A stretch of 64,000 nucleotides of DNA, taken from Enhydrobacter aerosaccus (GTDB taxonomy: Bacteria > Pseudomonadota > Alphaproteobacteria > Reyranellales > Reyranellaceae). Position numbers and translations under genes: made by a program. The notes beneath the pieces were generated by a model, which ran no database searches, was not told the origin of the DNA, and was given only the letters and a program-made list of their open reading frames with translations. The stretch lies in contig CAIWTJ010000204.1 of assembly GCA_903915535.1 (NCBI GenBank), forward strand, positions 37,863 to 101,862. Direction: 5' to 3'. Positions 1 to 64,000 of this stretch are shown one piece after another (within the stretch, counting starts at the first letter, position 1; each line of letters opens with the position of its first letter).

Positions 1-364
1 TGCCGCCGGTATGGCCGAGGCCGCGCCCGGAAATCATCGGCACGAAGCCGCCGCAGGCCGCCACGATCGGCGCCAGCATCAGGCTGACCTTGTCACCGAC
101 GCCGCCGCTCGAATGCTTGTCGATCACCGGGCCCGGCAGGCCGAGATCGCTCCAGTCGAGCGTGATCCCGGAATTCACGAGGCCGAGCGTCATGGCCACC
201 CGCTCGGCCGTGGTCATCCCCTGGAAGAAGACCGCCATGGCAAAGGCCGCGACCTGGCCCTCACTCAGGCTGTTGTCGTTGATGCGATGCGCAATGAAGG
301 AGATCTCCTCGGACGAAAGCTCGCCGCCGTCGCGCTTCTTGCGGATGATTTCCTGCGGCAGCAT
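1..364 (-). CDS. deoA: thymidine phosphorylase, N-terminal part (gene continues beyond window start)
   Basis: Not in the ORF track because no stop lies in the window. Reverse-strand translation from the ATG at 364 gives [23 protein letters not shown]...[40 protein letters not shown]. This is colinear with the E. coli DeoA N-terminus, including the GGVGD and [10 protein letters not shown] motifs. It starts 4 nt after the PNP stop. Confidence 0.85.
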
Positions 365-367
365 GGG

Positions 368-1129
368 CTAGTAACGCTCGAGGAAAGCGCGCAGCACCCG
401 GCAGACCCTTCCCGATGCCTCGGAGGCGACGGCCAGCGTCTGCTCGTGGCCGAGCGTATCGCCGCCCAGGCCGGCGGCATAGTTGGTCATCAGCGAAAGG
501 CCCACGACCTTCATTCCCGCGTGACGCGCCAGGATGGTTTCGGGCGCCGTCGACATTCCGACGGCGTCGGCCCCCAGCACGCGCGCCGCCCGGATCTCGG
601 CCGGTGTCTCGAAGCTCGGGCCGCTGAACCAGATGTACACGCCTTCGTGGCAAGGCACGTCCTCGTCCTTGGCGACGGCCAGCAGCTTCTTCAGCAGTTC
701 CGGATCGTAGGCGCCGATCATGTCGACGAAGCGGCCGCGCACGGTGCCGAACAGCGGGTTCACGCCGGTAAAATTGATGTGGTCGGAGATCGCCATCAGC
801 GAACCCGGTGGCATGTCCATGCGCAGGCTGCCGGCCGCATTGGTCTGAAGCACCGTCTCACACCCCATGGCGGCCAGGGCGCGGATCGCGCCCGCCATCA
901 CATCAACCTTGCCGTTCTCGTAGTAATGCGCGCGGCCCTGCATGACAGCCACCGGTGTCGGCCCGACATGGCCGAGCAGCAGATTGCCTGCGTGGCCTTG
1001 CACGCTGGTCTGCGGGAAATCCGGCAGCTCGCTGTAGGGAACTACTTTGAGCGTCTTCACCTCTGCTACGAATTCGCCCAGGCCCGTGCCCAGAACGACC
1101 GCGACCTTCGGCTTGAATCCGTCGATCAT
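368..1129 (-). CDS. purine nucleoside phosphorylase (trimeric PunA/XapA type)
   Basis: ORF 368..1129 (253 aa). Motifs VVLGTGLG, GRAHYYENG and VGMSTAPE are typical of the PNP/MTAP family. The ATG overlaps the cdd stop. Confidence 0.85.
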   Translation of the reverse strand: MIDGFKPKVAVVLGTGLGEFVAEVKTLKVVPYSELPDFPQTSVQGHAGNLLLGHVGPTPVAVMQGRAHYYENGKVDVMAGAIRALAAMGCETVLQTNAAGSLRMDMPPGSLMAISDHINFTGVNPLFGTVRGRFVDMIGAYDPELLKKLLAVAKDEDVPCHEGVYIWFSGPSFETPAEIRAARVLGADAVGMSTAPETILARHAGMKVVGLSLMTNYAAGLGGDTLGHEQTLAVASEASGRVCRVLRAFLERY

Positions 1130-1536
1130 GATTTCTCGATATGGCTCGGGCCGAACGACATCGGCAGCAACTGACCCAGCGTCACGGTGCGATGAAGACC
1201 GTCAGGACCGCAGAGATGGATCCTGAGATCGTCCGACGCGAACTCGCGCAGCTTCTGGCGGCAGCCGCCGCAGGGCGTGATCACTTCCGGTCCCGGGCCG
1301 GCCACGGCGCATTCGAGCACTCGCTTGCCGCCGGCGCCGACCAGTGCCGCGATCGCCGCGGCCTCGGCGCACATGCCCTCCGGGAAGGCCGCGTTCTCGA
1401 CGTTGCAGCCGCCATGGATTGCGCCCGACTCGTCGCGCACGGCTGCGCCGACATGGAACCTGGAATATGGCGCATGGGCGCGCGTCATCATCTTCTGTGC
1501 GAGGCGTACGAGATCGTCCAGTTCGGAATGAGGCAT
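1126..1536 (-). CDS. cdd: cytidine deaminase
   Basis: Last 136 aa of ORF 1126..1992: APYSRFHVGAAV ... CAEAAAI ... PCGGCRQ zinc-ligand motifs. The internal ATG at 1536 overlaps the upstream permease stop (ATGA). The rest of the 288-aa ORF is an upstream read-through artefact. Confidence 0.9.
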   Translation of the reverse strand: MPHSELDDLVRLAQKMMTRAHAPYSRFHVGAAVRDESGAIHGGCNVENAAFPEGMCAEAAAIAALVGAGGKRVLECAVAGPGPEVITPCGGCRQKLREFASDDLRIHLCGPDGLHRTVTLGQLLPMSFGPSHIEKS

Positions 1537-2459
1537 CAGTGCTCTTTCGTGTAAGGAACGCCGATCGCCTTGGGAGCGACCGCGCGACCGATGAAGCCGG
1601 CCAGCAGGAACATGGTGAGAAGATACGGCAAGGCCTGGAACAATTGCACCGGCACTTCGCCGATGCCCGGAACCTTGAGACCCTGCAAACGAATGGCGAT
1701 GGCATCGAGCAACCCGAACATCAGGCAGGCTCCAAAGGCTGAAAACGGCCGCCACTTGCCGAAGATCAGGGCGGCCAGCGCGATGAAGCCCTGCCCCGCC
1801 GTCATGTCCCGCGTGAAACCGGCGTTCTGGGCGATGGCGATGTATGCGCCTGCGAGGCCGGCGAGCAGCCCGCACAGAAGCACCGCGCGATAGCGTAGCC
1901 CCGCGACCGAAATGCCCGCGGCATCGACCGCGAGCGGCAGCTCCCCCACGGCGCGCAGGCGCAGGCCAAAGCGCGTGCGCCCGACCAGCCACCAGGTGAA
2001 AGGCACCGACAGCAGGGCGACATATACGAGGATGCTGTCGCCGGCGTTCGGGAAGGCGAGCGGCATCAGGCGCTCATTTGCCGTGAGCGGCGGCGTGAGA
2101 CCGCCCTGCTTGAACCACGCATTGCCCAGCACGACTGTGAGACCGGCCGCCAGGATGTTGAGCGCCACGCCGCTCACCACCTGGTTGCCGCGATGGGTGA
2201 TGCAGGCAAAGCCATGCAATAACGCCAGCGCTTCCGCCGCGATCACGCCCGCGCCGACACCAGCCCAGGCCGAGCCGGTCGCCGACGCGGTTGCGGCAGC
2301 GAAGAAGGCCGCCATCAGCATCTTGCCTTCGAGGCCGACGTCGATGATGCCGCTCCTTTCCGAGAACAGCCCGCCCATGGCGCAAAGGATGAGCGGCGTC
2401 GCCACGCGCAAGGTCGCCGCCGACATCAGGAAGGCGATCGACAGGACCTCGTCCATCAT
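1536..2459 (-). CDS. ABC transporter permease (BMP/nucleoside-type, YufQ-like)
   Basis: 307-aa polytopic membrane ORF lying between an ABC permease and cdd. Coupled to both neighbours. Confidence 0.85.
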   Translation of the reverse strand: MMDEVLSIAFLMSAATLRVATPLILCAMGGLFSERSGIIDVGLEGKMLMAAFFAAATASATGSAWAGVGAGVIAAEALALLHGFACITHRGNQVVSGVALNILAAGLTVVLGNAWFKQGGLTPPLTANERLMPLAFPNAGDSILVYVALLSVPFTWWLVGRTRFGLRLRAVGELPLAVDAAGISVAGLRYRAVLLCGLLAGLAGAYIAIAQNAGFTRDMTAGQGFIALAALIFGKWRPFSAFGACLMFGLLDAIAIRLQGLKVPGIGEVPVQLFQALPYLLTMFLLAGFIGRAVAPKAIGVPYTKEH

Positions 2460-3520
2460 GCCCGCCGCGACAGGAGTGTCTGCAACCAGGGCCGCGGCAG
2501 ATGCTCCAGTGCGCCCGAGAACAGGATCACCAGCCCCTGGATCACCACGACCATCTCCCGGTTGATGCCGGGAAGATCGAACGACAGTTCCGCGCCGCCC
2601 TGCTGCAACGCGCCGAACAGCAGCGCCGCCAGTACCACGCCCAACGGATGATTGCGCCCCATCAAGGCGACGGCGATGCCCGCGAAGCCGTAGCCCGCCT
2701 GGAAGTCGAGCAGCACGCGGTGCTGCACGCCCAGCAGCTCATTGACGGCGACAAGCCCGGCCAATGCGCCCGAGAGACACATCGCAAGCATCGTCATGCG
2801 CTTGAGGTTGGTGCCTGCATAGATGGCGGCGGACGGACTGTGGCCCATCGTTCGCAGCGCATAGCCCCACGAGGTGTGCCAGAGGAACACCCAGACACCG
2901 ATGCAGCAGGCGAGCGCGAGCGCGATCGAGAGGTTGAGCGTCGAGCCCATCAGCACGGGCAAGGCAGCAGAGGCAGCAAAGGGTCGGCTCTGCGGCGTCA
3001 TCGAGCCGGGCGCGATCAGCACGTTGACCAGCAGGTAGACCATCAGTGCCGACGCCACGAAATTGAACATGATCGTGGTGATGACGATGTGGCTGCCGTG
3101 CCACGCCTGCAGCCATGCCGGGACTGCGGCCCATGCGGCGCCGAACAGCGCCGCGGCAACGATTGCCACGGGAATCAGGAGCCACGCAGGCAGGAACCGG
3201 TCGAACGCCAGGATGGCCAGGCCACAGCCCAGGCCACCGATATAGGCCTGGCCTTCGCCACCGATGTTGAACAGGCCGGCATGGAAGGCGACCGAGACGG
3301 CAAGGCCCGTGAAGATGAAGTTGGTTGCGTAGTAGAGCGTGTAGGCGATCGCGTCGGGCGATCCGACCGCGCCCGCGACCAGGAGCCTGAGCGCCTCGAC
3401 CGGATTGACGCCGATGATCGCGACGATGATTCCGACGACGATGAATGCGAGCGCGATGTTGATCAGCGGCAGCAGCACGATGTCGGCCCACACCGGCAGT
3501 GGGCGGCGCGTCGTGCTCAT
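2456..3520 (-). CDS. ABC transporter permease (BMP/nucleoside-type, YufP-like)
   Basis: ORF 2456..3676. Real start taken at MSTTRRPLPVW (ATG 3520), which overlaps the ATPase stop at 3517. The product is hydrophobic and polytopic. Confidence 0.85.
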   Translation of the reverse strand: MSTTRRPLPVWADIVLLPLINIALAFIVVGIIVAIIGVNPVEALRLLVAGAVGSPDAIAYTLYYATNFIFTGLAVSVAFHAGLFNIGGEGQAYIGGLGCGLAILAFDRFLPAWLLIPVAIVAAALFGAAWAAVPAWLQAWHGSHIVITTIMFNFVASALMVYLLVNVLIAPGSMTPQSRPFAASAALPVLMGSTLNLSIALALACCIGVWVFLWHTSWGYALRTMGHSPSAAIYAGTNLKRMTMLAMCLSGALAGLVAVNELLGVQHRVLLDFQAGYGFAGIAVALMGRNHPLGVVLAALLFGALQQGGAELSFDLPGINREMVVVIQGLVILFSGALEHLPRPWLQTLLSRRA

Positions 3521-5079
3521 GTAGCCTGCGCCCCGGCCATCATGAGGCCGAGTTGGCGCTCGTTGGCTGCAGCCGCGTCGACGTCGCCCACGATCCGGCC
3601 GGCAAACATCACCAGAATGCGATCGGCGAGCGACAGGATTTCCTCCAGCTCGACCGACACGACGAGCACGGCGCATCCGGCATCGCGGCTCTTCACCAGT
3701 TCGCGATGAATGAACTCGATCGCACCGATATCGACGCCGCGAGTCGGCTGGCCGACCAGCAGCACTTTGGGGGCCTGGTCCATCTCCCGCGCCAGCACCA
3801 GCTTCTGCTGGTTGCCGCCCGAGAAACTGGCCGAGTGCAGGCCAGGCGCGCGCGGGCGCACGTCGAAGCGCTGCATCAGCTCCGTGCAGTGCTTGCCGAC
3901 CGCGGGACCATCGAGCAGCCAGTGATTCGAAAACGGCTCGTCCTCGTGATAGCCCAGGATGGACGTCTCGCTGGCCCGAAAGTCGGCCACCATGCCCTGG
4001 CGCAGCCGGTCTTCCGGCACGTGCGCCAGGCCCAGCTCCCGCATTTCGGCGGGATCGACGGGATGCTCCGCGTCGATTGTGCGGCCGCAGACCTCGAGCC
4101 TGCCGCCCGTCGGTGCACGAATGCCTGCCAGCACCTGCAGAAGTTCGGTCTGGCCGTTGCCCGAGACGCCGGCGATGCCGACGATCTCACCCGCACGCAA
4201 CTCGAGGCCGATGTCTTCGAGCAGCCGCACGCCGCGTGCATCGACAAGCGACAGATGCTCGGCGCGCAGGACGACCTCGCCGCGGCGGGGCGGCGCCTTG
4301 TCCAGATGCGTCAGCACCTTGCGGCCGACCATCAGCTCGGCCAGCTCCTCGGGATTGGTGTCTGAGGTGGCCCGACCGGCGACGATCTCACCCTGACGCA
4401 TGACGTAGACGGCGTCCGTCGCGGCCATGATCTCACGCAATTTATGGGTGATCAGAACGACCGTGACCCCGTGCGCCTTGAGAGTCGCCAGGATACGAAA
4501 GAGCTGGTCGGCCTCCTGTGGCGTCAGCACAGCACTGGGTTCGTCGAGGATCAGGATGCGCGCGCCGCGAAAAAGCACCTTCAGGATCTCGACCCTCTGC
4601 TGTTCGCCCACCGAGAGATCCGCCACCAGCGCATCCGGATCGACCGTCAGCCCATATTCGCGGCTGAGCCGTCCCAGCTCGGCGCGTGCCGCCGCCAGTC
4701 CATTCGCCAGCAGCGCGCCGCCCTCCGCACCCAGCACCAGGTTCTCGAGCACCGTGAAACTGTCGATCAGCATGAAATGCTGATGCACCATGCCGATACC
4801 GTGGGCGATGGCGTCGCGCGGGCTGTCCATCTGCATGGCCGCGCCGCCGACCAGGATCTCGCCCGCGTCGGCGCGGTAGAGTCCGTAGAGGATGCTCATC
4901 AAGGTCGACTTGCCGGCGCCGTTCTCACCCACGATGCCCGTGACGCGCCCCGCCTCGATGCGCATCGACACATCGCGCACGGCGTGGACGCTGCCGAACG
5001 ACTTGTCGATTGACCTGAGTTCGATCGCCAGGTCGATTGAACTCCGTTCAATCGACGAGTCCGACGTCAGTACTTGCAC
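3517..5079 (-). CDS. ABC transporter ATP-binding protein, duplicated ATPase domains
   Basis: Walker A GENGAGKST in the first domain and a GVSGNGQTEL-type P-loop in the second, plus two LSVGEQQRV / FSGGNQQKL signature motifs. The start is uncertain. The GTG at 5079 is chosen because the ORF upstream of it overlaps the binding-protein gene. Confidence 0.8.
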   Translation of the reverse strand: MQVLTSDSSIERSSIDLAIELRSIDKSFGSVHAVRDVSMRIEAGRVTGIVGENGAGKSTLMSILYGLYRADAGEILVGGAAMQMDSPRDAIAHGIGMVHQHFMLIDSFTVLENLVLGAEGGALLANGLAAARAELGRLSREYGLTVDPDALVADLSVGEQQRVEILKVLFRGARILILDEPSAVLTPQEADQLFRILATLKAHGVTVVLITHKLREIMAATDAVYVMRQGEIVAGRATSDTNPEELAELMVGRKVLTHLDKAPPRRGEVVLRAEHLSLVDARGVRLLEDIGLELRAGEIVGIAGVSGNGQTELLQVLAGIRAPTGGRLEVCGRTIDAEHPVDPAEMRELGLAHVPEDRLRQGMVADFRASETSILGYHEDEPFSNHWLLDGPAVGKHCTELMQRFDVRPRAPGLHSASFSGGNQQKLVLAREMDQAPKVLLVGQPTRGVDIGAIEFIHRELVKSRDAGCAVLVVSVELEEILSLADRILVMFAGRIVGDVDAAAANERQLGLMMAGAQAT

Positions 5080-6071
5080 GTATTGTTGCTCATATAATCG
5101 TGGACGTTGATCTTGCCCGCGATGATGTCGGCCTTGGCCGCCTCGACCTTTGTCTTCATGTCGGCGGTGATCAGCTTCTCGTTGTACTCGTCGAGCGCCC
5201 AGTCGACGCCGCCTTCCTTGAGACCCAGCACCTGCGTGCCGCCCTTCCACGAGCCGTCATCGGCCGCCTTGAAGCTGCGATAGGCCGCGAGATCGACCCG
5301 CTTCAGCATGGAGGTGAGCATCGTGCCGGGATGGAGATAGTCCTGGTTGGAGTCGACGCCGATGCCCAGCTTGCCGCGATCCTTGGCGGCCTGGAGGATG
5401 CCGATGCCGGTGGAGCCTGCGGCGGCATAGACAACGTCGACACCGCGATCGAATTGGCCCTTGGCGAGTTCGGCACCGCGGCCGGGATCGTTCCACGCCG
5501 CCGGAGTCGTACCGGTCATGTTGGAAATCAGCTCGGCCTTGGGATTGGCGTACTTGATTCCCTGCTCGAAGCCGCACTGGAAGCGCCGCACCAGCGGAAT
5601 GTCCATGCCGCCCACGAAGCCGACCTTGCCGCTCTGCGACGCCATCGCCGCCAGCATGCCGACCAGGAACGACCCCTCCTGCTCCTTGAACACGATCGAC
5701 TGCACGTTGGGGAGGTCGACGACCGAGTCGATGATGGTGAAATGCAGGTTGGGGAATTCCTTGGCGACCTTGGCGAGCGCCACGGCCTGCGAGAAGCCGA
5801 CGGCGATGATCGGATCCTGGCCACGCTGGGCAAAACGCCGCTGGGCCTGCTCGAACTGCGTCTCGTTGGCCGGCTCGAACTCCGCCACCGCGCTCGAGGT
5901 CTCTTTCTTGAACTTCTCGACGCCGGTGCTCACACCCTCGTTGAAGGATTTATCGAACTTGCCGCCCGTACTGTAGATGACCGCCGGCTTGATCGCGGTC
6001 TGTGCGCTCGCAAAAGGCGCCATGGCCGCAACGGACAGCAACGCCGTGAACGGCACGATCCACTTTTTCAT
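5067..6071 (-). CDS. BMP-family (Med/PnrA-like) ABC substrate-binding protein, probable nucleoside binding
   Basis: 334 aa. Signal peptide MKKWIVPFTALLSVAAMAPFASA, then AVIYSTGGKFDKSFNEG typical of the BMP family. First gene of the operon. Confidence 0.9.
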   Translation of the reverse strand: MKKWIVPFTALLSVAAMAPFASAQTAIKPAVIYSTGGKFDKSFNEGVSTGVEKFKKETSSAVAEFEPANETQFEQAQRRFAQRGQDPIIAVGFSQAVALAKVAKEFPNLHFTIIDSVVDLPNVQSIVFKEQEGSFLVGMLAAMASQSGKVGFVGGMDIPLVRRFQCGFEQGIKYANPKAELISNMTGTTPAAWNDPGRGAELAKGQFDRGVDVVYAAAGSTGIGILQAAKDRGKLGIGVDSNQDYLHPGTMLTSMLKRVDLAAYRSFKAADDGSWKGGTQVLGLKEGGVDWALDEYNEKLITADMKTKVEAAKADIIAGKINVHDYMSNNTCKY

Positions 6072-6191
6072 TTAGGTCCCCTCTGACGTGAGACAAGTGT
6101 GGACCGGCCCGCGTTGGCGGTCTAGGCGGGTTATGCGGCATGGGACTTGCAGTCCCCAACGCTTGAAGGGCCGCCTTCCAGGAGAACGACC

Positions 6192-7637
6192 ATGGCCGAT
6201 TACGAGCTTGTGATCCGCAACACCACCATCGCCACGGCATCGGACGTCGTGAAGGGCGACATCGGTATTTCCGGCGGCCGAGTGATCGCGCTCGGCGAGC
6301 GCCTCGACAAAGGCCAGCGCGAGATCGACGCGACGGATTTGATCGCCGTGCCGGGCGGCATCGATGCCCACGTCCATTTCGACCAGGACACGGCCGACGG
6401 CTCGGTCTTCTGCGACGATTTCGAGAGCGGCAGCCGCGCCGCCGCCGCCGGCGGCACCACGACGATCATTCCCTTCGCCTACCAGAGCAAGGGACAGTCG
6501 TTGCGAGATGCCGTGAACAAGTATCACGCGCGCGCCAACGACAAGTCGCTGATCGACTACGCCTTCCACGTGATCCTGTCCGATCCCGCCGAGAAGACCA
6601 TGGGCCAGGATTTCCCCGCGCTCGTGGCCGCAGGCTACACTTCGTACAAGATCTACATGACCTACGACGACGTGAAGCTTAGCGACCGGCAGATGCTGGA
6701 TGCGCTGGCCGCCGCGCGCCGCGATCAGGCCATGCTGATGATCCATGCCGAGAACTCCGACTGCATCGAATGGATCACCGAGCGGCTCGAATGGAAGGGC
6801 ATGACGGCCGCCAAGTTCCACGCCACCTCGCGGCCCTTCGTGGTCGAGCGCGAAGCCACGCACCGCGCGATCTCGCTCGCCGAACTGCTCGACGTGCCGA
6901 TGCTGCTGGTGCACGTGTCGGCCAAGGAGGCTATGCACGAGATCCAGCGCGCCCAGGCGCGCGGCCTCAAGGTCTACGGCGAGACCTGCCCGCAATATCT
7001 TTTCCTGAGCGAAGAGGATTTCGAGAAGCCGGGCGACGAGGGCAGCAAGTGCGTCTGCTCGCCGCCGCCGCGCGGCACCGACAACCAGGAACACATCTGG
7101 ACCGGCCTGTCGGCCAACACGTTCCAGGTGCTGTCGTCGGATCACGCCGCGTTCAAGTACGACGACGTGCGCGGCAAGAAGCTGCCCGGCGCCGACAAGA
7201 GCTTCCGCAAGATTCCCAACGGCGTACCCGGCGTGGAGACGCGCCTGCCGCTGCTCTTCTCCGAGGGCGTGAACAAGGGCCGCCTCACCCTGCAGCAGTT
7301 CGTGGCGCTGGCCTCGACAAACGCGGCCAAGATCTACGGGCTGCATCCGCGCAAGGGCACGATCGCCGTCGGCTCCGATGCCGACATCGTGCTGTGGGAT
7401 CCGAAGAAGAAGGTGTTCCTCACCAACTCCATTCTCCATCACAATTGCGACTACACGCCCTACGAAGGCCGCGAGCTCACGGGCTATCCGGTGATGACGC
7501 TGTCGCGCGGGCAGGTCGTGATGGATCAGGGCCGCATGAGCGGCTCGGCCGGCCGCGGCGTCTTCCAGAAGTGCGACCGTCCCGAGCCCGCGCGGCCGCG
7601 CGGCAAGCCGCTCATTGACCCGTCGATCTTCAACTAG
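6192..7637 (+). CDS. dihydropyrimidinase / D-hydantoinase (cyclic amidohydrolase)
   Basis: ORF 6147..7637, start taken at MADYELVIRN. GGIDAHVHFDQ metal HxH motif, YKIYMTY (carboxylated-Lys region), 481 aa. Confidence 0.85.
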   Translation: MADYELVIRNTTIATASDVVKGDIGISGGRVIALGERLDKGQREIDATDLIAVPGGIDAHVHFDQDTADGSVFCDDFESGSRAAAAGGTTTIIPFAYQSKGQSLRDAVNKYHARANDKSLIDYAFHVILSDPAEKTMGQDFPALVAAGYTSYKIYMTYDDVKLSDRQMLDALAAARRDQAMLMIHAENSDCIEWITERLEWKGMTAAKFHATSRPFVVEREATHRAISLAELLDVPMLLVHVSAKEAMHEIQRAQARGLKVYGETCPQYLFLSEEDFEKPGDEGSKCVCSPPPRGTDNQEHIWTGLSANTFQVLSSDHAAFKYDDVRGKKLPGADKSFRKIPNGVPGVETRLPLLFSEGVNKGRLTLQQFVALASTNAAKIYGLHPRKGTIAVGSDADIVLWDPKKKVFLTNSILHHNCDYTPYEGRELTGYPVMTLSRGQVVMDQGRMSGSAGRGVFQKCDRPEPARPRGKPLIDPSIFN

Positions 7638-8305
7638 TTGGCGGGCTTGTACTGCTCCATGAAGGCCAGCACCTCGGCCACCGGGAGCACGTCGGCGTAT
7701 TTGAGGCTCATGTCGTAGAGGTTCGCGAAGTGCGGGCTCTCGTGCTTGTCCGCGACGCACTCCTCCGGGACGATCGTGCGGAAGCTGCGCGAGAGGCTGT
7801 CGACGACGGTCGCGCGCACGCAGCCCGAGGTCGAGCCGCCGGTCACGACCACCGTGTCGACGCGATGGAAGGTGAAGAGCGAGCCGAGATTGGTCTCGAA
7901 GAAGGCCGAGGCCATGCGCTTGTTGATCACGATGTCGCGCGGATCGATCTCGCAGCGGTCATCCAGCTCGGCACGGCGTGAACCCACCTTCACGTTCTGC
8001 AGCGAATCGGGCGTATTCGAACGCGTGCCCCAGACGCCGCAATCCTCGCCCGACTCGAGATAGGCCACGTGCGTCCAGATCACCGGGCAGCCGTGCGCAC
8101 GGAACAGGCGGGCGAGCGCATTGACGTACTCGATCTGGCGCGGATCGGTCTCGTAGGCGGTCACGAATTCCGCTGGCCGCGTGTAGGCATTCTGGAGATC
8201 GACGTTGACCAGCGCAGGCTTGCGGCCGAAACCGAAGCGCCGGCGGTTCGGATTGGCCTGCACTTCGCGAAACAGTTCGCGCGCGGATTTGTTCGAGCTT
8301 TCCAT
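7634..8305 (-). CDS. isochorismatase-family cysteine hydrolase (N-carbamoylsarcosine amidase / RutB-like)
   Basis: 223 aa. VVVTGGSTSGCVRATVVD nucleophile-Cys motif of the isochorismatase fold. The ATG overlaps the stop of the upstream oxidoreductase by 1 nt. Confidence 0.8.
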   Translation of the reverse strand: MESSNKSARELFREVQANPNRRRFGFGRKPALVNVDLQNAYTRPAEFVTAYETDPRQIEYVNALARLFRAHGCPVIWTHVAYLESGEDCGVWGTRSNTPDSLQNVKVGSRRAELDDRCEIDPRDIVINKRMASAFFETNLGSLFTFHRVDTVVVTGGSTSGCVRATVVDSLSRSFRTIVPEECVADKHESPHFANLYDMSLKYADVLPVAEVLAFMEQYKPAN

Positions 8306-11154
8306 TACCCGAAGCGACTAAGCAAATAGGGGGCCACCGGCAGGCTGGTCTGGCGCCCGGTCATCATCTCCGCGGTGAGCCGCGACAGGACCGGCGCCAA
8401 GGTATAGCCGTTGGAACTGACGCAGTTGTAGAAGCCCGGCAGGCCCGGCACTTCGCCCAGGATCGGCGCGCGGTCGATGTTCACGTTCATGCCGGCCCAG
8501 ATGCGGATCGCGTGCAGGTCCGCGAGCGCCGGCACCGCGCGCGCGGCGATCCAGAGATTGCCCTCGACGCTCGACCGCAGGGCCCGCGAGAGCTTCTGCT
8601 TCTCGTCGAGGCCCGCGGTCCAGCCGCCACCGATCATGAAGGCGCCCGACGTCATCTGCTTCAGGGTGAGGTGGCGGCCCGTGTAGGCGACCAGCCGCGT
8701 GAGCGTGGGCGCGGTCGGCTCGGTGACGATCATCTGCAAGGGGGCGGCGCGCACCGGAATGTTGATGCCCACGAGCTTCGCGGTCTCCGCGGCCCAGGGG
8801 CCCGAGGCGTTGACGATCCGCTTGCACAGAATCTCGCCACGGCTCGTCTTGACGCGGTAGCCGGTACCGTCGCGCTCGATCGCCCGGACGTTGCTGCCGC
8901 GCCGGAAGCGCGCGCCCATTTCCTGCGCCTTGGCCACCACGGCATAGGTGCCCTTGAGCGGATTGATCTTGCCCTCGCCCGGGCACCATTCGGCGGCGAT
9001 GGCGACCTCGCCGATCCCGGGCTCGAGCCGGCGCAATTCGTTGGCGCCGATCATCTCGGCCTCGATGCCGCGGCTCTTTTCGAGCGCGATCTTGCCTTTC
9101 AGGATTTCGACGTCGCGCGCGGTTTCGGCCAGCATGAGGCCGCCGGAGATCTTGATCTCGAGGTCCTGGCCGGTGTCGCGCTGGATCTCCTGCCACAGCG
9201 CGATCGAGGCTGGCCCGAGCGGCAGCGTGTCGGCCGCACGGTTGGGACCGACCGGCGCGCTGCCGGTGAAATCGAAGGCCAGCAGCTGCACGTGCAGGCT
9301 GCCCGCGTTGGCGCCGGACGCCTGCAGGTTCACCTCGTCGCGCTCGACGACCATGGTGTCGATGCCTTCGCGCGCCAGCCAGTAGGCGACGCAGGAGCCC
9401 GCGACGCCGCCCCCGATAACCACCGTGTCGACCGTCGCGACCGGCAAAGGCTCGTTATCGTGGGGACGGGCCATGTCGGGCGGCACGAAATCGGTGTGGC
9501 CCGTCCACTCCGGCCGCTCGACCGTGAGGGCGTGGATCGGCACGGGCTTGGCCGGCGGCCGCGGCGCGAACAGGCCGAACTCGTCGACTTCGTGCGGGCA
9601 GAGCCGGGCGATCACCGCCGCACAATAGCGGCCCTGGCAGCGCCCCATGCCCGCGCGCGTCCAGCGCTTCACCGCTCCGGGCGTGTCATGGCCCAGGCGG
9701 ATGATGCCGCGCAGTTCGCCGGCGTTCACTTCCTCGCAACGGCAGACGATGGCGGCGTTGTCGATGCCGCGCGGCACGAGAGGCGCGCCATCGAACAGAC
9801 GCCAAAGCGCGCTCTGGAAACGTCCGGCGCGCCGGACCGTGCGCTGCGACGAGCGCGCGTCGATCGCGCGCAAACCGAGATCGCGGGCGATCGCACCGGC
9901 CGCCAGCACGCCCTGTGCCTGCGCCATGTGCGCGCCGCCGAAGCGGGCACCGTCGCCGATCGAGAAGACCTCGGCGATGCTGGTCCGGCCCTCGCCGTCC
10001 GTCACCGTCTCCATCGAGCCCATGCCGCGCGCGACGAAGCGATGGCTGCACCCCAGCGAGCGCGCCAGTTCCGACGACGACGCGAAGCCATACCCCAGCG
10101 CCACGATGTCGGCGTCGATCGCGAGACCGCCCGCCTCCACCCGGCGCACACGATCCTCGCCCAGGATGCGCGTCACCCGCCGGCGCCAGTACAGGACGCC
10201 TTTCAGGCGCCGCGCCAGCGCCAGCCCCTTCACCGTCAGGACCGGGTCGGACCAGGCGGCACGGGCGAGATCGAACATGCCAAAGAGACCGGGCCGCGGC
10301 GCCGACTCGAGGACCGCCACGACATTGGCGCCGCCGTCGATCAGCTCGGCCGCCGTCTGCAGGCAGAGCGGGCCGTTGCCTGCGATGACGATGCGCTGCC
10401 CCGGCGCCACGCGATACGAACGCGCCAGCGTCTGCAGCCCGCCCACCGTCATCACGCCCGGCAAGGTCCAGCCGATCACCGGCATCGGCTGCTCGTAGGC
10501 ACCGGTCGCGAGTACGAGTCGCTTGGGCCGGAACAGGGTCGAGCGGCCGGCGACGATGGCGGCGACTTCGGTGGCGGAGAACGCGGCCCACACCGTGGTC
10601 TCGCCGAGGATACGCGCGCCCGCCTCCGCCGCCGAGCGGCGCAGCGACTCGCCGTCGCGGAACTGGCGATCGAGGGCTCCGGCATCGGCGTCGACGGAAG
10701 GCGCCAGCGGCTTGAAATATTGCCCCCCCGGCAGCAGCCGCTCGTCGGCCACGATGACCTTGGCTCCGGCAAGCGCGAGCGCCCGCGCCGCCGAAAGGCC
10801 GGCCGGGCCGGCGCCCACCACCAGCACGTCGCACTCGATTTCCTCGGCAGCGCCGGGTGGCGGCAGCTTGGTGCCGGCCACCGGCGCGGAGCGCACCTCC
10901 ATGCCGGCTTCAACCTTGGTGAGACAGGCGCGCTGGTTGGGACGTCCGTCGACCGTCACCAGGCAGTCGAAGCACACGCCCATGCCGCAGAAGGGCCCGC
11001 GGGGTGCACCGGATCGGGTCTGGCGCACGGCCACGACGTCCGCCGCGGCCAGCGCCGCCGCCACCGTCTCGCCCGGCAGTGCCTCGATCGCGGTCCCGTC
11101 GAAGGTGATCCGGACCGCCTCCACGGGGCGCATTTTGGGGTGCTTCAGCCGCAT
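8305..11154 (-). CDS. single-chain fusion of 2Fe-2S, FAD/NAD(P) pyridine-nucleotide-disulfide oxidoreductase, BFD-like 2Fe-2S and DAO-type FAD dehydrogenase (HcnA+HcnB+HcnC / opine-oxidase-like)
   Basis: 949 aa. N-terminus FCGMGVCFDCLV...RAC. Rossmann motifs VLVVGAGPAGLSAA and IVIAGNGPLCLQTA. CRCEEV...GMGRCQGRYC BFD-like cluster. C-terminal VVIGGGVAGSCVAYWLAREG DAO domain. The start could instead be M8 (11133). Confidence 0.8.
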   Translation of the reverse strand: MRLKHPKMRPVEAVRITFDGTAIEALPGETVAAALAAADVVAVRQTRSGAPRGPFCGMGVCFDCLVTVDGRPNQRACLTKVEAGMEVRSAPVAGTKLPPPGAAEEIECDVLVVGAGPAGLSAARALALAGAKVIVADERLLPGGQYFKPLAPSVDADAGALDRQFRDGESLRRSAAEAGARILGETTVWAAFSATEVAAIVAGRSTLFRPKRLVLATGAYEQPMPVIGWTLPGVMTVGGLQTLARSYRVAPGQRIVIAGNGPLCLQTAAELIDGGANVVAVLESAPRPGLFGMFDLARAAWSDPVLTVKGLALARRLKGVLYWRRRVTRILGEDRVRRVEAGGLAIDADIVALGYGFASSSELARSLGCSHRFVARGMGSMETVTDGEGRTSIAEVFSIGDGARFGGAHMAQAQGVLAAGAIARDLGLRAIDARSSQRTVRRAGRFQSALWRLFDGAPLVPRGIDNAAIVCRCEEVNAGELRGIIRLGHDTPGAVKRWTRAGMGRCQGRYCAAVIARLCPHEVDEFGLFAPRPPAKPVPIHALTVERPEWTGHTDFVPPDMARPHDNEPLPVATVDTVVIGGGVAGSCVAYWLAREGIDTMVVERDEVNLQASGANAGSLHVQLLAFDFTGSAPVGPNRAADTLPLGPASIALWQEIQRDTGQDLEIKISGGLMLAETARDVEILKGKIALEKSRGIEAEMIGANELRRLEPGIGEVAIAAEWCPGEGKINPLKGTYAVVAKAQEMGARFRRGSNVRAIERDGTGYRVKTSRGEILCKRIVNASGPWAAETAKLVGINIPVRAAPLQMIVTEPTAPTLTRLVAYTGRHLTLKQMTSGAFMIGGGWTAGLDEKQKLSRALRSSVEGNLWIAARAVPALADLHAIRIWAGMNVNIDRAPILGEVPGLPGFYNCVSSNGYTLAPVLSRLTAEMMTGRQTSLPVAPYLLSRFG

Positions 11155-11189
11155 GCCAAAAGGTCTACAATGGTTCCAAGGAGTACGTC

Positions 11190-12104
11190 ATGAAGAAGTT
11201 TCGCGGAACTTACACCGTCCTGATCACGCCTTTCACCGCCGACGGAAAGAAGGTCGACGAAGCGGCGCTCCGCCGGCTGGTCGATTTCCAGATCGACGAA
11301 GGCATCCACGGCCTGATTCCGCTCGGCAGCACCGGCGAGTTCCTGAGCGTGACGCCGGACGAGCGCCGCCAGATCGCCGAGATCGTGATCACGCAGGCGG
11401 CCGGCCGGGTGCCGGTGTTGATCGGCACGGGCGCGGAATGGACCGACGAGGTGGTGCGTTCCAGCCGCGAGGCGGAGTCACTGGGCGCCGACGGCGTCAT
11501 GATCATCCCGCCCTTCTACAGCGTGCCGACCGACGACGAACTTTACACACACTACAAAAAGGCGGCCGAAGCGATCTCGATCCCGGTCATGGTCTACAAC
11601 AATCCCGCGACCGCCAATGTCGACATGCTGCCCGAGCTGATCGCGCGCATCGCCCAGATCCCCAACTGCTCCTACGTCAAGGAATCGACGCTCGATCCCA
11701 CGCGCGTGCGCGACATCATCCGGCTCGCGGGCGACAAGATGACGGTGTTCGCGGGCGTGCTGGGTTACGAGTCGTTCTGGCTGGGCGCCGAGGGCTGGGT
11801 CGCCGTCTGCTCCAACGTGATCCCGCGCTGGTCGGCCGAGCTCTTCAACCTCGTGGCCGACAAGCGCGACATGGACGCCGCCCTCGCGCTCTACATGAAG
11901 ATGACGCCGCTCTTATGGTGGGTCGGCGGCCCGCGTTACGTCTCGGGCACGAAGGCTGCCTTCGAGATGATGGGCATGCCGATGGGCCCGCCGCGGGCGC
12001 CGCGTCTGCCGCTGCCCGAAGCGCAGCGCCCCGCCCTCGCCAAGGTCTTGCAGGAGATGGGCGTGCTGCCGGAGGAGAAGAAGCGCGCCGCCGGCACGCG
12101 CTGA
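11190..12104 (+). CDS. dihydrodipicolinate synthase / N-acetylneuraminate lyase family class I aldolase
   Basis: 304 aa. GLIPLGSTGEF, MVYNNP and YVKEST (Schiff-base Lys) motifs. Divergent from the oxidoreductase with only about 35 to 56 bp between them. Confidence 0.85.
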   Translation: MKKFRGTYTVLITPFTADGKKVDEAALRRLVDFQIDEGIHGLIPLGSTGEFLSVTPDERRQIAEIVITQAAGRVPVLIGTGAEWTDEVVRSSREAESLGADGVMIIPPFYSVPTDDELYTHYKKAAEAISIPVMVYNNPATANVDMLPELIARIAQIPNCSYVKESTLDPTRVRDIIRLAGDKMTVFAGVLGYESFWLGAEGWVAVCSNVIPRWSAELFNLVADKRDMDAALALYMKMTPLLWWVGGPRYVSGTKAAFEMMGMPMGPPRAPRLPLPEAQRPALAKVLQEMGVLPEEKKRAAGTR

Positions 12105-12123
12105 GCCCGGTTCTTCCCGAGAT

Positions 12124-12141
12124 TTCCCGACCAGTCGGGAA
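12124..12141 (+). terminator. candidate stem-loop just after the DHDPS-like gene
   Basis: ttcccga-ccag-tcgggaa, a 7-bp stem with a 4-nt loop, 20 nt after the stop. Only a weak T-run follows (gcattt). Confidence 0.3.
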
Positions 12142-12638
12142 GCATTTAAGGGGCTGGAGCAAGGGTTTTAGGCGATTCTTCCCGGTTTCCGTCACACCCC
12201 CTTGAAGGGGAGGCGACGGCGGGCCCGGCGGGCCTTGGTCCGGCGGCCTTGAGGTCTCGAATATTCCGGCGCGCCGTATCGATCTGGCAAGAGACGACGG
12301 CGATGGGGCGGGTCACTGGGCGCCCACACCAAAACGGGTTTTGGTAAGAGCCGTCGAACATCGGATCAAATGTTCTGCGAGCCAAGACGCAAAAGACGTC
12401 CGGCGGATTGCCGCGGCGGTCCCCCCCCGCGATCGTCAAATCTCACCACGAACGTCAGTTGCTTGCGACGCAATCTCGGTGGCCGTGTCGCAGGAGCTGA
12501 TGAATGTCAGACTGGAGTAAGTTTGACTTACCCGAATGTTACGGGCGATGTCGAATTACGCGTATCTGACTTCATCGATCGTTGTTGACGAGAGGCCATG
12601 CTGTTACGTGACGATTCGCAAATTGGGGATCGTCATCG

Positions 12639-13331
12639 ATGCGAGTGCTGATCGTCGAAGACAACCGCGAGCTGGCACAACTCATTGCCAAGCGTCTGGA
12701 CCAATCCGGTTTCGAATCAGACCGAGTCGACACCGCGGACCTTGCCCGCCAAGCGGTCGAGACCGTCGACTATGCGGCGCTCGTCCTCGATCTCGGCCTG
12801 CCCGACGGGGACGGGCTTTCTTTCCTGCGTTGGCTTCGGCAACAGGGGAAAGCTCTTCCGGTCCTGATTGCATCGGCACGCAATGGTCTGGAGGACCGGG
12901 TCAGCGGTCTGCGCCAAGGCGCCGACGACTATCTTGCCAAGCCATTCTCCGTCGACGAGCTGATCGCACGCCTGCACGCGCTGATGCGTCGGCCGCGGAA
13001 GATGCTGGGCAATGTACTCTCGGCCGGGAATGTCGTGATCGACAGCGACAAGCACCAGGTGAACGTCGGCGATCGCGTGCTGCCGATGCGGCTGCGCGAG
13101 ACCGCGCTGCTCGACCTGTTGATTCGCCACAAGAACCGCGTAGTACCGCGCCGCTATGTCGAAGACCAGCTCTTTGGCATCGACGGAGATCAGGATTCGA
13201 ACGCGATCGAAGTCTACATCCATCGCGTGCGCAGACAACTTCTCGATGCTCAGGCGACGGTCAAGGTGCACAACGTCCGCGGTGTCGGCTACATGCTATT
13301 CGAGGACAAGAACCCCGCGAACATGAACTGA
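12639..13331 (+). CDS. OmpR/PhoB-family response regulator
   Basis: 230 aa. Receiver domain (VLIVEDN ... LVLDLGLPDGDG ... KPF) plus a winged-helix C-terminus (VYIHRVRRQL...VRGVGYML). No histidine kinase gene is adjacent. Confidence 0.9.
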   Translation: MRVLIVEDNRELAQLIAKRLDQSGFESDRVDTADLARQAVETVDYAALVLDLGLPDGDGLSFLRWLRQQGKALPVLIASARNGLEDRVSGLRQGADDYLAKPFSVDELIARLHALMRRPRKMLGNVLSAGNVVIDSDKHQVNVGDRVLPMRLRETALLDLLIRHKNRVVPRRYVEDQLFGIDGDQDSNAIEVYIHRVRRQLLDAQATVKVHNVRGVGYMLFEDKNPANMN

Positions 13332-13428
13332 TGTCGCAGGGTCGGATTTTTCGTTCCCGGGAAAGTTTTCGGTAAGGCTGCTGCCCTAAGGTCTGCCTGC
13401 CAACTGACCGAATAGTCCGTCGAATACG

Positions 13429-14652
13429 ATGAACATCATGAAGCTGTACGCCCTCGCTATCGCGCATCGCTGGCGGCTGCTCGCGGGCCTTGGCTTGATC
13501 GCCCTCGCGCTCGCCGGTTGGTGGCTGCTGTCCGGCTCTCCGGCAACGCCACCGTCGGAGAAGAACGCGCGCAGAGGCCGGGCTCCCATGCAGGCCCTCA
13601 AGATCGAGATCGAGCTGAGCGAAAAGCAGGCGGCCACCATCCAGGTCGCGCCGGTCGGCCGGGCCACCTTCGAGGTCGTGCGCCAGGCGGTCGGCAACAT
13701 CGACTTCAACCAGAACATGGTCGTCCAGGTGTTCACGCCCAACGCCGGACGCATCATCGCAGCCCAGGCCAACGTTGGCGATCGCGTGCTGCGCGGACAG
13801 ATCCTGTTCACCATCGACAGCCCCGACCTTCTGCAGGCCGAATCGACCCTGATTTCCGCGGCCGGCGTGGCGGCCCTTCAGGCGCGCAACCTCAAGCGGC
13901 TGACCGAGACGCTGCGGGGCGGCGGCGGGGCGCAGAAGGACGTAGACCAGGCGACATCCGACCAGCAGGCCGCGGAAGGCGCGCTTCGCAGTGCCCGCGA
14001 CGCCGTGCGCATCTTCGGCAAGACCGAGGAGGAGATCGACCGTATCGTCGCCGAGCGACGGGTCGATTCCGTGCTGGTCGTGCGCAGCCCGATCGCGGGC
14101 CTCGTCACCCAGCGCACGGCGGCACCCGGCCTCTACGTCCAGCCCGGCAATGCGCCCGCGCCGATCACCGTGGCCGATACCTCGACCATGTGGATGGTGG
14201 CCAACATTCCGGAAGCCGACAGCACGCGGCTCCGCGTGGGCCAGGCGGTCAATGTGCGCGTCTCCGCCCTCCCGGACCGCACATTCGAAGGCGCCGTGAC
14301 GGTCGTGGGCGCTTCGGTCGATCCCAATACGCGCCGCGTGATGGTGCGTTCGGAGATCAAGGACCCCGACAGCCTGCTGCGCGCCGGCATGTTCGCGACC
14401 TTCACCATCCAGCTCGGCACCGCGCCAGATCAGCCCGCGGTTCCCAACGCGGCCATCGTCCGCGAAGGGGACGGCAGCATGACCGTGTGGGCGACCGTCG
14501 ATCGCCGCCATTTCGAGAAACGCACCGTGAAGACCGGGCTGCAGCAGCGCGACGTCACGCAGATTCTCGCCGGGCTGCAGGCCGGCGACCTGATTGCCAC
14601 CGACGGAGCGGTCTTCATCAGCAATAAGCTCGACATGGGCGCGACCGACTGA
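13429..14652 (+). CDS. efflux RND periplasmic adaptor (HlyD/MFP family)
   Basis: 407 aa with an N-terminal membrane anchor and lipoyl and beta-barrel type motifs (GDRVLRGQILFTIDSPDL). The stop overlaps the RND start (TGATG). Confidence 0.85.
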   Translation: MNIMKLYALAIAHRWRLLAGLGLIALALAGWWLLSGSPATPPSEKNARRGRAPMQALKIEIELSEKQAATIQVAPVGRATFEVVRQAVGNIDFNQNMVVQVFTPNAGRIIAAQANVGDRVLRGQILFTIDSPDLLQAESTLISAAGVAALQARNLKRLTETLRGGGGAQKDVDQATSDQQAAEGALRSARDAVRIFGKTEEEIDRIVAERRVDSVLVVRSPIAGLVTQRTAAPGLYVQPGNAPAPITVADTSTMWMVANIPEADSTRLRVGQAVNVRVSALPDRTFEGAVTVVGASVDPNTRRVMVRSEIKDPDSLLRAGMFATFTIQLGTAPDQPAVPNAAIVREGDGSMTVWATVDRRHFEKRTVKTGLQQRDVTQILAGLQAGDLIATDGAVFISNKLDMGATD

Positions 14653-17600
14653 TGCTCAAGTCCATCCTCGAATTCGGTCTCACGCGACGGCCGATCGTCG
14701 TGCTTGTCGTGCTGGTCTTCATCGGGGCGGGCCTGTTCGCCTTTTCGCGGCTGAACATCGAAGCCTATCCCAATCCGGCACCGGTCATCCTCGAAATCAC
14801 CGCGCAGGCACCGGGTCTCTCCGCCGAGGAGATGGAAAAGTACTACACGATCCCGATGGAGATCGCGCTCTACCCGACGCCGGGCGTGATCAACATCCGC
14901 TCGACCTCGTTCTACGGTCTCAGCTTCGTGCGCGTTACCTTCAAGTACGGCGTCGACTTTGACACCGCCTACTCGCAGGCCGGCGTCTATCTTCAACAGG
15001 GCGTCAACCTTCCGGGCAACCAGGTGCCGCAAATCCAGCAGTCGAGCCTGGTCGGCGAGATCGTGCGCTACCAGGTCACCGGGCCGCCGCAACTGGGACT
15101 GACCACTCTGCGCACCATCCAGGACTGGGTCGTCACGCGACGGCTGCTCGCAATTCCCGGCGTGGTCCAGATCAACAGCTGGGGCGGCACGACCAAGCAG
15201 TTCAACGTCGATGTCGATCTCGCGAAGCTCGAAGCCTACAACGCGACAATCCCGCAGATCATCACCGCGCTCGGCAACGCAAACGTCAACGTCGGCGGGC
15301 GCGAGATCACGATGGGCCAGCAGTCCGTCAACATACGCGGCGTGGGCCTGATCGACACCGGCGGCAACACCGACCTGACGCAGGGGTGCCGGGTGAACGA
15401 CATCGAGAACGTCGTGCTGTCGCAGACCAATGGCGTGCCGGTGCAGATCAAGGACGTGGCGAAGGTGGAAGTGGGCTACGTGCCGCGACTGGGCATCGCC
15501 GGACGTGACAGCCAGCCCGACATCGCCGCGGCGATCGTGGTCATGGGTCGCACGCAGCACACCAACGAGGTTCTGCCCAAGGTCGAAGCCGAGATCGAGA
15601 AAATCAACGGCGACGGCACCCTGCCGGCAGGCGTCAAGGTGGTGCCCTACTACGACCGCAGCACGCTGGTGGACGTCACCACCCACACAGTGCTGCACAA
15701 TCTGGTGTTCGGCTGCCTGCTGGTCTTCCTGATCCAGTGGATCTTCCTGGGCGACCTGCGCAGCGCAATCATCGTCGGCGTGAACATCCCCTTCGCCCTG
15801 TTCTTCGCCGTGATGATCATGGTGGCCCGCGGCGAGGACGCCAATCTCCTGTCGGTCGGCGCGGTCGACTTCGGCATCATCATCGATTCGGCGGTGATCC
15901 TGGTCGAGAACGTCTTCCGCAACTTCCAGAGCGACCGAAACAGCCGCAACCGGCTGCTGCAGCACCTCAGCGAAGGACTCTGGGGAACGGACTCGACGGC
16001 ATCGACCAGCAGGCACGGCAGCTCCAAGCTGTGGACCGACCGATTGCGCCTGATCTTCGTCAGTGCATTGCAGGTGGACAAATCGATCTTCTTCACGGCC
16101 GCGATAACCATCACCGCGTTTCTGCCCTTGTTCACGATGACCGGTGTCGAGGGCCAGATCTTCGGCCCGATGGCCCGCACTTATGCCTATGCGCTAAGCG
16201 GTGCGCTGCTGGCGACCTTCACCGTGACGCCGGTTCTGGCGTCGATCGTGTTGCCGCGCGAGGTCGAGGAAGTCGAGACGGTGATCGTGCGCTTCGTGCG
16301 CCGGGCCTACACCCCGGTGCTGCGCTGGGCGCTGCGTCGGGTGGCGTTCCCGCTCGCCATCGGCTCAGTCTTCCTGCTGGTCTCCGGCTTTCTAGCCACT
16401 CGGCTGGGCAGCGAATTCCTGCCGGCGCTGGAGGAAGGCAACTTCTGGATCCGTGCCTCGATGCCGCCGACCCTCAGCCTCGACGCGGGCATCGCCGCTT
16501 CCGCCAGGATGCGCGAAATCCTGTTGCGCCATCCCGAGGTGCTGACGGTCGTGTCGCAACATGGCCGCCCCGACAACGGCAGCGATGCCTCGCCCTTCTC
16601 CAACGTCGAGTTGTTCGCGCCGCTGAAGCCGCCAGACCAATGGACGCCCGGCCTCGACAAGGCGAGGCTCACCGACATCCTGCAGAAGGAATTCGAGGAA
16701 GCCCTGCCCGGCGTCGGCTTCAATTTCTCGCAGTACATCCAGGACAATGTCGAGGAGGCCCTGTCCGGCGTGAAGGGGGCCAACTCGGTGAAGATCGTCG
16801 GACCCGACCTCGTGGTCCTGGAGCGGCTTGCCGACCAGGTGATGACCAGGATGAGCCAGGTAGAAGGTGTGGCCGATCTCGGCATCTTCCACGTGCTCGG
16901 CCAGCCCAATCTCAATATCCGCATCGATCGCGAGAAGGCTGCGCGCTACGGGCTCAACACCGGCGACATCAACACCGTCGTCCAGGCCGCGATGGGCGGC
17001 ACGAATGCGACGACGGTGCTTGAGGGAGACCGTCAGTTCGGCGTCTCTGTCCGGCTGGCGAAGACCTATCGTGCCACCGTCGAAGAGATCGGCAACGTCA
17101 AAGTGGGCTACCAGACGCCGGCGGGAACGAATGCCTACGTGCCGCTGAGCGAGCTTGCGTACATCACGATCGACACTGGCGCCTCGTACATCTACCGGGA
17201 GAGCAGCGCGCGCTACATTCCGATCAAATTCAGCGTCCGCGGTCGCGACCTCGGCAGCACCGTGGCCGAGGCGCAGGCGCGCATCACCCGGGATATCAAA
17301 CTGCCGAGCGGCTATCGCATCCTTTGGTCGGGCGAGTTCGACAACCTGCAGCAGGCCACACAACGGTTGATGATCATCGTGCCGATCACATTCCTGCTGA
17401 TCCTCGTGTTGCTCTACGGCCTGTTCAACACCTTGCGCGACAGCCTGATCGCGGTGGCCGGCATTCCCTTCGCCGTAGGTGGCGGCGTCATCGCGCTCTA
17501 CATCACGGGCGAGGATTTCAGCGTCTCGGCCGCCATCGGCTTCATCTCGCTTGCGGGTGTCGCGGTGATGGACGGCATCCTGAACATCACCTATTTCCGC

Positions 17601-17891
17601 GAACTGCTCAGTCGCGGCATGTCGTTCGAGGAGGCGATCTTCAACGGCGCCGAGCAACGCATGCGGCCGATGCTGATGACCGCCCTCTCCGCAGGTGTCG
17701 GCCTGTTGCCCGCCGCGATCTCGCAGGGCATCGGCAGCCAGGTCCAGCGACCGCTCGCGACCGTCGTCGTGGGCGGCATGCTGCTCGGCCCGATCATGCT
17801 GCTGGTCGTGGCGCCGGCGATCCGCAAGGTCTTCCTCAAGACCTACATCCGCAGCCCCGAACGCACGGAATTGGCGGAGGAAGCCGAATGA
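14652..17891 (+). CDS. CzcA/CusA-family (HME) RND efflux permease
   Basis: 1079 aa. N-terminus ...RRPIVVLVVLVFIGAGLFAFSRLNIEAYPNP and TM4 VDFGIIIDSAVILVENVFRN are typical of heavy-metal-efflux RND pumps. Confidence 0.9.
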   Translation: MLKSILEFGLTRRPIVVLVVLVFIGAGLFAFSRLNIEAYPNPAPVILEITAQAPGLSAEEMEKYYTIPMEIALYPTPGVINIRSTSFYGLSFVRVTFKYGVDFDTAYSQAGVYLQQGVNLPGNQVPQIQQSSLVGEIVRYQVTGPPQLGLTTLRTIQDWVVTRRLLAIPGVVQINSWGGTTKQFNVDVDLAKLEAYNATIPQIITALGNANVNVGGREITMGQQSVNIRGVGLIDTGGNTDLTQGCRVNDIENVVLSQTNGVPVQIKDVAKVEVGYVPRLGIAGRDSQPDIAAAIVVMGRTQHTNEVLPKVEAEIEKINGDGTLPAGVKVVPYYDRSTLVDVTTHTVLHNLVFGCLLVFLIQWIFLGDLRSAIIVGVNIPFALFFAVMIMVARGEDANLLSVGAVDFGIIIDSAVILVENVFRNFQSDRNSRNRLLQHLSEGLWGTDSTASTSRHGSSKLWTDRLRLIFVSALQVDKSIFFTAAITITAFLPLFTMTGVEGQIFGPMARTYAYALSGALLATFTVTPVLASIVLPREVEEVETVIVRFVRRAYTPVLRWALRRVAFPLAIGSVFLLVSGFLATRLGSEFLPALEEGNFWIRASMPPTLSLDAGIAASARMREILLRHPEVLTVVSQHGRPDNGSDASPFSNVELFAPLKPPDQWTPGLDKARLTDILQKEFEEALPGVGFNFSQYIQDNVEEALSGVKGANSVKIVGPDLVVLERLADQVMTRMSQVEGVADLGIFHVLGQPNLNIRIDREKAARYGLNTGDINTVVQAAMGGTNATTVLEGDRQFGVSVRLAKTYRATVEEIGNVKVGYQTPAGTNAYVPLSELAYITIDTGASYIYRESSARYIPIKFSVRGRDLGSTVAEAQARITRDIKLPSGYRILWSGEFDNLQQATQRLMIIVPITFLLILVLLYGLFNTLRDSLIAVAGIPFAVGGGVIALYITGEDFSVSAAIGFISLAGVAVMDGILNITYFRELLSRGMSFEEAIFNGAEQRMRPMLMTALSAGVGLLPAAISQGIGSQVQRPLATVVVGGMLLGPIMLLVVAPAIRKVFLKTYIRSPERTELAEEAE

Positions 17892-19426
17892 TTCCCTTGC
17901 GACCTTGCGCGGCGTCCCTCGCCCTCATCGTCGCCCTCGTCTCATCGCTGGGCGGCTGCATGTTCGGCCCCGACTTCAGGCGGCCCGATCCACCCAAGGA
18001 CGGAAGCTATCTCGCGCCCGAAACCGCGATTGCGGAGACCGTCTCGGCCAACGTGCTGGGTGGCGAGGCGCAACGCTTCGTGGAGAACCTCGATATCCCG
18101 GGCCAATGGTGGTCCGTCTTCCAGTCCAAGCCGCTCGACGACATGATCCAAAGGGCGCTCGCCGCCAATCCCGACGTCCAGGCGGCGATCGCCGCCCTCA
18201 AGATAGCCCAACAGAATGCACGGGCGCAGCGCGCGGCGCTGTTCCCGACCGTCGGCCTATCGGGCTCGGCCACCCATAACGAGGTGCCGGCGTCGGTTGC
18301 GCCACCGCTCTCGTCGGGCAATTCGATCTTCGGCTTGTTCACCGGCTTCCTGAATATCTCCTACGTCCTCGACGTGTTTGGCGGGGTACGCCGGGCGGCG
18401 GAGTCCCTGGACGCCCAGGCCGAGTCGCAGTGCTTCCTGCTCGAAGCGGCATACCTGACCCTTGCCTCGAATGTGGTCGTCGCTGCGGTGACCGAAGCGT
18501 CTCTGCGCGGGCAGCTTGCCGCGACTGAGCGGACGGTCGAGATCCAGCGTCAGACTCTGGGCCTGCTGCAGCGACGCCTTGCACTCGGCCAGTCGGCGGT
18601 GGCCGACGTCGCCACCCAACAGGCGGCACTCGCCCAGGCCGAGGCCCAGCTGCCGCCGCTCAGGAACCAGCTGAGCCAGCAGCGTCATCTCCTCTCGACG
18701 CTGGTCGGCGAGACGACGCGCCATGAACCGGCGGCGACCTTCGAGCTGGCCAGTCTCGCATTGCCTCGGGATCTGCCCGTAAGCCTGCCGTCGCGCATGG
18801 TCGAGCAAAGGCCGGACGTGCGCGCCGCCGAAGCGAACATCCACTCCGCTGCCGCCTTGGTCGGTGTGGCCGTCGCCAACCAGCTTCCCCAGTTCACTCT
18901 AAGCGCCATGTACGGATTCCAGGTACCGGCGTCCGACCAGATCTTCCAGGTGCTGTTCGTACCGGGGCAGGCCGCCGTCACGGCGGGCGGCAGCTTCCTC
19001 GCCCCGCTTCTCGATGGCGGCGCGCTGGCGGCAAAGAAGAAGGCGGCGCAGGCTGCCTTCGAGCAGTCGGCCGCGCAGTACCGTTCGACCGTGCTGACGG
19101 CTTTCCGCAACGTCGCCGATACTCTTCGAGCGCTGGAATTCGACGCGTTGGCGCTCAAGGCAACATCAGATGCCGAACGCGCGGCCAATCTCAGCCTGGA
19201 GATCACCCGGCGTCGCCTGACGGCAGGCGACGCCGGCATTCTCGACATGCTCAATGCCGAACTCACCTATCAACAGGCGTCGCTGGCACTCGTCCAGACC
19301 CGCGCAAGCCGCTATGCCGACACCGCAGCACTCTACCAGGCACTGGGCGGCGGGTGGTGGAACCGCGACGATGAGGGCAAAGCGACGCCTGCGAAGCGGG
19401 CCGTGTGCAGGGCGCCCAAACCATGA
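17888..19426 (+). CDS. NodT-family efflux outer-membrane lipoprotein
   Basis: Internal start MIPLRPCAASLALIVALVSSLGGC (lipobox) inside ORF 17324..19426. The ATG overlaps the RND stop (ATGA). Two OEP repeats are present. Confidence 0.85.
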   Translation: MIPLRPCAASLALIVALVSSLGGCMFGPDFRRPDPPKDGSYLAPETAIAETVSANVLGGEAQRFVENLDIPGQWWSVFQSKPLDDMIQRALAANPDVQAAIAALKIAQQNARAQRAALFPTVGLSGSATHNEVPASVAPPLSSGNSIFGLFTGFLNISYVLDVFGGVRRAAESLDAQAESQCFLLEAAYLTLASNVVVAAVTEASLRGQLAATERTVEIQRQTLGLLQRRLALGQSAVADVATQQAALAQAEAQLPPLRNQLSQQRHLLSTLVGETTRHEPAATFELASLALPRDLPVSLPSRMVEQRPDVRAAEANIHSAAALVGVAVANQLPQFTLSAMYGFQVPASDQIFQVLFVPGQAAVTAGGSFLAPLLDGGALAAKKKAAQAAFEQSAAQYRSTVLTAFRNVADTLRALEFDALALKATSDAERAANLSLEITRRRLTAGDAGILDMLNAELTYQQASLALVQTRASRYADTAALYQALGGGWWNRDDEGKATPAKRAVCRAPKP

Positions 19427-19445
19427 TCACGCAAGGAGTGCGAAC

Positions 19446-19577
19446 ATGAGAACGATCCTCGTCGTCATCGGACTTTTACTGGTGTGCGGTGCGGCTTCTG
19501 CCGCCGGCTGCCCTCCCGGCACCAAGTACCAGTGCACGCAATCCGCCAAAGGCAAGGTAGTCTGCTCGTGTCATTGA
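19446..19577 (+). CDS. small secreted Cys-rich peptide (43-aa precursor), unannotated-type sORF
   Basis: Internal ATG of ORF 19254..19577, preceded by AAGGAG 8 nt upstream. Product: MRTILVVIGLLLVCGAASAAGCPPGTKYQCTQSAKGKVVCSCH, i.e. a signal peptide with an ASA-type cleavage site followed by a ~24-aa mature part with 4 Cys and a C-terminal His. It lies 19 nt after the OMF stop. Confidence 0.5.
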   Translation: MRTILVVIGLLLVCGAASAAGCPPGTKYQCTQSAKGKVVCSCH

Positions 19578-19864
19578 GAGCAGCCGTCGTCATGGCAGCG
19601 GCGGTGCTATTGAGCGGTTGCGCCGGCACCTGCCGCGCGACGGACGACAAGCTCGCCGCGCTCCGCCGCGGCATGACCTACGACGAAACCGTCCAGGTCA
19701 TGGGCTGTCCCGGCAAGATCACGGGCACCAAGGCACCAGCGTCGGGCGAGGCCTCGACCGTCGAATGGGACGGCCCGCGCTCCTATGTGTTCACCGGGAC
19801 GCAGATCGACTTCTCCGGCGGCAGGTTGATTTCCTATACGACAGGGCAGCGCGGCGGGCTGTAG
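19568..19864 (+). CDS. small lipoprotein, SmpA/OmlA (BamE)-like
   Basis: ORF 19484..19864. Lipobox AAAVLLSGC, and a GMTYDETVQVMGCPG motif resembling the BamE/SmpA_OmlA fold. The start is ambiguous (GTG 19568, TTG 19574 or ATG 19592). The first two overlap the end of the sORF. Confidence 0.6.
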   Translation: MSLRAAVVMAAAVLLSGCAGTCRATDDKLAALRRGMTYDETVQVMGCPGKITGTKAPASGEASTVEWDGPRSYVFTGTQIDFSGGRLISYTTGQRGGL

Positions 19865-19928
19865 TTCTCAAAGTCGGCAGTCCAAGACGGCCCATCGATG
19901 TGCGCTTCGGGTCATTCGCGACCACGCC

Positions 19929-21092
19929 CTAGCGGAAGCGCGGCATCACCTTCGTCCAGAAGGTCTCGATCGATTTCATCAGCTTCGGGTGCGGCACCAG
20001 GCTGTTGTAGGTGTAGGCGAACACCCAGTCGACCGGCTGGCGCTTCTGCTGCTCTTCCATGCCCTTCAGCACCGTGTCGACCGTGCCGACATAGGCGTAG
20101 CCCATGGCGATGATCTCGTCGGGCGTCAGCATCTTAGCCGTCTTGGGATCGGTCACGCCCTTGCGGAAGCCGAACGGCTCGAACCAGGCGCGGCCGGAGA
20201 ACTGGCCGGAGTCCTGCCACAGCGCACGGGCCTCCTCGTCGGTGTCGCAGATGATGACGTCGCGCAGCACGCCCACGCCCTCGCCCTTCTTCTTGCCCGA
20301 GACCTCGGCATAGACGCTGTAGAGCTTGTCCTCGAAGACCGGCAGCATCGGCGGCAGGATGGGCGTCACGTTCTCCTGCGCACAGAACCGCACCGTGCTT
20401 TCGGAGCTGGCGAACGGCTGGAACAACGGCGGATGCGGCTTCTGCAGCGGCTTGGGCACCACGCCCACCGATTTCAGGATGCCGTCCTCGACGCCCTTGC
20501 CCCACTTCGTGGTCGTGTCGAGCGTCCACGGGGTGGGGCCCGCCGGCACCTTCCAGAACTTGCCGTCGAAGGTCAGCATCTCCTCCGTCCAGCATTTCTT
20601 GACGATGTGGAAGTTCTCCTCGAAGGCCAGGCGATTGGCATCGTCGATCTGGTCGTGCTGGTGCGGCAGCGCGCCGTGGATGCCGTGCGTCTGCTGCGCC
20701 ATGATATCGACCCAGCGGCGCTGATAGCCGCGCGCGAAGCCCGCGTTGGCGCGTCCGTTGGTCATGTGGTCGAGCATCGCGATGTCTTCGGCGACGCGGA
20801 TCGGATTGGCCGCCGGCAGCACGATGCCGAGCTGGCCGACACGGATGCGCTTGGTCTGCATCGCGAAGTACAGGTCGAGCAGCACCGGATTGTTCGAGAG
20901 CTCGAAGCCCTCGATGTGGAAGTGATGCTCGGTGAAGGAAACCGAATCGTAGCCGAGCTCGTCGCCCAGTTTGATCTGCTCGGTCAGCTCCTTCAGCATG
21001 CGCTGGTAGAACTGCGGGTTCATGCCCGCCATGCCCTTCTCGATCTCGGCACGGCTGGCGATCGTCGGCAGATAAAAGAGCGACGCCTTCAT
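19929..21092 (-). CDS. LLM-class (luciferase-like) flavin-dependent oxidoreductase
   Basis: Internal start MKASLFYLP... of ORF 19929..21341, with a GGAGGAAG RBS. SFTEHHF motif, 387 aa. The upstream part of the ORF is translation of the repeat element. Confidence 0.85.
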   Translation of the reverse strand: MKASLFYLPTIASRAEIEKGMAGMNPQFYQRMLKELTEQIKLGDELGYDSVSFTEHHFHIEGFELSNNPVLLDLYFAMQTKRIRVGQLGIVLPAANPIRVAEDIAMLDHMTNGRANAGFARGYQRRWVDIMAQQTHGIHGALPHQHDQIDDANRLAFEENFHIVKKCWTEEMLTFDGKFWKVPAGPTPWTLDTTTKWGKGVEDGILKSVGVVPKPLQKPHPPLFQPFASSESTVRFCAQENVTPILPPMLPVFEDKLYSVYAEVSGKKKGEGVGVLRDVIICDTDEEARALWQDSGQFSGRAWFEPFGFRKGVTDPKTAKMLTPDEIIAMGYAYVGTVDTVLKGMEEQQKRQPVDWVFAYTYNSLVPHPKLMKSIETFWTKVMPRFR

Positions 21093-21113
21093 TGCTTCCT
21101 CCTTGGGCACCCG

Positions 21114-21220
21114 CCTCACCCTGAGGAGCGGCCTGAAAGGCCGCGTCTCGAAGGGTGGGAACGAGCACCTTGTCCGTGGCCCATCCTTCGAGACGCGCTG
21201 CGCGCTCCTCAGGATGAGGT
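21114..21220. repeat. nested-palindrome intergenic repeat element, copy A (REP/MITE-like)
   Basis: 107 bp. Structure: cctcaccctgaggagc[gcggcc-tgaaa-ggccgc]gtctcgaagggtggg, then a 20-nt spacer, then the inverted partner unit cccatccttcgagac[gcgc..gcgc]tcctcaggatgaggt. A second copy is at 23977..24088 in the opposite orientation. Confidence 0.8.
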
Positions 21221-21228
21221 CACCTTTG

Positions 21229-22680
21229 TTATGCGACGGAGGGTGGCACAGCTCCCGGCTTGGGGTCGATGGGCAGGAGCTTGTCGAGACCGGCCAGCTT
21301 TTCGTACAGCGATGCCGCCTGCAGCAGCGCTGCCTCGCCACGCGGCTTGCCGACGAGCTGGAGGCCGATCGGCCGGCCGAAGGAGTCGAAGCCGCAGGGT
21401 ATGGCGATCGCGGGGCTTCCGGTCACGGTGATCGCCGAATTGAGCGTCGAGCCCGCCATGTAGTTCTCGAGCTTCTTGCCCGCGATGGTCTCCGGCGCGC
21501 GCAGCATGACGTCGAAGGCCGCCGTCGGCGCGCCGGGCGTCACCAGCAGATCGTACTTCTGCCAGAACAGGTGCATGCGCCGGTACAGCGCCGCGCGCTC
21601 GCGCTCGGCCCAGGCGAGCTGGCGCGTGGTCTGCTTGAAGCCCAGCTCGGTGTTCCAGAGGATGTCGGGCTTGATCTTGTCCTTGTGCTGCTCGATCTGC
21701 AGCTCGCGATCGACCACGAACTGCTGGGCGCGGAAAGCCATGAAGACCTCGTCGACCGGTCCGAAATCGGGCGAGGCTTCCTCGACGATGCAGCCGAGTT
21801 CCGTGAAGCGCTTCGCCGCTTTCTCGCAGATCTCGCGGATCTCGCGGTCGAGCCCGAACTTGCCGCCGAAATCCATGGTGATTGCGACGCGTTTGGGCGC
21901 CACCGCCTGGGCGACGGCGGCGGAGAACGACACCGCCGGCGCATCGAACGTCATTGCATCCTCGGGGCAGAAGCCCGCCATCGTGTCGAGGAAGAGCGCG
22001 AGGTCGGGCACGTTGCGCGCCATCGGCCCCTGCACCGACTGCGGCGAATATAGGTTGTTCGACGTGCCGCGCGTCACGCGCCCCGCCGACGGCCGGATGC
22101 CGACCGTCGAGCAATAGGTGCCGGGACGGCGGAGCGACCCGCCGTGGTCAGTGCCCTGCGCCAGCCAGACCTCGCCGGTCGCCACCGAAACGGAGCCGCC
22201 CCCGGTCGAGCCGCCGCAGGTGAGCGACGTATTCCAGGGATTGCGCGTGCGGCCGAACACTTCGTTGAACGTGCTTCCGCCCGCGCCGAACTCCGGCGTG
22301 TTGGACTTGCCCATCACGATGCCGCCCTTGCGCTCGATGCGCTCGACCAGCGGATGCGAGCGGGCGGGCACGTGGTCGGCGAAGATCGGCGAGCCGTAGG
22401 TCGTGCGCACGCCCGCCACGTCGTTGAGGTCCTTGATCGACACCGGCAGGCCGCCCAGCCAGCCGGCTTCGCCGGAGGCTTCACAGGCAGCACCTCCTGC
22501 CATGATGCGCTTGGCGTGATCGCGCGCGCGATCGAGGCAGAGGGTCGGCATCGCGTTCACCGCGGGCTCGACCTCGGCCATGCGCCTGGCCGACGCCTCG
22601 ACGAGGTCGAGCGGGCTGATTTCCCTCTTCTTCAGCCGGGCCACCGCCTCGACCGCCGTCATCTTCCAAAGCTTGCTCAT
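21229..22680 (-). CDS. amidase (amidase-signature family)
   Basis: ORF 21229..22707, start taken at MSKLWKMTAVEAV. GGSTGGGSVSVATG and GTDHGGSLRRP AS-family motifs. 483 aa. Confidence 0.9.
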   Translation of the reverse strand: MSKLWKMTAVEAVARLKKREISPLDLVEASARRMAEVEPAVNAMPTLCLDRARDHAKRIMAGGAACEASGEAGWLGGLPVSIKDLNDVAGVRTTYGSPIFADHVPARSHPLVERIERKGGIVMGKSNTPEFGAGGSTFNEVFGRTRNPWNTSLTCGGSTGGGSVSVATGEVWLAQGTDHGGSLRRPGTYCSTVGIRPSAGRVTRGTSNNLYSPQSVQGPMARNVPDLALFLDTMAGFCPEDAMTFDAPAVSFSAAVAQAVAPKRVAITMDFGGKFGLDREIREICEKAAKRFTELGCIVEEASPDFGPVDEVFMAFRAQQFVVDRELQIEQHKDKIKPDILWNTELGFKQTTRQLAWAERERAALYRRMHLFWQKYDLLVTPGAPTAAFDVMLRAPETIAGKKLENYMAGSTLNSAITVTGSPAIAIPCGFDSFGRPIGLQLVGKPRGEAALLQAASLYEKLAGLDKLLPIDPKPGAVPPSVA

Positions 22681-22763
22681 GGCACCCTTCCGAAATCGGC
22701 AAACCACCTTTGCCGGACTTGCAGCTTTTGCATATGGGATAGTCCTCCGGAGGAAACACCAGA

Positions 22764-23969
22764 ATGACGGCTCCTGCCAGCGGCCCGCTTCGCGGATTGA
22801 AAATCGTGGATATCTCCACTGTCGTGGCGGGGCCGTTCGCGGCGGGCCTGCTGGGCGACTATGGCGCCGAGATCGTGAAGGTCGAGATGCCCGGCATCGG
22901 CGACAGCCTGCGCGCGCTCGCGCCGCACAAGGACGGCGTGCCGCTGTGGTGGAAGGTCACGAACCGCAACAAGCGCGGCGTCACGCTCGACCTGCGCAAG
23001 CCCGAAGGGCGCGACCTGTTCGCGAAGCTGATCGCCGACGCCGACGTGCTGGTCGAGAATTTCCGGCCCGGCACGCTCGACGGCTGGGGCATCACGCGCG
23101 CCTGGCTGCAGGGCATCCGCCCCAGCCTCACCATCCTCCGGGTCACCGGCTTCGGCCAGGACGGACCCTATGCCGGCCGGCCGGGCTTCGCGCGCATCTT
23201 CGAGTCGATGAGCGGCTTCACCCAGATCTGCGGCGAGGACGGCGGACGGCCGCTGCATCTCGGCTATCCCATCTCCGACGCCGTCGCCGGCCTGTTCGGG
23301 GCCGTCGGCATCCTGGCGGCCCTGCACGACCTCGCGAACAATCCCGAAAGGCGCGGCCAGGAGATCGACTGTTCCGCCACCGAGGCGATGCTGCGCACGC
23401 TCGAGTTTCTCGCGATCGAATATGACCAGCTGGGCGCCGTGCGCACGCGCTCGGGCAATCGCAGCCAGTACGCCGCGCCCGGCAATGTCTATCGCACCGC
23501 CGACGACAAATGGGCATCGATCGCCGCCTCGACCCAGAGCATCTTCGATCGCCTGTGCACCGCGCTCGATCGGCGCGACCTGCTGGCGGACGAACGTTTC
23601 GCCACCAATCCGGCGCGCGTAAAAAACTACCTGTTGCTCGACGAGATCGTGGGCGCCGCCATCGGCAAGCTCACCCTGGCGGAGCTGCGCGAGACCCTGA
23701 CCAAGCACGAAGTGGGCTTCTCGCCGATCTACGACATCGCCGACGTGTTCGACGATCCGCAGTTCAAGGCGCGCCAGGCGATCGTGGCGGTGCCCGACGG
23801 CGAGCTGGGCTCGGTGCGCATGCAGGGCGTCGTGCCACGCTTCTCCGAGACGCCGGGCGCGGTGCGCCGCGCGGGTCCCGCGATGGGCGAACACAACGAC
23901 GAAGTCTATGGCGGCCTCGGGCTGACGGCGACGGAGATCGCCGGGCTCAAGGCCCGCAAGGTCATCTAG
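22764..23969 (+). CDS. CaiB/BaiF-family (class III) CoA-transferase
   Basis: 401 aa. GLKIVDISTVVAGPFAAGLLGDYGAEIVKVE and VLVENFRPGTLD motifs. Confidence 0.9.
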   Translation: MTAPASGPLRGLKIVDISTVVAGPFAAGLLGDYGAEIVKVEMPGIGDSLRALAPHKDGVPLWWKVTNRNKRGVTLDLRKPEGRDLFAKLIADADVLVENFRPGTLDGWGITRAWLQGIRPSLTILRVTGFGQDGPYAGRPGFARIFESMSGFTQICGEDGGRPLHLGYPISDAVAGLFGAVGILAALHDLANNPERRGQEIDCSATEAMLRTLEFLAIEYDQLGAVRTRSGNRSQYAAPGNVYRTADDKWASIAASTQSIFDRLCTALDRRDLLADERFATNPARVKNYLLLDEIVGAAIGKLTLAELRETLTKHEVGFSPIYDIADVFDDPQFKARQAIVAVPDGELGSVRMQGVVPRFSETPGAVRRAGPAMGEHNDEVYGGLGLTATEIAGLKARKVI

Positions 23970-23976
23970 GAGATAG

Positions 23977-24088
23977 CTCATCCTGAGGAGCGCGCCGCAG
24001 GCGCGCGTCTCGAAGGATGGGAAACAGACGATGTGCTCGTTCCCACCCTTCGAGACGCGGTCCTGCAGACCGCTCCTCAGGGTGAGGT
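23977..24088. repeat. nested-palindrome intergenic repeat element, copy B (inverted relative to copy A)
   Basis: 112 bp and roughly 85 percent identical by eye to the reverse complement of copy A. The inner hairpin gcggtc-ctgca-gaccgc corresponds to gcggcc-tttca-ggccgc in copy A, a compensatory pair change. Confidence 0.8.
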
Positions 24089-24110
24089 AGTTTTATTTTG
24101 GGAGGACGGG

Positions 24111-25082
24111 ATGCAGCGGCGTCACTTCGGAGCCTGGGCACTAGCGACCTTCGCCATGCCTGCATACGCGCCCCCTGCATTCGCCCAGGGCGACAAGGTC
24201 TCCAAGCTCATGGTCGGCTTTCCGCCGGGCCAGGCAACCGACATCGTCGCGCGCCTGCTGGCCGACGCGTTGAAGTCCCAGTTGGGCGAAACCGTGATCG
24301 TCGACAACAAGCCCGGTCAGGGCGGCAGCATCGTGCTGGGCCAGGTGGCGCATGCCGCGCCCGATGGAACCACCTTCGTGCTGGCGCCGCTCGCTTCGCT
24401 CGCGATCAACCCGCATCTCTACAGGAACGTCGCCTACAACAGCCTGACCAGCTTCGAGCCGGTGGCGCGGGTGTGCGACCTGCCGATGGCCCTGGTGGTG
24501 CATCCCTCGGTGCCGGTGAAGACGCTGCCCGACCTGATCGCCTACGCCCGGGCCAACCCCGACAAGCTCAGCTACTGCTCCGCCGGCAACGGCACCTTGA
24601 GCCACGTCGTGATGGAGGATTTCAAGTCGCGCGCCGGCCTGCGCATCCTGCACGTCCCCTACCAGGGCAGCCCGCCTGCGATGAACGATCTCGTGGCCGG
24701 CACGGTTCAGGTCGCGATGGACACGGTCACGGTCACCAAGCCGCACATCGACGGCGGACGCCTGCGCCTGATCGCGGCGGGCACATTGGAGCGCCTTCCG
24801 GCATTTCCCGACACGCCGACCATCGCCGAGCAGGGCTTCCCCGGCCTCGAGGCGGTGGCGTGGCTCGCCATCCTGTTGCCGGCCAGGACTCCGGCCGCAC
24901 GCGTGAAGCAGCTTTCCGATGCCGTCGTGAAGGTGGTCAACGATCCGCCGATGCAGGAGAGATTGCGCAGCGTCGGCACCATCCCGCGCGCCATGAACGC
25001 GGCCGAATTCGCTGCCTTCCTGAAAAGCGAGGATGCACGCTGGAGTAAGGTGGTCGCGGTCTCGGGAATCAAGGCGGACTAA
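24111..25082 (+). CDS. Bug-family (TctC-like) tripartite tricarboxylate transporter substrate-binding protein, orphan
   Basis: Internal ATG (MQRRHFGAW...) after a GGAGGA RBS. VDNKPGQGGSI and PYQGSPPAMNDLVAG Bug motifs. No TctA or TctB gene is nearby. Confidence 0.9.
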   Translation: MQRRHFGAWALATFAMPAYAPPAFAQGDKVSKLMVGFPPGQATDIVARLLADALKSQLGETVIVDNKPGQGGSIVLGQVAHAAPDGTTFVLAPLASLAINPHLYRNVAYNSLTSFEPVARVCDLPMALVVHPSVPVKTLPDLIAYARANPDKLSYCSAGNGTLSHVVMEDFKSRAGLRILHVPYQGSPPAMNDLVAGTVQVAMDTVTVTKPHIDGGRLRLIAAGTLERLPAFPDTPTIAEQGFPGLEAVAWLAILLPARTPAARVKQLSDAVVKVVNDPPMQERLRSVGTIPRAMNAAEFAAFLKSEDARWSKVVAVSGIKAD

Positions 25083-25144
25083 CCACAGTCCGGTTACGCC
25101 GCGGTGCCTAGAACCGGCCGCGGCCGCGATGCTAGGCAGCGAGC

Positions 25145-25852
25145 ATGAAGACGCTCCCTCGCCGTGCCTTCGCGGCCATCGCCGGTATTTGTCTCATGCC
25201 CGCCGCCGTCCGCGCCGAGACGTACGATCTCTCGGCCCTGCCGCCAGGCGCAACCACGCACCGCGTGTCCGCCGTGCCGGCCGAGATCAAGGGCCGCAAA
25301 GCGCTCAAGGTCGAGATCGACGAGGCATCGAGGAACGGCCGGCCCGGTGTCGACTTTGGCGACACCGACACGTTCGTCATGATCCCGGTGTCGTTCCGTA
25401 ACGGCACGGTCGAGGTCGATGTGCTTGGCCGGCTGCGCGCCGATGCGCCGCCGGAGATGCGCGCGTTCGCGGGCCTCGCCTATCGCATCGCGCCGGACGG
25501 AAAGAAGTTCGAGTCGGCCTACGTGCGGCCGCTCAACGGCCTTAAGCTGAAACCGCCGCCACCGCGCGACAAACGCGCGGTGCAGTACTTCGCCTATCCC
25601 GACTGGCGCTTCGACCGGCTGCGTCAGACTTACCCCGACGGCCGCTACGAAGCGGGCGCCAACATCGCCGGCGACGAATGGATCGCGCTGCGCCTCGACG
25701 TCGAGGAAGACAGGGTCAAGGTCACAGTGAATGGCGAGGAGCGGCTGGTCGTGACCGAGCCCAAGGCCACGCCCGTTTCAGGCTCGGTCGGCCTCTGGGT
25801 CGACATCGGGACGGAAGCCTACTTCTCGAACTTGCGCATCACGCCGCGCTGA
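25145..25852 (+). CDS. secreted protein, tentatively DUF1080 / ConA-like lectin-glucanase fold
   Basis: 235 aa. Signal peptide ...MPAAVRAE. The C-terminal GSVGLWVDIGTEAYFSNLRITP resembles the DUF1080 terminal strand. The assignment rests on memory only. Confidence 0.5.
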   Translation: MKTLPRRAFAAIAGICLMPAAVRAETYDLSALPPGATTHRVSAVPAEIKGRKALKVEIDEASRNGRPGVDFGDTDTFVMIPVSFRNGTVEVDVLGRLRADAPPEMRAFAGLAYRIAPDGKKFESAYVRPLNGLKLKPPPPRDKRAVQYFAYPDWRFDRLRQTYPDGRYEAGANIAGDEWIALRLDVEEDRVKVTVNGEERLVVTEPKATPVSGSVGLWVDIGTEAYFSNLRITPR

Positions 25853-25869
25853 GCGCGCCACAAATGCGT

Positions 25870-26529
25870 TCAAGCGGCGTCGAGATAGTCTTCCCACAGG
25901 TCGAGATGGACCGTATCCACCGGATTGGCCGTCTCGCCCCACAGTTCGCGCGCGGCGAAGCGCACGGTGTAGAGGAACTGCGGTTTCTCGCCCTCGAAGC
26001 GGGCGTTGCTGTCGGGAAAGACATGCGCGCCGTGATCGCACTCGATCGTGCCCAGCCGGCCCCGCACGTAGCGCGGTAGCCGGGTGTGACCGCCGGGATT
26101 GATTCCGCGCGCGCGAACCGCTTGCCCCACCGTGAAGCGCGGCTTGGCCGAGGTGGCGCGCACGGTCGGGCTGCCCGCCAGGATCGCGGGCATCACCTTG
26201 TCGGCGGTGAGCGGCGGTGTTGCCACCGGCACCGCGGGATCGCGCCGGCCGCTCGCGAGTTCCTGCGGCGTGACGAGGCCCGCGCCGAGCAGGAGCTTGA
26301 TCACCGACTCGAACCATTTCTCGTAGTAGGTGAGGCGCAGATAGTCGGCCGGTGGGAGGGTCTCGATGCTGTGGCGGCCGGCATCGATGTTCCAACGCCG
26401 CCAGGCGCCCGCGGCCCGGCGAAGCGCCAGCACCCGCGCCTCCCACGGCGCATGGAAGACCGGCTCGTTGGCCTCGGGCTCGACAGGTCCGAAGCCGTGC
26501 ATGCCGCCCATGTCGTGGATGCCGTTCAT
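25870..26529 (-). CDS. nthB: nitrile hydratase beta subunit
   Basis: Internal start [16 protein letters not shown]... (classic NHase-beta N-terminus) in ORF 25870..26808. The ATG overlaps the alpha stop. 219 aa. Confidence 0.9.
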
Positions 26530-27164
26530 GGAGCGGCCACCTTGGCCGTGCCGATCATCGAGTCGCGCGTCACGAGATCGGCGAGCGCCTCGGCAGTCAT
26601 CCCCTCGGTACCCGCCGGACGTTCCGGCAGCACGAGGTATCGGATCTCCGCGGTCGAGTCCCACACGCGCACGGCCACCTCGTCGGGCAGCGCCAGTCCG
26701 AACTCGCGCAGCACGCCGCGCGGATCGATCACCGCGCGCGAACGATAGGCCGACGACTTGTACCAGACCGGCGGCAGGCCCAGCACCGGCCACGGGTAGC
26801 AGGAGCACAAGGTGCAGACGACGAGGTTGTGCACCGACGGCGTGTTCTCGACGACGACCATGTGTTCGCCCTGCGCGCCGGAATAGCCCATCCCGGCAAT
26901 GGCTGAGGTGGCGTCCTTCAGCAGCTGCGCCTTGTAGGCAGGATCGGACCAGGCGCGCGCGACGATGCGCGCCCCGTTGCGCGGGCCGATCTTGCTTTGA
27001 TAGGCATCGACGATCGCGTCGAGGGCGGCCGGATCGACCAGGCCCTTCTCCACCAGCAGCGACTCGAGCGCCCTGACGCGCAGCGCCGTTTCCGACAGGG
27101 CGCTGTGCTCCTCGTGGTCTTGTCCATGGTCATGCCCATGATCAGAATCGTGACCTTTGCTCAT
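26526..27164 (-). CDS. nthA: nitrile hydratase alpha subunit, cobalt type, with His/Asp-rich N-terminal tail
   Basis: C-terminal 212 aa of ORF 26526..28355. [17 protein letters not shown] metal site (CTLCSC is Co-type; Fe-type is CSLCSC). The N-terminus is [20 protein letters not shown]. Confidence 0.92.
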
Positions 27165-27172
27165 GCCCGATC

Positions 27173-28399
27173 CTACACCGGCAAGCGCAGCGACGTCCGC
27201 CGCTTCTGGCCGAAATAAAGCACGCCCAGCAACATCAGATTGAGGACGTTCAGGAGCAGCGCCGCCTGGAAAGCTGCGCGGTAGGAGAGTGTCGCGTCGA
27301 AGATCGCGCCGCCCATCCAGCCGCCCACGGCCATGCCGCCCATGGCGAACAGCATCACGACGCCCAGCCTCCAACCGGCGATGCCCGGACCGTAGAGCGC
27401 CCGAAGATTGAGCGCGTAGCCCTGCACGATCGCGATGTAGGGAATGCCGTGGATCAGCGAGAGAGCGTAGATGCCGGTGAGGCCGTTCACGAACAGGTAG
27501 CCCGTCAGCGAGCCGACCTGGATCACCGAGCACAGCAGGTTCACCTTGATCGGCCCGATATAGTCGGACAACCGCCCCATGGCGAAGGTCGCGGCAACGG
27601 CGGTGAGCAGGATCAGCGAGATCGCCTCCGAGCCGCGCGCCGGCGAGAGGCCGAGATCGCCGCAGAAGGCCACCATGTGAACGAACGGCACGGCCATCGC
27701 CGCGCAGCAGCAGAAGCCGGCGGCCGCCAACAGCGCCATGATCACGGGCGACGGCATGGGCAGGCCCGCGATATCCTCCGACGCCTTGCGTACCGCCTTG
27801 TTGCGCGCGGCCGGCGAGGGCCGCACGTAGAAGGCACAGAGGAAGAGCAGCGTCCCCGCCACGACGGAGTAGATGATCAAAGACTGGCGCCAGCCCACTT
27901 CCGGAAGAAGCTGCCGATAGATCTGCGGCCACACGAAGCCAGACACTGCTGGGCCGACGGAGATGATCGACACCGCCGTGCTGCGGCGCTTGTCGAACCA
28001 GCCCTGCACATTGTTCATCGCGGGCGTAAACGTCGCGGCATTGCCGAGAAAGCCGAGCGGAATGGCGTAGCCCGCGTACAGCGCCCACTCGCCGCCGCTC
28101 ACGGTCAGCCAGCCGCCGGCCAGGATCGACACGCCCGCGATCAGCAACGGCACGCGTGGGCTGGTGCGATCGGCCAGCCAGCCCATGAAGACGCCGCCCG
28201 CGCCCATGGCGAAGAAGCCCAGCATGTAGGCCATCGAGGGCACGGCGCGGCGATCGCCGAAGTCGGCCGCGATCTCCTTCAGCCCCGCGACCGGCAGGTA
28301 GGTGGCGCCGCCGCCCAGGCCGATGCAGAACATCGACAGGAAGGCGAGCCGCCACGCATAGCCGCTGTCGACCCCGGGCTGCTGCACGACCGTGCTCAT
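27173..28399 (-). CDS. MFS transporter
   Basis: Last 408 aa ([20 protein letters not shown]...) of the composite ORF 27173..30691. About 12 hydrophobic segments. The ATG overlaps the sulfatase stop, and the gene ends 8 nt before nthA. Confidence 0.85.
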
Positions 28400-30639
28400 T
28401 CGCGCGCGAGCGTTGCCGCGGCCGCCGATTTGGCGTCGAGCGCCTGATCGTCGTCGAGCGTGACCGTCACCTTGCGCAGCTTGCCGGTGAAGGCGAACGG
28501 CGCCTCGTAGTGCGAGACCGGGCTCGAGCGGTCGCGGCCGATGTCGAGGCCCGACCAGGAGATGAAGCTGACGAAGCCCACCTGCTCGTCGAAGCCGCCC
28601 GCCGGCTGGCCGTCGATCAGAAGCGTGGCAAGGTTGCGGCCCTTGTCGCGCCGCATGCGCAGGCCGAGCAGACGGTTGCCGGCCGGCACCGGGCGATCCG
28701 ACACGGCGATATGGTGCACGCCGCCGATGTTCATGTCGTAGGTGAGCCGGTTGTCCTTGATGTAGAGCGAGTAGCCGCAGGTCATGTCGCCGTGGGCGAT
28801 CAGCACGCCTTCGGTCGTCGCGTCCGCGATCTGCACGTCGGCCTCGATCGTGTAGGTGCGGCTCCTCACGTCGGGAGCCACATCGGTCGGCACATGCCCC
28901 ATGCCGGCATGGAACACGAATTTGTTGCGCGGCCCGTGGAAGCGTTTGGCATTGTCGGCGAAGCGCGCCTGGAAGCGGTCGTCGAGCGGCAGCACATTGT
29001 GCGCCTCGGCCTCCTTCCACCACAGGTCGATCAGCGCCTTGAGCTTGGCCGGTTCGTTCTCCGCGAGATCGTCGGTCTCGCTGAAATCGCGGTCGAGATG
29101 GAAGAGCTCCCACTTGTCCTTTTCGAATTCGGACCCGAGCGGATGGAACGCCACGGCTTTCCAGCCGTCCTTCACCAGGCCGCGATGGCCGAACATCTCG
29201 AAATACTGCGGCGCCGCCTTCGACGGCGCCTTGGCGTCCTTGAGGCTGGCGGCGAAGCTCGTGCCTTCGAGCGGCATTTGCGCGACACCGTTGATCGCGG
29301 CCGGCGGCTTCACCCCCACCACCTCGAGCAAGGTCGGGACGAGATCGCTGGCATGGCAGAACTGGTGCCGCAATTCGCCGCGCGCGGAAAGACCCTTGGG
29401 CCAGGAGATCACCAGCGGATCGCGAATGCCACCGCCATGGGTATTCTGCTTGTAGCGGCGCAGCGGCGTGTTCGACGCCATCGCCCAGCCGAGCGGAAAG
29501 TTCGAATGCGTGTCGGGCCCGCCGATGTCGTCGATACGCGCGATCTTCTCCTCGATCGGCTCGCGACGCAGGTTGTAGGGGCCCATGGCATTGACCATGC
29601 CGAACGGCCCGCCCTCCTGGCTGGCGCCGTTGTCGGACATCAGCACGATCATCGTGTCGTCGAGCTGGCCCGACTCCTCGAGGAATTTCACCAGCCGCGC
29701 GATGTGCTGGTCGGCATGGTCGAGCATGGCGGCATAGGCGGCCTGCAGGCGCGTGTAGAGCTTCTTCTCGCCCTCCGGCAGCTCCGCCCACGGCTTCACC
29801 GCGTCGTTGCGCGGCGGCATGCGCGTGTCCTTCGGCACGATGCCGAGATCCTTCTGGCGCGCGAGGCGGCGCTCGCGCTCCAAGTCCCAGCCTTCGGCGA
29901 ACAGCGCGTCGTATTTGCGGATCAGGTCGAACGGCGCCTGGTGCGGCGCATGGCAGGCGCCCAGCGCCACCCAGGTGAGCCACGGGATCTCGGGCCGGTC
30001 GCCCGCGTGATCGGCGAGAAAGCGGATCGACTGGTCGATCAGGTCCGCCGTCAGGTGATAGCCCGTCGCGAACGTGCCGGGCGGCTCGACCGGCGTGTTG
30101 TCGCGCACCAGCTCCGGCGCGTACTGGTCGGTCTCGGCATCCATGAAGCCGTAGTAGCGATCGAAGCCGCGGCCGAGCGGCCAGCCGTCGAACGGGCCGG
30201 TCGCGCCGGACTCCGTGAGCGGCGTCACGTGCCACTTGCCCAGCATGTAGTTGCGATAGCCGTGCGGGCGCAGCATCTCGGCGATGGTGCCCGCTTCCTT
30301 GGCGATCTTGCCGCGATAGCCGGGATAGCCCGAGTCGAAATTTGCGAGGCAGCCGACGCCCACCGAATGATGGTTGCGGCCGGTCAGCAGGGCGGCGCGC
30401 GTGGTCGAGCACATGGCCGTCGTGTGGAAGCCGGTGTAGCGCAGGCCGCGCTGGGCGATCGCATCCATCGTGGGCGTCGAGATCGGCGAGCCGTAGCAGC
30501 CGAGGTCGGAGAAGCCCACGTCGTCGAACAGGATCACGAGGATGTTGGGCGCGCCGTTTGGACGCCGGGGCGCGTCCGGCCAATACGGCTGGGACTCGCC
30601 CACCGTCTTCCCGATCTTTGGGCGTTCTTGGGGCGCCAT
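28396..30639 (-). CDS. large arylsulfatase (type I sulfatase family)
   Basis: ORF 28396..30672, start taken at MAPQERPK (GGGAGGA RBS). [19 protein letters not shown] and [16 protein letters not shown] sulfatase signature region. 747 aa. Confidence 0.88.
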
Positions 30640-30677
30640 TGCTTTTCCTCCCTTTGCGGGCTCTTCTAGCATGCGAC

Positions 30678-31442
30678 ATGCCCCAGTTCACATCCGACGG
30701 CCTCGACCTTTCCTATGATGACTTCGGCGCGGCCGACGCCCGGAAGGCGATCGTGCTGGTGCACGGCTTCTCGTCGAACAAGTACGAGAACTGGAAGCGC
30801 ATGGGCTGGTACGACGCCATCGCGGGCAAGGGCCTGCGTGGCCTGGCACTCGACTGTCGCGGCCATGGCGAGAGCGCCAAGCCGCATGATGCAGCGCAAT
30901 ACGATCGCGCGAAGATGGCGCAGGACATCTTCACCCTGATGGACCGTGCCGGGATCGAGCGCGCGCATCTGCTCGGCTTCTCCATGGGCGCGCACATCGC
31001 GCTTACCGCCGCGATGACCGACGGCGCGCGTATCGATCATCTCGTGGTCGCAGGCGTGGGCGGCAGGATTTTCGAGCCGGCCCGCGAGCCCGATGCGATG
31101 GCCAAGGCCATGGAAGCGGTCTCCCCCGACGAGATCGCCGACCCGATGCTGAAGAGTTTTCGCCATTTTGCCGACGAGCAGAAGGAAGACCGGCTGGCGC
31201 TGGCCGCCTGCTCGCGCGGGCCGCGGGCCGAGATCACGCGCGATGCGCTGTTCGCGATCCGCCGCCCGACCCTGGTGATCGCAGGCCAACGCGACCAGCT
31301 CGCGGGGCCGCCGCAGGGGCTGGCCGAGGCGATCGCGGGCGCCAAGGCCGTGACGCTGCCGGGATGCGACCACTTCTCGATGATCGCGCACGGCCTGTTC
31401 AAGGCGAACGTGTTCGACTTCTTCGACGGCTGGCTCGAGTAA
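30678..31442 (+). CDS. alpha/beta hydrolase
   Basis: Internal start MPQFTSDGLDLSY... VLVHGFSS, GFSMGA nucleophile elbow and a C-terminal DH motif. 254 aa. Confidence 0.8.
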   Translation: MPQFTSDGLDLSYDDFGAADARKAIVLVHGFSSNKYENWKRMGWYDAIAGKGLRGLALDCRGHGESAKPHDAAQYDRAKMAQDIFTLMDRAGIERAHLLGFSMGAHIALTAAMTDGARIDHLVVAGVGGRIFEPAREPDAMAKAMEAVSPDEIADPMLKSFRHFADEQKEDRLALAACSRGPRAEITRDALFAIRRPTLVIAGQRDQLAGPPQGLAEAIAGAKAVTLPGCDHFSMIAHGLFKANVFDFFDGWLE

Positions 31443-32158
31443 TGGCGAAGGTCTCTTTCAAATCGATCCGCGCCCGCGCCGAAAAGCGCAAGGGCGGCCC
31501 CAGGGTGCTGCTGAGCCTGCTGCCGAAGAAGCCCGACAAGAAGGCGCTGGCGAAGCTGCCCGACGACCGCATCCTGTCGGAGATGGCCGAGCGCATCTTC
31601 TCCGCGGGCTTCGTATGGGACGTCATCGACAAGAAGTGGCCGGGCTTCGAGGAAGCGTTCCTCAAATTCAATCCCAAGGCGCTGCTGTTCCAGCCCGCGG
31701 AGTTCTGGGAAAAGCTCGTGGCCGACAAGCGCATCGTGCGCCACCCCGGCAAGATCAAGGCGGTGCGCGAGAATGCCAGGTTCGTGCTCGAGGTCTCGAA
31801 GGAGCACGGCAGCTTCGCGAAGTTCCTCGCGGCCTGGCCGGCGGACGATCAGGTCGGCCTGATGGAGTTCCTCGCCAAGCGCGGCTCGCGACTGGGCGGA
31901 TTCAGCGGACAGTATTTCCTGCGCTTCCTCGGCTGGGATGCGTTCGTGCTGCAGGGCGATGTGTTGACCTGCCTGCGCGATTCGGGCGTGTCGATCGGCA
32001 CCGGCACGTCGAAGAAGGATTTGCGCGCGGCGCAGGCGCAGCTCAATGCCTGGGCCAGGGAGAGCGGACTGCCGATCAGCCACGTCTCGCGCATCTGTGC
32101 CCTCTCGATCGGCGAGAACCATCCGGTCGCGCGCCTCAAGGAGATCATGCAGTCATGA
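31442..32158 (+). CDS. DNA-3-methyladenine glycosylase I (Tag)-like protein
   Basis: Internal start MAKVSFKS, overlapping the hydrolase stop by 1 nt. The central region (IVRHPGKIKAVRENARF...) is colinear with the E. coli Tag HhH core, but I did not see the Tag zinc ligands. Confidence 0.6.
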   Translation: MAKVSFKSIRARAEKRKGGPRVLLSLLPKKPDKKALAKLPDDRILSEMAERIFSAGFVWDVIDKKWPGFEEAFLKFNPKALLFQPAEFWEKLVADKRIVRHPGKIKAVRENARFVLEVSKEHGSFAKFLAAWPADDQVGLMEFLAKRGSRLGGFSGQYFLRFLGWDAFVLQGDVLTCLRDSGVSIGTGTSKKDLRAAQAQLNAWARESGLPISHVSRICALSIGENHPVARLKEIMQS

Positions 32159-32168
32159 TCGTCAACGC

Positions 32169-32225
32169 GACCGCGGAGCTCCAGCTCCGCCTCATGATCA
32201 TGAGCGGACCTGGAGGTCCGCGGTC
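32169..32225. repeat. 57-bp imperfect palindrome (strong hairpin) in the intergenic region
   Basis: gaccgcggagctccagctccgcctcatga | tcatgagcggacctggaggtccgcggtc. The arms match except for 2 mismatches and 1 indel. The centre is the perfect palindrome ctcatgatcatgag. Confidence 0.6.
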
Positions 32226-32242
32226 CCAGTCATGAGAACACA

Positions 32243-32968
32243 ATGACCGAACTTCTTCTCATCAATCCCAACACGACGCAGTCGATCACCGACCTCGTGC
32301 TGAAGCACGCCCGGACCTTCGCCGCGAAGGGCACGACCCTGCGCGCGGTCACCGGTGCGTTCGGGCCGCGCTACGTCGCCTCGCGCATCGGCTACGCCAT
32401 CGCGGGCCACGCGGCAGTCGATGCGCTCGCCAACGACAGGGGAAAGAAGGACGCCGTGGTGCTTGCCTGCTTCGGCGACCCGGGACTGGCGGCCCTGAAG
32501 GAAGTGAGCGCGGTGCCCGTGGTCGGCATGGCCGACGCCTCGATCCTGCAGGCCTGCGCCATGGGCAAGAAATTCTCGATCGTGACCGGCGGCGAACGCT
32601 GGAAACCGATGCTGGAGGAATTCGTGGCGAGCCACGGTCTCGCGTCGCGCCTCGCCTCCGTACGCACCGTCGCGCCGACCGGCGCCGACATCGCGCGCAA
32701 TCCCAAGGCCGCGATGGCGCTGCTCGCCAGGGGCTGCAATGCCTGCGCGACGGACGGGGCCGATGTCGTGATCCTGGGTGGCGCCGGATTGGCGGGTCTC
32801 GCCGCAAAGCTCAAGTCCCAGGTCGATGTCCCTCTGCTCGATGGGGTTGCTTGCGCCATCTCGATGGCCGAAGCGCTCGCGGGCCAGAATCTCGTGCGCA
32901 TGGGCACCCAGCCCGCGCCGGTCGAGAGCATCGGCCTCAGCAAAGGGCTCGCAAAGCTGATCGGATAG
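32243..32968 (+). CDS. Asp/Glu/hydantoin racemase family protein
   Basis: 241 aa. LLINPNTT ... VLACFGDPGL ... VILGGAGL are typical of the hydantoin racemase / Dcg1 family, with two conserved Cys regions. Confidence 0.8.
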   Translation: MTELLLINPNTTQSITDLVLKHARTFAAKGTTLRAVTGAFGPRYVASRIGYAIAGHAAVDALANDRGKKDAVVLACFGDPGLAALKEVSAVPVVGMADASILQACAMGKKFSIVTGGERWKPMLEEFVASHGLASRLASVRTVAPTGADIARNPKAAMALLARGCNACATDGADVVILGGAGLAGLAAKLKSQVDVPLLDGVACAISMAEALAGQNLVRMGTQPAPVESIGLSKGLAKLIG

Positions 32969-32984
32969 ACCTAGGGTCCGTCCC

Positions 32985-33827
32985 ATGCGGTTGCTCAGTT
33001 TTCGCCATGCGAGCGCGTCGAAATTCGGCGCACTCGTCGAGAGCGGCATCGTCGATCTGTCGGCCCGCACCCAGGGTCGCTGGAGCGGCCTGCGCGAGGT
33101 GCTGGCCGCGAAGGCGTTGCCCGATCTCGCGGTGCTGGCCAAGGGCGCGACCGCCGATTTCCAGCTCGCCGACGTCGAGTTGCTGCCGGTGATTCCCGAT
33201 CCGGAAAAGATCCTCTGCATCGGCGTCAACTACGCAAGCCATGCCGCCGAAGTCGGACGCGACCTGCCGCCGGCGCCCAGCGTCTTCTCGCGGCTGCACA
33301 ACACGCTGGTGCCGGCGGGCGGAAACATCGTGCGGCCCAAGGCCTCGATCGCCTTCGACTACGAGGGCGAGCTGGCGGTGATCATCGGCGAGCGCTGCCG
33401 CCACGTGCCGCGCGGTCGCGCATTGTCTGTCGTCGCGGGCTACAGCTGCTTCATCGATGCGAGCGTGCGCGATTTCCAGAAGCACTCCGTCACCGCCGGC
33501 AAGAACTTCCCCGCGACCGGCCCGTTCGGCCCCTGGATGGTGACCGCCGACGTGGTGACCGATCCGCAGCGTCTCGAACTCACCACGAGGCTCAACGGCA
33601 ATATTGTGCAGCGCGACACGACCGACCACATGATCTTCGACGTCGCGACCATCATCGAGTATCTTTCGACCGTCACCTGGCTCGAGCCGGGCGACGTCAT
33701 TGCCACCGGCACGCCCGATGGCGTCGGCCTCGGCCGCAAGCCGCCGCTCTGGATGAAGGGCGGCGACAAGCTCGAGGTGGAGATCTCCGGAATCGGGACC
33801 CTGAGCGTCAATGTCGTCGACGAGTGA
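32985..33827 (+). CDS. fumarylacetoacetate hydrolase (FAH) family protein
   Basis: 280 aa. KILCIGVNYASH, DYEGELAVIIG and GDVIATGTPDGVG motifs. Confidence 0.88.
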   Translation: MRLLSFRHASASKFGALVESGIVDLSARTQGRWSGLREVLAAKALPDLAVLAKGATADFQLADVELLPVIPDPEKILCIGVNYASHAAEVGRDLPPAPSVFSRLHNTLVPAGGNIVRPKASIAFDYEGELAVIIGERCRHVPRGRALSVVAGYSCFIDASVRDFQKHSVTAGKNFPATGPFGPWMVTADVVTDPQRLELTTRLNGNIVQRDTTDHMIFDVATIIEYLSTVTWLEPGDVIATGTPDGVGLGRKPPLWMKGGDKLEVEISGIGTLSVNVVDE

Positions 33828-35097
33828 TCCGATGAGCGTGCCGGCCGATGCCGGCGCCAATAACGACGCCAGGGCAGGCATCGTGCGCGACGCCAAGGTG
33901 ATCAGCCTGATCACCATGGCGCATTTCGTGAGTCACCTGCATGCCCTGCTGCTGCCGCCGGTCTTCGTGCTGGTGAAGGACTCCTTCGGCGTGGGCTACA
34001 CCGAGATCGCGCTGGCGCTCACCGGCTACAACATCGTGTCGGCGCTGCTGCAGACGCCGGCCGGCTTCCTGGTCGACCGCATCGGCCCGCGCATCATGCT
34101 TACGGGCGGACTCCTCGTCGCAACGACAGCGACGGCAATGGTGGCGCTGCTGCCGGGCTACTGGACCTTCATCGCGGCCTACGCGCTGCTGGGCCTCGCC
34201 AACACCGTCTATCACCCCGCCGACTATTCGATCCTCTCGAGCGCCATCGACGGCAAGCGCATCGGCAAGGCGTTCTCGATCCACAATTTCTCGGGATACG
34301 CGGGCTTCGGCGCGGCGCCCGCGTTCATGATCACCTGCACGGCGCTCTGGGGCTGGCACGGCGCCTACCTCGCCGCCTCGCTGCTGGCGCTTTGCGCGGC
34401 CGTCACGCTGATGGCCGCGGGCCACATCCTGCCCAAGGCGCCGCGCCGGCCGGCGCCCAGCGCCAGGAAGGCGGAGGCGAACGACGGCAAGGTCGGCTGG
34501 GACCTGCTGCTGAGCGCGCCGATCCTGCGCCAACTTTTCTTCTTCCTCTGCCTCGGCATGGCCAATGGCGGCATCCAGACCTACTCGGTGGTGTCGCAGC
34601 AGGTGATGTTCGGCACGCCGACTTCGATCTCCAACATCGCTCTGTCGGGCTTCCTGTTGATGAGCGCGGCGGGCGTGCTGCTGGGCGGCATCATCGCCGA
34701 TCGCACCGAGCATCACGGTCGCGTCGCCGCGATCGGCTTTGCCTGCACCGCGGTGATGGCGATCCTGATGGGCTGGGTCGCCTTGCCCGGTTATGCCCTG
34801 ATCCTGGTGATGTCGGTGGGCGGCGTGCTGAACGGCATGATCCAGCCGTCGCGCGACATGATGGTGCGTGCGGTCACGCCGCCGGGCTCGTTCGGCAAGG
34901 TGTTCGGCTTCGTCACGACAGGTCTCAATCTCGGCGGCATGGTGGCGCCGCTGGCCTACGGCTGGATGATGGACCACGGCCAGCCGCAGATGATCTATGC
35001 TGTCGTCACGCTCTTCATTCTCCTGGCGCTGGTGACCGCAATCACCCGCCGCAAACCGGAAGGCTCTCTCCATGGACTCGCTCGCGCCCGCTCCTGA
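33811..35097 (+). CDS. MFS transporter
   Basis: 428 aa, polytopic. The start is uncertain (33811 overlaps the FAH end; the alternative is ATG 33832). Confidence 0.85.
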   Translation: MSSTSDPMSVPADAGANNDARAGIVRDAKVISLITMAHFVSHLHALLLPPVFVLVKDSFGVGYTEIALALTGYNIVSALLQTPAGFLVDRIGPRIMLTGGLLVATTATAMVALLPGYWTFIAAYALLGLANTVYHPADYSILSSAIDGKRIGKAFSIHNFSGYAGFGAAPAFMITCTALWGWHGAYLAASLLALCAAVTLMAAGHILPKAPRRPAPSARKAEANDGKVGWDLLLSAPILRQLFFFLCLGMANGGIQTYSVVSQQVMFGTPTSISNIALSGFLLMSAAGVLLGGIIADRTEHHGRVAAIGFACTAVMAILMGWVALPGYALILVMSVGGVLNGMIQPSRDMMVRAVTPPGSFGKVFGFVTTGLNLGGMVAPLAYGWMMDHGQPQMIYAVVTLFILLALVTAITRRKPEGSLHGLARARS

Positions 35098-35911
35098 TTC
35101 GCAAAAGGACGCCCTGCAGCGCCGCTACGGCGCGACCGGCGTTCCCCTGTCCGGTCCATGGAACGAGGTCATCGCCACGATGCTCGATCATCGCTCGGTG
35201 CGCGGCTACAAGCCCGACCCGGTGCCGCCCGGCACGCTCGAGACCATGATCGCCGCGGCCCAGTCGGCGGCCACCAGTTCCAACATGCAGTGGACGTCGG
35301 TGATCGCCACGACCGATCCCGCCAAGAAGAAGGTGCTGGCCGAGATCGCGGGTGGCCAGAAGCATATCGAGCAGTGCCCGCTCTACCTGTGCTGGGTCGC
35401 CGACATGAACCGGCACGTCACGATTTCGGCGGCCGAGCAGGTCGAGTTCCACACCATGCCCTGGCTCGAGACGTTCATGGTCGCCTGCATCGACGTGGCG
35501 CTGGCGGCACAGAACGCCGTGGTCGCCGCCGAATCGCTGGGACTGAGCACCGTCTATATCGGCGCCATGCGCAACGACCCGGTCAGGGTGGCCGAGCTGT
35601 TCGACCTGCCGAAGCAGTCCTTCGTCGTGTTCGGCCTCTGCGTCGGCTATGCGGCCGAGAAGTCGGTGGGCGAGGTGAAGCCGCGCCTGTCGCAGGCCGC
35701 GATCCTGCACCATGAAAAGTACGACAACTCGGCCGCCCATGCCGAGCGCCTGGCGCACGACGAGGAGATGATGCGATTCTCGGCGCGCCACGAGCTGCAG
35801 GCCGGCACCTGGACGCAGCGTGTGCTCAATCGCCTCGGACCGCTCAAGTCGATGCAGGGCCGCGAGCGCATGCGCGCGGCGCTGGCCAAGCTCGGCTTCG
35901 AGATCCGCTGA
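35072..35911 (+). CDS. oxygen-insensitive NADPH nitroreductase (NfsA family)
   Basis: 279 aa. HRSVRGYKPDPV..., GGQKHIEQCP..., AAESLGLSTVYIGAMRN and KPRL are colinear with E. coli NfsA. Confidence 0.85.
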   Translation: MDSLAPAPDSQKDALQRRYGATGVPLSGPWNEVIATMLDHRSVRGYKPDPVPPGTLETMIAAAQSAATSSNMQWTSVIATTDPAKKKVLAEIAGGQKHIEQCPLYLCWVADMNRHVTISAAEQVEFHTMPWLETFMVACIDVALAAQNAVVAAESLGLSTVYIGAMRNDPVRVAELFDLPKQSFVVFGLCVGYAAEKSVGEVKPRLSQAAILHHEKYDNSAAHAERLAHDEEMMRFSARHELQAGTWTQRVLNRLGPLKSMQGRERMRAALAKLGFEIR

Positions 35912-36439
35912 TTGGCCTCGCGCCGCGCGGCACTTCTCGGCCTTCTCGCGCTTTCAGCGGCAACACCGGCGGCCGCCCAGCAGTGGGTGACCTTCCAGCC
36001 CGGCGGCATGACGGGTTTTCGCGTCGATTTCCCCGGCACGCCCGCGATCAGCGGCAGCAACGCCGCCGGCACGCGCTATGGCATGTCCGCCACCGTCACC
36101 GCCAAGCTCACGACCGGCGACGGCGTGACGTTCCACATCACCTACACGGCCTACCCCGCCGGCACCGCCTCACGTGAACCCCAGAAGGTGCTGGATACGA
36201 TGCAGCTCGGCCGCACGGCTGTCGGCAACGCACAGTCCTTGCGGCGGTTCAGCTTCGATGGCCACCCCGCGCAGCGCACCGTCGTCGACTGGCATGGGCC
36301 TCAGCCGCTGATGATCGTGGCGCTCGACGTCACGCGCGGCGACTGGCTCTACTCGGTCTACTGCTTCGCACCGCGCGGCCAGGAAAACAGCCCCGCGATC
36401 GCCCGCTTCCTCGATTCCTTCGCTCTTCTGCCTCAATAG
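35912..36439 (+). CDS. secreted hypothetical protein
   Basis: 175 aa from a TTG start directly after the nitroreductase stop. Signal peptide MASRRAALLGLLALSAATPAAAQQ. No family recognised. Confidence 0.5.
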   Translation: MASRRAALLGLLALSAATPAAAQQWVTFQPGGMTGFRVDFPGTPAISGSNAAGTRYGMSATVTAKLTTGDGVTFHITYTAYPAGTASREPQKVLDTMQLGRTAVGNAQSLRRFSFDGHPAQRTVVDWHGPQPLMIVALDVTRGDWLYSVYCFAPRGQENSPAIARFLDSFALLPQ

Positions 36440-36441
36440 GA

Positions 36442-36885
36442 TTAGGACTTCGGCTCCAGCCAGTCGTGTTCGAGCGTCCGCATCCGGCCGGTGATCGCGA
36501 AGAGAAAGGCTGTCGACCAGCCGAACAGCAGCAGGCCGTTGGCCCCCTCGATGGCGCCGAACAGTCGCCAGCGGTGATCGAGCACGACGTCGCCATAGCC
36601 GATCGTCGTGAAGCTGGTCGTCGAGAAATAGAGCGCCGATTCGAAATCGGACAGCGCCCCGATGGTGAGGTAGGCGAAGGCGTAGGACCAGATCTCGACC
36701 GTATGGATCGCGACCAGCCCCAGCACGACGAACAGGATCGCCGCGCCCTGGCCCGTCCACTTCTCGTGGGCACGAAAGCGATGGCCGCTGCGGCGCAGCA
36801 GCCAGATCAACCCCAGCAGTCCGATGAAATGAATCGTGACCGTCAGTCCCACCATGAACGTGGCAAGAAAGAAGTTCGCGATCAT
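36442..36885 (-). CDS. small potassium-channel family protein (Ion_trans_2, TTIGYGD filter)
   Basis: Last 147 aa of ORF 36442..38163. Three hydrophobic helices, a pore helix and the selectivity filter FTTIGYGD. The ATG overlaps the ADH stop (ATGA). No RCK or ligand domain. Confidence 0.8.
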   Translation of the reverse strand: MIANFFLATFMVGLTVTIHFIGLLGLIWLLRRSGHRFRAHEKWTGQGAAILFVVLGLVAIHTVEIWSYAFAYLTIGALSDFESALYFSTTSFTTIGYGDVVLDHRWRLFGAIEGANGLLLFGWSTAFLFAITGRMRTLEHDWLEPKS

Positions 36886-38012
36886 CCGTGCGGCACCAGG
36901 ATCTGGCGCACCGTGGCCACGTCCTGCAGGCGATCGAAGCCTTCGTTCAGCTCGTCGAAGCCGATGCGCTTGCTCACCATGCGATCGACCGGCAGCTTGC
37001 CCTGCTGATAGAGCGCGATGAAGCGCGGGATGTCGCGCACCGGCACGCAGCTTCCCATGTAGGAGCCTTTGATCGTCTTCTCCTCGCTCACCAGCTGGCT
37101 CTGCTTGAAGGAGAAATCCGCGGCGATCGGCGACAGGCCCGCCGTCACCGTCGTGCCGCCCCAGCGCGTGACGAGATAGGCCGTCTCCATCGCCTTGATG
37201 GTGCCCGCGAGATCGAAGGCGTAGTCGACGCCGCCGTTGGTGAGATCGCGCACCTGCTTGATATGGTCGGCGTCCCTGGCGTTCACCGTGTCGGTGGCGC
37301 CGAGCTGGCGCGCGAGACCGAGCTTGTCGTCGCTGAGGTCGATGGCGACGATGCGGCTCGCGCCCGCCAGCACCGCGCCCAGCAGGCCCGAAAGGCCGAC
37401 GCCGCCCAGGCCCACGATGGCCACCGTGCTGCCGGGCTGGATCTGGGCGGTGTTCACGACGGCGCCCACGCCCGTCACGACAGCGCAGCCGAACAGCGCC
37501 GCGACGTCGAGCGGCAGGCTCTTGTCGATCACGACGATCGAACCGCGGTCGACCACGGCATATTCCGCGTAGCACGACACGCCGGAATGATGGTTCACCG
37601 GCTTGCCGTCGAGATGCAGGCGATGATGGCCCGACAGCAGCTGTCCCGCCGCCCGCGGCGTGATCGAGCGTTCGCAGATATAGGGACGGCCCTCGAGGCA
37701 GCGCCGGCAGCGGCCGCAGCTCACGTTGAACGTGAAGCAAACATGGTCGCCCTTCTTCACGTCGTGCACGCCCGGGCCGACCTCGACGATCTCGCCCGCG
37801 CCCTCGTGGCCGAGCACGATCGGCACCGGGCGCGGCCGGTCGCCGTTGATCAACGACAGGTCGGAGTGGCAGAGCCCGCCGCCGCCCACCTTGACCAGAA
37901 CCTCGCCCTCGCCCGGCGGATCGAGATCCACCTCGACGACGTGGATTGGCCTCGACTTGGCGAACGGCCGCGGCGCACCGCACACGGTCAGGATGGCGGC
38001 TTTCATTTTCAT
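36882..38012 (-). CDS. zinc-dependent alcohol dehydrogenase
   Basis: 376 aa. GLCHSDL, GHEGAGEIVEVG, the CGRCRRCLEG structural-Zn motif and the GLGGVGLS NAD motif. Confidence 0.9.
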   Translation of the reverse strand: MKMKAAILTVCGAPRPFAKSRPIHVVEVDLDPPGEGEVLVKVGGGGLCHSDLSLINGDRPRPVPIVLGHEGAGEIVEVGPGVHDVKKGDHVCFTFNVSCGRCRRCLEGRPYICERSITPRAAGQLLSGHHRLHLDGKPVNHHSGVSCYAEYAVVDRGSIVVIDKSLPLDVAALFGCAVVTGVGAVVNTAQIQPGSTVAIVGLGGVGLSGLLGAVLAGASRIVAIDLSDDKLGLARQLGATDTVNARDADHIKQVRDLTNGGVDYAFDLAGTIKAMETAYLVTRWGGTTVTAGLSPIAADFSFKQSQLVSEEKTIKGSYMGSCVPVRDIPRFIALYQQGKLPVDRMVSKRIGFDELNEGFDRLQDVATVRQILVPHG

Positions 38013-38756
38013 CTAGGCGATTCCTCCATCGACACGAACGATCGAGCCCGTGGTGAAACTCGACTGGCTCGACGCCAGATAAAGCGCGGCGGTGACGATC
38101 TCTTCCGGCCGGCCGCTGCGCTGCAGCGCCGCCGTCGCATTCTTCTTGTGCTCCTCCGGCCATGCCTTGCTGACATCGGTGAGAAAGCGGCCGGGCGAGA
38201 TGGTGTTCACCCGCACCTTGGGGCCGTACTCGAAGGCGAAGGCCTCGGTGACGGCGTTGAGCGCGGCCTTGGCGCCGGCATAGGGCGCGATCTGCGGCCG
38301 GGGCCTGAGCGCGCCGGCGCTGGAAATATTGATGATCGAACCGCCCTCGCCCGCCGCCATGCGGCTGCCGACCAGCGACATCAGGCGGAACGGCCCCTTG
38401 AAGTTCAGCGCCACGATGCGGTCGAACAGGCTCTCCGGCGTGTCGAGCGATGACGGTGCGAGCGGCGAGGAGCCGGCGTTGTTGACCAGGATGTCGACCT
38501 TGCCGAAGGCCGCATAGGCCGCCTCGACCAGCCCGTCGAGCTCCGGCCAGTTACCGACGTTACACGCACGGGCCACGGCCTTCCGGCCCATCGCCCTCAC
38601 CTCGGCCGCGACTTTCTCGCACGCCTCATGCTTTCGGCTGGTGATAAAGACGTCGGCGCCGTGGGCCGCAAAAGCCTTCACCATCTGGTACCCGAGGCCT
38701 CGGCTGCCGCCGGTGACCAGCGCCACCTTGCCGGTGAGGTCGAAGAGATCGCTCAT
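38013..38756 (-). CDS. SDR-family oxidoreductase
   Basis: Last 247 aa of the 1420-aa ORF 38013..42275. TGGSRGLG, NNAG and YAGAK motifs. The remainder of that ORF is antisense to the DUF2126 gene. Confidence 0.9.
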   Translation of the reverse strand: MSDLFDLTGKVALVTGGSRGLGYQMVKAFAAHGADVFITSRKHEACEKVAAEVRAMGRKAVARACNVGNWPELDGLVEAAYAAFGKVDILVNNAGSSPLAPSSLDTPESLFDRIVALNFKGPFRLMSLVGSRMAAGEGGSIINISSAGALRPRPQIAPYAGAKAALNAVTEAFAFEYGPKVRVNTISPGRFLTDVSKAWPEEHKKNATAALQRSGRPEEIVTAALYLASSQSSFTTGSIVRVDGGIA

Positions 38757-38792
38757 TTCCCACCCATGGGGCCGACTCAAGACGTTTGACGC

Positions 38793-38808
38793 TGGCATGT
38801 CACTTGCT
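38793..38808 (+). promoter_or_regulatory. candidate sigma-54 (-24/-12) promoter
   Basis: TGGCATgtcacTTGCT, compared with the consensus TGGCAC-N5-TTGCW. GG-N10-GC spacing is correct. It is oriented toward the DUF2126 gene, whose ATG is about 50 nt downstream. Confidence 0.4.
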
Positions 38809-38855
38809 AAGTGTATTGTGGAGCGAAACACACTGCCGGGCGTGAGCAGACCATA

Positions 38856-41800
38856 ATGAGCATACACGTCGCCCTCCATCATCGGACGACCTACACCTAC
38901 GACCGGCTGGTCGCCTTGGGTCCTCAGATCGTGCGCCTGCGTCCGGCGCCACACAGCCGCACGCCGATCCTGTCCTATTCGCTGACGGTCGAGCCCAAGG
39001 AACACTTCATCAACTGGCAACAGGATCCGCAGGGCAACTATCTCGCCCGGCTGGTGATCCCCGAGAAGACGAAGAAGTTCGAGGTCACGATCGACCTCGT
39101 GGCCGACATGGCCGTCACCAACCCGTTCGATTTCTTCCTGGAACCCGAGGCCGAAAGCTACCCCTTTGCCTACGACGCCTCGCTCACCGAGGAGATCGCG
39201 CCCTTTCGCAAGGTCGACGCGCCGGGGCCGCTGCTGCAGGCGTGGCTGGCGAAAGTCGATCGCAAGACGAAAGTGCGCACCATCGATTTCCTGGTCGGCC
39301 TCAACGCGCGCCTGCAACAGGAGATCGGCTACATCGTCCGGCTGGAGCCCGGCATCCAGACCTTCGAGAAGACACTCGAGAGCGCCAAAGGCTCGTGCCG
39401 CGACACCGGCTGGCTGCTGGTCGCGATCCTGCGACATCTGGGGTTCGCCGCGCGCTTCGCCTCCGGTTACCTGATCCAGCTCAAGCCCGACGAGAAGCCG
39501 CTCGAGGGACCCGAGGGGCCGACCGGCGACTTCACCGATCTCCACGCCTGGTGCGAAGTCTATCTGCCCGGCGCCGGATGGATCGGGCTCGATCCGACCT
39601 CCGGCCTGCTGGCGGGCGAAGGCCATATTCCGCTGGCCTGCACGCCCGAACCGTCGAGCGCCGCGCCGATCGAGGGCGCCGTCGAGAAGAGCGAAGTCGA
39701 GTTCGAGCACGAAATGTCGGTGAGCCGCGTGCGCGAGACGCCGCGCACCACCCGGCCCTACACCGACGAGCAGTGGAAGACGCTGCTGTGCACCGGCCAG
39801 AAGATCGAGCGCGACATAAGGAAGAACGACCTGCGCCTCACCATGGGCGGCGAACCGACCTTCGTGTCGATCGACGATATGGATGGTGCCGAGTGGAACA
39901 CGCTGGCGCTCGGCCCGGAGAAGCGACGCCTCGCGGGCGTCCTCTTCCGCAAGCTCGCCGACCGCTTCGCAAAGGGCCCGCTGCTGCACTTCGGCCAGGG
40001 CAAGTGGTACCCCGGAGAACAGCTGCCGCGCTGGGCGCTCAGCTGCCATTGGCGCAAGGACGGCGAGAAGATCTGGCGCGACCCCGCGCTCGTGGCCCTC
40101 GAGTCCAAGCCCAGCGGCGCCACGGCCGAGACGGCCAATCGCTTCGCCGCGGCACTCACCGAACGCCTGCAGCTCGATCCCGGCTATCTCTTCGAGGCCT
40201 TCGAGGACACCTGGTACTACCTGTGGCGCGAGCGGCGGCTGCCGAGCAACGTCGAAGTCGACGCCAACAAGGCCAGGGACGCGATGGAACGCGCCCGCAT
40301 CTCCAAGATCTTCGAGAAGGGTCTCGAGACGCCGGCCGGCACGGTGTTGCCGATCGCGCGCGTGCACAACGGCCGCGGCAGATGGCGCAGCGGGCTTTGG
40401 TTCCTGCGCTCGGAGAAGTGCTACCTGATCCCGGGCGATTCGCCGCTGGGCTACCGCCTGCCGCTCGACTCGCTGCCGTGGGCGGCGCCCGCCGACACGG
40501 ATGTCATCGCCGAGCCGGATCCCATGATCCAGCATCCGGCGCTGCCGCCGCTCGATTCGTTCCGGCGGGCGCCGCTCCTGCGCCAGCAACGGCCGGGCAT
40601 GCCGGCCGACGCCAATGGCAATGGTAAAGCCGACGGCGACGCGGCGACGCGCGAGGCTTGGAAGCGTGCGCTGGCGGCGGACCTCGCGGCCAAGCCCGGG
40701 GCCGGAACCTCGGCAGCCGGGATCGTGCGGACCGCGATGTCCTTCGAGGCACGCGACGGCCATCTGCACGTCTTCATGCCGCCGACCGAGCGCACCGAGG
40801 ACTATCTCGACCTCGTCACCGCGATCGAGGACACGGCCGAGGAACTCGGCCAGCCGGTGTTCATCGAGGGCTACGGCCCGCCCGGCGGCGACTCGCGCCT
40901 GCAGAATTTCAGCGTCACGCCCGACCCCGGCGTGATCGAGGTCAACATCCATCCGTCGGAGAGCTGGCAGGAGCTCGTCGAGAAGACCGCCATCGTCTAC
41001 GACGAGGCGCGCACGACGCGGCTCGGCGCGCAGAAATTCATGATCGACGGCCGCCACACCGGTACCGGCGGCGGCAATCACATGGTGCTGGGCGGACAGT
41101 CCGCCGCCGACTCGCCGCTCCTGCGCCGGCCCGACCTGCTGAAGAGCCTGCTCGGCTACTGGCTCAATCATCCGTCGCTGTCCTATCTCTTCTCGGGCCT
41201 GTTCATCGGTCCGACCAGCCAGCATCCGCGCATCGACGAGGCGCGCAACGACGCGCTGCACGAGCTCGAGATCGCCTTCCGCCAGGTCGAACCCGGCAAG
41301 CAGACGCCGCCGTGGCTGGTCGACCGCATCTTCCGCAACCTGCTGGTGGATGCGACCGGCAACGCGCACCGCACCGAGTTCTGCATCGACAAACTGTTCA
41401 CGCCAGACGCCGCCGCCGGCCGGCGCGGCCTGCTCGAGCTGCGCGCCTTCGAGATGCCGCCGCACTGGCAGATGAGCGTGGCGCAGCAGGCGCTGCTGCG
41501 CGGCCTGATCTCGGCCTTCTGGGACAAGCCCTACGAGAAGAAGCTGAGCCGCTGGGGCACGCGCCTGCACGACGACTTCATGCTGCCGCACTTCGTGCAG
41601 CAGGATTTCGAGGACGTGCTGGCCGATCTCGGCGCGGCAGGGTACCCGTTCGATCCGCAGTGGTTTGCGCCGCACTTCGAGTTCCGCTTCCCCCTGGTCG
41701 GCGAAGTGGCGCAGCGCGGCATCGAGATGGAACTGCGCAACGCACTCGAGCCGTGGCACGTGCTGGGCGAGGAGCCCGGCGGCGGCGGCACGGTGCGCTA

Positions 41801-42227
41801 CGTCGACAGCACCGTCGAGCGCCTGCAGGTCAAGGTCGCGGGCCTGAACGACGCGCGCCACAGCATCGCCTGCAACGGCTATCGCCTGCCGCTGCACGCG
41901 ACGGGCAATGCGGGCGAATACGTGGCGGGCGTGCGCTTTCGCGCCTGGGCGGCGCCGAATTCGCTGCATCCCACGATCGGCGTGCATGCCCCTCTCGTAT
42001 TCGACATCCATGACGGCTGGAGCGGCCGCGCGATCGGCGGCTGCACCTATCATGTGTCCCACCCGGGAGGCCGCAACTACGACAAGGTGCCGGTCAACGC
42101 CAACGAGGCCGAGGCCCGGCGCCGCGCGCGCTTCTTCCCGATCGGCCACACCGCGGGCCCGATGGAAGCCCCGCGGACGATCTACAACCCCGAACATCCC
42201 CTGACGCTCGACCTGCGCCGGGCCTAG
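38856..42227 (+). CDS. large transglutaminase-like protein (Bact_transglu_N + transglutaminase core + DUF2126-type C-terminal region)
   Basis: Internal start MSIHVALHHRTTYTYDR. Cys/His/Asp triad contexts GSCRDTGW, DLHAWCEVY and GLDPTSG. 1123 aa. Confidence 0.88.
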   Translation: MSIHVALHHRTTYTYDRLVALGPQIVRLRPAPHSRTPILSYSLTVEPKEHFINWQQDPQGNYLARLVIPEKTKKFEVTIDLVADMAVTNPFDFFLEPEAESYPFAYDASLTEEIAPFRKVDAPGPLLQAWLAKVDRKTKVRTIDFLVGLNARLQQEIGYIVRLEPGIQTFEKTLESAKGSCRDTGWLLVAILRHLGFAARFASGYLIQLKPDEKPLEGPEGPTGDFTDLHAWCEVYLPGAGWIGLDPTSGLLAGEGHIPLACTPEPSSAAPIEGAVEKSEVEFEHEMSVSRVRETPRTTRPYTDEQWKTLLCTGQKIERDIRKNDLRLTMGGEPTFVSIDDMDGAEWNTLALGPEKRRLAGVLFRKLADRFAKGPLLHFGQGKWYPGEQLPRWALSCHWRKDGEKIWRDPALVALESKPSGATAETANRFAAALTERLQLDPGYLFEAFEDTWYYLWRERRLPSNVEVDANKARDAMERARISKIFEKGLETPAGTVLPIARVHNGRGRWRSGLWFLRSEKCYLIPGDSPLGYRLPLDSLPWAAPADTDVIAEPDPMIQHPALPPLDSFRRAPLLRQQRPGMPADANGNGKADGDAATREAWKRALAADLAAKPGAGTSAAGIVRTAMSFEARDGHLHVFMPPTERTEDYLDLVTAIEDTAEELGQPVFIEGYGPPGGDSRLQNFSVTPDPGVIEVNIHPSESWQELVEKTAIVYDEARTTRLGAQKFMIDGRHTGTGGGNHMVLGGQSAADSPLLRRPDLLKSLLGYWLNHPSLSYLFSGLFIGPTSQHPRIDEARNDALHELEIAFRQVEPGKQTPPWLVDRIFRNLLVDATGNAHRTEFCIDKLFTPDAAAGRRGLLELRAFEMPPHWQMSVAQQALLRGLISAFWDKPYEKKLSRWGTRLHDDFMLPHFVQQDFEDVLADLGAAGYPFDPQWFAPHFEFRFPLVGEVAQRGIEMELRNALEPWHVLGEEPGGGGTVRYVDSTVERLQVKVAGLNDARHSIACNGYRLPLHATGNAGEYVAGVRFRAWAAPNSLHPTIGVHAPLVFDIHDGWSGRAIGGCTYHVSHPGGRNYDKVPVNANEAEARRRARFFPIGHTAGPMEAPRTIYNPEHPLTLDLRRA

Positions 42228-42291
42228 GCCAGGGAATGGGTCTGCCCGCGCCGGTAGACCCCGCCCGATTCGCATGCGAGTCTAAGGGGTT

Positions 42292-44826
42292 ATGGAAGCG
42301 TTACGCGGCCTGAAGTCCACGCCGGACAGCGCCTACGACGAGCTGGTCACCGGCCAGAAGTCGATCCGCTACCACTGGCAAGGCATCCTAAGTGTCATCC
42401 GTTCGCTGCCCAGCAGCGAGCAGGGCGGCGGCATGGCCGAACGCGTGGAAAGCGCGCGCCGGCAGCTCCAGGAATCGGGCGCCACGGTCAACCTGCTCGA
42501 CGAGCGCGGAACCCCCGGCTGGACCTTCGATCCGCTGCCCTTTGTGGTGGCGCCCGACGAATGGGAAGCCATCGAGCGCGGGCTGATCCAGCGCGCGACA
42601 CTGCTGGACGGCATGCTGGCCGATCTCTACGGGCCGCAGACCCTGCTCAAGGACAAGCTCGTGCCGCCGATGCTGGTCCACGCCAACCGGCACTTCCAGC
42701 GTGCCTGCCGGGTCACCGACGGCGCGGCACCGGCACGCCATCTCGCGCAATACGCCGTCGACCTCGTGCGTCAGGGCGACGGCCGCTGGTACGTGCTGGC
42801 CGACCATACCGAAGTGCCGTCGGGCATCGGCTATGCGCTGGAGATACGCCGCGTCCTCGCGCGCAGCCTGCCCGAAGCCTTCCGCTCGATCCCGGTGCGG
42901 CACCTGCGGCCCTTCGTCGACCGCTGGAACGAATCGCTGAGCGCCCTCGCGCCCGCCGACGTGACGCGGCCCACCATGGCGGTGCTGACTCCGGGTTCGC
43001 TCTCGTCGACCTATTTCGAGCATGTCTATCTCTCGCGCAGCCTCGGCGTGCCGCTGGTCGAGGGCGGCGATCTCGTGGCGCGCGACGGCCAGGTCTCGAT
43101 CAAGACGCTCACGGGACTGCGGCCCGTGCACGTGCTGCTGCGCCGCCTCGATTCGGCCTTCGTCGATCCGCTCGAGCTGCGCGCGGATTCGGCGCTCGGC
43201 GTCACCGGCCTGGTCGAGGCGACGCGCACCGCGCGCATTGCACTCGCCAACGCGCTGGGCTCGGGCGTCGTCGAGACGCCGGCGATGATGCCGTTCCTTG
43301 AACGGCTCTCGCAGAAGCTGCTCAACCAGAAGCTCGAGATCCCCTCGCTCGACGTGTGGTGGCTAGGCGAGCCCTCGGCCTACGCCTTCGTCATGGCCAA
43401 TCTCGACGGCATGATCGTGCGCCCGTGCCTGGGTCAGGACCGCGAGCCGATCATCGTGGGCATGCTCGAGCCCGCCGCCCGCAAGGCGCTCGAGGACAAA
43501 CTCCGCAGCCAGCCCGGGCATTACGTTGCGCAGTATCCGGTGGTGCCCTCGCTCAGCCCCAAGTGGGACGGCAAGGGCCTGGCGCCGTCCGCCGTGGTGA
43601 TGCGCTGCTTCGTGATCTCCGAAGGCTACGGCTACCGCGTGCTGCCGGGCGGTCTGGCGCGCGAGCCGATGGGCGACACGGCGCTGGCGAGCCTCGGCCG
43701 CCTGAACGGCACGCTGAAGGACGTCTGGGTGCTGACCGAGGATGCCGCCGACGTGCAGCTTCCCGCCGGTCGGCGCTTCCACCAGATCTCCGTCGACCGC
43801 GGCGGCGCCGACCTGCAAAGCCGCGCCGCCGACAATCTCTACTGGCTCGGCCGATATATCGAGCGTCTCGACAACGACGCGCGCCTGCTGCGCACCACCG
43901 TGACCCGCGTGGCCCAGGGCGCCATGGGCGCGCGCGACCTGGCCGAAGTGCGCCTGCTCGGCAAGCTGCTCGACCACGCCAACCTGATGGATGCCTCCGC
44001 GGCCCTCTCGATGCCCGAGAGCGCCGCTTTCCAGCAGGGGCTGGCGACGGTGGCGTCGGAGACCCGCGGCCTGCCCAAGATGCTCGACTCGATCCAGCGC
44101 CTGACCGGCACGCTGCGCGATCGTTTCTCGTCGGACATGAACGCCGCCGTCGGCCCGCTGCTGACGAACGTGCGCCAGAAGCTCCTGGAGGCGCGCGGCA
44201 ACCTCGATCCCCTGCTGGCAGCGCTCGACGACATCGTGCGCTTCGTCTCCACGCTCTCGGGCCTGGCGCAGGAGAACATGACGCGCGGCACCGGCTGGCT
44301 GTTCCTCGATCTCGGCCGCCGCCTCGAGCGCAGCCAGTTCGTGCTCGCCTCCGCGCTCGCCCCCTTCAACCAGTCGCCGATCGACTGGGATGCCGCGATG
44401 CGCATTGCACTCGAGCTTTGCGACAGCACCATCACCTATCGCACGCGCTATCTCGGCCAGCTTCAGCCGGCGCCCGTCCTCGATCTCGTGATGCTGGACG
44501 ATTCCAATCCGCGGGCGCTCGCCTTCCAGCTCAACGCGATCCACAGCCATCTGCAGCGGCTGGGCGAGGCGAGCGGTGCCTATGTGCCGGACGCATTGGA
44601 GGCCCTGCACGGCGACCTCGCCCGCGTCGTGCAATTGTTCGGCGGCGAAGAGCAGGCCTGGCGTCACGAAGGGCTGGCGCTCGCCATGCTGCGCGAGATT
44701 ACAGAGGACACCGAGCGGCAGATCGAAGACCTGTCCGAGGCGATCACGCGCGCCTATTTCAGCCACGTGCCGGCCGCGCAGGCGGTCGGTTCGATGAGTG
44801 GCGGCTCCATCACGGACGGGCGCTAG
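42292..44826 (+). CDS. circularly permuted ATP-grasp protein fused to an alpha-E domain
   Basis: 844 aa. The N-terminal ~480 aa resemble COG2308-type permuted ATP-grasp proteins (YDEL..RYHWQ, GSGVVETPAMMPFL). The C-terminal part has ADNLYWLGRYIERLDNDARLL, typical of alpha-E (DUF403). Confidence 0.85.
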   Translation: MEALRGLKSTPDSAYDELVTGQKSIRYHWQGILSVIRSLPSSEQGGGMAERVESARRQLQESGATVNLLDERGTPGWTFDPLPFVVAPDEWEAIERGLIQRATLLDGMLADLYGPQTLLKDKLVPPMLVHANRHFQRACRVTDGAAPARHLAQYAVDLVRQGDGRWYVLADHTEVPSGIGYALEIRRVLARSLPEAFRSIPVRHLRPFVDRWNESLSALAPADVTRPTMAVLTPGSLSSTYFEHVYLSRSLGVPLVEGGDLVARDGQVSIKTLTGLRPVHVLLRRLDSAFVDPLELRADSALGVTGLVEATRTARIALANALGSGVVETPAMMPFLERLSQKLLNQKLEIPSLDVWWLGEPSAYAFVMANLDGMIVRPCLGQDREPIIVGMLEPAARKALEDKLRSQPGHYVAQYPVVPSLSPKWDGKGLAPSAVVMRCFVISEGYGYRVLPGGLAREPMGDTALASLGRLNGTLKDVWVLTEDAADVQLPAGRRFHQISVDRGGADLQSRAADNLYWLGRYIERLDNDARLLRTTVTRVAQGAMGARDLAEVRLLGKLLDHANLMDASAALSMPESAAFQQGLATVASETRGLPKMLDSIQRLTGTLRDRFSSDMNAAVGPLLTNVRQKLLEARGNLDPLLAALDDIVRFVSTLSGLAQENMTRGTGWLFLDLGRRLERSQFVLASALAPFNQSPIDWDAAMRIALELCDSTITYRTRYLGQLQPAPVLDLVMLDDSNPRALAFQLNAIHSHLQRLGEASGAYVPDALEALHGDLARVVQLFGGEEQAWRHEGLALAMLREITEDTERQIEDLSEAITRAYFSHVPAAQAVGSMSGGSITDGR

Positions 44827-44828
44827 CG

Positions 44829-45707
44829 ATGCATTACCTGCTCTCGCACCGCACCTCGTACAGCTACGCCTCGACGGTGGATTCGGCGCAGCACATCGCG
44901 CATCTGCGCGCCCGGGCATTCCCCGGTCAGAGCGTGACCTCGATCGGCATCACGACCAGTCCGGAGCCCGCGCTCGCCGTCCAGCATGTCGACCATTTCG
45001 GCAACCTGATCGACATCTACCGTATCGACACGCCGCACACCCGTTTCGACATCGAAGTGCGCGCCGAGGTCGAGGTGCGCTTCCCCGATCCGCCGCCCGC
45101 GCAGGACACGCCGCCGTGGGAACAGGTGCGCGCGGCATTGATCGGCGGCGGCTTCCCGACGCCGATCGAGGCCAGCGAATTCGTCTACGAGTCGCCCCTG
45201 GTGCCGATCGATGCCGCGCTGCGCGAGTACGGCGCCAAGTCGTTCACGCCGGACCGGCCCATTCTCGCGGCGGCGTCCGACCTCATGAAGCGCATCAAGG
45301 CCGACTTCGAATACCATCCCGGCGCCACCGACATTTCGACACCGCTGGCCGATGTGTTCAGCGGCAAGGAAGGCGTCTGTCAGGACTTCGCCCACGTGAT
45401 GATCGCGGCCTGCCGGGCGCACGGGATCGCGGCCGGCTACGTCTCGGGGTACATCCGCACAGTCCATTCCAAGGAAGAGGCGGCGCTGCGCGGCAGCGAC
45501 GCCAGCCACGCCTGGGTCGCGGTGTGGTGCGGCGACAAGGCGGGCTGGATCCATCTCGACCCGACCAACGACCTGATCGCGAAAGAGGACCACGTCGCCG
45601 TGGCCTGGGGCCGCGACTTCTCCGACGTGAGCCCGTTGCGCGGCGTGATCCTGGGGGGCGGGAGCCACTCCTACGGCGTCGACGTGACGCTGATCCCTAC
45701 GGTTTAG
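44829..45707 (+). CDS. transglutaminase family protein (Bact_transglu_N + core)
   Basis: 292 aa, starting 2 nt after the previous stop. MHYLLSHRTSYSY N-terminal domain. Triad contexts GVCQDFAH, SHAWVAVW and HLDPTND. Confidence 0.88.
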   Translation: MHYLLSHRTSYSYASTVDSAQHIAHLRARAFPGQSVTSIGITTSPEPALAVQHVDHFGNLIDIYRIDTPHTRFDIEVRAEVEVRFPDPPPAQDTPPWEQVRAALIGGGFPTPIEASEFVYESPLVPIDAALREYGAKSFTPDRPILAAASDLMKRIKADFEYHPGATDISTPLADVFSGKEGVCQDFAHVMIAACRAHGIAAGYVSGYIRTVHSKEEAALRGSDASHAWVAVWCGDKAGWIHLDPTNDLIAKEDHVAVAWGRDFSDVSPLRGVILGGGSHSYGVDVTLIPTV

Positions 45708-46020
45708 CTCCTGCCGGCTGCCGCAGCATCCAGGCGGCGAACGACAGGTCGGCGGCCTCTGGCTTGCCGTCCATACGGACCTTGCAGGGATAGGCAGCGC
45801 CCGCATCGACGGCGATCACTTCCGCCGGCACCCACTGGCCTTCATACGACGCCGTGACCCGATCGCCCACGCTGCAGGCGGTGAGGCCCTTCGCGCGCAG
45901 CGGATCTTCTTTCTCCTTCCACGCTTCCTTGGGATCGCCGGCGACGGGCGGATGTTGCGTCTGCGCGAGCGATGGCAAGGCCCCCAAGAAGACCAGGGCA
46001 AAAGCGATCGCTCTTCTCAC
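45697..46020 (-). CDS. small secreted protein, paralog A (SH3/Tudor-like barrel suspected)
   Basis: 107 aa from a GTG that overlaps the paralog B stop (GTGA). Signal peptide VRRAIAFALVFLGALPSLAQ. Core: AKGLTACSVGDRVTASYEGQWVPAEVIAV...PCKV. Confidence 0.55.
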   Translation of the reverse strand: MRRAIAFALVFLGALPSLAQTQHPPVAGDPKEAWKEKEDPLRAKGLTACSVGDRVTASYEGQWVPAEVIAVDAGAAYPCKVRMDGKPEAADLSFAAWMLRQPAGAKP

Positions 46021-46391
46021 GGCCGTGCGTCTTCCGCCCGCAGTCTCCAGGGCGGGACCGAGACATCGCCCGAGGGCGGCCGGCCGATGAAATGCACCCG
46101 GCACGGAGTGACCACTGTCTGATCCTCGGACACCTCGATCACCTGGGCGGAAATCCAGCGATTCTCGTACTCGGCGAGCACCCGGTCGCCGACCTTGCAG
46201 GCCTTCAGTCCCTTGGCCTTCATCTGCTCTTCGGTTTCGCGCGAGGCATCGCCGGGACTGGACGACACCGGTGGCGGGCCTATGCCCAGCAAGCCCGGGG
46301 CCTGCATCGGCGCCAGGCTCTGTGCCGCGGCCGACGTCGCGCAGAGCACGGCGACAACAGGGACGATCGCCCGCAGCATCAGCCAAGCCAC
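46017..46391 (-). CDS. small secreted protein, paralog B
   Basis: 124 aa (alternative ATG at 46379). Signal peptide ...VAVLCATSAAAQS. The core AKGLKACKVGDRVLAEYENRWISAQVIEV...PCRV is clearly homologous to paralog A. Confidence 0.55.
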   Translation of the reverse strand: MAWLMLRAIVPVVAVLCATSAAAQSLAPMQAPGLLGIGPPPVSSSPGDASRETEEQMKAKGLKACKVGDRVLAEYENRWISAQVIEVSEDQTVVTPCRVHFIGRPPSGDVSVPPWRLRAEDARP

Positions 46392-47236
46392 TCCTTGGTC
46401 GCTTTGGTGTAGTCGGCTTCGCGGGTCACCCGCTTCATCATCTCGGCGTCGGCCACGCCCTTGAGCTTGCCGGGCTGCACGCCGTCGCGCAACGCCTGCA
46501 ACGTGTCGTGCACCGCCTTCACGGCGGCGGCGAAGGGCTGATGGCCCTGCAACGCGATGCGCACGCGCCTCGCGGAGAGGTAATCGAGATCGGTGAGGTC
46601 GCCCGACACGCCGCCCATGATGATCGGCAGCGTGGTCGCGGCCGAGATCGCGTCGAGTTCGGCGCGGGTCTTGATGCCGACGAAGAACAGCGCGTCGACA
46701 CCCACGGCCTCATAGGCCTTGCCACGCGCGATGGCGTCGTCGAGGCCTGTGATCTGGATGGCGCTGGTGCGGCCGGCGATGGACAGCAACGGGTCCTGGC
46801 GTCCGGCGAGCGCCGCCTTCATCTTGCCGACGCCTTCGGCGATCGAAACAAGACGTGGCTTGGTCGTGCCGAACGGATTCGGAAGGTCGGTGTCCTCGAT
46901 GCTCATGCCGGCGATGCCCGCGGTCTCGAGCTCCTCGACCGTGCGCTTCACCGAGAGGGCGTTGCCGTAGCCGTGATCGGCATCGACCATCAGCGGCAGG
47001 TTGCCGGCGCGGTTGATGCGATAGGCCTGGTCCGCGAATTCGCTCAACGTGAGCACGATCAGGTCGGGCGCGCCCAGCACGGCCATCGAGGCAACGGAGC
47101 CAGCGAACATGCCGAGCTCGAAGCCGATGTCCTCGGCGATGCGCGCGGAGATCGCGTCGTACACCGACCCCGGATGGACGCAACGGCTGCCATTGAGAAC
47201 GGCGCGAAAGCGTTGACGACGGTCGGTCCAGTTCAT
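46379..47236 (-). CDS. PEP mutase / isocitrate lyase superfamily enzyme, oxaloacetate decarboxylase-like
   Basis: Internal start MNWTDRRQRFRAVLNGSRCVHPGSVYD... The sequence continues ...MVDADHGYGNAL...GIAGMSIEDT and is colinear, from memory, with Pseudomonas PA4872-type oxaloacetate decarboxylase. 285 aa. Confidence 0.75.
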   Translation of the reverse strand: MNWTDRRQRFRAVLNGSRCVHPGSVYDAISARIAEDIGFELGMFAGSVASMAVLGAPDLIVLTLSEFADQAYRINRAGNLPLMVDADHGYGNALSVKRTVEELETAGIAGMSIEDTDLPNPFGTTKPRLVSIAEGVGKMKAALAGRQDPLLSIAGRTSAIQITGLDDAIARGKAYEAVGVDALFFVGIKTRAELDAISAATTLPIIMGGVSGDLTDLDYLSARRVRIALQGHQPFAAAVKAVHDTLQALRDGVQPGKLKGVADAEMMKRVTREADYTKATKEWLG

Positions 47237-47396
47237 GAAGCGAAACCCCCAATGATCGACACTATAGCTGCATTTCGAGGGGCAAACCGGCCACTCTTCC
47301 GCAGGCCCCGGCGAAGGCGTAGCGTTCTTAGCATCGGCGAGGCGGAGGCGCGACGCCCGGCGAACAAAAGAACAGGCGCCACGGGAGAGAAACGCC

Positions 47397-48770
47397 ATGT
47401 TCGAGCTGCTCGATCGACAAACACGCTTGACCGGAAACCAGCGAAAAATTCTCGCCGCCGCTATTATCGGCGACGCTCTCGAATTCTTCGACTTCTTCCT
47501 GATCGCCTTCGTGCTGCCGTTCCTGATCGGGCCGTGGAAACTCAACTTCGGACAGTCGGCCACGGTGCTGATGAGTTCCGGCATCGGCGCGATCCTCGGC
47601 GCCTACATCTGGGGCTGGCTCGCCGACAAGTTCGGGCGGCGCAAGGTCTTCATCGGCACGGTGCTGAACTTCTCCTTCGCGACCGGCCTGCTTTACTTCA
47701 CGCCGGACAACGGCTGGATCTACCTCACGATCATGCGCTTCTTCGTGGGCTTCGGCGTCGGCGGCCTCTATTGCGTCGACCTGCCGCTGGTCCAGGAATT
47801 CATGCCGACCAGCAAGCGCGGCTACATCGGAGGGCTGGTGACCTGCGTGATCCCGCTCGGCACCGGCCTTGGCGCGGTGCTCGCGGCCTTCATCCCTGCC
47901 GACCAGTGGCGCCTGCTGTTCGCGATCGGCGTGCTGCCGGCGCTGCTGGTGCTGCTGGTCCGCATCTGGGTGCCGGAGTCGCCGCGGTGGCTGGCTCGCC
48001 AGGGACGCGGCGAGGAAGCTCGCAGTGCGCTGGCCTGGGCGCTCGAGGTCGATCCCAAGTCGCTGCCAATGCCGGGTCCGGTGGAGGCGACGGTACAAGG
48101 CGGCTGGGTCGACCTGTTCAAGTACCCGCGCAGCCTGCTGGTGTCGTGGCTCGGCAATGCCGGCGCGCAGACCGGCGTCTACGGCCTTACCCTGTGGGCA
48201 CCGACGCTGTTCGTGTTGTTGCTAAAGGTCAGCCCGCAGGAAGCCGCGAAGATGATGATCCTCTGCACGGTTTCGGGATTCATCGGCCGCCTCTCCTTCT
48301 CGTGGTTCTCGGAGCGGATCGGGCGGCGAAACGCGGGCGGGCTGCTCGGCCTCGGCGCCGGTGTGCTGACGATCGTCGCCGGCCAGAACTACGACGTGAT
48401 GTGGATGGGCGTCTCGGCGTTCTGGATCCTGCTCGCGATCACCTACTTCTTCGCCGACGGCGGTTTCGCCATCGTCGGACCCTACGCCGCCGAGATCTGG
48501 CCCTCGCACCTCAAAACCTCGGGCATGGGCTCGGCCTACGGCTTCGGCGGCATCGGCAAGATCATCGGTCCGGTGGGCCTCGCCCTGATCGTGGGCTCCA
48601 GCAACTACGTGAAACCCGACGTTCCGCTACCGCAGATGCCGACGGCTTTTCTCTATCTCGGCTGCTGGTTCCTGATGGCCGGGGCGGTCTATTATTTCTT
48701 CGGGCTGGAAACCAAGGGCAAGTCGCTCGAACAGATCGACCGCGAATTGGCCGCCGGCGCCGCGGACTAA
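47397..48770 (+). CDS. MFS transporter (sugar-porter / aromatic acid symporter-like)
   Basis: 457 aa. GWLADKFGRRKV and PESPRWL motifs. Confidence 0.88.
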   Translation: MFELLDRQTRLTGNQRKILAAAIIGDALEFFDFFLIAFVLPFLIGPWKLNFGQSATVLMSSGIGAILGAYIWGWLADKFGRRKVFIGTVLNFSFATGLLYFTPDNGWIYLTIMRFFVGFGVGGLYCVDLPLVQEFMPTSKRGYIGGLVTCVIPLGTGLGAVLAAFIPADQWRLLFAIGVLPALLVLLVRIWVPESPRWLARQGRGEEARSALAWALEVDPKSLPMPGPVEATVQGGWVDLFKYPRSLLVSWLGNAGAQTGVYGLTLWAPTLFVLLLKVSPQEAAKMMILCTVSGFIGRLSFSWFSERIGRRNAGGLLGLGAGVLTIVAGQNYDVMWMGVSAFWILLAITYFFADGGFAIVGPYAAEIWPSHLKTSGMGSAYGFGGIGKIIGPVGLALIVGSSNYVKPDVPLPQMPTAFLYLGCWFLMAGAVYYFFGLETKGKSLEQIDRELAAGAAD

Positions 48771-48785
48771 CATAGGACCTGGAGA

Positions 48786-50000
48786 ATGGCCTTGGACACG
48801 TCGATCCCGTCTACCGCCGATCTTGCCGGCGACCCCAGCGTGATCTCGCGGGCCCAGGCGCTCCGGCCCATGGTCGCCGCGGCGGCCGACGAAACCGAGG
48901 AGCGGCGCCGCCTCGCGCCGGCGCTGCTCGACAAGCTGCACGAGGCGAAGATGTTTCGCCTCCTGATGCCCAAGACCGCGGGCGGGATCGAGACCGATCC
49001 CATCACCTTCTTCCACGTGATCGAGACCATCTCGAGCGGCGATGCCTCGACGGCCTGGTGCCTCAGCCAGGCCGGTGGCTGCTCGATGTCGGCCGCCTAT
49101 CTCGACCTGCCGGTGGCGAAGGAAATCTTCGGTGGCCCCCGCGATGTGCTGGCCTGGGGCCCCGGCCCCAAGGTCAAGGCGATCGAATGTGAAGTGGATG
49201 GTGTCAGCGGCTATAAGGTCACCGGCGTCTGGGCCTTCGCCTCGGGCGGACGGCACGCGACGTGGCTGGGCGCCCACTGCCCGATCTACAAGGCCGACGG
49301 CTCGCCCAGACTTGGCGACAACGGCAAGCAGCTCGAGCGCACCATGCTGGTCCGCTCGACCGACGTCGAATGGACCGACATCTGGCACACGGTCGGGCTG
49401 CGCGCGACGGCCAGCGACCAGTTCGCGCTGAACGATTTCTTCGTGCCGGCCGATCATTCGATCACCCGCGATTTCGACAAGGAATGCCGCGAAAGCGGCC
49501 CGCTCTACCGCATGGGCGCCGGCACCTGCTACCAGGTGGGCTTCTCGGGCGTGGCCTGCGGCATCGCCAAGGCCGCGCTCGACGATTTCATCGACATGGC
49601 GCGCAACAAGGTGCCGCGCGGGGCGAAGTTTCCTCTGCGCGACAATGCCGTGGTGCAGTCCAACATCGCGCAGGCCGTGATCAACCTGCGGGCGGCTCGG
49701 GCCTACCTGCTGCAGTCGATGGCCGCGATCTGGAAGGACCTGCAGGCCGGCAACACCATCTCTGTCGAACAGCGCATTATCATTCGCGGCGCGGCGACAA
49801 ACGCGATCCACAAGGCGCGCGAGGCGGTCGACACCGTCTACAACGCCGCTGGCGCCACCGCGATCTTCGAAAACCAGCCGCTCGAGCGGCGCTTCCGCGA
49901 CATCCACACCGTCACGCAGCAGCTGCAGGGACGGCTCAGCCATTTCGAAACCGTCGGCGCCTTCATGCTGGGCGCCGAAGCCGACCTCACCTTCGTCTAG
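48786..50000 (+). CDS. acyl-CoA dehydrogenase-fold protein, probably a two-component flavin monooxygenase (HsaA/DszC-like)
   Basis: 404 aa. ACAD N, M and C regions, with no obvious catalytic-Glu context for CoA substrates. A VOC protein follows. Confidence 0.7.
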   Translation: MALDTSIPSTADLAGDPSVISRAQALRPMVAAAADETEERRRLAPALLDKLHEAKMFRLLMPKTAGGIETDPITFFHVIETISSGDASTAWCLSQAGGCSMSAAYLDLPVAKEIFGGPRDVLAWGPGPKVKAIECEVDGVSGYKVTGVWAFASGGRHATWLGAHCPIYKADGSPRLGDNGKQLERTMLVRSTDVEWTDIWHTVGLRATASDQFALNDFFVPADHSITRDFDKECRESGPLYRMGAGTCYQVGFSGVACGIAKAALDDFIDMARNKVPRGAKFPLRDNAVVQSNIAQAVINLRAARAYLLQSMAAIWKDLQAGNTISVEQRIIIRGAATNAIHKAREAVDTVYNAAGATAIFENQPLERRFRDIHTVTQQLQGRLSHFETVGAFMLGAEADLTFV

Positions 50001-50011
50001 GAGTATCGAAC

Positions 50012-50452
50012 ATGCCGCTCGGCATTCTGCAGCACTACACGATCGAACCGTCCAACCTCGAGGCGACCAAGGAGTTCTATTGCGACGTTCTGGGCCTCGA
50101 GAACGGCGACCGCCCGCCGCTCGGCTTCCCGGGTTACTGGCTCTACTCCGGCGGCGTGCCGACCGTGCATCTGCTGGGCGAGCGCAAGCCGCGCGAGGGC
50201 ATCGTGGTGCGCGGCACCGAGAAGAAGTTCGACAACACCGGCCGCTTCGACCACATCGCCTTTTCCGCCAGCGACCTGCCGGGCGTGCGCAAGCGCCTCG
50301 AGAGCAAGGCCGTGAAATATCGCGAGCAGGTGCTGCCGCGCACCGGCGGCACGCAGATCTTTCTCTACGATCCCGATGGCGTGGGCGTGGAACTCAACTT
50401 CGACCCGAGCGAGACCCCGGCCGACAAGCGCGCCGAAGCCGCCAAGAAGTAG
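50012..50452 (+). CDS. VOC (glyoxalase / extradiol dioxygenase) family protein
   Basis: Last 146 aa of ORF 49262..50452. LQHYTIEPSNLEATKEFYCDVLGL ... FDHIAF ... FLYDPDGVGVELNF. Confidence 0.8.
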   Translation: MPLGILQHYTIEPSNLEATKEFYCDVLGLENGDRPPLGFPGYWLYSGGVPTVHLLGERKPREGIVVRGTEKKFDNTGRFDHIAFSASDLPGVRKRLESKAVKYREQVLPRTGGTQIFLYDPDGVGVELNFDPSETPADKRAEAAKK

Positions 50453-50455
50453 CCC

Positions 50456-52264
50456 GTGATCACCTCGATCGAGATCAAGGCCGTCGAGCCCCTGGCGGAC
50501 GGGACGCCGTTCGGCGCGGCCGGCGCCTATGAGCGTGTCATCGGCGTCGCCAGGGGAGAGGTCGATCCCAAGGCGCCGCAGAACAAGGGCATCGCCCTGA
50601 TCGACAAGGCGCCGCTGAACGCCGCCGGCAAGGTCGAGTACGCGACCGACTTTTTCATCCTGCGGCCCAAGGATCCGGCCAAGGGCAACGGCCGCATCCT
50701 CTACGAGGTGAACAATCGCGGCCGCAAGATGCTGATAGGCAATCTCTGCGACGGCCCGCAGGGCATGAACGACCCCAAGACCGTGGCCGATTTGGGCAAC
50801 GGCTTCCCGCTGCGCCAGGGTTGGACGATCGTATGGTCCGGCTGGGACCCCGACGCCCCGCGTGCCAACATGGGCCTCGGCCTCACCGCGCCGGTCGCGA
50901 CGGACAATGGCAAGCCGATCGTGCAGACCGTGCGGGACGAGTTCGTGTCGGGCACACGCGGTGGCGCGCTCGAAGCCTTCAAGCTTTCCTACGAGCTGGC
51001 AACGCCGGAGGGTGCCAAGCTCTCGATCCGCGAGCGCCAGGCCGATACGCCGCAGGAGGTCGCCTGGACGGCAATCGATGCCAAGTCGATCAAGCTCACC
51101 GACGGCAAGCCCAAGCCCGGCTACCTCTACGAGTTCACCTACCGGGGCACCAAGCCCAAGGTGCAGGGACTGGGCTTCGCGGCAACCCGCGACTTCGTGA
51201 GCTTCCTGCGCCACGACCCTGAGGGCCGCAAGGCAACGGGCGGCGCGATCACCCATGCGCTCGCCATCGGTTTCAGCCAGGCGGGACGCTATCTCCGCCA
51301 TCACATCTCCGAAGGCTTCAATCGCGACGAGCAGGGCCGTCCGGTGTTCGACGGCATCCACAGCCACATCGCGGGCGTCGGCCGCCTCTTCTTCAACGTT
51401 CCCTTCTCCCAGCCCGCGCGCACCAGCACGCAGCACGAGGACCACACGGCGCCGGAAGCCTGGTTCCCGTTCAGCACCGCGACGCTGGAGGATCCTCTCA
51501 CCAAGCAGAAGGGCTCGTTGTTCCGCGGCGATGGTTGCGACCCCAAGCTGATCGAGACCAACACCTCGACCGAGTACTGGCAGAAGGGCGCGTCGCTGCT
51601 CACCACCGATCCGCTCGGCGGCAAGGACGTCGAGCTGCCGCCCAACACGCGGGCCTACATGATCGCAGGCACCCAGCACGGCGGCCGCGCTGGCGCCACG
51701 ACGGACGCCGGCCCCAACGTCAATCCACGCAACCCGCACAATCCGATGCCGGCCGTGCGCGCGCTGCTGGTCGCACTCGACGACTGGGTGGTGAAAGGCG
51801 TCGAGCCGCCGGCCAGCCGTACGCCCACGCTCAAGGACGGCACCCTGGTCGAGCCCGACAAGATCGGATTTCCCGCGATTGCGGGCGCGGCGGTGGCGAA
51901 GGCCACGAACCGCATCGCACCACCGGCCGGCGACACGGCCTATCGCACCCTGGTGAGCAAGGTCGACTCGGACGGCAACGAGGTCGCGGGCATTCGCCTG
52001 CCCGACATCGCCGTGCCGCTGGCGGCCTACACGGGCTGGAACGAATACAAGCCACCGTATCCCAGAGGCGAGCTCGCGGACCGCGACGGCAGCTACTTCG
52101 CCTTTGCGCCCGAGAAGATCGCGGCACGCTATGGCAACCGCGCCGGCTATGTCGCCAAGGTCAAGGCCACCATCGAGCAACTGAAGAAGGACCGGCTCCT
52201 CCTGCAGGAAGATGCCGACCGCTACATCGAGCGCGCGCAGAAGGAAGAACGCGTCGCGCCGTAA
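50456..52264 (+). CDS. conserved hypothetical protein, possibly alpha/beta-hydrolase-domain (GFSQAG elbow-like)
   Basis: 602 aa from a GTG 4 nt after the VOC stop, with consistent coding bias. Function is uncertain. The alpha/beta-hydrolase idea rests on IGFSQAGRY and on recollection of similar uncharacterised proteins. Confidence 0.55.
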   Translation: MITSIEIKAVEPLADGTPFGAAGAYERVIGVARGEVDPKAPQNKGIALIDKAPLNAAGKVEYATDFFILRPKDPAKGNGRILYEVNNRGRKMLIGNLCDGPQGMNDPKTVADLGNGFPLRQGWTIVWSGWDPDAPRANMGLGLTAPVATDNGKPIVQTVRDEFVSGTRGGALEAFKLSYELATPEGAKLSIRERQADTPQEVAWTAIDAKSIKLTDGKPKPGYLYEFTYRGTKPKVQGLGFAATRDFVSFLRHDPEGRKATGGAITHALAIGFSQAGRYLRHHISEGFNRDEQGRPVFDGIHSHIAGVGRLFFNVPFSQPARTSTQHEDHTAPEAWFPFSTATLEDPLTKQKGSLFRGDGCDPKLIETNTSTEYWQKGASLLTTDPLGGKDVELPPNTRAYMIAGTQHGGRAGATTDAGPNVNPRNPHNPMPAVRALLVALDDWVVKGVEPPASRTPTLKDGTLVEPDKIGFPAIAGAAVAKATNRIAPPAGDTAYRTLVSKVDSDGNEVAGIRLPDIAVPLAAYTGWNEYKPPYPRGELADRDGSYFAFAPEKIAARYGNRAGYVAKVKATIEQLKKDRLLLQEDADRYIERAQKEERVAP

Positions 52265-52282
52265 TCAGAGGGAGTAACGACA

Positions 52283-53347
52283 ATGGGTAAGCGAATTGCA
52301 GTCGTCGGCGTCGGCGCACTGGGCGGCTATGTCGGCGGCTGGCTGGCGCACACCGGCGAGGACGTGACCCTGATCGACTTCTGGCCGGAGAACATCGAGA
52401 CCATCCGCAGCCGGGGCCTGATGCTCGATGGCGTGACGCCGGAAGAGAAGATCACGGTCAAGAATGCCAAGACCATGCATCTCACCGAGATGGAGGCGCT
52501 CAGCCGCCAGAAGCCGATCGACATCGCCTTCGTGTCGATGAAGTCCTACGACACCGAATGGGCGACGCAGCTGATCAAGCAGTACCTGGCGCCGGACGGC
52601 TACATCGTCTCGCTGCAGAACTGCCTGAACGAGGAGCGCATCGCGGGCGTCGTCGGCTGGGGCAAGACCGTGGGCATGGTGGCCTCGCTGATCTCGGTCG
52701 ACATGTACGAGCCCGCCACCATCCGCCGCACTGTCGCCAAGGGAGGCGACAAGCATACCGTGTTCCGCGTCGGCGAGGTCCATGGCCGCATTACCAAGCG
52801 CGTCGAGGAACTGCGCGAGATGGTAGGCCGCATCGACTCCGCCAAGACCACGACCAACCTCTGGGGCGAGCGCTGGTCCAAACTCTGCCAGAACGGCATG
52901 AAGAACGGCGTCTCCGCGGCGACCGGCATGACGGGCTTCGACTGCGACCGCAACGACGCCGTCCGCCGCTTTTCGATCAAGCTGGGCGGCGAGGCCGTGC
53001 GCGTCGGCCAGGCGCTGGGCTATCACATCGAGAAGATCGGCAAGATGGAGCCCGAGACTCTCGCGAGGGCGAGCGAAGGCGACGCGAAGGCGCTCGACGA
53101 GATCGAGACGATCCTGCGGCCGGGCTCGAACACCAACCCCAACCCGCGCGCCGACATTCAGCGCCCGTCGATGGCCCAGGACATCCGCAAGGGCCGCCGC
53201 ACCGAGATCGAGTTCATGAACGGCTACATCGCCGACCGCGGCACCTTTATCGGCGTGCCCGCGCCGACGCACACCAGACTCACGGAGATCGTGAAGAAGG
53301 TCGAGCGCAAGGAACTGACGGCGGCACCGGCACTCCTCGGTGGCTAG
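52283..53347 (+). CDS. 2-dehydropantoate 2-reductase family (ApbA/PanE) oxidoreductase
   Basis: 354 aa. IAVVGVGALGGYVGGWLA Rossmann motif and a C-terminal ...RRTEIEFMNGYI motif. Confidence 0.85.
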   Translation: MGKRIAVVGVGALGGYVGGWLAHTGEDVTLIDFWPENIETIRSRGLMLDGVTPEEKITVKNAKTMHLTEMEALSRQKPIDIAFVSMKSYDTEWATQLIKQYLAPDGYIVSLQNCLNEERIAGVVGWGKTVGMVASLISVDMYEPATIRRTVAKGGDKHTVFRVGEVHGRITKRVEELREMVGRIDSAKTTTNLWGERWSKLCQNGMKNGVSAATGMTGFDCDRNDAVRRFSIKLGGEAVRVGQALGYHIEKIGKMEPETLARASEGDAKALDEIETILRPGSNTNPNPRADIQRPSMAQDIRKGRRTEIEFMNGYIADRGTFIGVPAPTHTRLTEIVKKVERKELTAAPALLGG

Positions 53348-54519
53348 ACCCCGGACTCCTGTTCGTACAGATAGCCGACCGGCTTGCCGTCGGTGCGCTG
53401 GGGACGTAGCTCGCGGCGCGTGATGATCTGGCCCGCGAGACCGTCGATGTCGGCGCGCTGGGCCGGCGTCCACTTGCGCAGGCTCTCGATTCCCTTGAGG
53501 AGGCCCAGCCGCAGGATCTGCGTGTTCTCGGCCATTCCGACCAGGGTGATCGCTCCCTTGCCCGCCGTGACCGTATCGCCGGTGCCGAGTTCCAGGACCT
53601 TTCCCGCGCCGTCCCTGAATTCCGCCGTCCCGCGAATGACGCGATGGACGACACTCTCGCCCTTGGCGAGGTCGGACGCGCTCGCGGGCGCCGTCGTGCT
53701 CTTGGGCAAAAGGGACTGGCCCCGCGGATCGGTCGCGATGATGTGGCCGGTCACGAGATGCCCGCTCGGCGCCTCGATGCCGAGATCGCGCACATGGACG
53801 GGCATGGCCGATTTCACCTCGCCCGCCAGCGGGCGGTAGGCGGCGTCGAGCGCCAGCGGGTCCTGACACCAGAACCCCGCACCGGGCGGACGGTCGTGCA
53901 GGGGATGACTCCAGGCAACCCGAGGCGTCTCGTCTTCGACGATGCGATCGGACGCCACCACCGTCGGATTGGGGAAGTCCGCCGGCTCGGTGATGAAGCC
54001 TTCGAGGAACTTGCCGGAATAGCCCAGCGATATCGGATCGGGGACCGCGGTCTGCGGCGTCTTCAGATTCATTTCCATGGGCAGGCCCGACCACGTGTAG
54101 AAAAGCTGGCGATGCACGATCGCACTCTGCAGCATCACCGTGCCGGGACCGACGTGATGGATGCGTCCGTCATAGTCGAAGCTGAAGACTCCCGACGTCA
54201 CCAGCACGAACTGGAAGCCGCCGGGCGGAAGGTGCAGGTGGAAATCGGTCGGTCCGGTATCCGGGCGATAGATCGGCAGGCTGGTCGCGACTTCCTGGAG
54301 CAGGAAGGCGCCATTGTTGGCCCGCAGGCCTTCCGCTGCCACGTTGTAGAGCGCCTGCGGACGAAAGATCGCCTCGTACTTGGCGTTCCGGTCGCGGTCG
54401 ATGGCCACGACAACCTGCCGGTTAAGGCGGAGCCGCTGCCCGTCAGGGCGTAGGAGTCCGGGCCACTTGAAGCCGGCCGCCTGCTGGTTCGACAGGGTCG
54501 CCGTATTGAGTGTCGCCAT
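53344..54519 (-). CDS. hypothetical protein (possible multi-cupin beta-barrel)
   Basis: Internal start MATLNTATLSN after a GGAGGG RBS. 391 aa, no recognised signature. Repeated beta-rich segments with G-x-V/H patterns hint at cupin folds. Confidence 0.55.
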   Translation of the reverse strand: MATLNTATLSNQQAAGFKWPGLLRPDGQRLRLNRQVVVAIDRDRNAKYEAIFRPQALYNVAAEGLRANNGAFLLQEVATSLPIYRPDTGPTDFHLHLPPGGFQFVLVTSGVFSFDYDGRIHHVGPGTVMLQSAIVHRQLFYTWSGLPMEMNLKTPQTAVPDPISLGYSGKFLEGFITEPADFPNPTVVASDRIVEDETPRVAWSHPLHDRPPGAGFWCQDPLALDAAYRPLAGEVKSAMPVHVRDLGIEAPSGHLVTGHIIATDPRGQSLLPKSTTAPASASDLAKGESVVHRVIRGTAEFRDGAGKVLELGTGDTVTAGKGAITLVGMAENTQILRLGLLKGIESLRKWTPAQRADIDGLAGQIITRRELRPQRTDGKPVGYLYEQESGV

Positions 54520-54539
54520 CGCTGCAAACCCTCCATTTC

Positions 54540-54565
54540 GCAATGCAGCATTTATTGTGCATTGC
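54540..54565. promoter_or_regulatory. inverted repeat GCAATGCA-N10-TGCATTGC (candidate operator)
   Basis: Perfect 8-bp arms, 21 to 46 nt upstream of the 53344..54519 gene, inside the 293-bp divergent, lower-GC intergenic region. Confidence 0.3.
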
Positions 54566-54812
54566 AGCGAAGACGTTCGCAAGGAGGAATGGCCGCATTT
54601 TGTTTGGCCTTCGGTCGGCGCGCTCAGGCCACCATTTTCAAGCCCTGCCTGGCATCCAGCTTCGTCTCCGCGCTCGCTCCATCGCGACGGGACGGGAGGG
54701 ATTGCAAGGGCAACGCCCGTTGGAGGGCCGAAACATAGGATACACGTAGCCCGGCTCCACTCACCGGCGCCAAAGCCTACACTCGGCGGAGGACATACCA
54801 GCGCCATCGTCT

Positions 54813-55928
54813 TTGACCCCGAGTTCCAGCCCGATGTTGACTCTCCAGGACAGGCTCACCCAGGCGGACAATCGGCCTTCCGGATTCGACTATCTGAGAC
54901 TCATCCTGGCGGTGGCAATCATCGCCTGGCACGGCATCATCGTCTGCTACGGTTATGCGTTCGAAACCAGTATCTGGATGGGGCCGATCGGACCTTTCGC
55001 CAATTTCCTGGTCCCGAGCTTCTTCGCGCTGAGCGGCTTCCTCGTCATGGGCAGCCTCTATCGCAATGACCTCCTGTCCTTCCTGACCTTGCGCGGCCTG
55101 CGCATTTTCCCGGCATTGGGCGTCGAGCTCATTCTATCGGCCTTCATCATCGGCAGCCTGGTGACGTCGCTTACTTGGCGCCAGTACTTCAGCGATCCGC
55201 AGTTCTATGAATATTTCGGCAATCTGATCGGGTTCGTGAGCTACAACTTGCCCGGCGTTTTCCAATACTTGCCCAATAGCGCCGTGAACCTTCAGCTCTG
55301 GACGATCCCGTACGAGCTGGATTGCTACATTGTCTTGTCATGCCTGGCGTTCGTCGGCCTGCACAAGCGCCCCTTGCTTCTGCTCGTCCTGGCGGTCGGC
55401 GGCGGCATCATCATGTTTGGCTATCAGACGGCGACCGGTGACGTGGGCTCGCCCATTCTCCCGCCGCAGGGAAATGTCCTCGTTCTGTCTTTCCTCTGTG
55501 GTGCCGCTCTTTTTGCCCTTCGTGACAGGATACCTTTCCGGGCCTCGCTGTTCGTCGCCGCGCTCATCTTGTCCTGGATGCTGCTGCGATCACCCGAGAC
55601 CCACAGTCTGTCGCCGCTCCCTCTTGCCTACGTCACGGTCTATCTCGGCTTGCTCAATCCACGGCGCCTGTTCGTGCTGCGCGGCGCCGATTATTCCTAC
55701 GGTCTCTACCTCTATGGCTTTCCGGTACAGCAGATGATCGCCTACCTGTTCCCCGAGTCCCGGATCTGGTGGGTCAACGTCAGCGCAAGCCTGATTGTCG
55801 CCTCGGCCTTCGCCGCCTTCTCATGGCACTTCATCGAAGCGCGGGTACTCGCCAATCGACACAGGGTTCTCGCGTCTGTCGCGAAGATCCGCCGCACGTC
55901 CGCCCTGACGCCTGAAACAGCGACCTGA
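54813..55928 (+). CDS. acyltransferase-3 family membrane protein (OafA/NolL-like O-acyltransferase)
   Basis: 371 aa. [24 protein letters not shown] and LWTIPYEL motifs, about 10 TM segments. Visibly lower GC3 than its neighbours. The start is uncertain (54813 TTG or ATG 54834). Confidence 0.8.
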
Positions 55929-55931
55929 GGG

Positions 55932-57551
55932 TCAGGCCGCCAGCTTCACTCCGGCCTTGGCATCCTGCTTGATCATGTCGGCACCCTTCTCGGCCACCAT
56001 GATGGTGGGCGCGTTGGTATTGCCCGAGGGCACCGTCGGCATCACCGAGGCGTCGATCACGCGGAGCCCCGCGATGCCGTGCACGCGCAGGCGGTCATCG
56101 ACCACCGCCATCGGGTCGCTGCCCATCTTGCAGGTGCCGATGACGTGATAAGTCGTCTGGCCGGTGCGGCGCGCGAAGTCGAGCCACTCGTCGTAGCTCT
56201 GCACCTTGTCGCCCGGGTTGTTCTCGTAGTCGATGTACTGGGCGATCTTCGGGTTCTGCACAATCTTGCGCGCGATCTGCATGCCCGCGACCGTGGCGTC
56301 GCGGTCGGTCTGGGCCGACAGGAAGTTCGGCCGAATGGCGGGCTCCGCACCCGGCGTCGCCGACTTGATGTGAATCGAGCCGCGCGAGTCCGGCCGGCAC
56401 TGGCCGATCACCACGGTCATGCCGGGATCCTTCTCCAGGAGGCGCTTCTGCGCGCTGTCGTAGCTCGCATGTGCCATGTGGAACTGCATATCGGGCGTTT
56501 CGAGGCCGGGCCGCGTGCGCACGAAGCCGTAGACCACGCCCGCTGTCAGGCTGAGCGCGCCCTTGCCTGTGGCGAAGTACTTCAGCACTTCGCCCACGAG
56601 ATTGAGGCCGCGCGTGGCCTGGTTCAGCGTGGCGACGCCCGGCTTGCAGCGCCAGTTCATGCGCGGCGCGAAGTGGTCGCCGTAGTTCTCGCCGACCCCC
56701 TTCAGCTCGTGCTTCACCTCGATGCCGTAGCGGCGCAGCAGCTCGGGCTGGCCGATGCCGGAATGCTCGAGCACGCCCGGCGACTGCACCGAGCCGCACG
56801 AAACGATGACCTCGCGGCCCGAGCGCGCCTCGCGCTTCTGGCCGTGCACGCTGTAGGCCACGCCGACGCAGCGCTTGCCCTCGAGGATCAGGTTCGACAC
56901 CAACGCATCGGTCTCGATCTTGAGGTTGGGACGGTTGCGAGCGCCGTCGATGAAGGCGCGCGCCGCGGACCAGCGCTTGCCGTTCTTCATCGTCACCTGG
57001 AAGTAGCCGAAGCCTTCCTGATCGCCGTTGTTGTAGTCCTTGTTCTTCCGATAGCCCGTCGCTTCGGCGGCATCGATGAAGGCGTCGCAGAGCGCGTGGC
57101 CTTCGGTCATGTGCGCGACGTTGAGCGGACCGCCCTTGCCGCGGCTGTCGTCGCCGTCGCCCTCGAAGTTTTCGGACTTCTTGAAGTACGGCAGGATCTG
57201 TTCGTATGACCAGCCGCGATTGCCGAGCTGGCCCCAGGTGTCGTAATCGAGCGGTTGGCCGCGCACGTAGAGCATGCCGTTGATCGACGAGGAGCCGCCC
57301 AGCGTCTTGCCGCGCGGGCACGGGATGCGGCGGCCGGCCATGCCGTCCTCGGCCTCCATCTCGAAGTTCCAGTTGAACTTCTCGTGGTTCAGCAGCTTGG
57401 TGAAGCCGGCCGGGATGTCGATCCACATCGACTTGTCGGGCGGACCTGCCTCGAGCAGCAGGACCTTCACGTTGGCGTCCTCGCTCAGTCGATTGGCCAG
57501 CACGCAGCCCGCCGAGCCGCCGCCCACAATGATGTAATCCCAGTCAGCCAT
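55932..57551 (-). CDS. GMC-family oxidoreductase (choline dehydrogenase-like)
   Basis: 539 aa. [20 protein letters not shown] and the C-terminal HVIGTCKMG motif. Confidence 0.9.
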
Positions 57552-57576
57552 CTGCTTCCTCCGTTTGGAGGGCAGT

Positions 57577-58548
57577 CTACCTCAGATGACAGGAAACGTG
57601 ATGCCCCGGTGCAATTTCGCGCAGCAAAGGCGTCTCGACCTTGCAGCGGGCCACGGCGTAGGGGCAGCGGGTGTGGAAATGGCAGCCCGACGGCGGGTTC
57701 ACGGGGCTGGGCACGTCGCCCTGCAGCACGATCTTCTTGCGCTTGATCGCGGGGTCGGGCACCGGCACGGCCGAGAGCAGCGCCTCGGTATAGGGATGCT
57801 GGCCGTTGGTGAAGATCTGCTTCGTCGTGGCGTATTCGACGATGCGGCCGAGATACATCACGGCGATGCGGTGGCTGATGTGCTCGACCACCGCGAGATT
57901 GTGGCTGATGAACAGGTAGCTGAGCTTGCGCTCGCGTTGCAGGTCCTGCAGCAGGTTGATCACTTGCGCCTGGATCGACACGTCGAGCGCCGACACCGGC
58001 TCGTCGCCCACGATCAGCTTCGGGCCGAGGGCAAGGGCGCGCGCGATGCAGATGCGCTGGCGCTGGCCGCCCGAGAACTGGTGCGGGAAGTTGGCCATCT
58101 GCGCGGGCCTGAGGCCCACACGATCGAACAGCGCCGCGACCTGCGCGTTGCGTTCTTTCTTGCTGGCGACGCCATGGACCAGCAGCGGCTCGCCCACGAT
58201 GTCGCCCGCTGTCATGCGCGGATTGAGCGAGGAAAACGGATCCTGGAAGATGATCTGCGCCTGCTTGCGGAACGGACGCAGTTCCTTCTTCGAGAGGCCC
58301 GCGATGTCCTGGCCCTGCATCTTCACCACACCGGAGGTGGGCTCGATCAGGCGCAGGATGGCACGGCCGGCCGTCGACTTGCCGCAGCCCGACTCGCCCA
58401 CCAGACCCAGCGTCTCGCCCTCGTTCACGGTGAAGCTGATACCGTCGACGGCATAGACCTGGCCCACGGTGCGGCGCAGCAGGCCCTTCTTCACCGGGAA
58501 GTGCTTCTTGAGGTCTTTCACCTCGAGGACGGGTGTGCGCTCAACCAT
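57577..58548 (-). CDS. peptide/nickel ABC transporter ATP-binding protein (DppF/OppF-like)
   Basis: 323 aa. GESGCGKST Walker A, FSGGQRQR signature and the oligopeptide C-terminal domain (HPYT...C..RC). Confidence 0.9.
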
Positions 58549-59530
58549 TGGAATTCCAGCAGGCCGCCCAGTGCGCCGTCCTCTTCTCTTCGTAGGCCGG
58601 CCGTTCCTGCCGGCAGATATCGGTGACCTTGGGGCAGCGCGCGGCGAAGGCGCAGCCCTTCGGCAAGGCGAAGAGCGCGGGCACGATGCCCGGAATCTCC
58701 TGAAGGCGGTCGGTGTCGGCCTTGTCCTCGCCGCGCAAGAGATCGAGGCGCGGAATCGAGGCCAGCAGGCCTTGGGTGTAGGGATGCTGCGGCCGGGCGA
58801 ACAGCTCGCCGACGGTGGCCTCCTCGACCTTGCGGCCGGCGTACATCACGATGACGCGGCGCGCCGTCTCCGCGACCACGCCGAGGTCGTGCGTGATCAG
58901 GATGACGGCGGTGCCGAATTCGCGCTGCAGCTCGACGATAAGCTCTAGGATCTGCGCCTGGATGGTGACGTCGAGCGCCGTCGTGGGCTCGTCGGCGATC
59001 AGCACCTTGGGATTGCAGGCCAGCGCCATGGCGATCATGGCGCGCTGGCGCATGCCGCCCGAAAGCTGGTGCGGATATTCGCGGGCGCGCTGGACGGGCT
59101 CCGGGATCTTCACCAGGTCGAGCATCTCGACCGCGCGCTTCATCGCGGCCTTCTTGTCCATGTCGCGATGCAGGATCAGCGCCTCGCCGATCTGCTTGCC
59201 GATGGTCATCACCGGATTGAGCGACGTCATCGGCTCCTGGAAGATCATCGAGATGTCGTTGCCGCGCACGCCGCGCATCTCCTTCTCGGAGAGCTGCAGC
59301 AGGTCGCGGTCGGCCAGCTTGATCGAGCCCGAGACGATGCGGCCGGGCGGATCGGGGATCAGGCGCATCAGCGACAGCGCGGTCATGCTCTTGCCGCAGC
59401 CCGACTCGCCCACGATCGCCAGCGTCTCGCCGGCGGCGACGGAGAAATCGACGCCGTCGACCGCCTTCACGATGCCCTGGCGCGTGTAGAACCACGTGCC
59501 GAGACCGGAGACTTGCAGCAGGTCGCTCAC
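58541..59530 (-). CDS. peptide/nickel ABC transporter ATP-binding protein (DppD/OppD-like)
   Basis: GTG start ([10 protein letters not shown]) overlapping the permease stop. [17 protein letters not shown]. 329 aa. Confidence 0.88.
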
Positions 59531-60420
59531 GTCCGCTCCCGCGGGTCGAGGATGTCGCGCAGCGCGTCGCCCAGCAGGTTCGTGCCGAACACGGTGAGGC
59601 TGATCGCGACGCCGGGGAAGATCACCAGCCACGGCGCGGTGCGGACGTACTCCGCCGCCGATTCCGACAGCATGCGGCCCCATGAGGGATGCGGCTCGGG
59701 GATACCGAGGCCCAGGAACGACAAGGAGGCCTCGACCAGGATCGCCGAGCCGATCTGCGCGGTGGCCAGCACGATCAGCGGCGCCAGCGTATTGGGCAGC
59801 ACGTGGCGCACGGCGATACGCAGCTCGCCCATGCCGACGGCGCGCGCGGCCTCGACGAAGGGCTGCTCGCGCAGGGAGAGCGTGCTGGAGCGCACGACGC
59901 GGGCCACGGTCGGCACCAGCGGAATGGCGATGGCGATGATGGTGTTGCGCAGCGACGGGCCGAGGGCGGCCGCCATGACGATGGCCATCACCAGCAGCGG
60001 CAGCGACTGCATGATGTCGAGCAGGCGCTGCAGCAGGAGATCGAACCAGCCGCCGAGATAGCCGCTGGCGAGGCCCACGGTGATGCCGATGACGCCGCCC
60101 AGGCCCATGGCGCCCGCGCCGACGGCGAGCGAGATGCGCGCGCCGTGGACGACACGGCTGTACATGTCGCGGCCCATGAAGTCGGCGCCCAGCCAGAACA
60201 GGCCGCCCGGGTGAGCGAGCGAGAACTTCGAATTGGTGGCCGTGGGATCGGTGGGCGCGATGACGTCGGCGAACACCGCCGTGAGGACGAAGACGGTGAC
60301 GATGAAGGCGCCGACCGCGCCCAGCGGATAGCGCCGCGCCAGGAACATCGCCTGGCTCCAGCGGCCGGTGACGTTGGCGCCGGCGCGGGCAAGGGCTGCG
60401 TCGTGGTCGATGATGGCCAT
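59527..60420 (-). CDS. ABC transporter permease (DppC/OppC-like)
   Basis: 297 aa with the BPD_transp_1 EAA-loop region (FVEAARAVG). Confidence 0.9.
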
Positions 60421-60424
60421 GATC

Positions 60425-61372
60425 TCAGTCCGAGTACTTGATGCGGGGATCGAGGGCCATGTAGGCCATGTCGACCAGGAAATTGATCGTGACCACCACG
60501 AAGGCGATCAGCATCACCAGGTTCTGCACGATCGGATAGTCGCGCCACAGGATCGCCTCGACGAGGAAGCGCGCGACGCCCGGGATGTTGAACACGGTTT
60601 CGGTGACGATCAGGCCGCCCACCAGGAACGCCGCCTCGATGCCGATCACCGTTACGACCGGTAACAGCGCGTTGCGCAACGCATGCTTGAAGTTCACGGC
60701 GAACATCGAGGCGCCCTTCGAACGCGCCGTGCGGATGTAATCCTGCCGGAGCACCTCGAGCATCGAGGAACGCGTGAGGCGCATGATCAGGGCGGAGCTG
60801 CGGAAGCCCACCACGATCGCGGGCAGGCCGAGCATGGCGACGTCGTCCCAGAAGCCGTGCGGATCGGAATTGTAGATCGGGATGGTGCCGAACCAGTGCA
60901 CCGAACCCATCAGCACCAGCAGGCCGAGCCAGAACGCCGGCAGGGACAGGCCGCTGAGGCTGATCACGCGCAGGAAATAGTCGAGCTTGGTGTTCTGCCG
61001 AACCGCACTGATGACGCCCAGCGGCACACCCAGCAGCACGGCGAAGAACAGCGCCATGCCCGCGAGCTTCCCGCTGATCGGGATGCGCGGCAGGATCTCG
61101 TCGATCGCGGGCTGCTCCGAGACATAGGCGAAGCCCAGGTCGCCGCGCGCCAGGCCGCCGATCCACTTGCCGTACTGCACGAGGATCGGCTGGTCGATGC
61201 CGAGGTCATGGGCGATCTTGGCCTTCTCCTTGGGATCGGAGATGCCCGAGGCGTTGGTCAGGATGTCGGCGATGTCGCCCGGCACGAGCCGCAGCATGAC
61301 GAAGATCAGCACCGACATGCCGAACAGCGTCAGCGCCATCAAGAGCAGCCGTCGGACGAGGTAGGCTCCCAT
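60425..61372 (-). CDS. ABC transporter permease (DppB/OppB-like)
   Basis: 315 aa. N-terminus MGAYLVRRLLLMALTLFGMSVLIF and YIRTARSKG motif. Confidence 0.9.
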   Translation of the reverse strand: MGAYLVRRLLLMALTLFGMSVLIFVMLRLVPGDIADILTNASGISDPKEKAKIAHDLGIDQPILVQYGKWIGGLARGDLGFAYVSEQPAIDEILPRIPISGKLAGMALFFAVLLGVPLGVISAVRQNTKLDYFLRVISLSGLSLPAFWLGLLVLMGSVHWFGTIPIYNSDPHGFWDDVAMLGLPAIVVGFRSSALIMRLTRSSMLEVLRQDYIRTARSKGASMFAVNFKHALRNALLPVVTVIGIEAAFLVGGLIVTETVFNIPGVARFLVEAILWRDYPIVQNLVMLIAFVVVTINFLVDMAYMALDPRIKYSD

Positions 61373-61382
61373 CTGCGATCGC

Positions 61383-62981
61383 TTACTTGTCGAGCCAGAC
61401 GTCTTCGAAGCGCCAGCCGTTATAGATGCTGTTCACCTGAAGCTTGAGGCCCTTCATCTTCGGATCCCAGCAGGTATTGTCGAAGTTGTGGCCGATGACG
61501 GGACGCGCCGCGTCTTCCGCCAGCTTCTTCTCGATTTCCCACACCAGCTTCTTGCGCTTCTCGCTGTCGGTCTCGGCCGACTGCGCATCGATCAGCTTGT
61601 CGACCTCGGGATTGTTGTAGCTCGTGTAGTTGCGCTCCGACTTCGAATAGAAGTTCTCGTAGAAGAACGTGTCGGGGTCGTCGACGCCGCCGCCGGTCAG
61701 GTTCATCCCGACCTGGTAGTCCTTCTTCGCGATCTTGTTGTACCAGACCGACGAATCGATCGGCTCGAGGTCGGCCTCGATATAGATCTGCTTCAGCTGG
61801 TCGATCAGGATCACGGCCGGATCGCGATAGATCGCGATATTGCGCGTGGCGACCTTGATCTTGAGCGGCTTGTCGGCGCTATAGCCCAGCTTCTTCATGA
61901 TCGCCTGGGCTTCGGCGCGGCTCTTGGCGATGTCCGTGCCATGACCCGGCAGGGTCGCGAGCATCTCCTTGGGCATGCCCCACACGCCGTACGGCGGCGG
62001 CAGCATGGCGGCACCCTCGAGATGATGGCCCTGGCTCAGGATCTGCGAAAAGGCGCGGAAGTCGATCGTGTCGACCAGCGCGCGGCGTACGTCGGGATTG
62101 TCGAACGGCGGCGCATCGCGATTGATCAGGATGTCGGAGCGGACATTGGTCGGACGCGCCTCGCAGACGGCATCCTTCTTCTGGTCCATCACGTCCTTCA
62201 GCATCGGGAAGCTGACGTCGCTGTCGAACGTCATGTCGAACTGGCCGGTCTGGAAGCCCAGCATGCGGGTCGAGCGGTTGGGCACGATCTTCCAGTCGAT
62301 GACGTCGAGGTAGGGCCGGCCCTTCTTGAAGTAATCCGGGTTCTTCACCAGCTTGATCACTTCGTTGCGCTTGAATTCGGCCACCTTGAACGGACCGGTG
62401 CCGATCGGCTTGCTGCGCATGACACGGCCGTCGACGTGGCAGGAATAGACCGGCGAGTAGCCCGCCGCGAGGATCGACAGGAACGACGGCTGCGGCCGGC
62501 CCAGGACGAACGTCACCTCGCTGTCGCCGTTGGTCGTCACTTCCTTGAGGTTGACGTACCAGATCCGGCGCGGGCTCTTGCGCATGATGTCGAGCTTCTC
62601 GTCGATGCCGCTCACGGCGTCGAAGGTGCACTTCACGTCTTTCGACGTGAACGGCTTGCCGTCATGCCACTTCACGTCTGTGCGCAGCTTGAAGGTGAGC
62701 TTGGTGTTGGTGGCATCCCACGACCAGCTCTCCGCCAGGTCGGGCACGATCTTGTCGGGGCTGTTCTTCTTCTCGTTGGGATCGAACACGACGAGATTGT
62801 TGAACACCGCCATGAAGGGCTGGTTCACCGAGATCGTCGATTCCTCGTGGATCGAGGCCGAGGGCGGATTCTCGCGATGGGAAATATGAAGGGTGCCGCC
62901 CGCCTTCTGGGCGAACACGGGGGTCGCCGCCACGCCCAAGGCAACAAGGCTCGCGGCCACAAAAGCCATACGCTTACGCAT
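61383..62981 (-). CDS. ABC substrate-binding protein, family 5 (peptide/nickel/opine type)
   Basis: 532 aa. Signal peptide MRKRMAFVAASLVALGVAATPVFA. SBP_bac_5-like sequence (WHDGKPFTSKDV). Confidence 0.9.
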   Translation of the reverse strand: MRKRMAFVAASLVALGVAATPVFAQKAGGTLHISHRENPPSASIHEESTISVNQPFMAVFNNLVVFDPNEKKNSPDKIVPDLAESWSWDATNTKLTFKLRTDVKWHDGKPFTSKDVKCTFDAVSGIDEKLDIMRKSPRRIWYVNLKEVTTNGDSEVTFVLGRPQPSFLSILAAGYSPVYSCHVDGRVMRSKPIGTGPFKVAEFKRNEVIKLVKNPDYFKKGRPYLDVIDWKIVPNRSTRMLGFQTGQFDMTFDSDVSFPMLKDVMDQKKDAVCEARPTNVRSDILINRDAPPFDNPDVRRALVDTIDFRAFSQILSQGHHLEGAAMLPPPYGVWGMPKEMLATLPGHGTDIAKSRAEAQAIMKKLGYSADKPLKIKVATRNIAIYRDPAVILIDQLKQIYIEADLEPIDSSVWYNKIAKKDYQVGMNLTGGGVDDPDTFFYENFYSKSERNYTSYNNPEVDKLIDAQSAETDSEKRKKLVWEIEKKLAEDAARPVIGHNFDNTCWDPKMKGLKLQVNSIYNGWRFEDVWLDK

Positions 62982-63069
62982 AACAATCCTCCCAGACCGA
63001 GGCGCCTTCTGGCGCCCGTTTTTCGCCCCCGTGGATCGAAGCTAGCACATCGAGTGCAGCGGCCAAGCG

Positions 63070-63477
63070 CTATTGCGCCGCGCCTTCCGCCGGTATTCCG
63101 CTGGTGGCGGGACCCTTCAATTCGATCTGGTTGCCTTCGGGATCGTCGAAATAGACCGACGGACCGGTGCCCTCCGCGCCGAAGCGCTCCACGGTTTCGC
63201 CTAACGTAATGCCGAGCGGCGAGAGCCTTGCCGCGATGGCGTCGCGATCGAACGGCTCCACCCGGAAGCAGAGGTGATCCATGTTGCCGTCAGGCCCCCC
63301 GCGCTCCTTGTCGATGAGGTCGAGCATGGAGGCACCGGCGCGCATCTGCACCAGCTTCAGCCGGTCGAGCCGGCGCACGACCTTGAAGCCCAGCGCCTGC
63401 TCGTAGAATTCGACCATCGACGCGAGATTTCGCACCCGCAGCACGACATGGTCGATCCGTTCGACATGGAAAGTCAT
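63070..63477 (-). CDS. VOC (glyoxalase/bleomycin-resistance/dioxygenase) family protein
   Basis: Internal start MTFHVERIDHVVLRVRNL... ...DHLCF...YFDDPEGNQIEL. 135 aa. Confidence 0.8.
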   Translation of the reverse strand: MTFHVERIDHVVLRVRNLASMVEFYEQALGFKVVRRLDRLKLVQMRAGASMLDLIDKERGGPDGNMDHLCFRVEPFDRDAIAARLSPLGITLGETVERFGAEGTGPSVYFDDPEGNQIELKGPATSGIPAEGAAQ

Positions 63478-63514
63478 GGCGTCTAGCCTACCCCATTCCT
63501 TGAGGGAGGAAAGC

Positions 63515-64000
63515 ATGGCTATCGCAATCAATGCCGCCAAAGCGCGGCTCAGGAAGAACCAGCTCGCCGTCGGTATCGGTATCCGCTTGGTGCGCAATGT
63601 CGACGTCGTGAAGGTGATGAAGGCCGGCGGCTACGACTGGCTGTTCCTCGACCTCGAGCACGGCATCATGTCGATCGAGACGGCGGCCGCGATTTGCATC
63701 GCCGCGCAGGACTCCGGCATCGCGCCGATCGTGCGCGTGCCCTACGGCGAACTTGCGATGGCGACACGCCTGCTCGATGGCGGCGCGCTCGGCATCGTGA
63801 TCCCGCATGTCGACACCGCCGAGGAAGCCCGCGAGATCGCCGACAAGCTGCGCTACGCGCCGATCGGCCATCGTTCGGTGGGCGGCGGCCAGGCCGCGTT
63901 CGACTACGCGCCGATGAAGATGGGCGACTTCATCAAGAAGGCCAACGACAACACGCTGATCGTGGTGATGATCGAGACGCCCAAGGCGGTGCGCAACGCC
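63515..64000 (+). CDS. HpcH/HpaI-family aldolase, N-terminal part (runs off window end)
   Basis: Not in the ORF track because there is no stop. The ATG follows a GGGAGGA RBS. Product: MAIAINAAKARLRKNQLAVGIGIRL...GYDWLFLDLEHG...IVRVP...GIVIPHVDTAEEA, typical of 2-keto-3-deoxy-acid aldolases. Confidence 0.8.
   Translation, partial: MAIAINAAKARLRKNQLAVGIGIRLVRNVDVVKVMKAGGYDWLFLDLEHGIMSIETAAAICIAAQDSGIAPIVRVPYGELAMATRLLDGGALGIVIPHVDTAEEAREIADKLRYAPIGHRSVGGGQAAFDYAPMKMGDFIKKANDNTLIVVMIETPKAVRNA

Follow-up and report, generated by a model that had tools for sequence, protein, structure and literature searches.

What would a bacterium make, and then unmake, with ligases and thiol amidases encoded side by side? 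The question is raised by three genes in a 64,000-nucleotide stretch of DNA (hereafter the window) from a Reyranella-like alphaproteobacterium, where they form a sigma-54-dependent operon whose expression is most probably induced when nitrogen is limiting. The operon belongs to a widespread, highly conserved and known kind, present in thousands of genomes, and the copy described here is an ordinary one. Modules of this kind were predicted by comparative genomics in 2008-2009, through the M. tuberculosis Rv2566 family (PMC2588565). The original prediction correctly stated that such descriptions existed. It had also stated that no substrate or product has been defined experimentally, and we found none in the searchable literature up to 2026.

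The operon and its reading frames

The genes are co-directional, with spacers of 64 nt (42228-42291) between gene 1 and gene 2 and of 2 nt (44827-44828) between gene 2 and gene 3. The original reading of direction, gaps and protein lengths agrees with the open reading frames and their translations:

38856-42227, plus strand: gene 1, 1123 aa, Bact_transglu_N, Transglut_core and DUF2126 (Pfam)
42292-44826, plus strand: gene 2, 844 aa, circularly permuted (CP) ATP-grasp fused to Alpha-E (Pfam)
44829-45707, plus strand: gene 3, 292 aa, small transglutaminase-fold protein (Pfam)
38013-38756, minus strand: short-chain dehydrogenase gene, a real gene inside a long antisense ORF

A GC3 of 0.89 favours the plus-strand frames. 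The antisense ORF at 38013-42275 was rejected as a gene, being a high-GC artefact joined to the genuine short-chain dehydrogenase gene. Gene 1 starts at the ATG at 38856 and not at the upstream GTG at 38811, since the database holds an identical 1123-aa protein, homologues align from Met1, and the transcription start predicted for sigma-54 would fall downstream of 38811. The ATG of gene 2 is preceded by a Shine-Dalgarno sequence (AAGGGG), while gene 3, which begins just past the gene 2 stop, is predicted to be translationally coupled to it. As read, the N-termini of all three proteins are free of a signal peptide.

Domains and catalytic residues

All of the domains called from the letters (Bact_transglu_N, Transglut_core, DUF2126, CP_ATPgrasp_1/2 and Alpha-E) were recovered by the Pfam profile search, and are placed in genes 1 and 2 as follows:

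38871..39596, plus strand: gene 1 N-terminal module, Bact_transglu_N (aa 6-83) and Transglut_core (aa 144-247)
39684..42218, plus strand: DUF2126 domain of gene 1 (aa 277-1121), predicted glutamine synthetase (GS)-like carboxylate-amine ligase
42538-43662, plus strand: CP ATP-grasp of gene 2 (aa 83-457)
43813-44760, plus strand: Alpha-E domain of gene 2 (aa 508-823)

The N-terminal module of gene 1 (Bact_transglu_N, 1.5e-25; Transglut_core, 7e-15) has 3ISR and 6G49 as its relatives in the PDB. Gene 3 consists of the same pair of domains (Bact_transglu_N, aa 3-82, 3.9e-19; Transglut_core, aa 144-245, 5.9e-20) and matches 3ISR at 6.5e-9. In an alignment, the catalytic triad of gene 1 (Cys181, His230 and Asp246) lines up with that of gene 3 (Cys184, His227 and Asp244). 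The latter is invariant in 59-60 orthologues, and the former is found in diverse family members at 21/26 (Cys), 26/27 (His) and 27/27 (Asp). Every motif that had been quoted (GSCRDTGW, DLHAWCEVY, GLDPTSG, ADNLYWLGRYIERLD, GVCQDFAH, SHAWVAVW and HLDPTND) is present, and the catalytic motifs are intact in all three translations, as had been claimed for genes 1 and 3.

Gene 2 matches CP_ATPgrasp_2 (1.9e-124), CP_ATPgrasp_1 (1.8e-87) and Alpha-E (1e-57). Its closest solved relative, PDB 3N6X (4.9e-66 against the N-terminal half), is named a 'putative glutathionylspermidine synthase' in its deposition, and a related ATP-grasp from an Anbu operon liberates Pi from ATP (PMC6376114). The W/G/R/E/R signature of Alpha-E is invariant or near-invariant in 69 sequences.

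For gene 3, and by extension for the cluster, a role as a secreted protease or virulence-type factor could be borrowed from M. tuberculosis Rv2569c, which has a transglutaminase-like cysteine-protease domain. This protein was reported as a secreted 'serine protease' cleaving E-cadherin, with proteolysis of E-cadherin, fibronectin and casein in vitro, but its activity was stopped by the serine-protease inhibitors AEBSF and PMSF and not by E-64 or N-ethylmaleimide (PMC11081392), which misfits a Cys-His-Asp transglutaminase-fold active site. We hold such a role to be highly improbable here: gene 3 has no signal peptide, appears to be translationally coupled to a cytoplasmic ligase, and belongs to a gene triad that free-living bacteria from soil and water maintain across many phyla, and Rv2569c is only its putative orthologue. 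The Rv2569c report does not explain a cytoplasmic operon of free-living bacteria.

A predicted second ligase in gene 1

The operon had been thought to combine one ligase with two thiol peptidase/transamidase-fold proteins, gene 1 ending in an extension of roughly 700 aa. The two transglutaminase-fold proteins stand; the extension is in fact a DUF2126 domain of ~845 aa, itself a predicted second ligase. Pfam, which labels DUF2126 a 'putative amidoligase', matches it along the entire profile (1-826 of 826; E=0, 1293 bits), and Iyer et al. (2008) assigned the Rv2566 family to the carboxylate-amine ligase superfamily (PMC2588565). The confident AlphaFold model of the domain (pLDDT 85.2, pTM 0.87) shows a GS-like fold. 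All 50 listed Foldseek matches in the PDB are GS, gamma-glutamylmethylamide synthetase (GmaS), 1-naphthylamine GS or GCS2, enzymes that use free glutamate and a small amine, and none is PafA or Dop. The values (E from 0.011, probability up to 0.95) belong to a weak alignment, with a best E of 0.011 and a TM of ~0.3 across ~290 of 847 residues. A poorer model of full-length gene 1 gave transglutaminase matches first, followed by the same GS-superfamily families, and sequence profiles returned no GS relative for DUF2126 in the PDB. The invariant Glu, His and Arg residues of the domain include K727-x-x...TGGGNH742 and LE861-L-R863-AFE, which we take to resemble the ATP-site and E-x-R motifs of GS. 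Because the Foldseek E value is weak and a GS profile match in the PDB is lacking, the prediction of DUF2126 as an ATP-dependent, GS-like carboxylate-amine ligase goes no further than fold and motif. The module, so read, is one of two ligases of unrelated folds and two thiol amidases, with each ligase paired with a transglutaminase-fold domain.

What the ligases and amidases would do together

Our preferred reading, held tentatively and at somewhat less than an even chance, is a cytoplasmic system for making and unmaking amide bonds, encoded by a nitrogen-limitation operon and acting on a conjugate of a small metabolite or short peptide. The GS-like ligase of gene 1 would phosphorylate a glutamate-type gamma-carboxylate and couple it to an amine, and the ATP-grasp of gene 2, with Alpha-E as its obligatory partner domain, would add or lengthen a second amide linkage. 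Amide bonds of this same type (gamma-glutamyl or iso-) would be the targets of the transglutaminase-fold thiol enzymes, which would form an acyl-thioester and then hydrolyse or transfer it. Each ligase/amidase pair, that is, the gene 1 N-terminus with the DUF2126 ligase and gene 3 with the ATP-grasp of gene 2, may set the level of the conjugate, as glutathionylspermidine synthetase/amidase, PuuA/PuuD and PafA/Dop do, and the role could be nitrogen capture or re-allocation. Here we infer gamma-glutamyl chemistry, a small-molecule substrate and an opposing logic of ligase and amidase. The opposing logic is not universal, since the transglutaminase Cys, or the entire transglutaminase domain, has been lost from certain divergent members of the DUF2126 family.

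A sigma-54 promoter and the link to nitrogen

Upstream of gene 1, a promoter was found that the original prediction had overlooked:

38793..38808, plus strand: sigma-54 (-24/-12) promoter, TGGCAT-N5-TTGCT

The box sits 48 nt ahead of gene 1, with a predicted transcription start near 38820, ~36 nt ahead of the ATG. It is the single match to TGGCAYN5TTGCW within the 64 kb (0.09 expected by chance) and, in an alignment with four relatives, the sole conserved block of the intergenic region. An equivalent box is found in the 250 nt before gene 1 in 45/78 orthologous loci from several phyla, a count that depends on the match threshold used, with ~0.8 expected at a background rate of 0.010 per 250 nt. 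The operon had been described as having no regulator; the conserved promoter implies control by an enhancer-binding protein from outside the operon. NtrC is that protein for the homologous cluster in Burkholderia cenocepacia, where expression of I35_5080-83 is sigma-54 dependent under nitrogen limitation and 6- to 9.4-fold lower in an ntrC mutant. An RpoN box is listed for a Bradyrhizobium CP_ATPgrasp gene, and in marine metagenomes the abundance of the domain correlates with urea-metabolism domains.

The nitrogen link would also suit a nitrogen reserve, a non-ribosomal poly-amino-acid or oligopeptide such as cyanophycin or poly-gamma-glutamate, with the ligases polymerising and the transglutaminase-fold enzymes depolymerising it. 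Two amide ligases and two amidases without a template or carrier follow the logic of cyanophycin synthetase/cyanophycinase, and N-termini without a signal peptide fit a cytoplasmic location. However, induction under nitrogen limitation has the wrong sign for a nitrogen-rich store; Pseudomonas, Burkholderia and Mycobacterium carry the operon, yet have no known polymer of this sort, and Pfam and PDB searches found no similarity to CphA or Pgs. We consider a reserve improbable. Nor is the adaptive value of an ATP-consuming synthetic system induced under nitrogen limitation self-evident.

Conservation and the nature of the substrate

The triad spans the Proteobacteria, Acidobacteriota, Verrucomicrobiota and Planctomycetota and invariably includes the ATP-grasp/Alpha-E fusion; in Pseudomonas it was also recovered from genes that had been called independently. 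The expected conservation of gene neighbourhood was borne out: the order of gene 1, fused ATP-grasp/Alpha-E and transglutaminase is maintained in at least four phyla, with the fusion in a single ORF at 72/72 orthologous loci, the loci compared being the best-scoring 80 of at least 597 and skewed to close relatives. An optional 'second set', with separate ATP-grasp and Alpha-E genes before the large protein, is present at 26/80 loci. Gene 1 shares ~60% identity with orthologues from other phyla; its median identities across phyla are 67.8% (N-terminal module) and 57.5%, and those of the remaining parts are 31-41%. Such high conservation of gene 1 is typical for enzymes acting on universal substrates.

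The substrate that we favour would be a universally available small nitrogen-containing metabolite or short peptide. A genetically encoded tag is disfavoured because no small ORF, tag, carrier, protease/unfoldase or transporter is conserved with the triad in the orthologous loci compared; the operon itself, as originally noted, encodes no precursor, carrier or exporter. A rival reading is tag-free protein modification. The ligases would put amino-acid or short-peptide tags (e.g., poly-Glu, like RimK and TTL enzymes) on proteins and the transglutaminase-fold peptidases would de-tag them, controlling protein fate or turnover in nitrogen starvation, as predicted by Iyer, Aravind and co-workers (PMC3495828, PMC2588565, PMC5666114). 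This rival is favoured by the usual substrates of transglutaminase-fold enzymes and of the Bact_transglu_N module, which are proteins or peptides; Alpha-E could recognise targets, and induction in nitrogen starvation suits proteome recycling. Sister operons with split ATP-grasp, Alpha-E and transglutaminase often end in the proteasome-like Anbu (PMC6376114, PMC5666114), a point against a small metabolite. However, the DUF2126 form comes without genes for a tag, an unfoldase or a proteasome-like protein, and Anbu-operon pull-downs gave no complex, with Anbu showing no peptidase activity (PMC6376114). Moreover, the nearest structural relatives of the DUF2126 model among the 50 listed matches are small-molecule gamma-glutamyl ligases rather than PafA/Dop, and a modified protein has never been reported. 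We regard protein modification as rather unlikely, and retain the small conjugate as the preferred reading.

Comparison with known systems

M. tuberculosis Rv2566 has the transglutaminase and carboxylate-amine ligase architecture of gene 1, with no Pup-like ORF nearby (PMC2588565). The M. tuberculosis cluster is actinobacterial and set in a pathogen, with Rv2567 and Rv2569c as putative orthologues only, and in a 2026 test of Rv2567 GABA-trehalose was not made. We take Rv2567 to be a fused CP-ATP-grasp/Alpha-E protein, and Rv2569c presumably adjoins Rv2566/Rv2567 on the H37Rv map. In B. cenocepacia H111, the NtrC/sigma-54 dependence of I35_5080-5083 (BCAM1233-1236) fits the sigma-54 promoter found here. 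The products are DUF404/407, DUF403, a transglutaminase and a large transglutaminase protein, presumably DUF2126 from its description; unlike the fusion here, separate ATP-grasp and Alpha-E genes lie ahead of the large protein, which is the arrangement of the optional 'second set'. The same three protein families occur in the Anbu operon (CP ATP-grasp, Alpha-E, transglutaminase and Anbu), which is induced by nitrogen starvation in Pseudomonas putida and whose ATP-grasp hydrolyses ATP (PMC6376114, PMC5666114). The window differs in lacking an Anbu (Ntn-hydrolase) gene, in having ATP-grasp and Alpha-E joined in one chain, and in carrying the GS-like DUF2126 ligase, which is absent from the Anbu operon.

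E. coli GspSA unites a papain-like thiol amidase and an ATP-dependent amide ligase, with opposing activities, in one polypeptide. Its amidase is a CHAP domain, whereas a transglutaminase core is found here, and its ligase has an ATP-grasp-type fold rather than the GS-like one predicted for gene 1; genes 1-3 have no Pfam match to GSP_synth or CHAP. The sole fold matches to the DUF2126 model among the 50 listed come from the GS superfamily (GS, GmaS, PuuA, 1-naphthylamine GS and GCS2/YbdK, to which PafA/Dop also belong), a remote likeness (E ~0.01 over roughly 290 of 847 residues, without a sequence-profile match). DUF2126 is double the size of these enzymes, with extra N- and C-terminal domains, and Pup and the proteasome are absent here. 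To our knowledge, all characterised GS-superfamily ligases activate the gamma-carboxylate of glutamate, and in both PuuA/PuuD and PafA/Dop such a ligase is paired with an amidase.

The triad and its domains

The genes of the triad are as follows (coordinates are window positions).

38856-42227, + strand: gene 1, 1123 aa, with Bact_transglu_N, Transglut_core and a full-length DUF2126 (Pfam, E=0 for DUF2126)
42292-44826, + strand: gene 2, 844 aa in a single ORF, with CP_ATPgrasp_1/2 and Alpha-E (Pfam)
44829-45707, + strand: gene 3, 292 aa, with Bact_transglu_N and Transglut_core (Pfam)

On re-reading, the three ORFs of the original prediction kept their coordinates, lengths, strand and spacers (64 nt between genes 1 and 2, 2 nt between genes 2 and 3), each domain it had named was recovered by Pfam, and all of the catalytic motifs it had quoted were found in the translations. 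The G+C content of the window (~67%) gives rise to long spurious ORFs in every frame; the + strand frames of the triad were taken as real because of their third-position GC of 0.89. A 1420-aa antisense ORF at 38013-42275 was rejected as an artefact run together with a real short-chain dehydrogenase (SDR) gene at 38013-38756 on the - strand. The composition of the triad is that of its flanks and thus gives no sign of recent transfer.

The operon is tightly linked and its domains are intact, two of them of ligase type and two with a Cys-His-Asp triad. Genes 2 and 3, which overlap by 1 nt in Pseudomonas, are probably translationally coupled. The transglutaminase modules of genes 1 and 3 share 25% identity (E 9e-19), their Cys, His and Asp fall at matching positions of the alignment, and the gene 3 triad is invariant in 59-60 orthologues. 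None of the three proteins is matched by an NCBIfam model, Alpha-E found no relative when the PDB was searched by sequence or by profile, and no Rfam family or tRNA was found within the 64-kb window. The zero matches of the three proteins in PADLOC indicate that the triad is not a known defence system.

Reading of the translated N-termini of proteins 1-3 revealed no signal peptide or hydrophobic N-terminus, and we regard the triad proteins as cytoplasmic. These observations bear on the role of a secreted protease, a reading extrapolated from M. tuberculosis Rv2569c, which was called a serine protease in a 2024 paper (PMC11081392). The inhibitor evidence for that activity does not fit the fold of Rv2569c, and we consider such a role very improbable for the triad.

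DUF2126 as a predicted second ligase

The operon was originally described as a fused ATP-grasp ligase with two transglutaminases. This interpretation was partly right, but it overlooked the candidate sigma-54 promoter and a putative second ligase, DUF2126. Pfam labels this domain a 'putative amidoligase'. There is no Gln-synt Pfam match in gene 1, and neither phmmer nor a 30-sequence profile of DUF2126 matched any glutamine synthetase (GS), GCS2 or PafA chain in the PDB. Since sequence searches of the PDB reach only the transglutaminase part, the fold of DUF2126 was examined by model. The full-length AlphaFold model of gene 1, for which 64 close homologues were aligned, was of middling quality (pLDDT 64), and its Foldseek matches after the transglutaminases were almost only glutamine synthetases. 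Modeling of aa 277-1123 on a broader alignment of 134 sequences gave a pLDDT of 85.2 and a pTM of 0.87. All 50 of the 50 PDB matches listed for this model belong to the GS superfamily, among them GS from many species, gamma-glutamylmethylamide synthetase, 1-naphthylamine GS and the GCS2 protein 1TT4, with weak scores (E 0.011-0.3, probability at most 0.95, ~290 aligned columns). According to the model, DUF2126 is a remote GS-like core within a much larger protein.

Many Glu, His and Arg residues are invariant across the gene 1 family, among them E333, E388, E671, E695 and R839 and those in K727...T-G-G-G-N-H742 and L-E861-L-R863-A-F-E. We take the last two motifs to resemble the ATP-site signature and the E-x-R motif of GS, that is, the GS active site. 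ATP-dependent carboxylate-amine ligation by DUF2126 is predicted, and the invariant residues are consistent with it. To our knowledge, activation of the glutamate gamma-carboxylate is common to every GS-superfamily ligase characterised so far, and enzymes of the transglutaminase fold act through a thioester on peptide bonds or gamma-glutamyl amides. Given these two chemistries, the gene 1 fusion would be coherent as a writer and eraser, and gene 1 may be such a pair for a gamma-glutamyl-type amide; the GS-like fold makes a gamma-glutamyl group the probable target. The ATP-grasp/Alpha-E protein and gene 3 would form a second writer/eraser pair; a related ATP-grasp, that of the Anbu operon, hydrolyses ATP (PMC6376114). 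The module would then hold two ligase/amidase pairs, each made of a ligase and a transglutaminase-fold domain, and the two ligases would be unrelated in fold; one pair sits in the single chain of gene 1 and the other is split between genes 2 and 3.

Distribution and conservation

A search of gene 1 against 1.84 billion representative proteins (50% identity clusters) returned 12,481 clusters at E<=1e-3 and 2,936 at E<=1e-30, some members of the family lacking the transglutaminase domain. Among 26 diverse members, 21 retain the catalytic Cys, and the five that have lost it are divergent. In P0144, P0147, P0168, P0175 and P0189, which are divergent DUF2126 proteins, this Cys is replaced by His, Pro, Ala or Asp with the His and Asp of the triad kept, and P0126, P0161 and P0163 are DUF2126 proteins without any transglutaminase domain. 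The constant core of the family is the ligase part.

A scan of one genome per species yielded at least 597 loci, and the figures for loci rest on the best 80 of these by gene 1 score. These 80 come from Alpha-, Beta-, Gamma- and Deltaproteobacteria, Acidobacteriota, Verrucomicrobiota and Planctomycetota. Judged by the names on matches of 80-90% identity, the window comes from a Reyranella-like alphaproteobacterium, and orthologues of gene 1 from other phyla are 57-63% identical (~60%). One locus (L033, CAMDCE010000047.1) comes from a metagenome-assembled genome labelled Asaia bogorensis; its gene 1 is 82% identical to that of the window, with alcohol dehydrogenase (ADH) and SDR synteny as in Reyranella, and either the label or the content of this bin is probably wrong.

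Neighbourhood conservation, proposed originally as a check, showed that the order of the triad is kept across phyla in the best 80 of at least 597 loci, where gene 1, then ATP-grasp/Alpha-E, then transglutaminase is the usual arrangement. ATP-grasp and Alpha-E lie in one ORF directly downstream of gene 1 in all 72 of the 72 loci from this set that hold both halves, and in Pseudomonas triticicola the same triad appears in independently called, Pfam-annotated genes. Conservation is strikingly uneven across the parts of the triad; as the loci were chosen as top gene 1 scorers, the absolute identities are biased, whereas the contrast within loci is unbiased.

Median identity to the window proteins, loci outside the Reyranella clade
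Gene 1, transglutaminase part: 67.8%
Gene 1, ligase part: 57.5%
ATP-grasp: 40.7%
Alpha-E: 31.2%
Gene 3: 41.0%

Neighbouring genes

The genes flanking the triad in the window are as follows.

36882-38012, - strand: zinc alcohol dehydrogenase, divergent from gene 1
38013-38756, - strand: SDR (adh_short, 1.7e-51), divergent from gene 1
45697-46386, - strand: small convergent ORF, sharing its last 11 nt with the 3' end of gene 3
46379-47584, - strand: PEP_mutase-family protein, downstream
47397-48770, + strand: MFS sugar-type transporter, downstream
48786-50000, + strand: acyl-CoA-dehydrogenase-like protein, downstream
50456-52264, + strand: Abhydrolase_10 protein, downstream

As functional partners these flanks were rejected, being metabolic genes of unrelated function; the four downstream neighbours from 46379 to 52264 have no conserved association with the triad. 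The SDR and zinc ADH pair is syntenic in the closest (Reyranella-clade) loci only. The C-terminal ~100 aa of the convergent ORF resemble a small exported protein, with a signal-peptide-like stretch followed by an internal repeat (aa 146-222 against an upstream part, 47% identity). Its Pfam matches are faint and Tudor/chromo-like only (E 0.01-0.04), and no counterpart was found downstream of the triad in any of the best 80 of at least 597 loci.

The sole neighbour that recurs across phyla is an optional second, split set, found in 26 of the best 80 of at least 597 loci and often directly upstream of gene 1. In this set the ATP-grasp (~480 aa) and Alpha-E (~330 aa) are separate proteins, and in some loci a further small transglutaminase is added (examples of the set are L009:7491-9991, L005:6820-9413 and L023:4699-7260). 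Where that transglutaminase is present, the locus shows the ATP-grasp/Alpha-E/transglutaminase pattern in two copies, the first transglutaminase being the one fused to DUF2126. Sigma-54-like boxes lie upstream of ~10 of 27 split ATP-grasp genes, whose ORF starts are uncertain. The window holds no second ATP-grasp/Alpha-E set.

Genes inserted between genes 1 and 2 in odd loci (DUF885, HYR, DUF1552, histidine kinase and TPR) were uninformative. In Comamonadaceae, a RidA/YjgF-like gene (~152 aa) directly follows the small transglutaminase and a ComEC-like gene is divergent upstream (L023, L032, L036, L046, L053, L055, L057, L067, L069 and L070). RidA-type imine deaminases release ammonia; both neighbours look like lineage-specific synteny.

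A candidate sigma-54 promoter and probable nitrogen control

Just 99 nt (38757-38855) separate gene 1 from the divergent SDR gene, and they contain one promoter candidate.

38793-38808, + strand: candidate sigma-54 -24/-12 box TGGCATGTCACTTGCT, of the TGGCAC-N5-TTGCW type, with GG and GC elements at canonical spacing and oriented to gene 1

This box is the sole match to the sigma-54 consensus in 64 kb (0.09 expected), and in an alignment with the four closest loci it is the sole conserved block amid diverged intergenic sequence. When GG and GC were held invariant and no more than one mismatch was allowed elsewhere, 45 of 78 loci from the best 80 of at least 597 had a box in the 250 nt preceding gene 1, against ~0.8 expected (background 0.010 per 250 nt); these 45 include Pseudomonas, Comamonadaceae, Moraxellaceae and Verrucomicrobiota. 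For the triad we found neither a sigma-70-like promoter nor a convincing terminator, and no convincing NtrC palindrome was seen by eye upstream of the box, within the sequence of the divergent SDR gene.

Published work agrees with this promoter. The homologous cluster of Burkholderia cenocepacia H111 (I35_5080-5083) is sigma-54 dependent (PMC5491218), RpoN/NtrC dependence having been shown only there, and published listings give an RpoN box for a Bradyrhizobium CP_ATPgrasp gene. Nitrogen starvation induces the Anbu-type sister operon in P. putida, according to secondary citations in PMC6376114 and PMC5666114, and in marine metagenomes the abundance of the domains of the triad tracks that of urea-metabolism domains. 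The sigma-54 promoter makes nitrogen limitation the condition under which the operon merits study. A nitrogen-reserve polymer as the product is less likely than the readings considered below, and we hold it improbable.

Possible substrates

We tentatively favour a small, universal, nitrogen-containing molecule as the substrate, a reading that falls short of probable. It is suggested by the absence of an encoded tag, carrier or protease, by the conservation of gene 1, which is like that of a core metabolic enzyme, by the use of free glutamate and small amines among the closest structural relatives indicated by the model, and by membership of an NtrC-type regulon beside urease, glnA and amine/amino-acid transporters, a dependence shown for the Burkholderia homologue only. 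The main rival is peptide tagging, in which the ATP-grasp would write tags and the transglutaminase-fold proteins remove them. This is the published prediction (PMC3495828), and we judge it rather doubtful: near the triad, no ORF of 25-89 aa that could be a Pup-like tag is kept beyond a single genus or family in the best 80 of at least 597 loci, and Iyer et al. 2008 likewise found no Pup-like small ORF by the Rv2566 family (PMC2588565).

Protein modification could also proceed without a tag gene. The two ligases would mark highly conserved proteins of the cell with gamma-glutamyl groups or short peptides, and the two transglutaminase-fold enzymes would remove these marks, reprogramming or recycling the proteome under nitrogen starvation. 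We think this unlikely; if true, bacteria would have a widespread and so far unrecognised counterpart of pupylation or of tubulin-type polyglutamylation.

The triad system, present in Pseudomonas, Burkholderia and Mycobacterium, is among the most widespread and best-conserved bacterial enzyme systems still without assigned chemistry. That no substrate or product has been defined was part of the original prediction, and we found none in the full-text literature to 2026, a statement of none found and not of none existing, as many subscription-journal papers lay outside its scope. The two putative thiol amidases are trappable by Cys-to-Ala mutation, and a solved chemistry would either extend nitrogen metabolism by a new branch or bring to light a protein modification new to bacteria.

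Comparison with known systems

Glutathionylspermidine synthetase/amidase, PuuA/PuuD and PafA/Dop each combine a ligase and an amidase in the arrangement proposed for gene 1. However, glutathionylspermidine synthetase/amidase is built from CHAP and GSP_synth, and the window proteins have Transglut_core and CP_ATPgrasp instead (Pfam); the sole tie of the triad to this enzyme is the depositor's name for 3N6X. The Anbu operon has separate ATP-grasp and Alpha-E genes, lacks DUF2126 and ends in Anbu, a proteasome-like Ntn-hydrolase. In contrast, the window triad has the two domains fused in its 844-aa ORF, carries DUF2126 and is without Anbu, and no proteasome-family Pfam match was found among its neighbours in the window.

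In M. tuberculosis, Rv2567 and Rv2411c were assayed in a 2026 preprint and neither made GABA-trehalose. The P. aeruginosa orthologues may be PA4925-4927. The window copy is an ordinary one that offers nothing beyond what thousands of other genomes do, and it is of a kind already known whose function is still unsolved. Comparative genomics had already described this system in 2008-2009, naming Rv2566 as the example, and all three defining features of the Rv2566-Rv2567 type (Iyer et al. 2008/2009) are present in the window triad.
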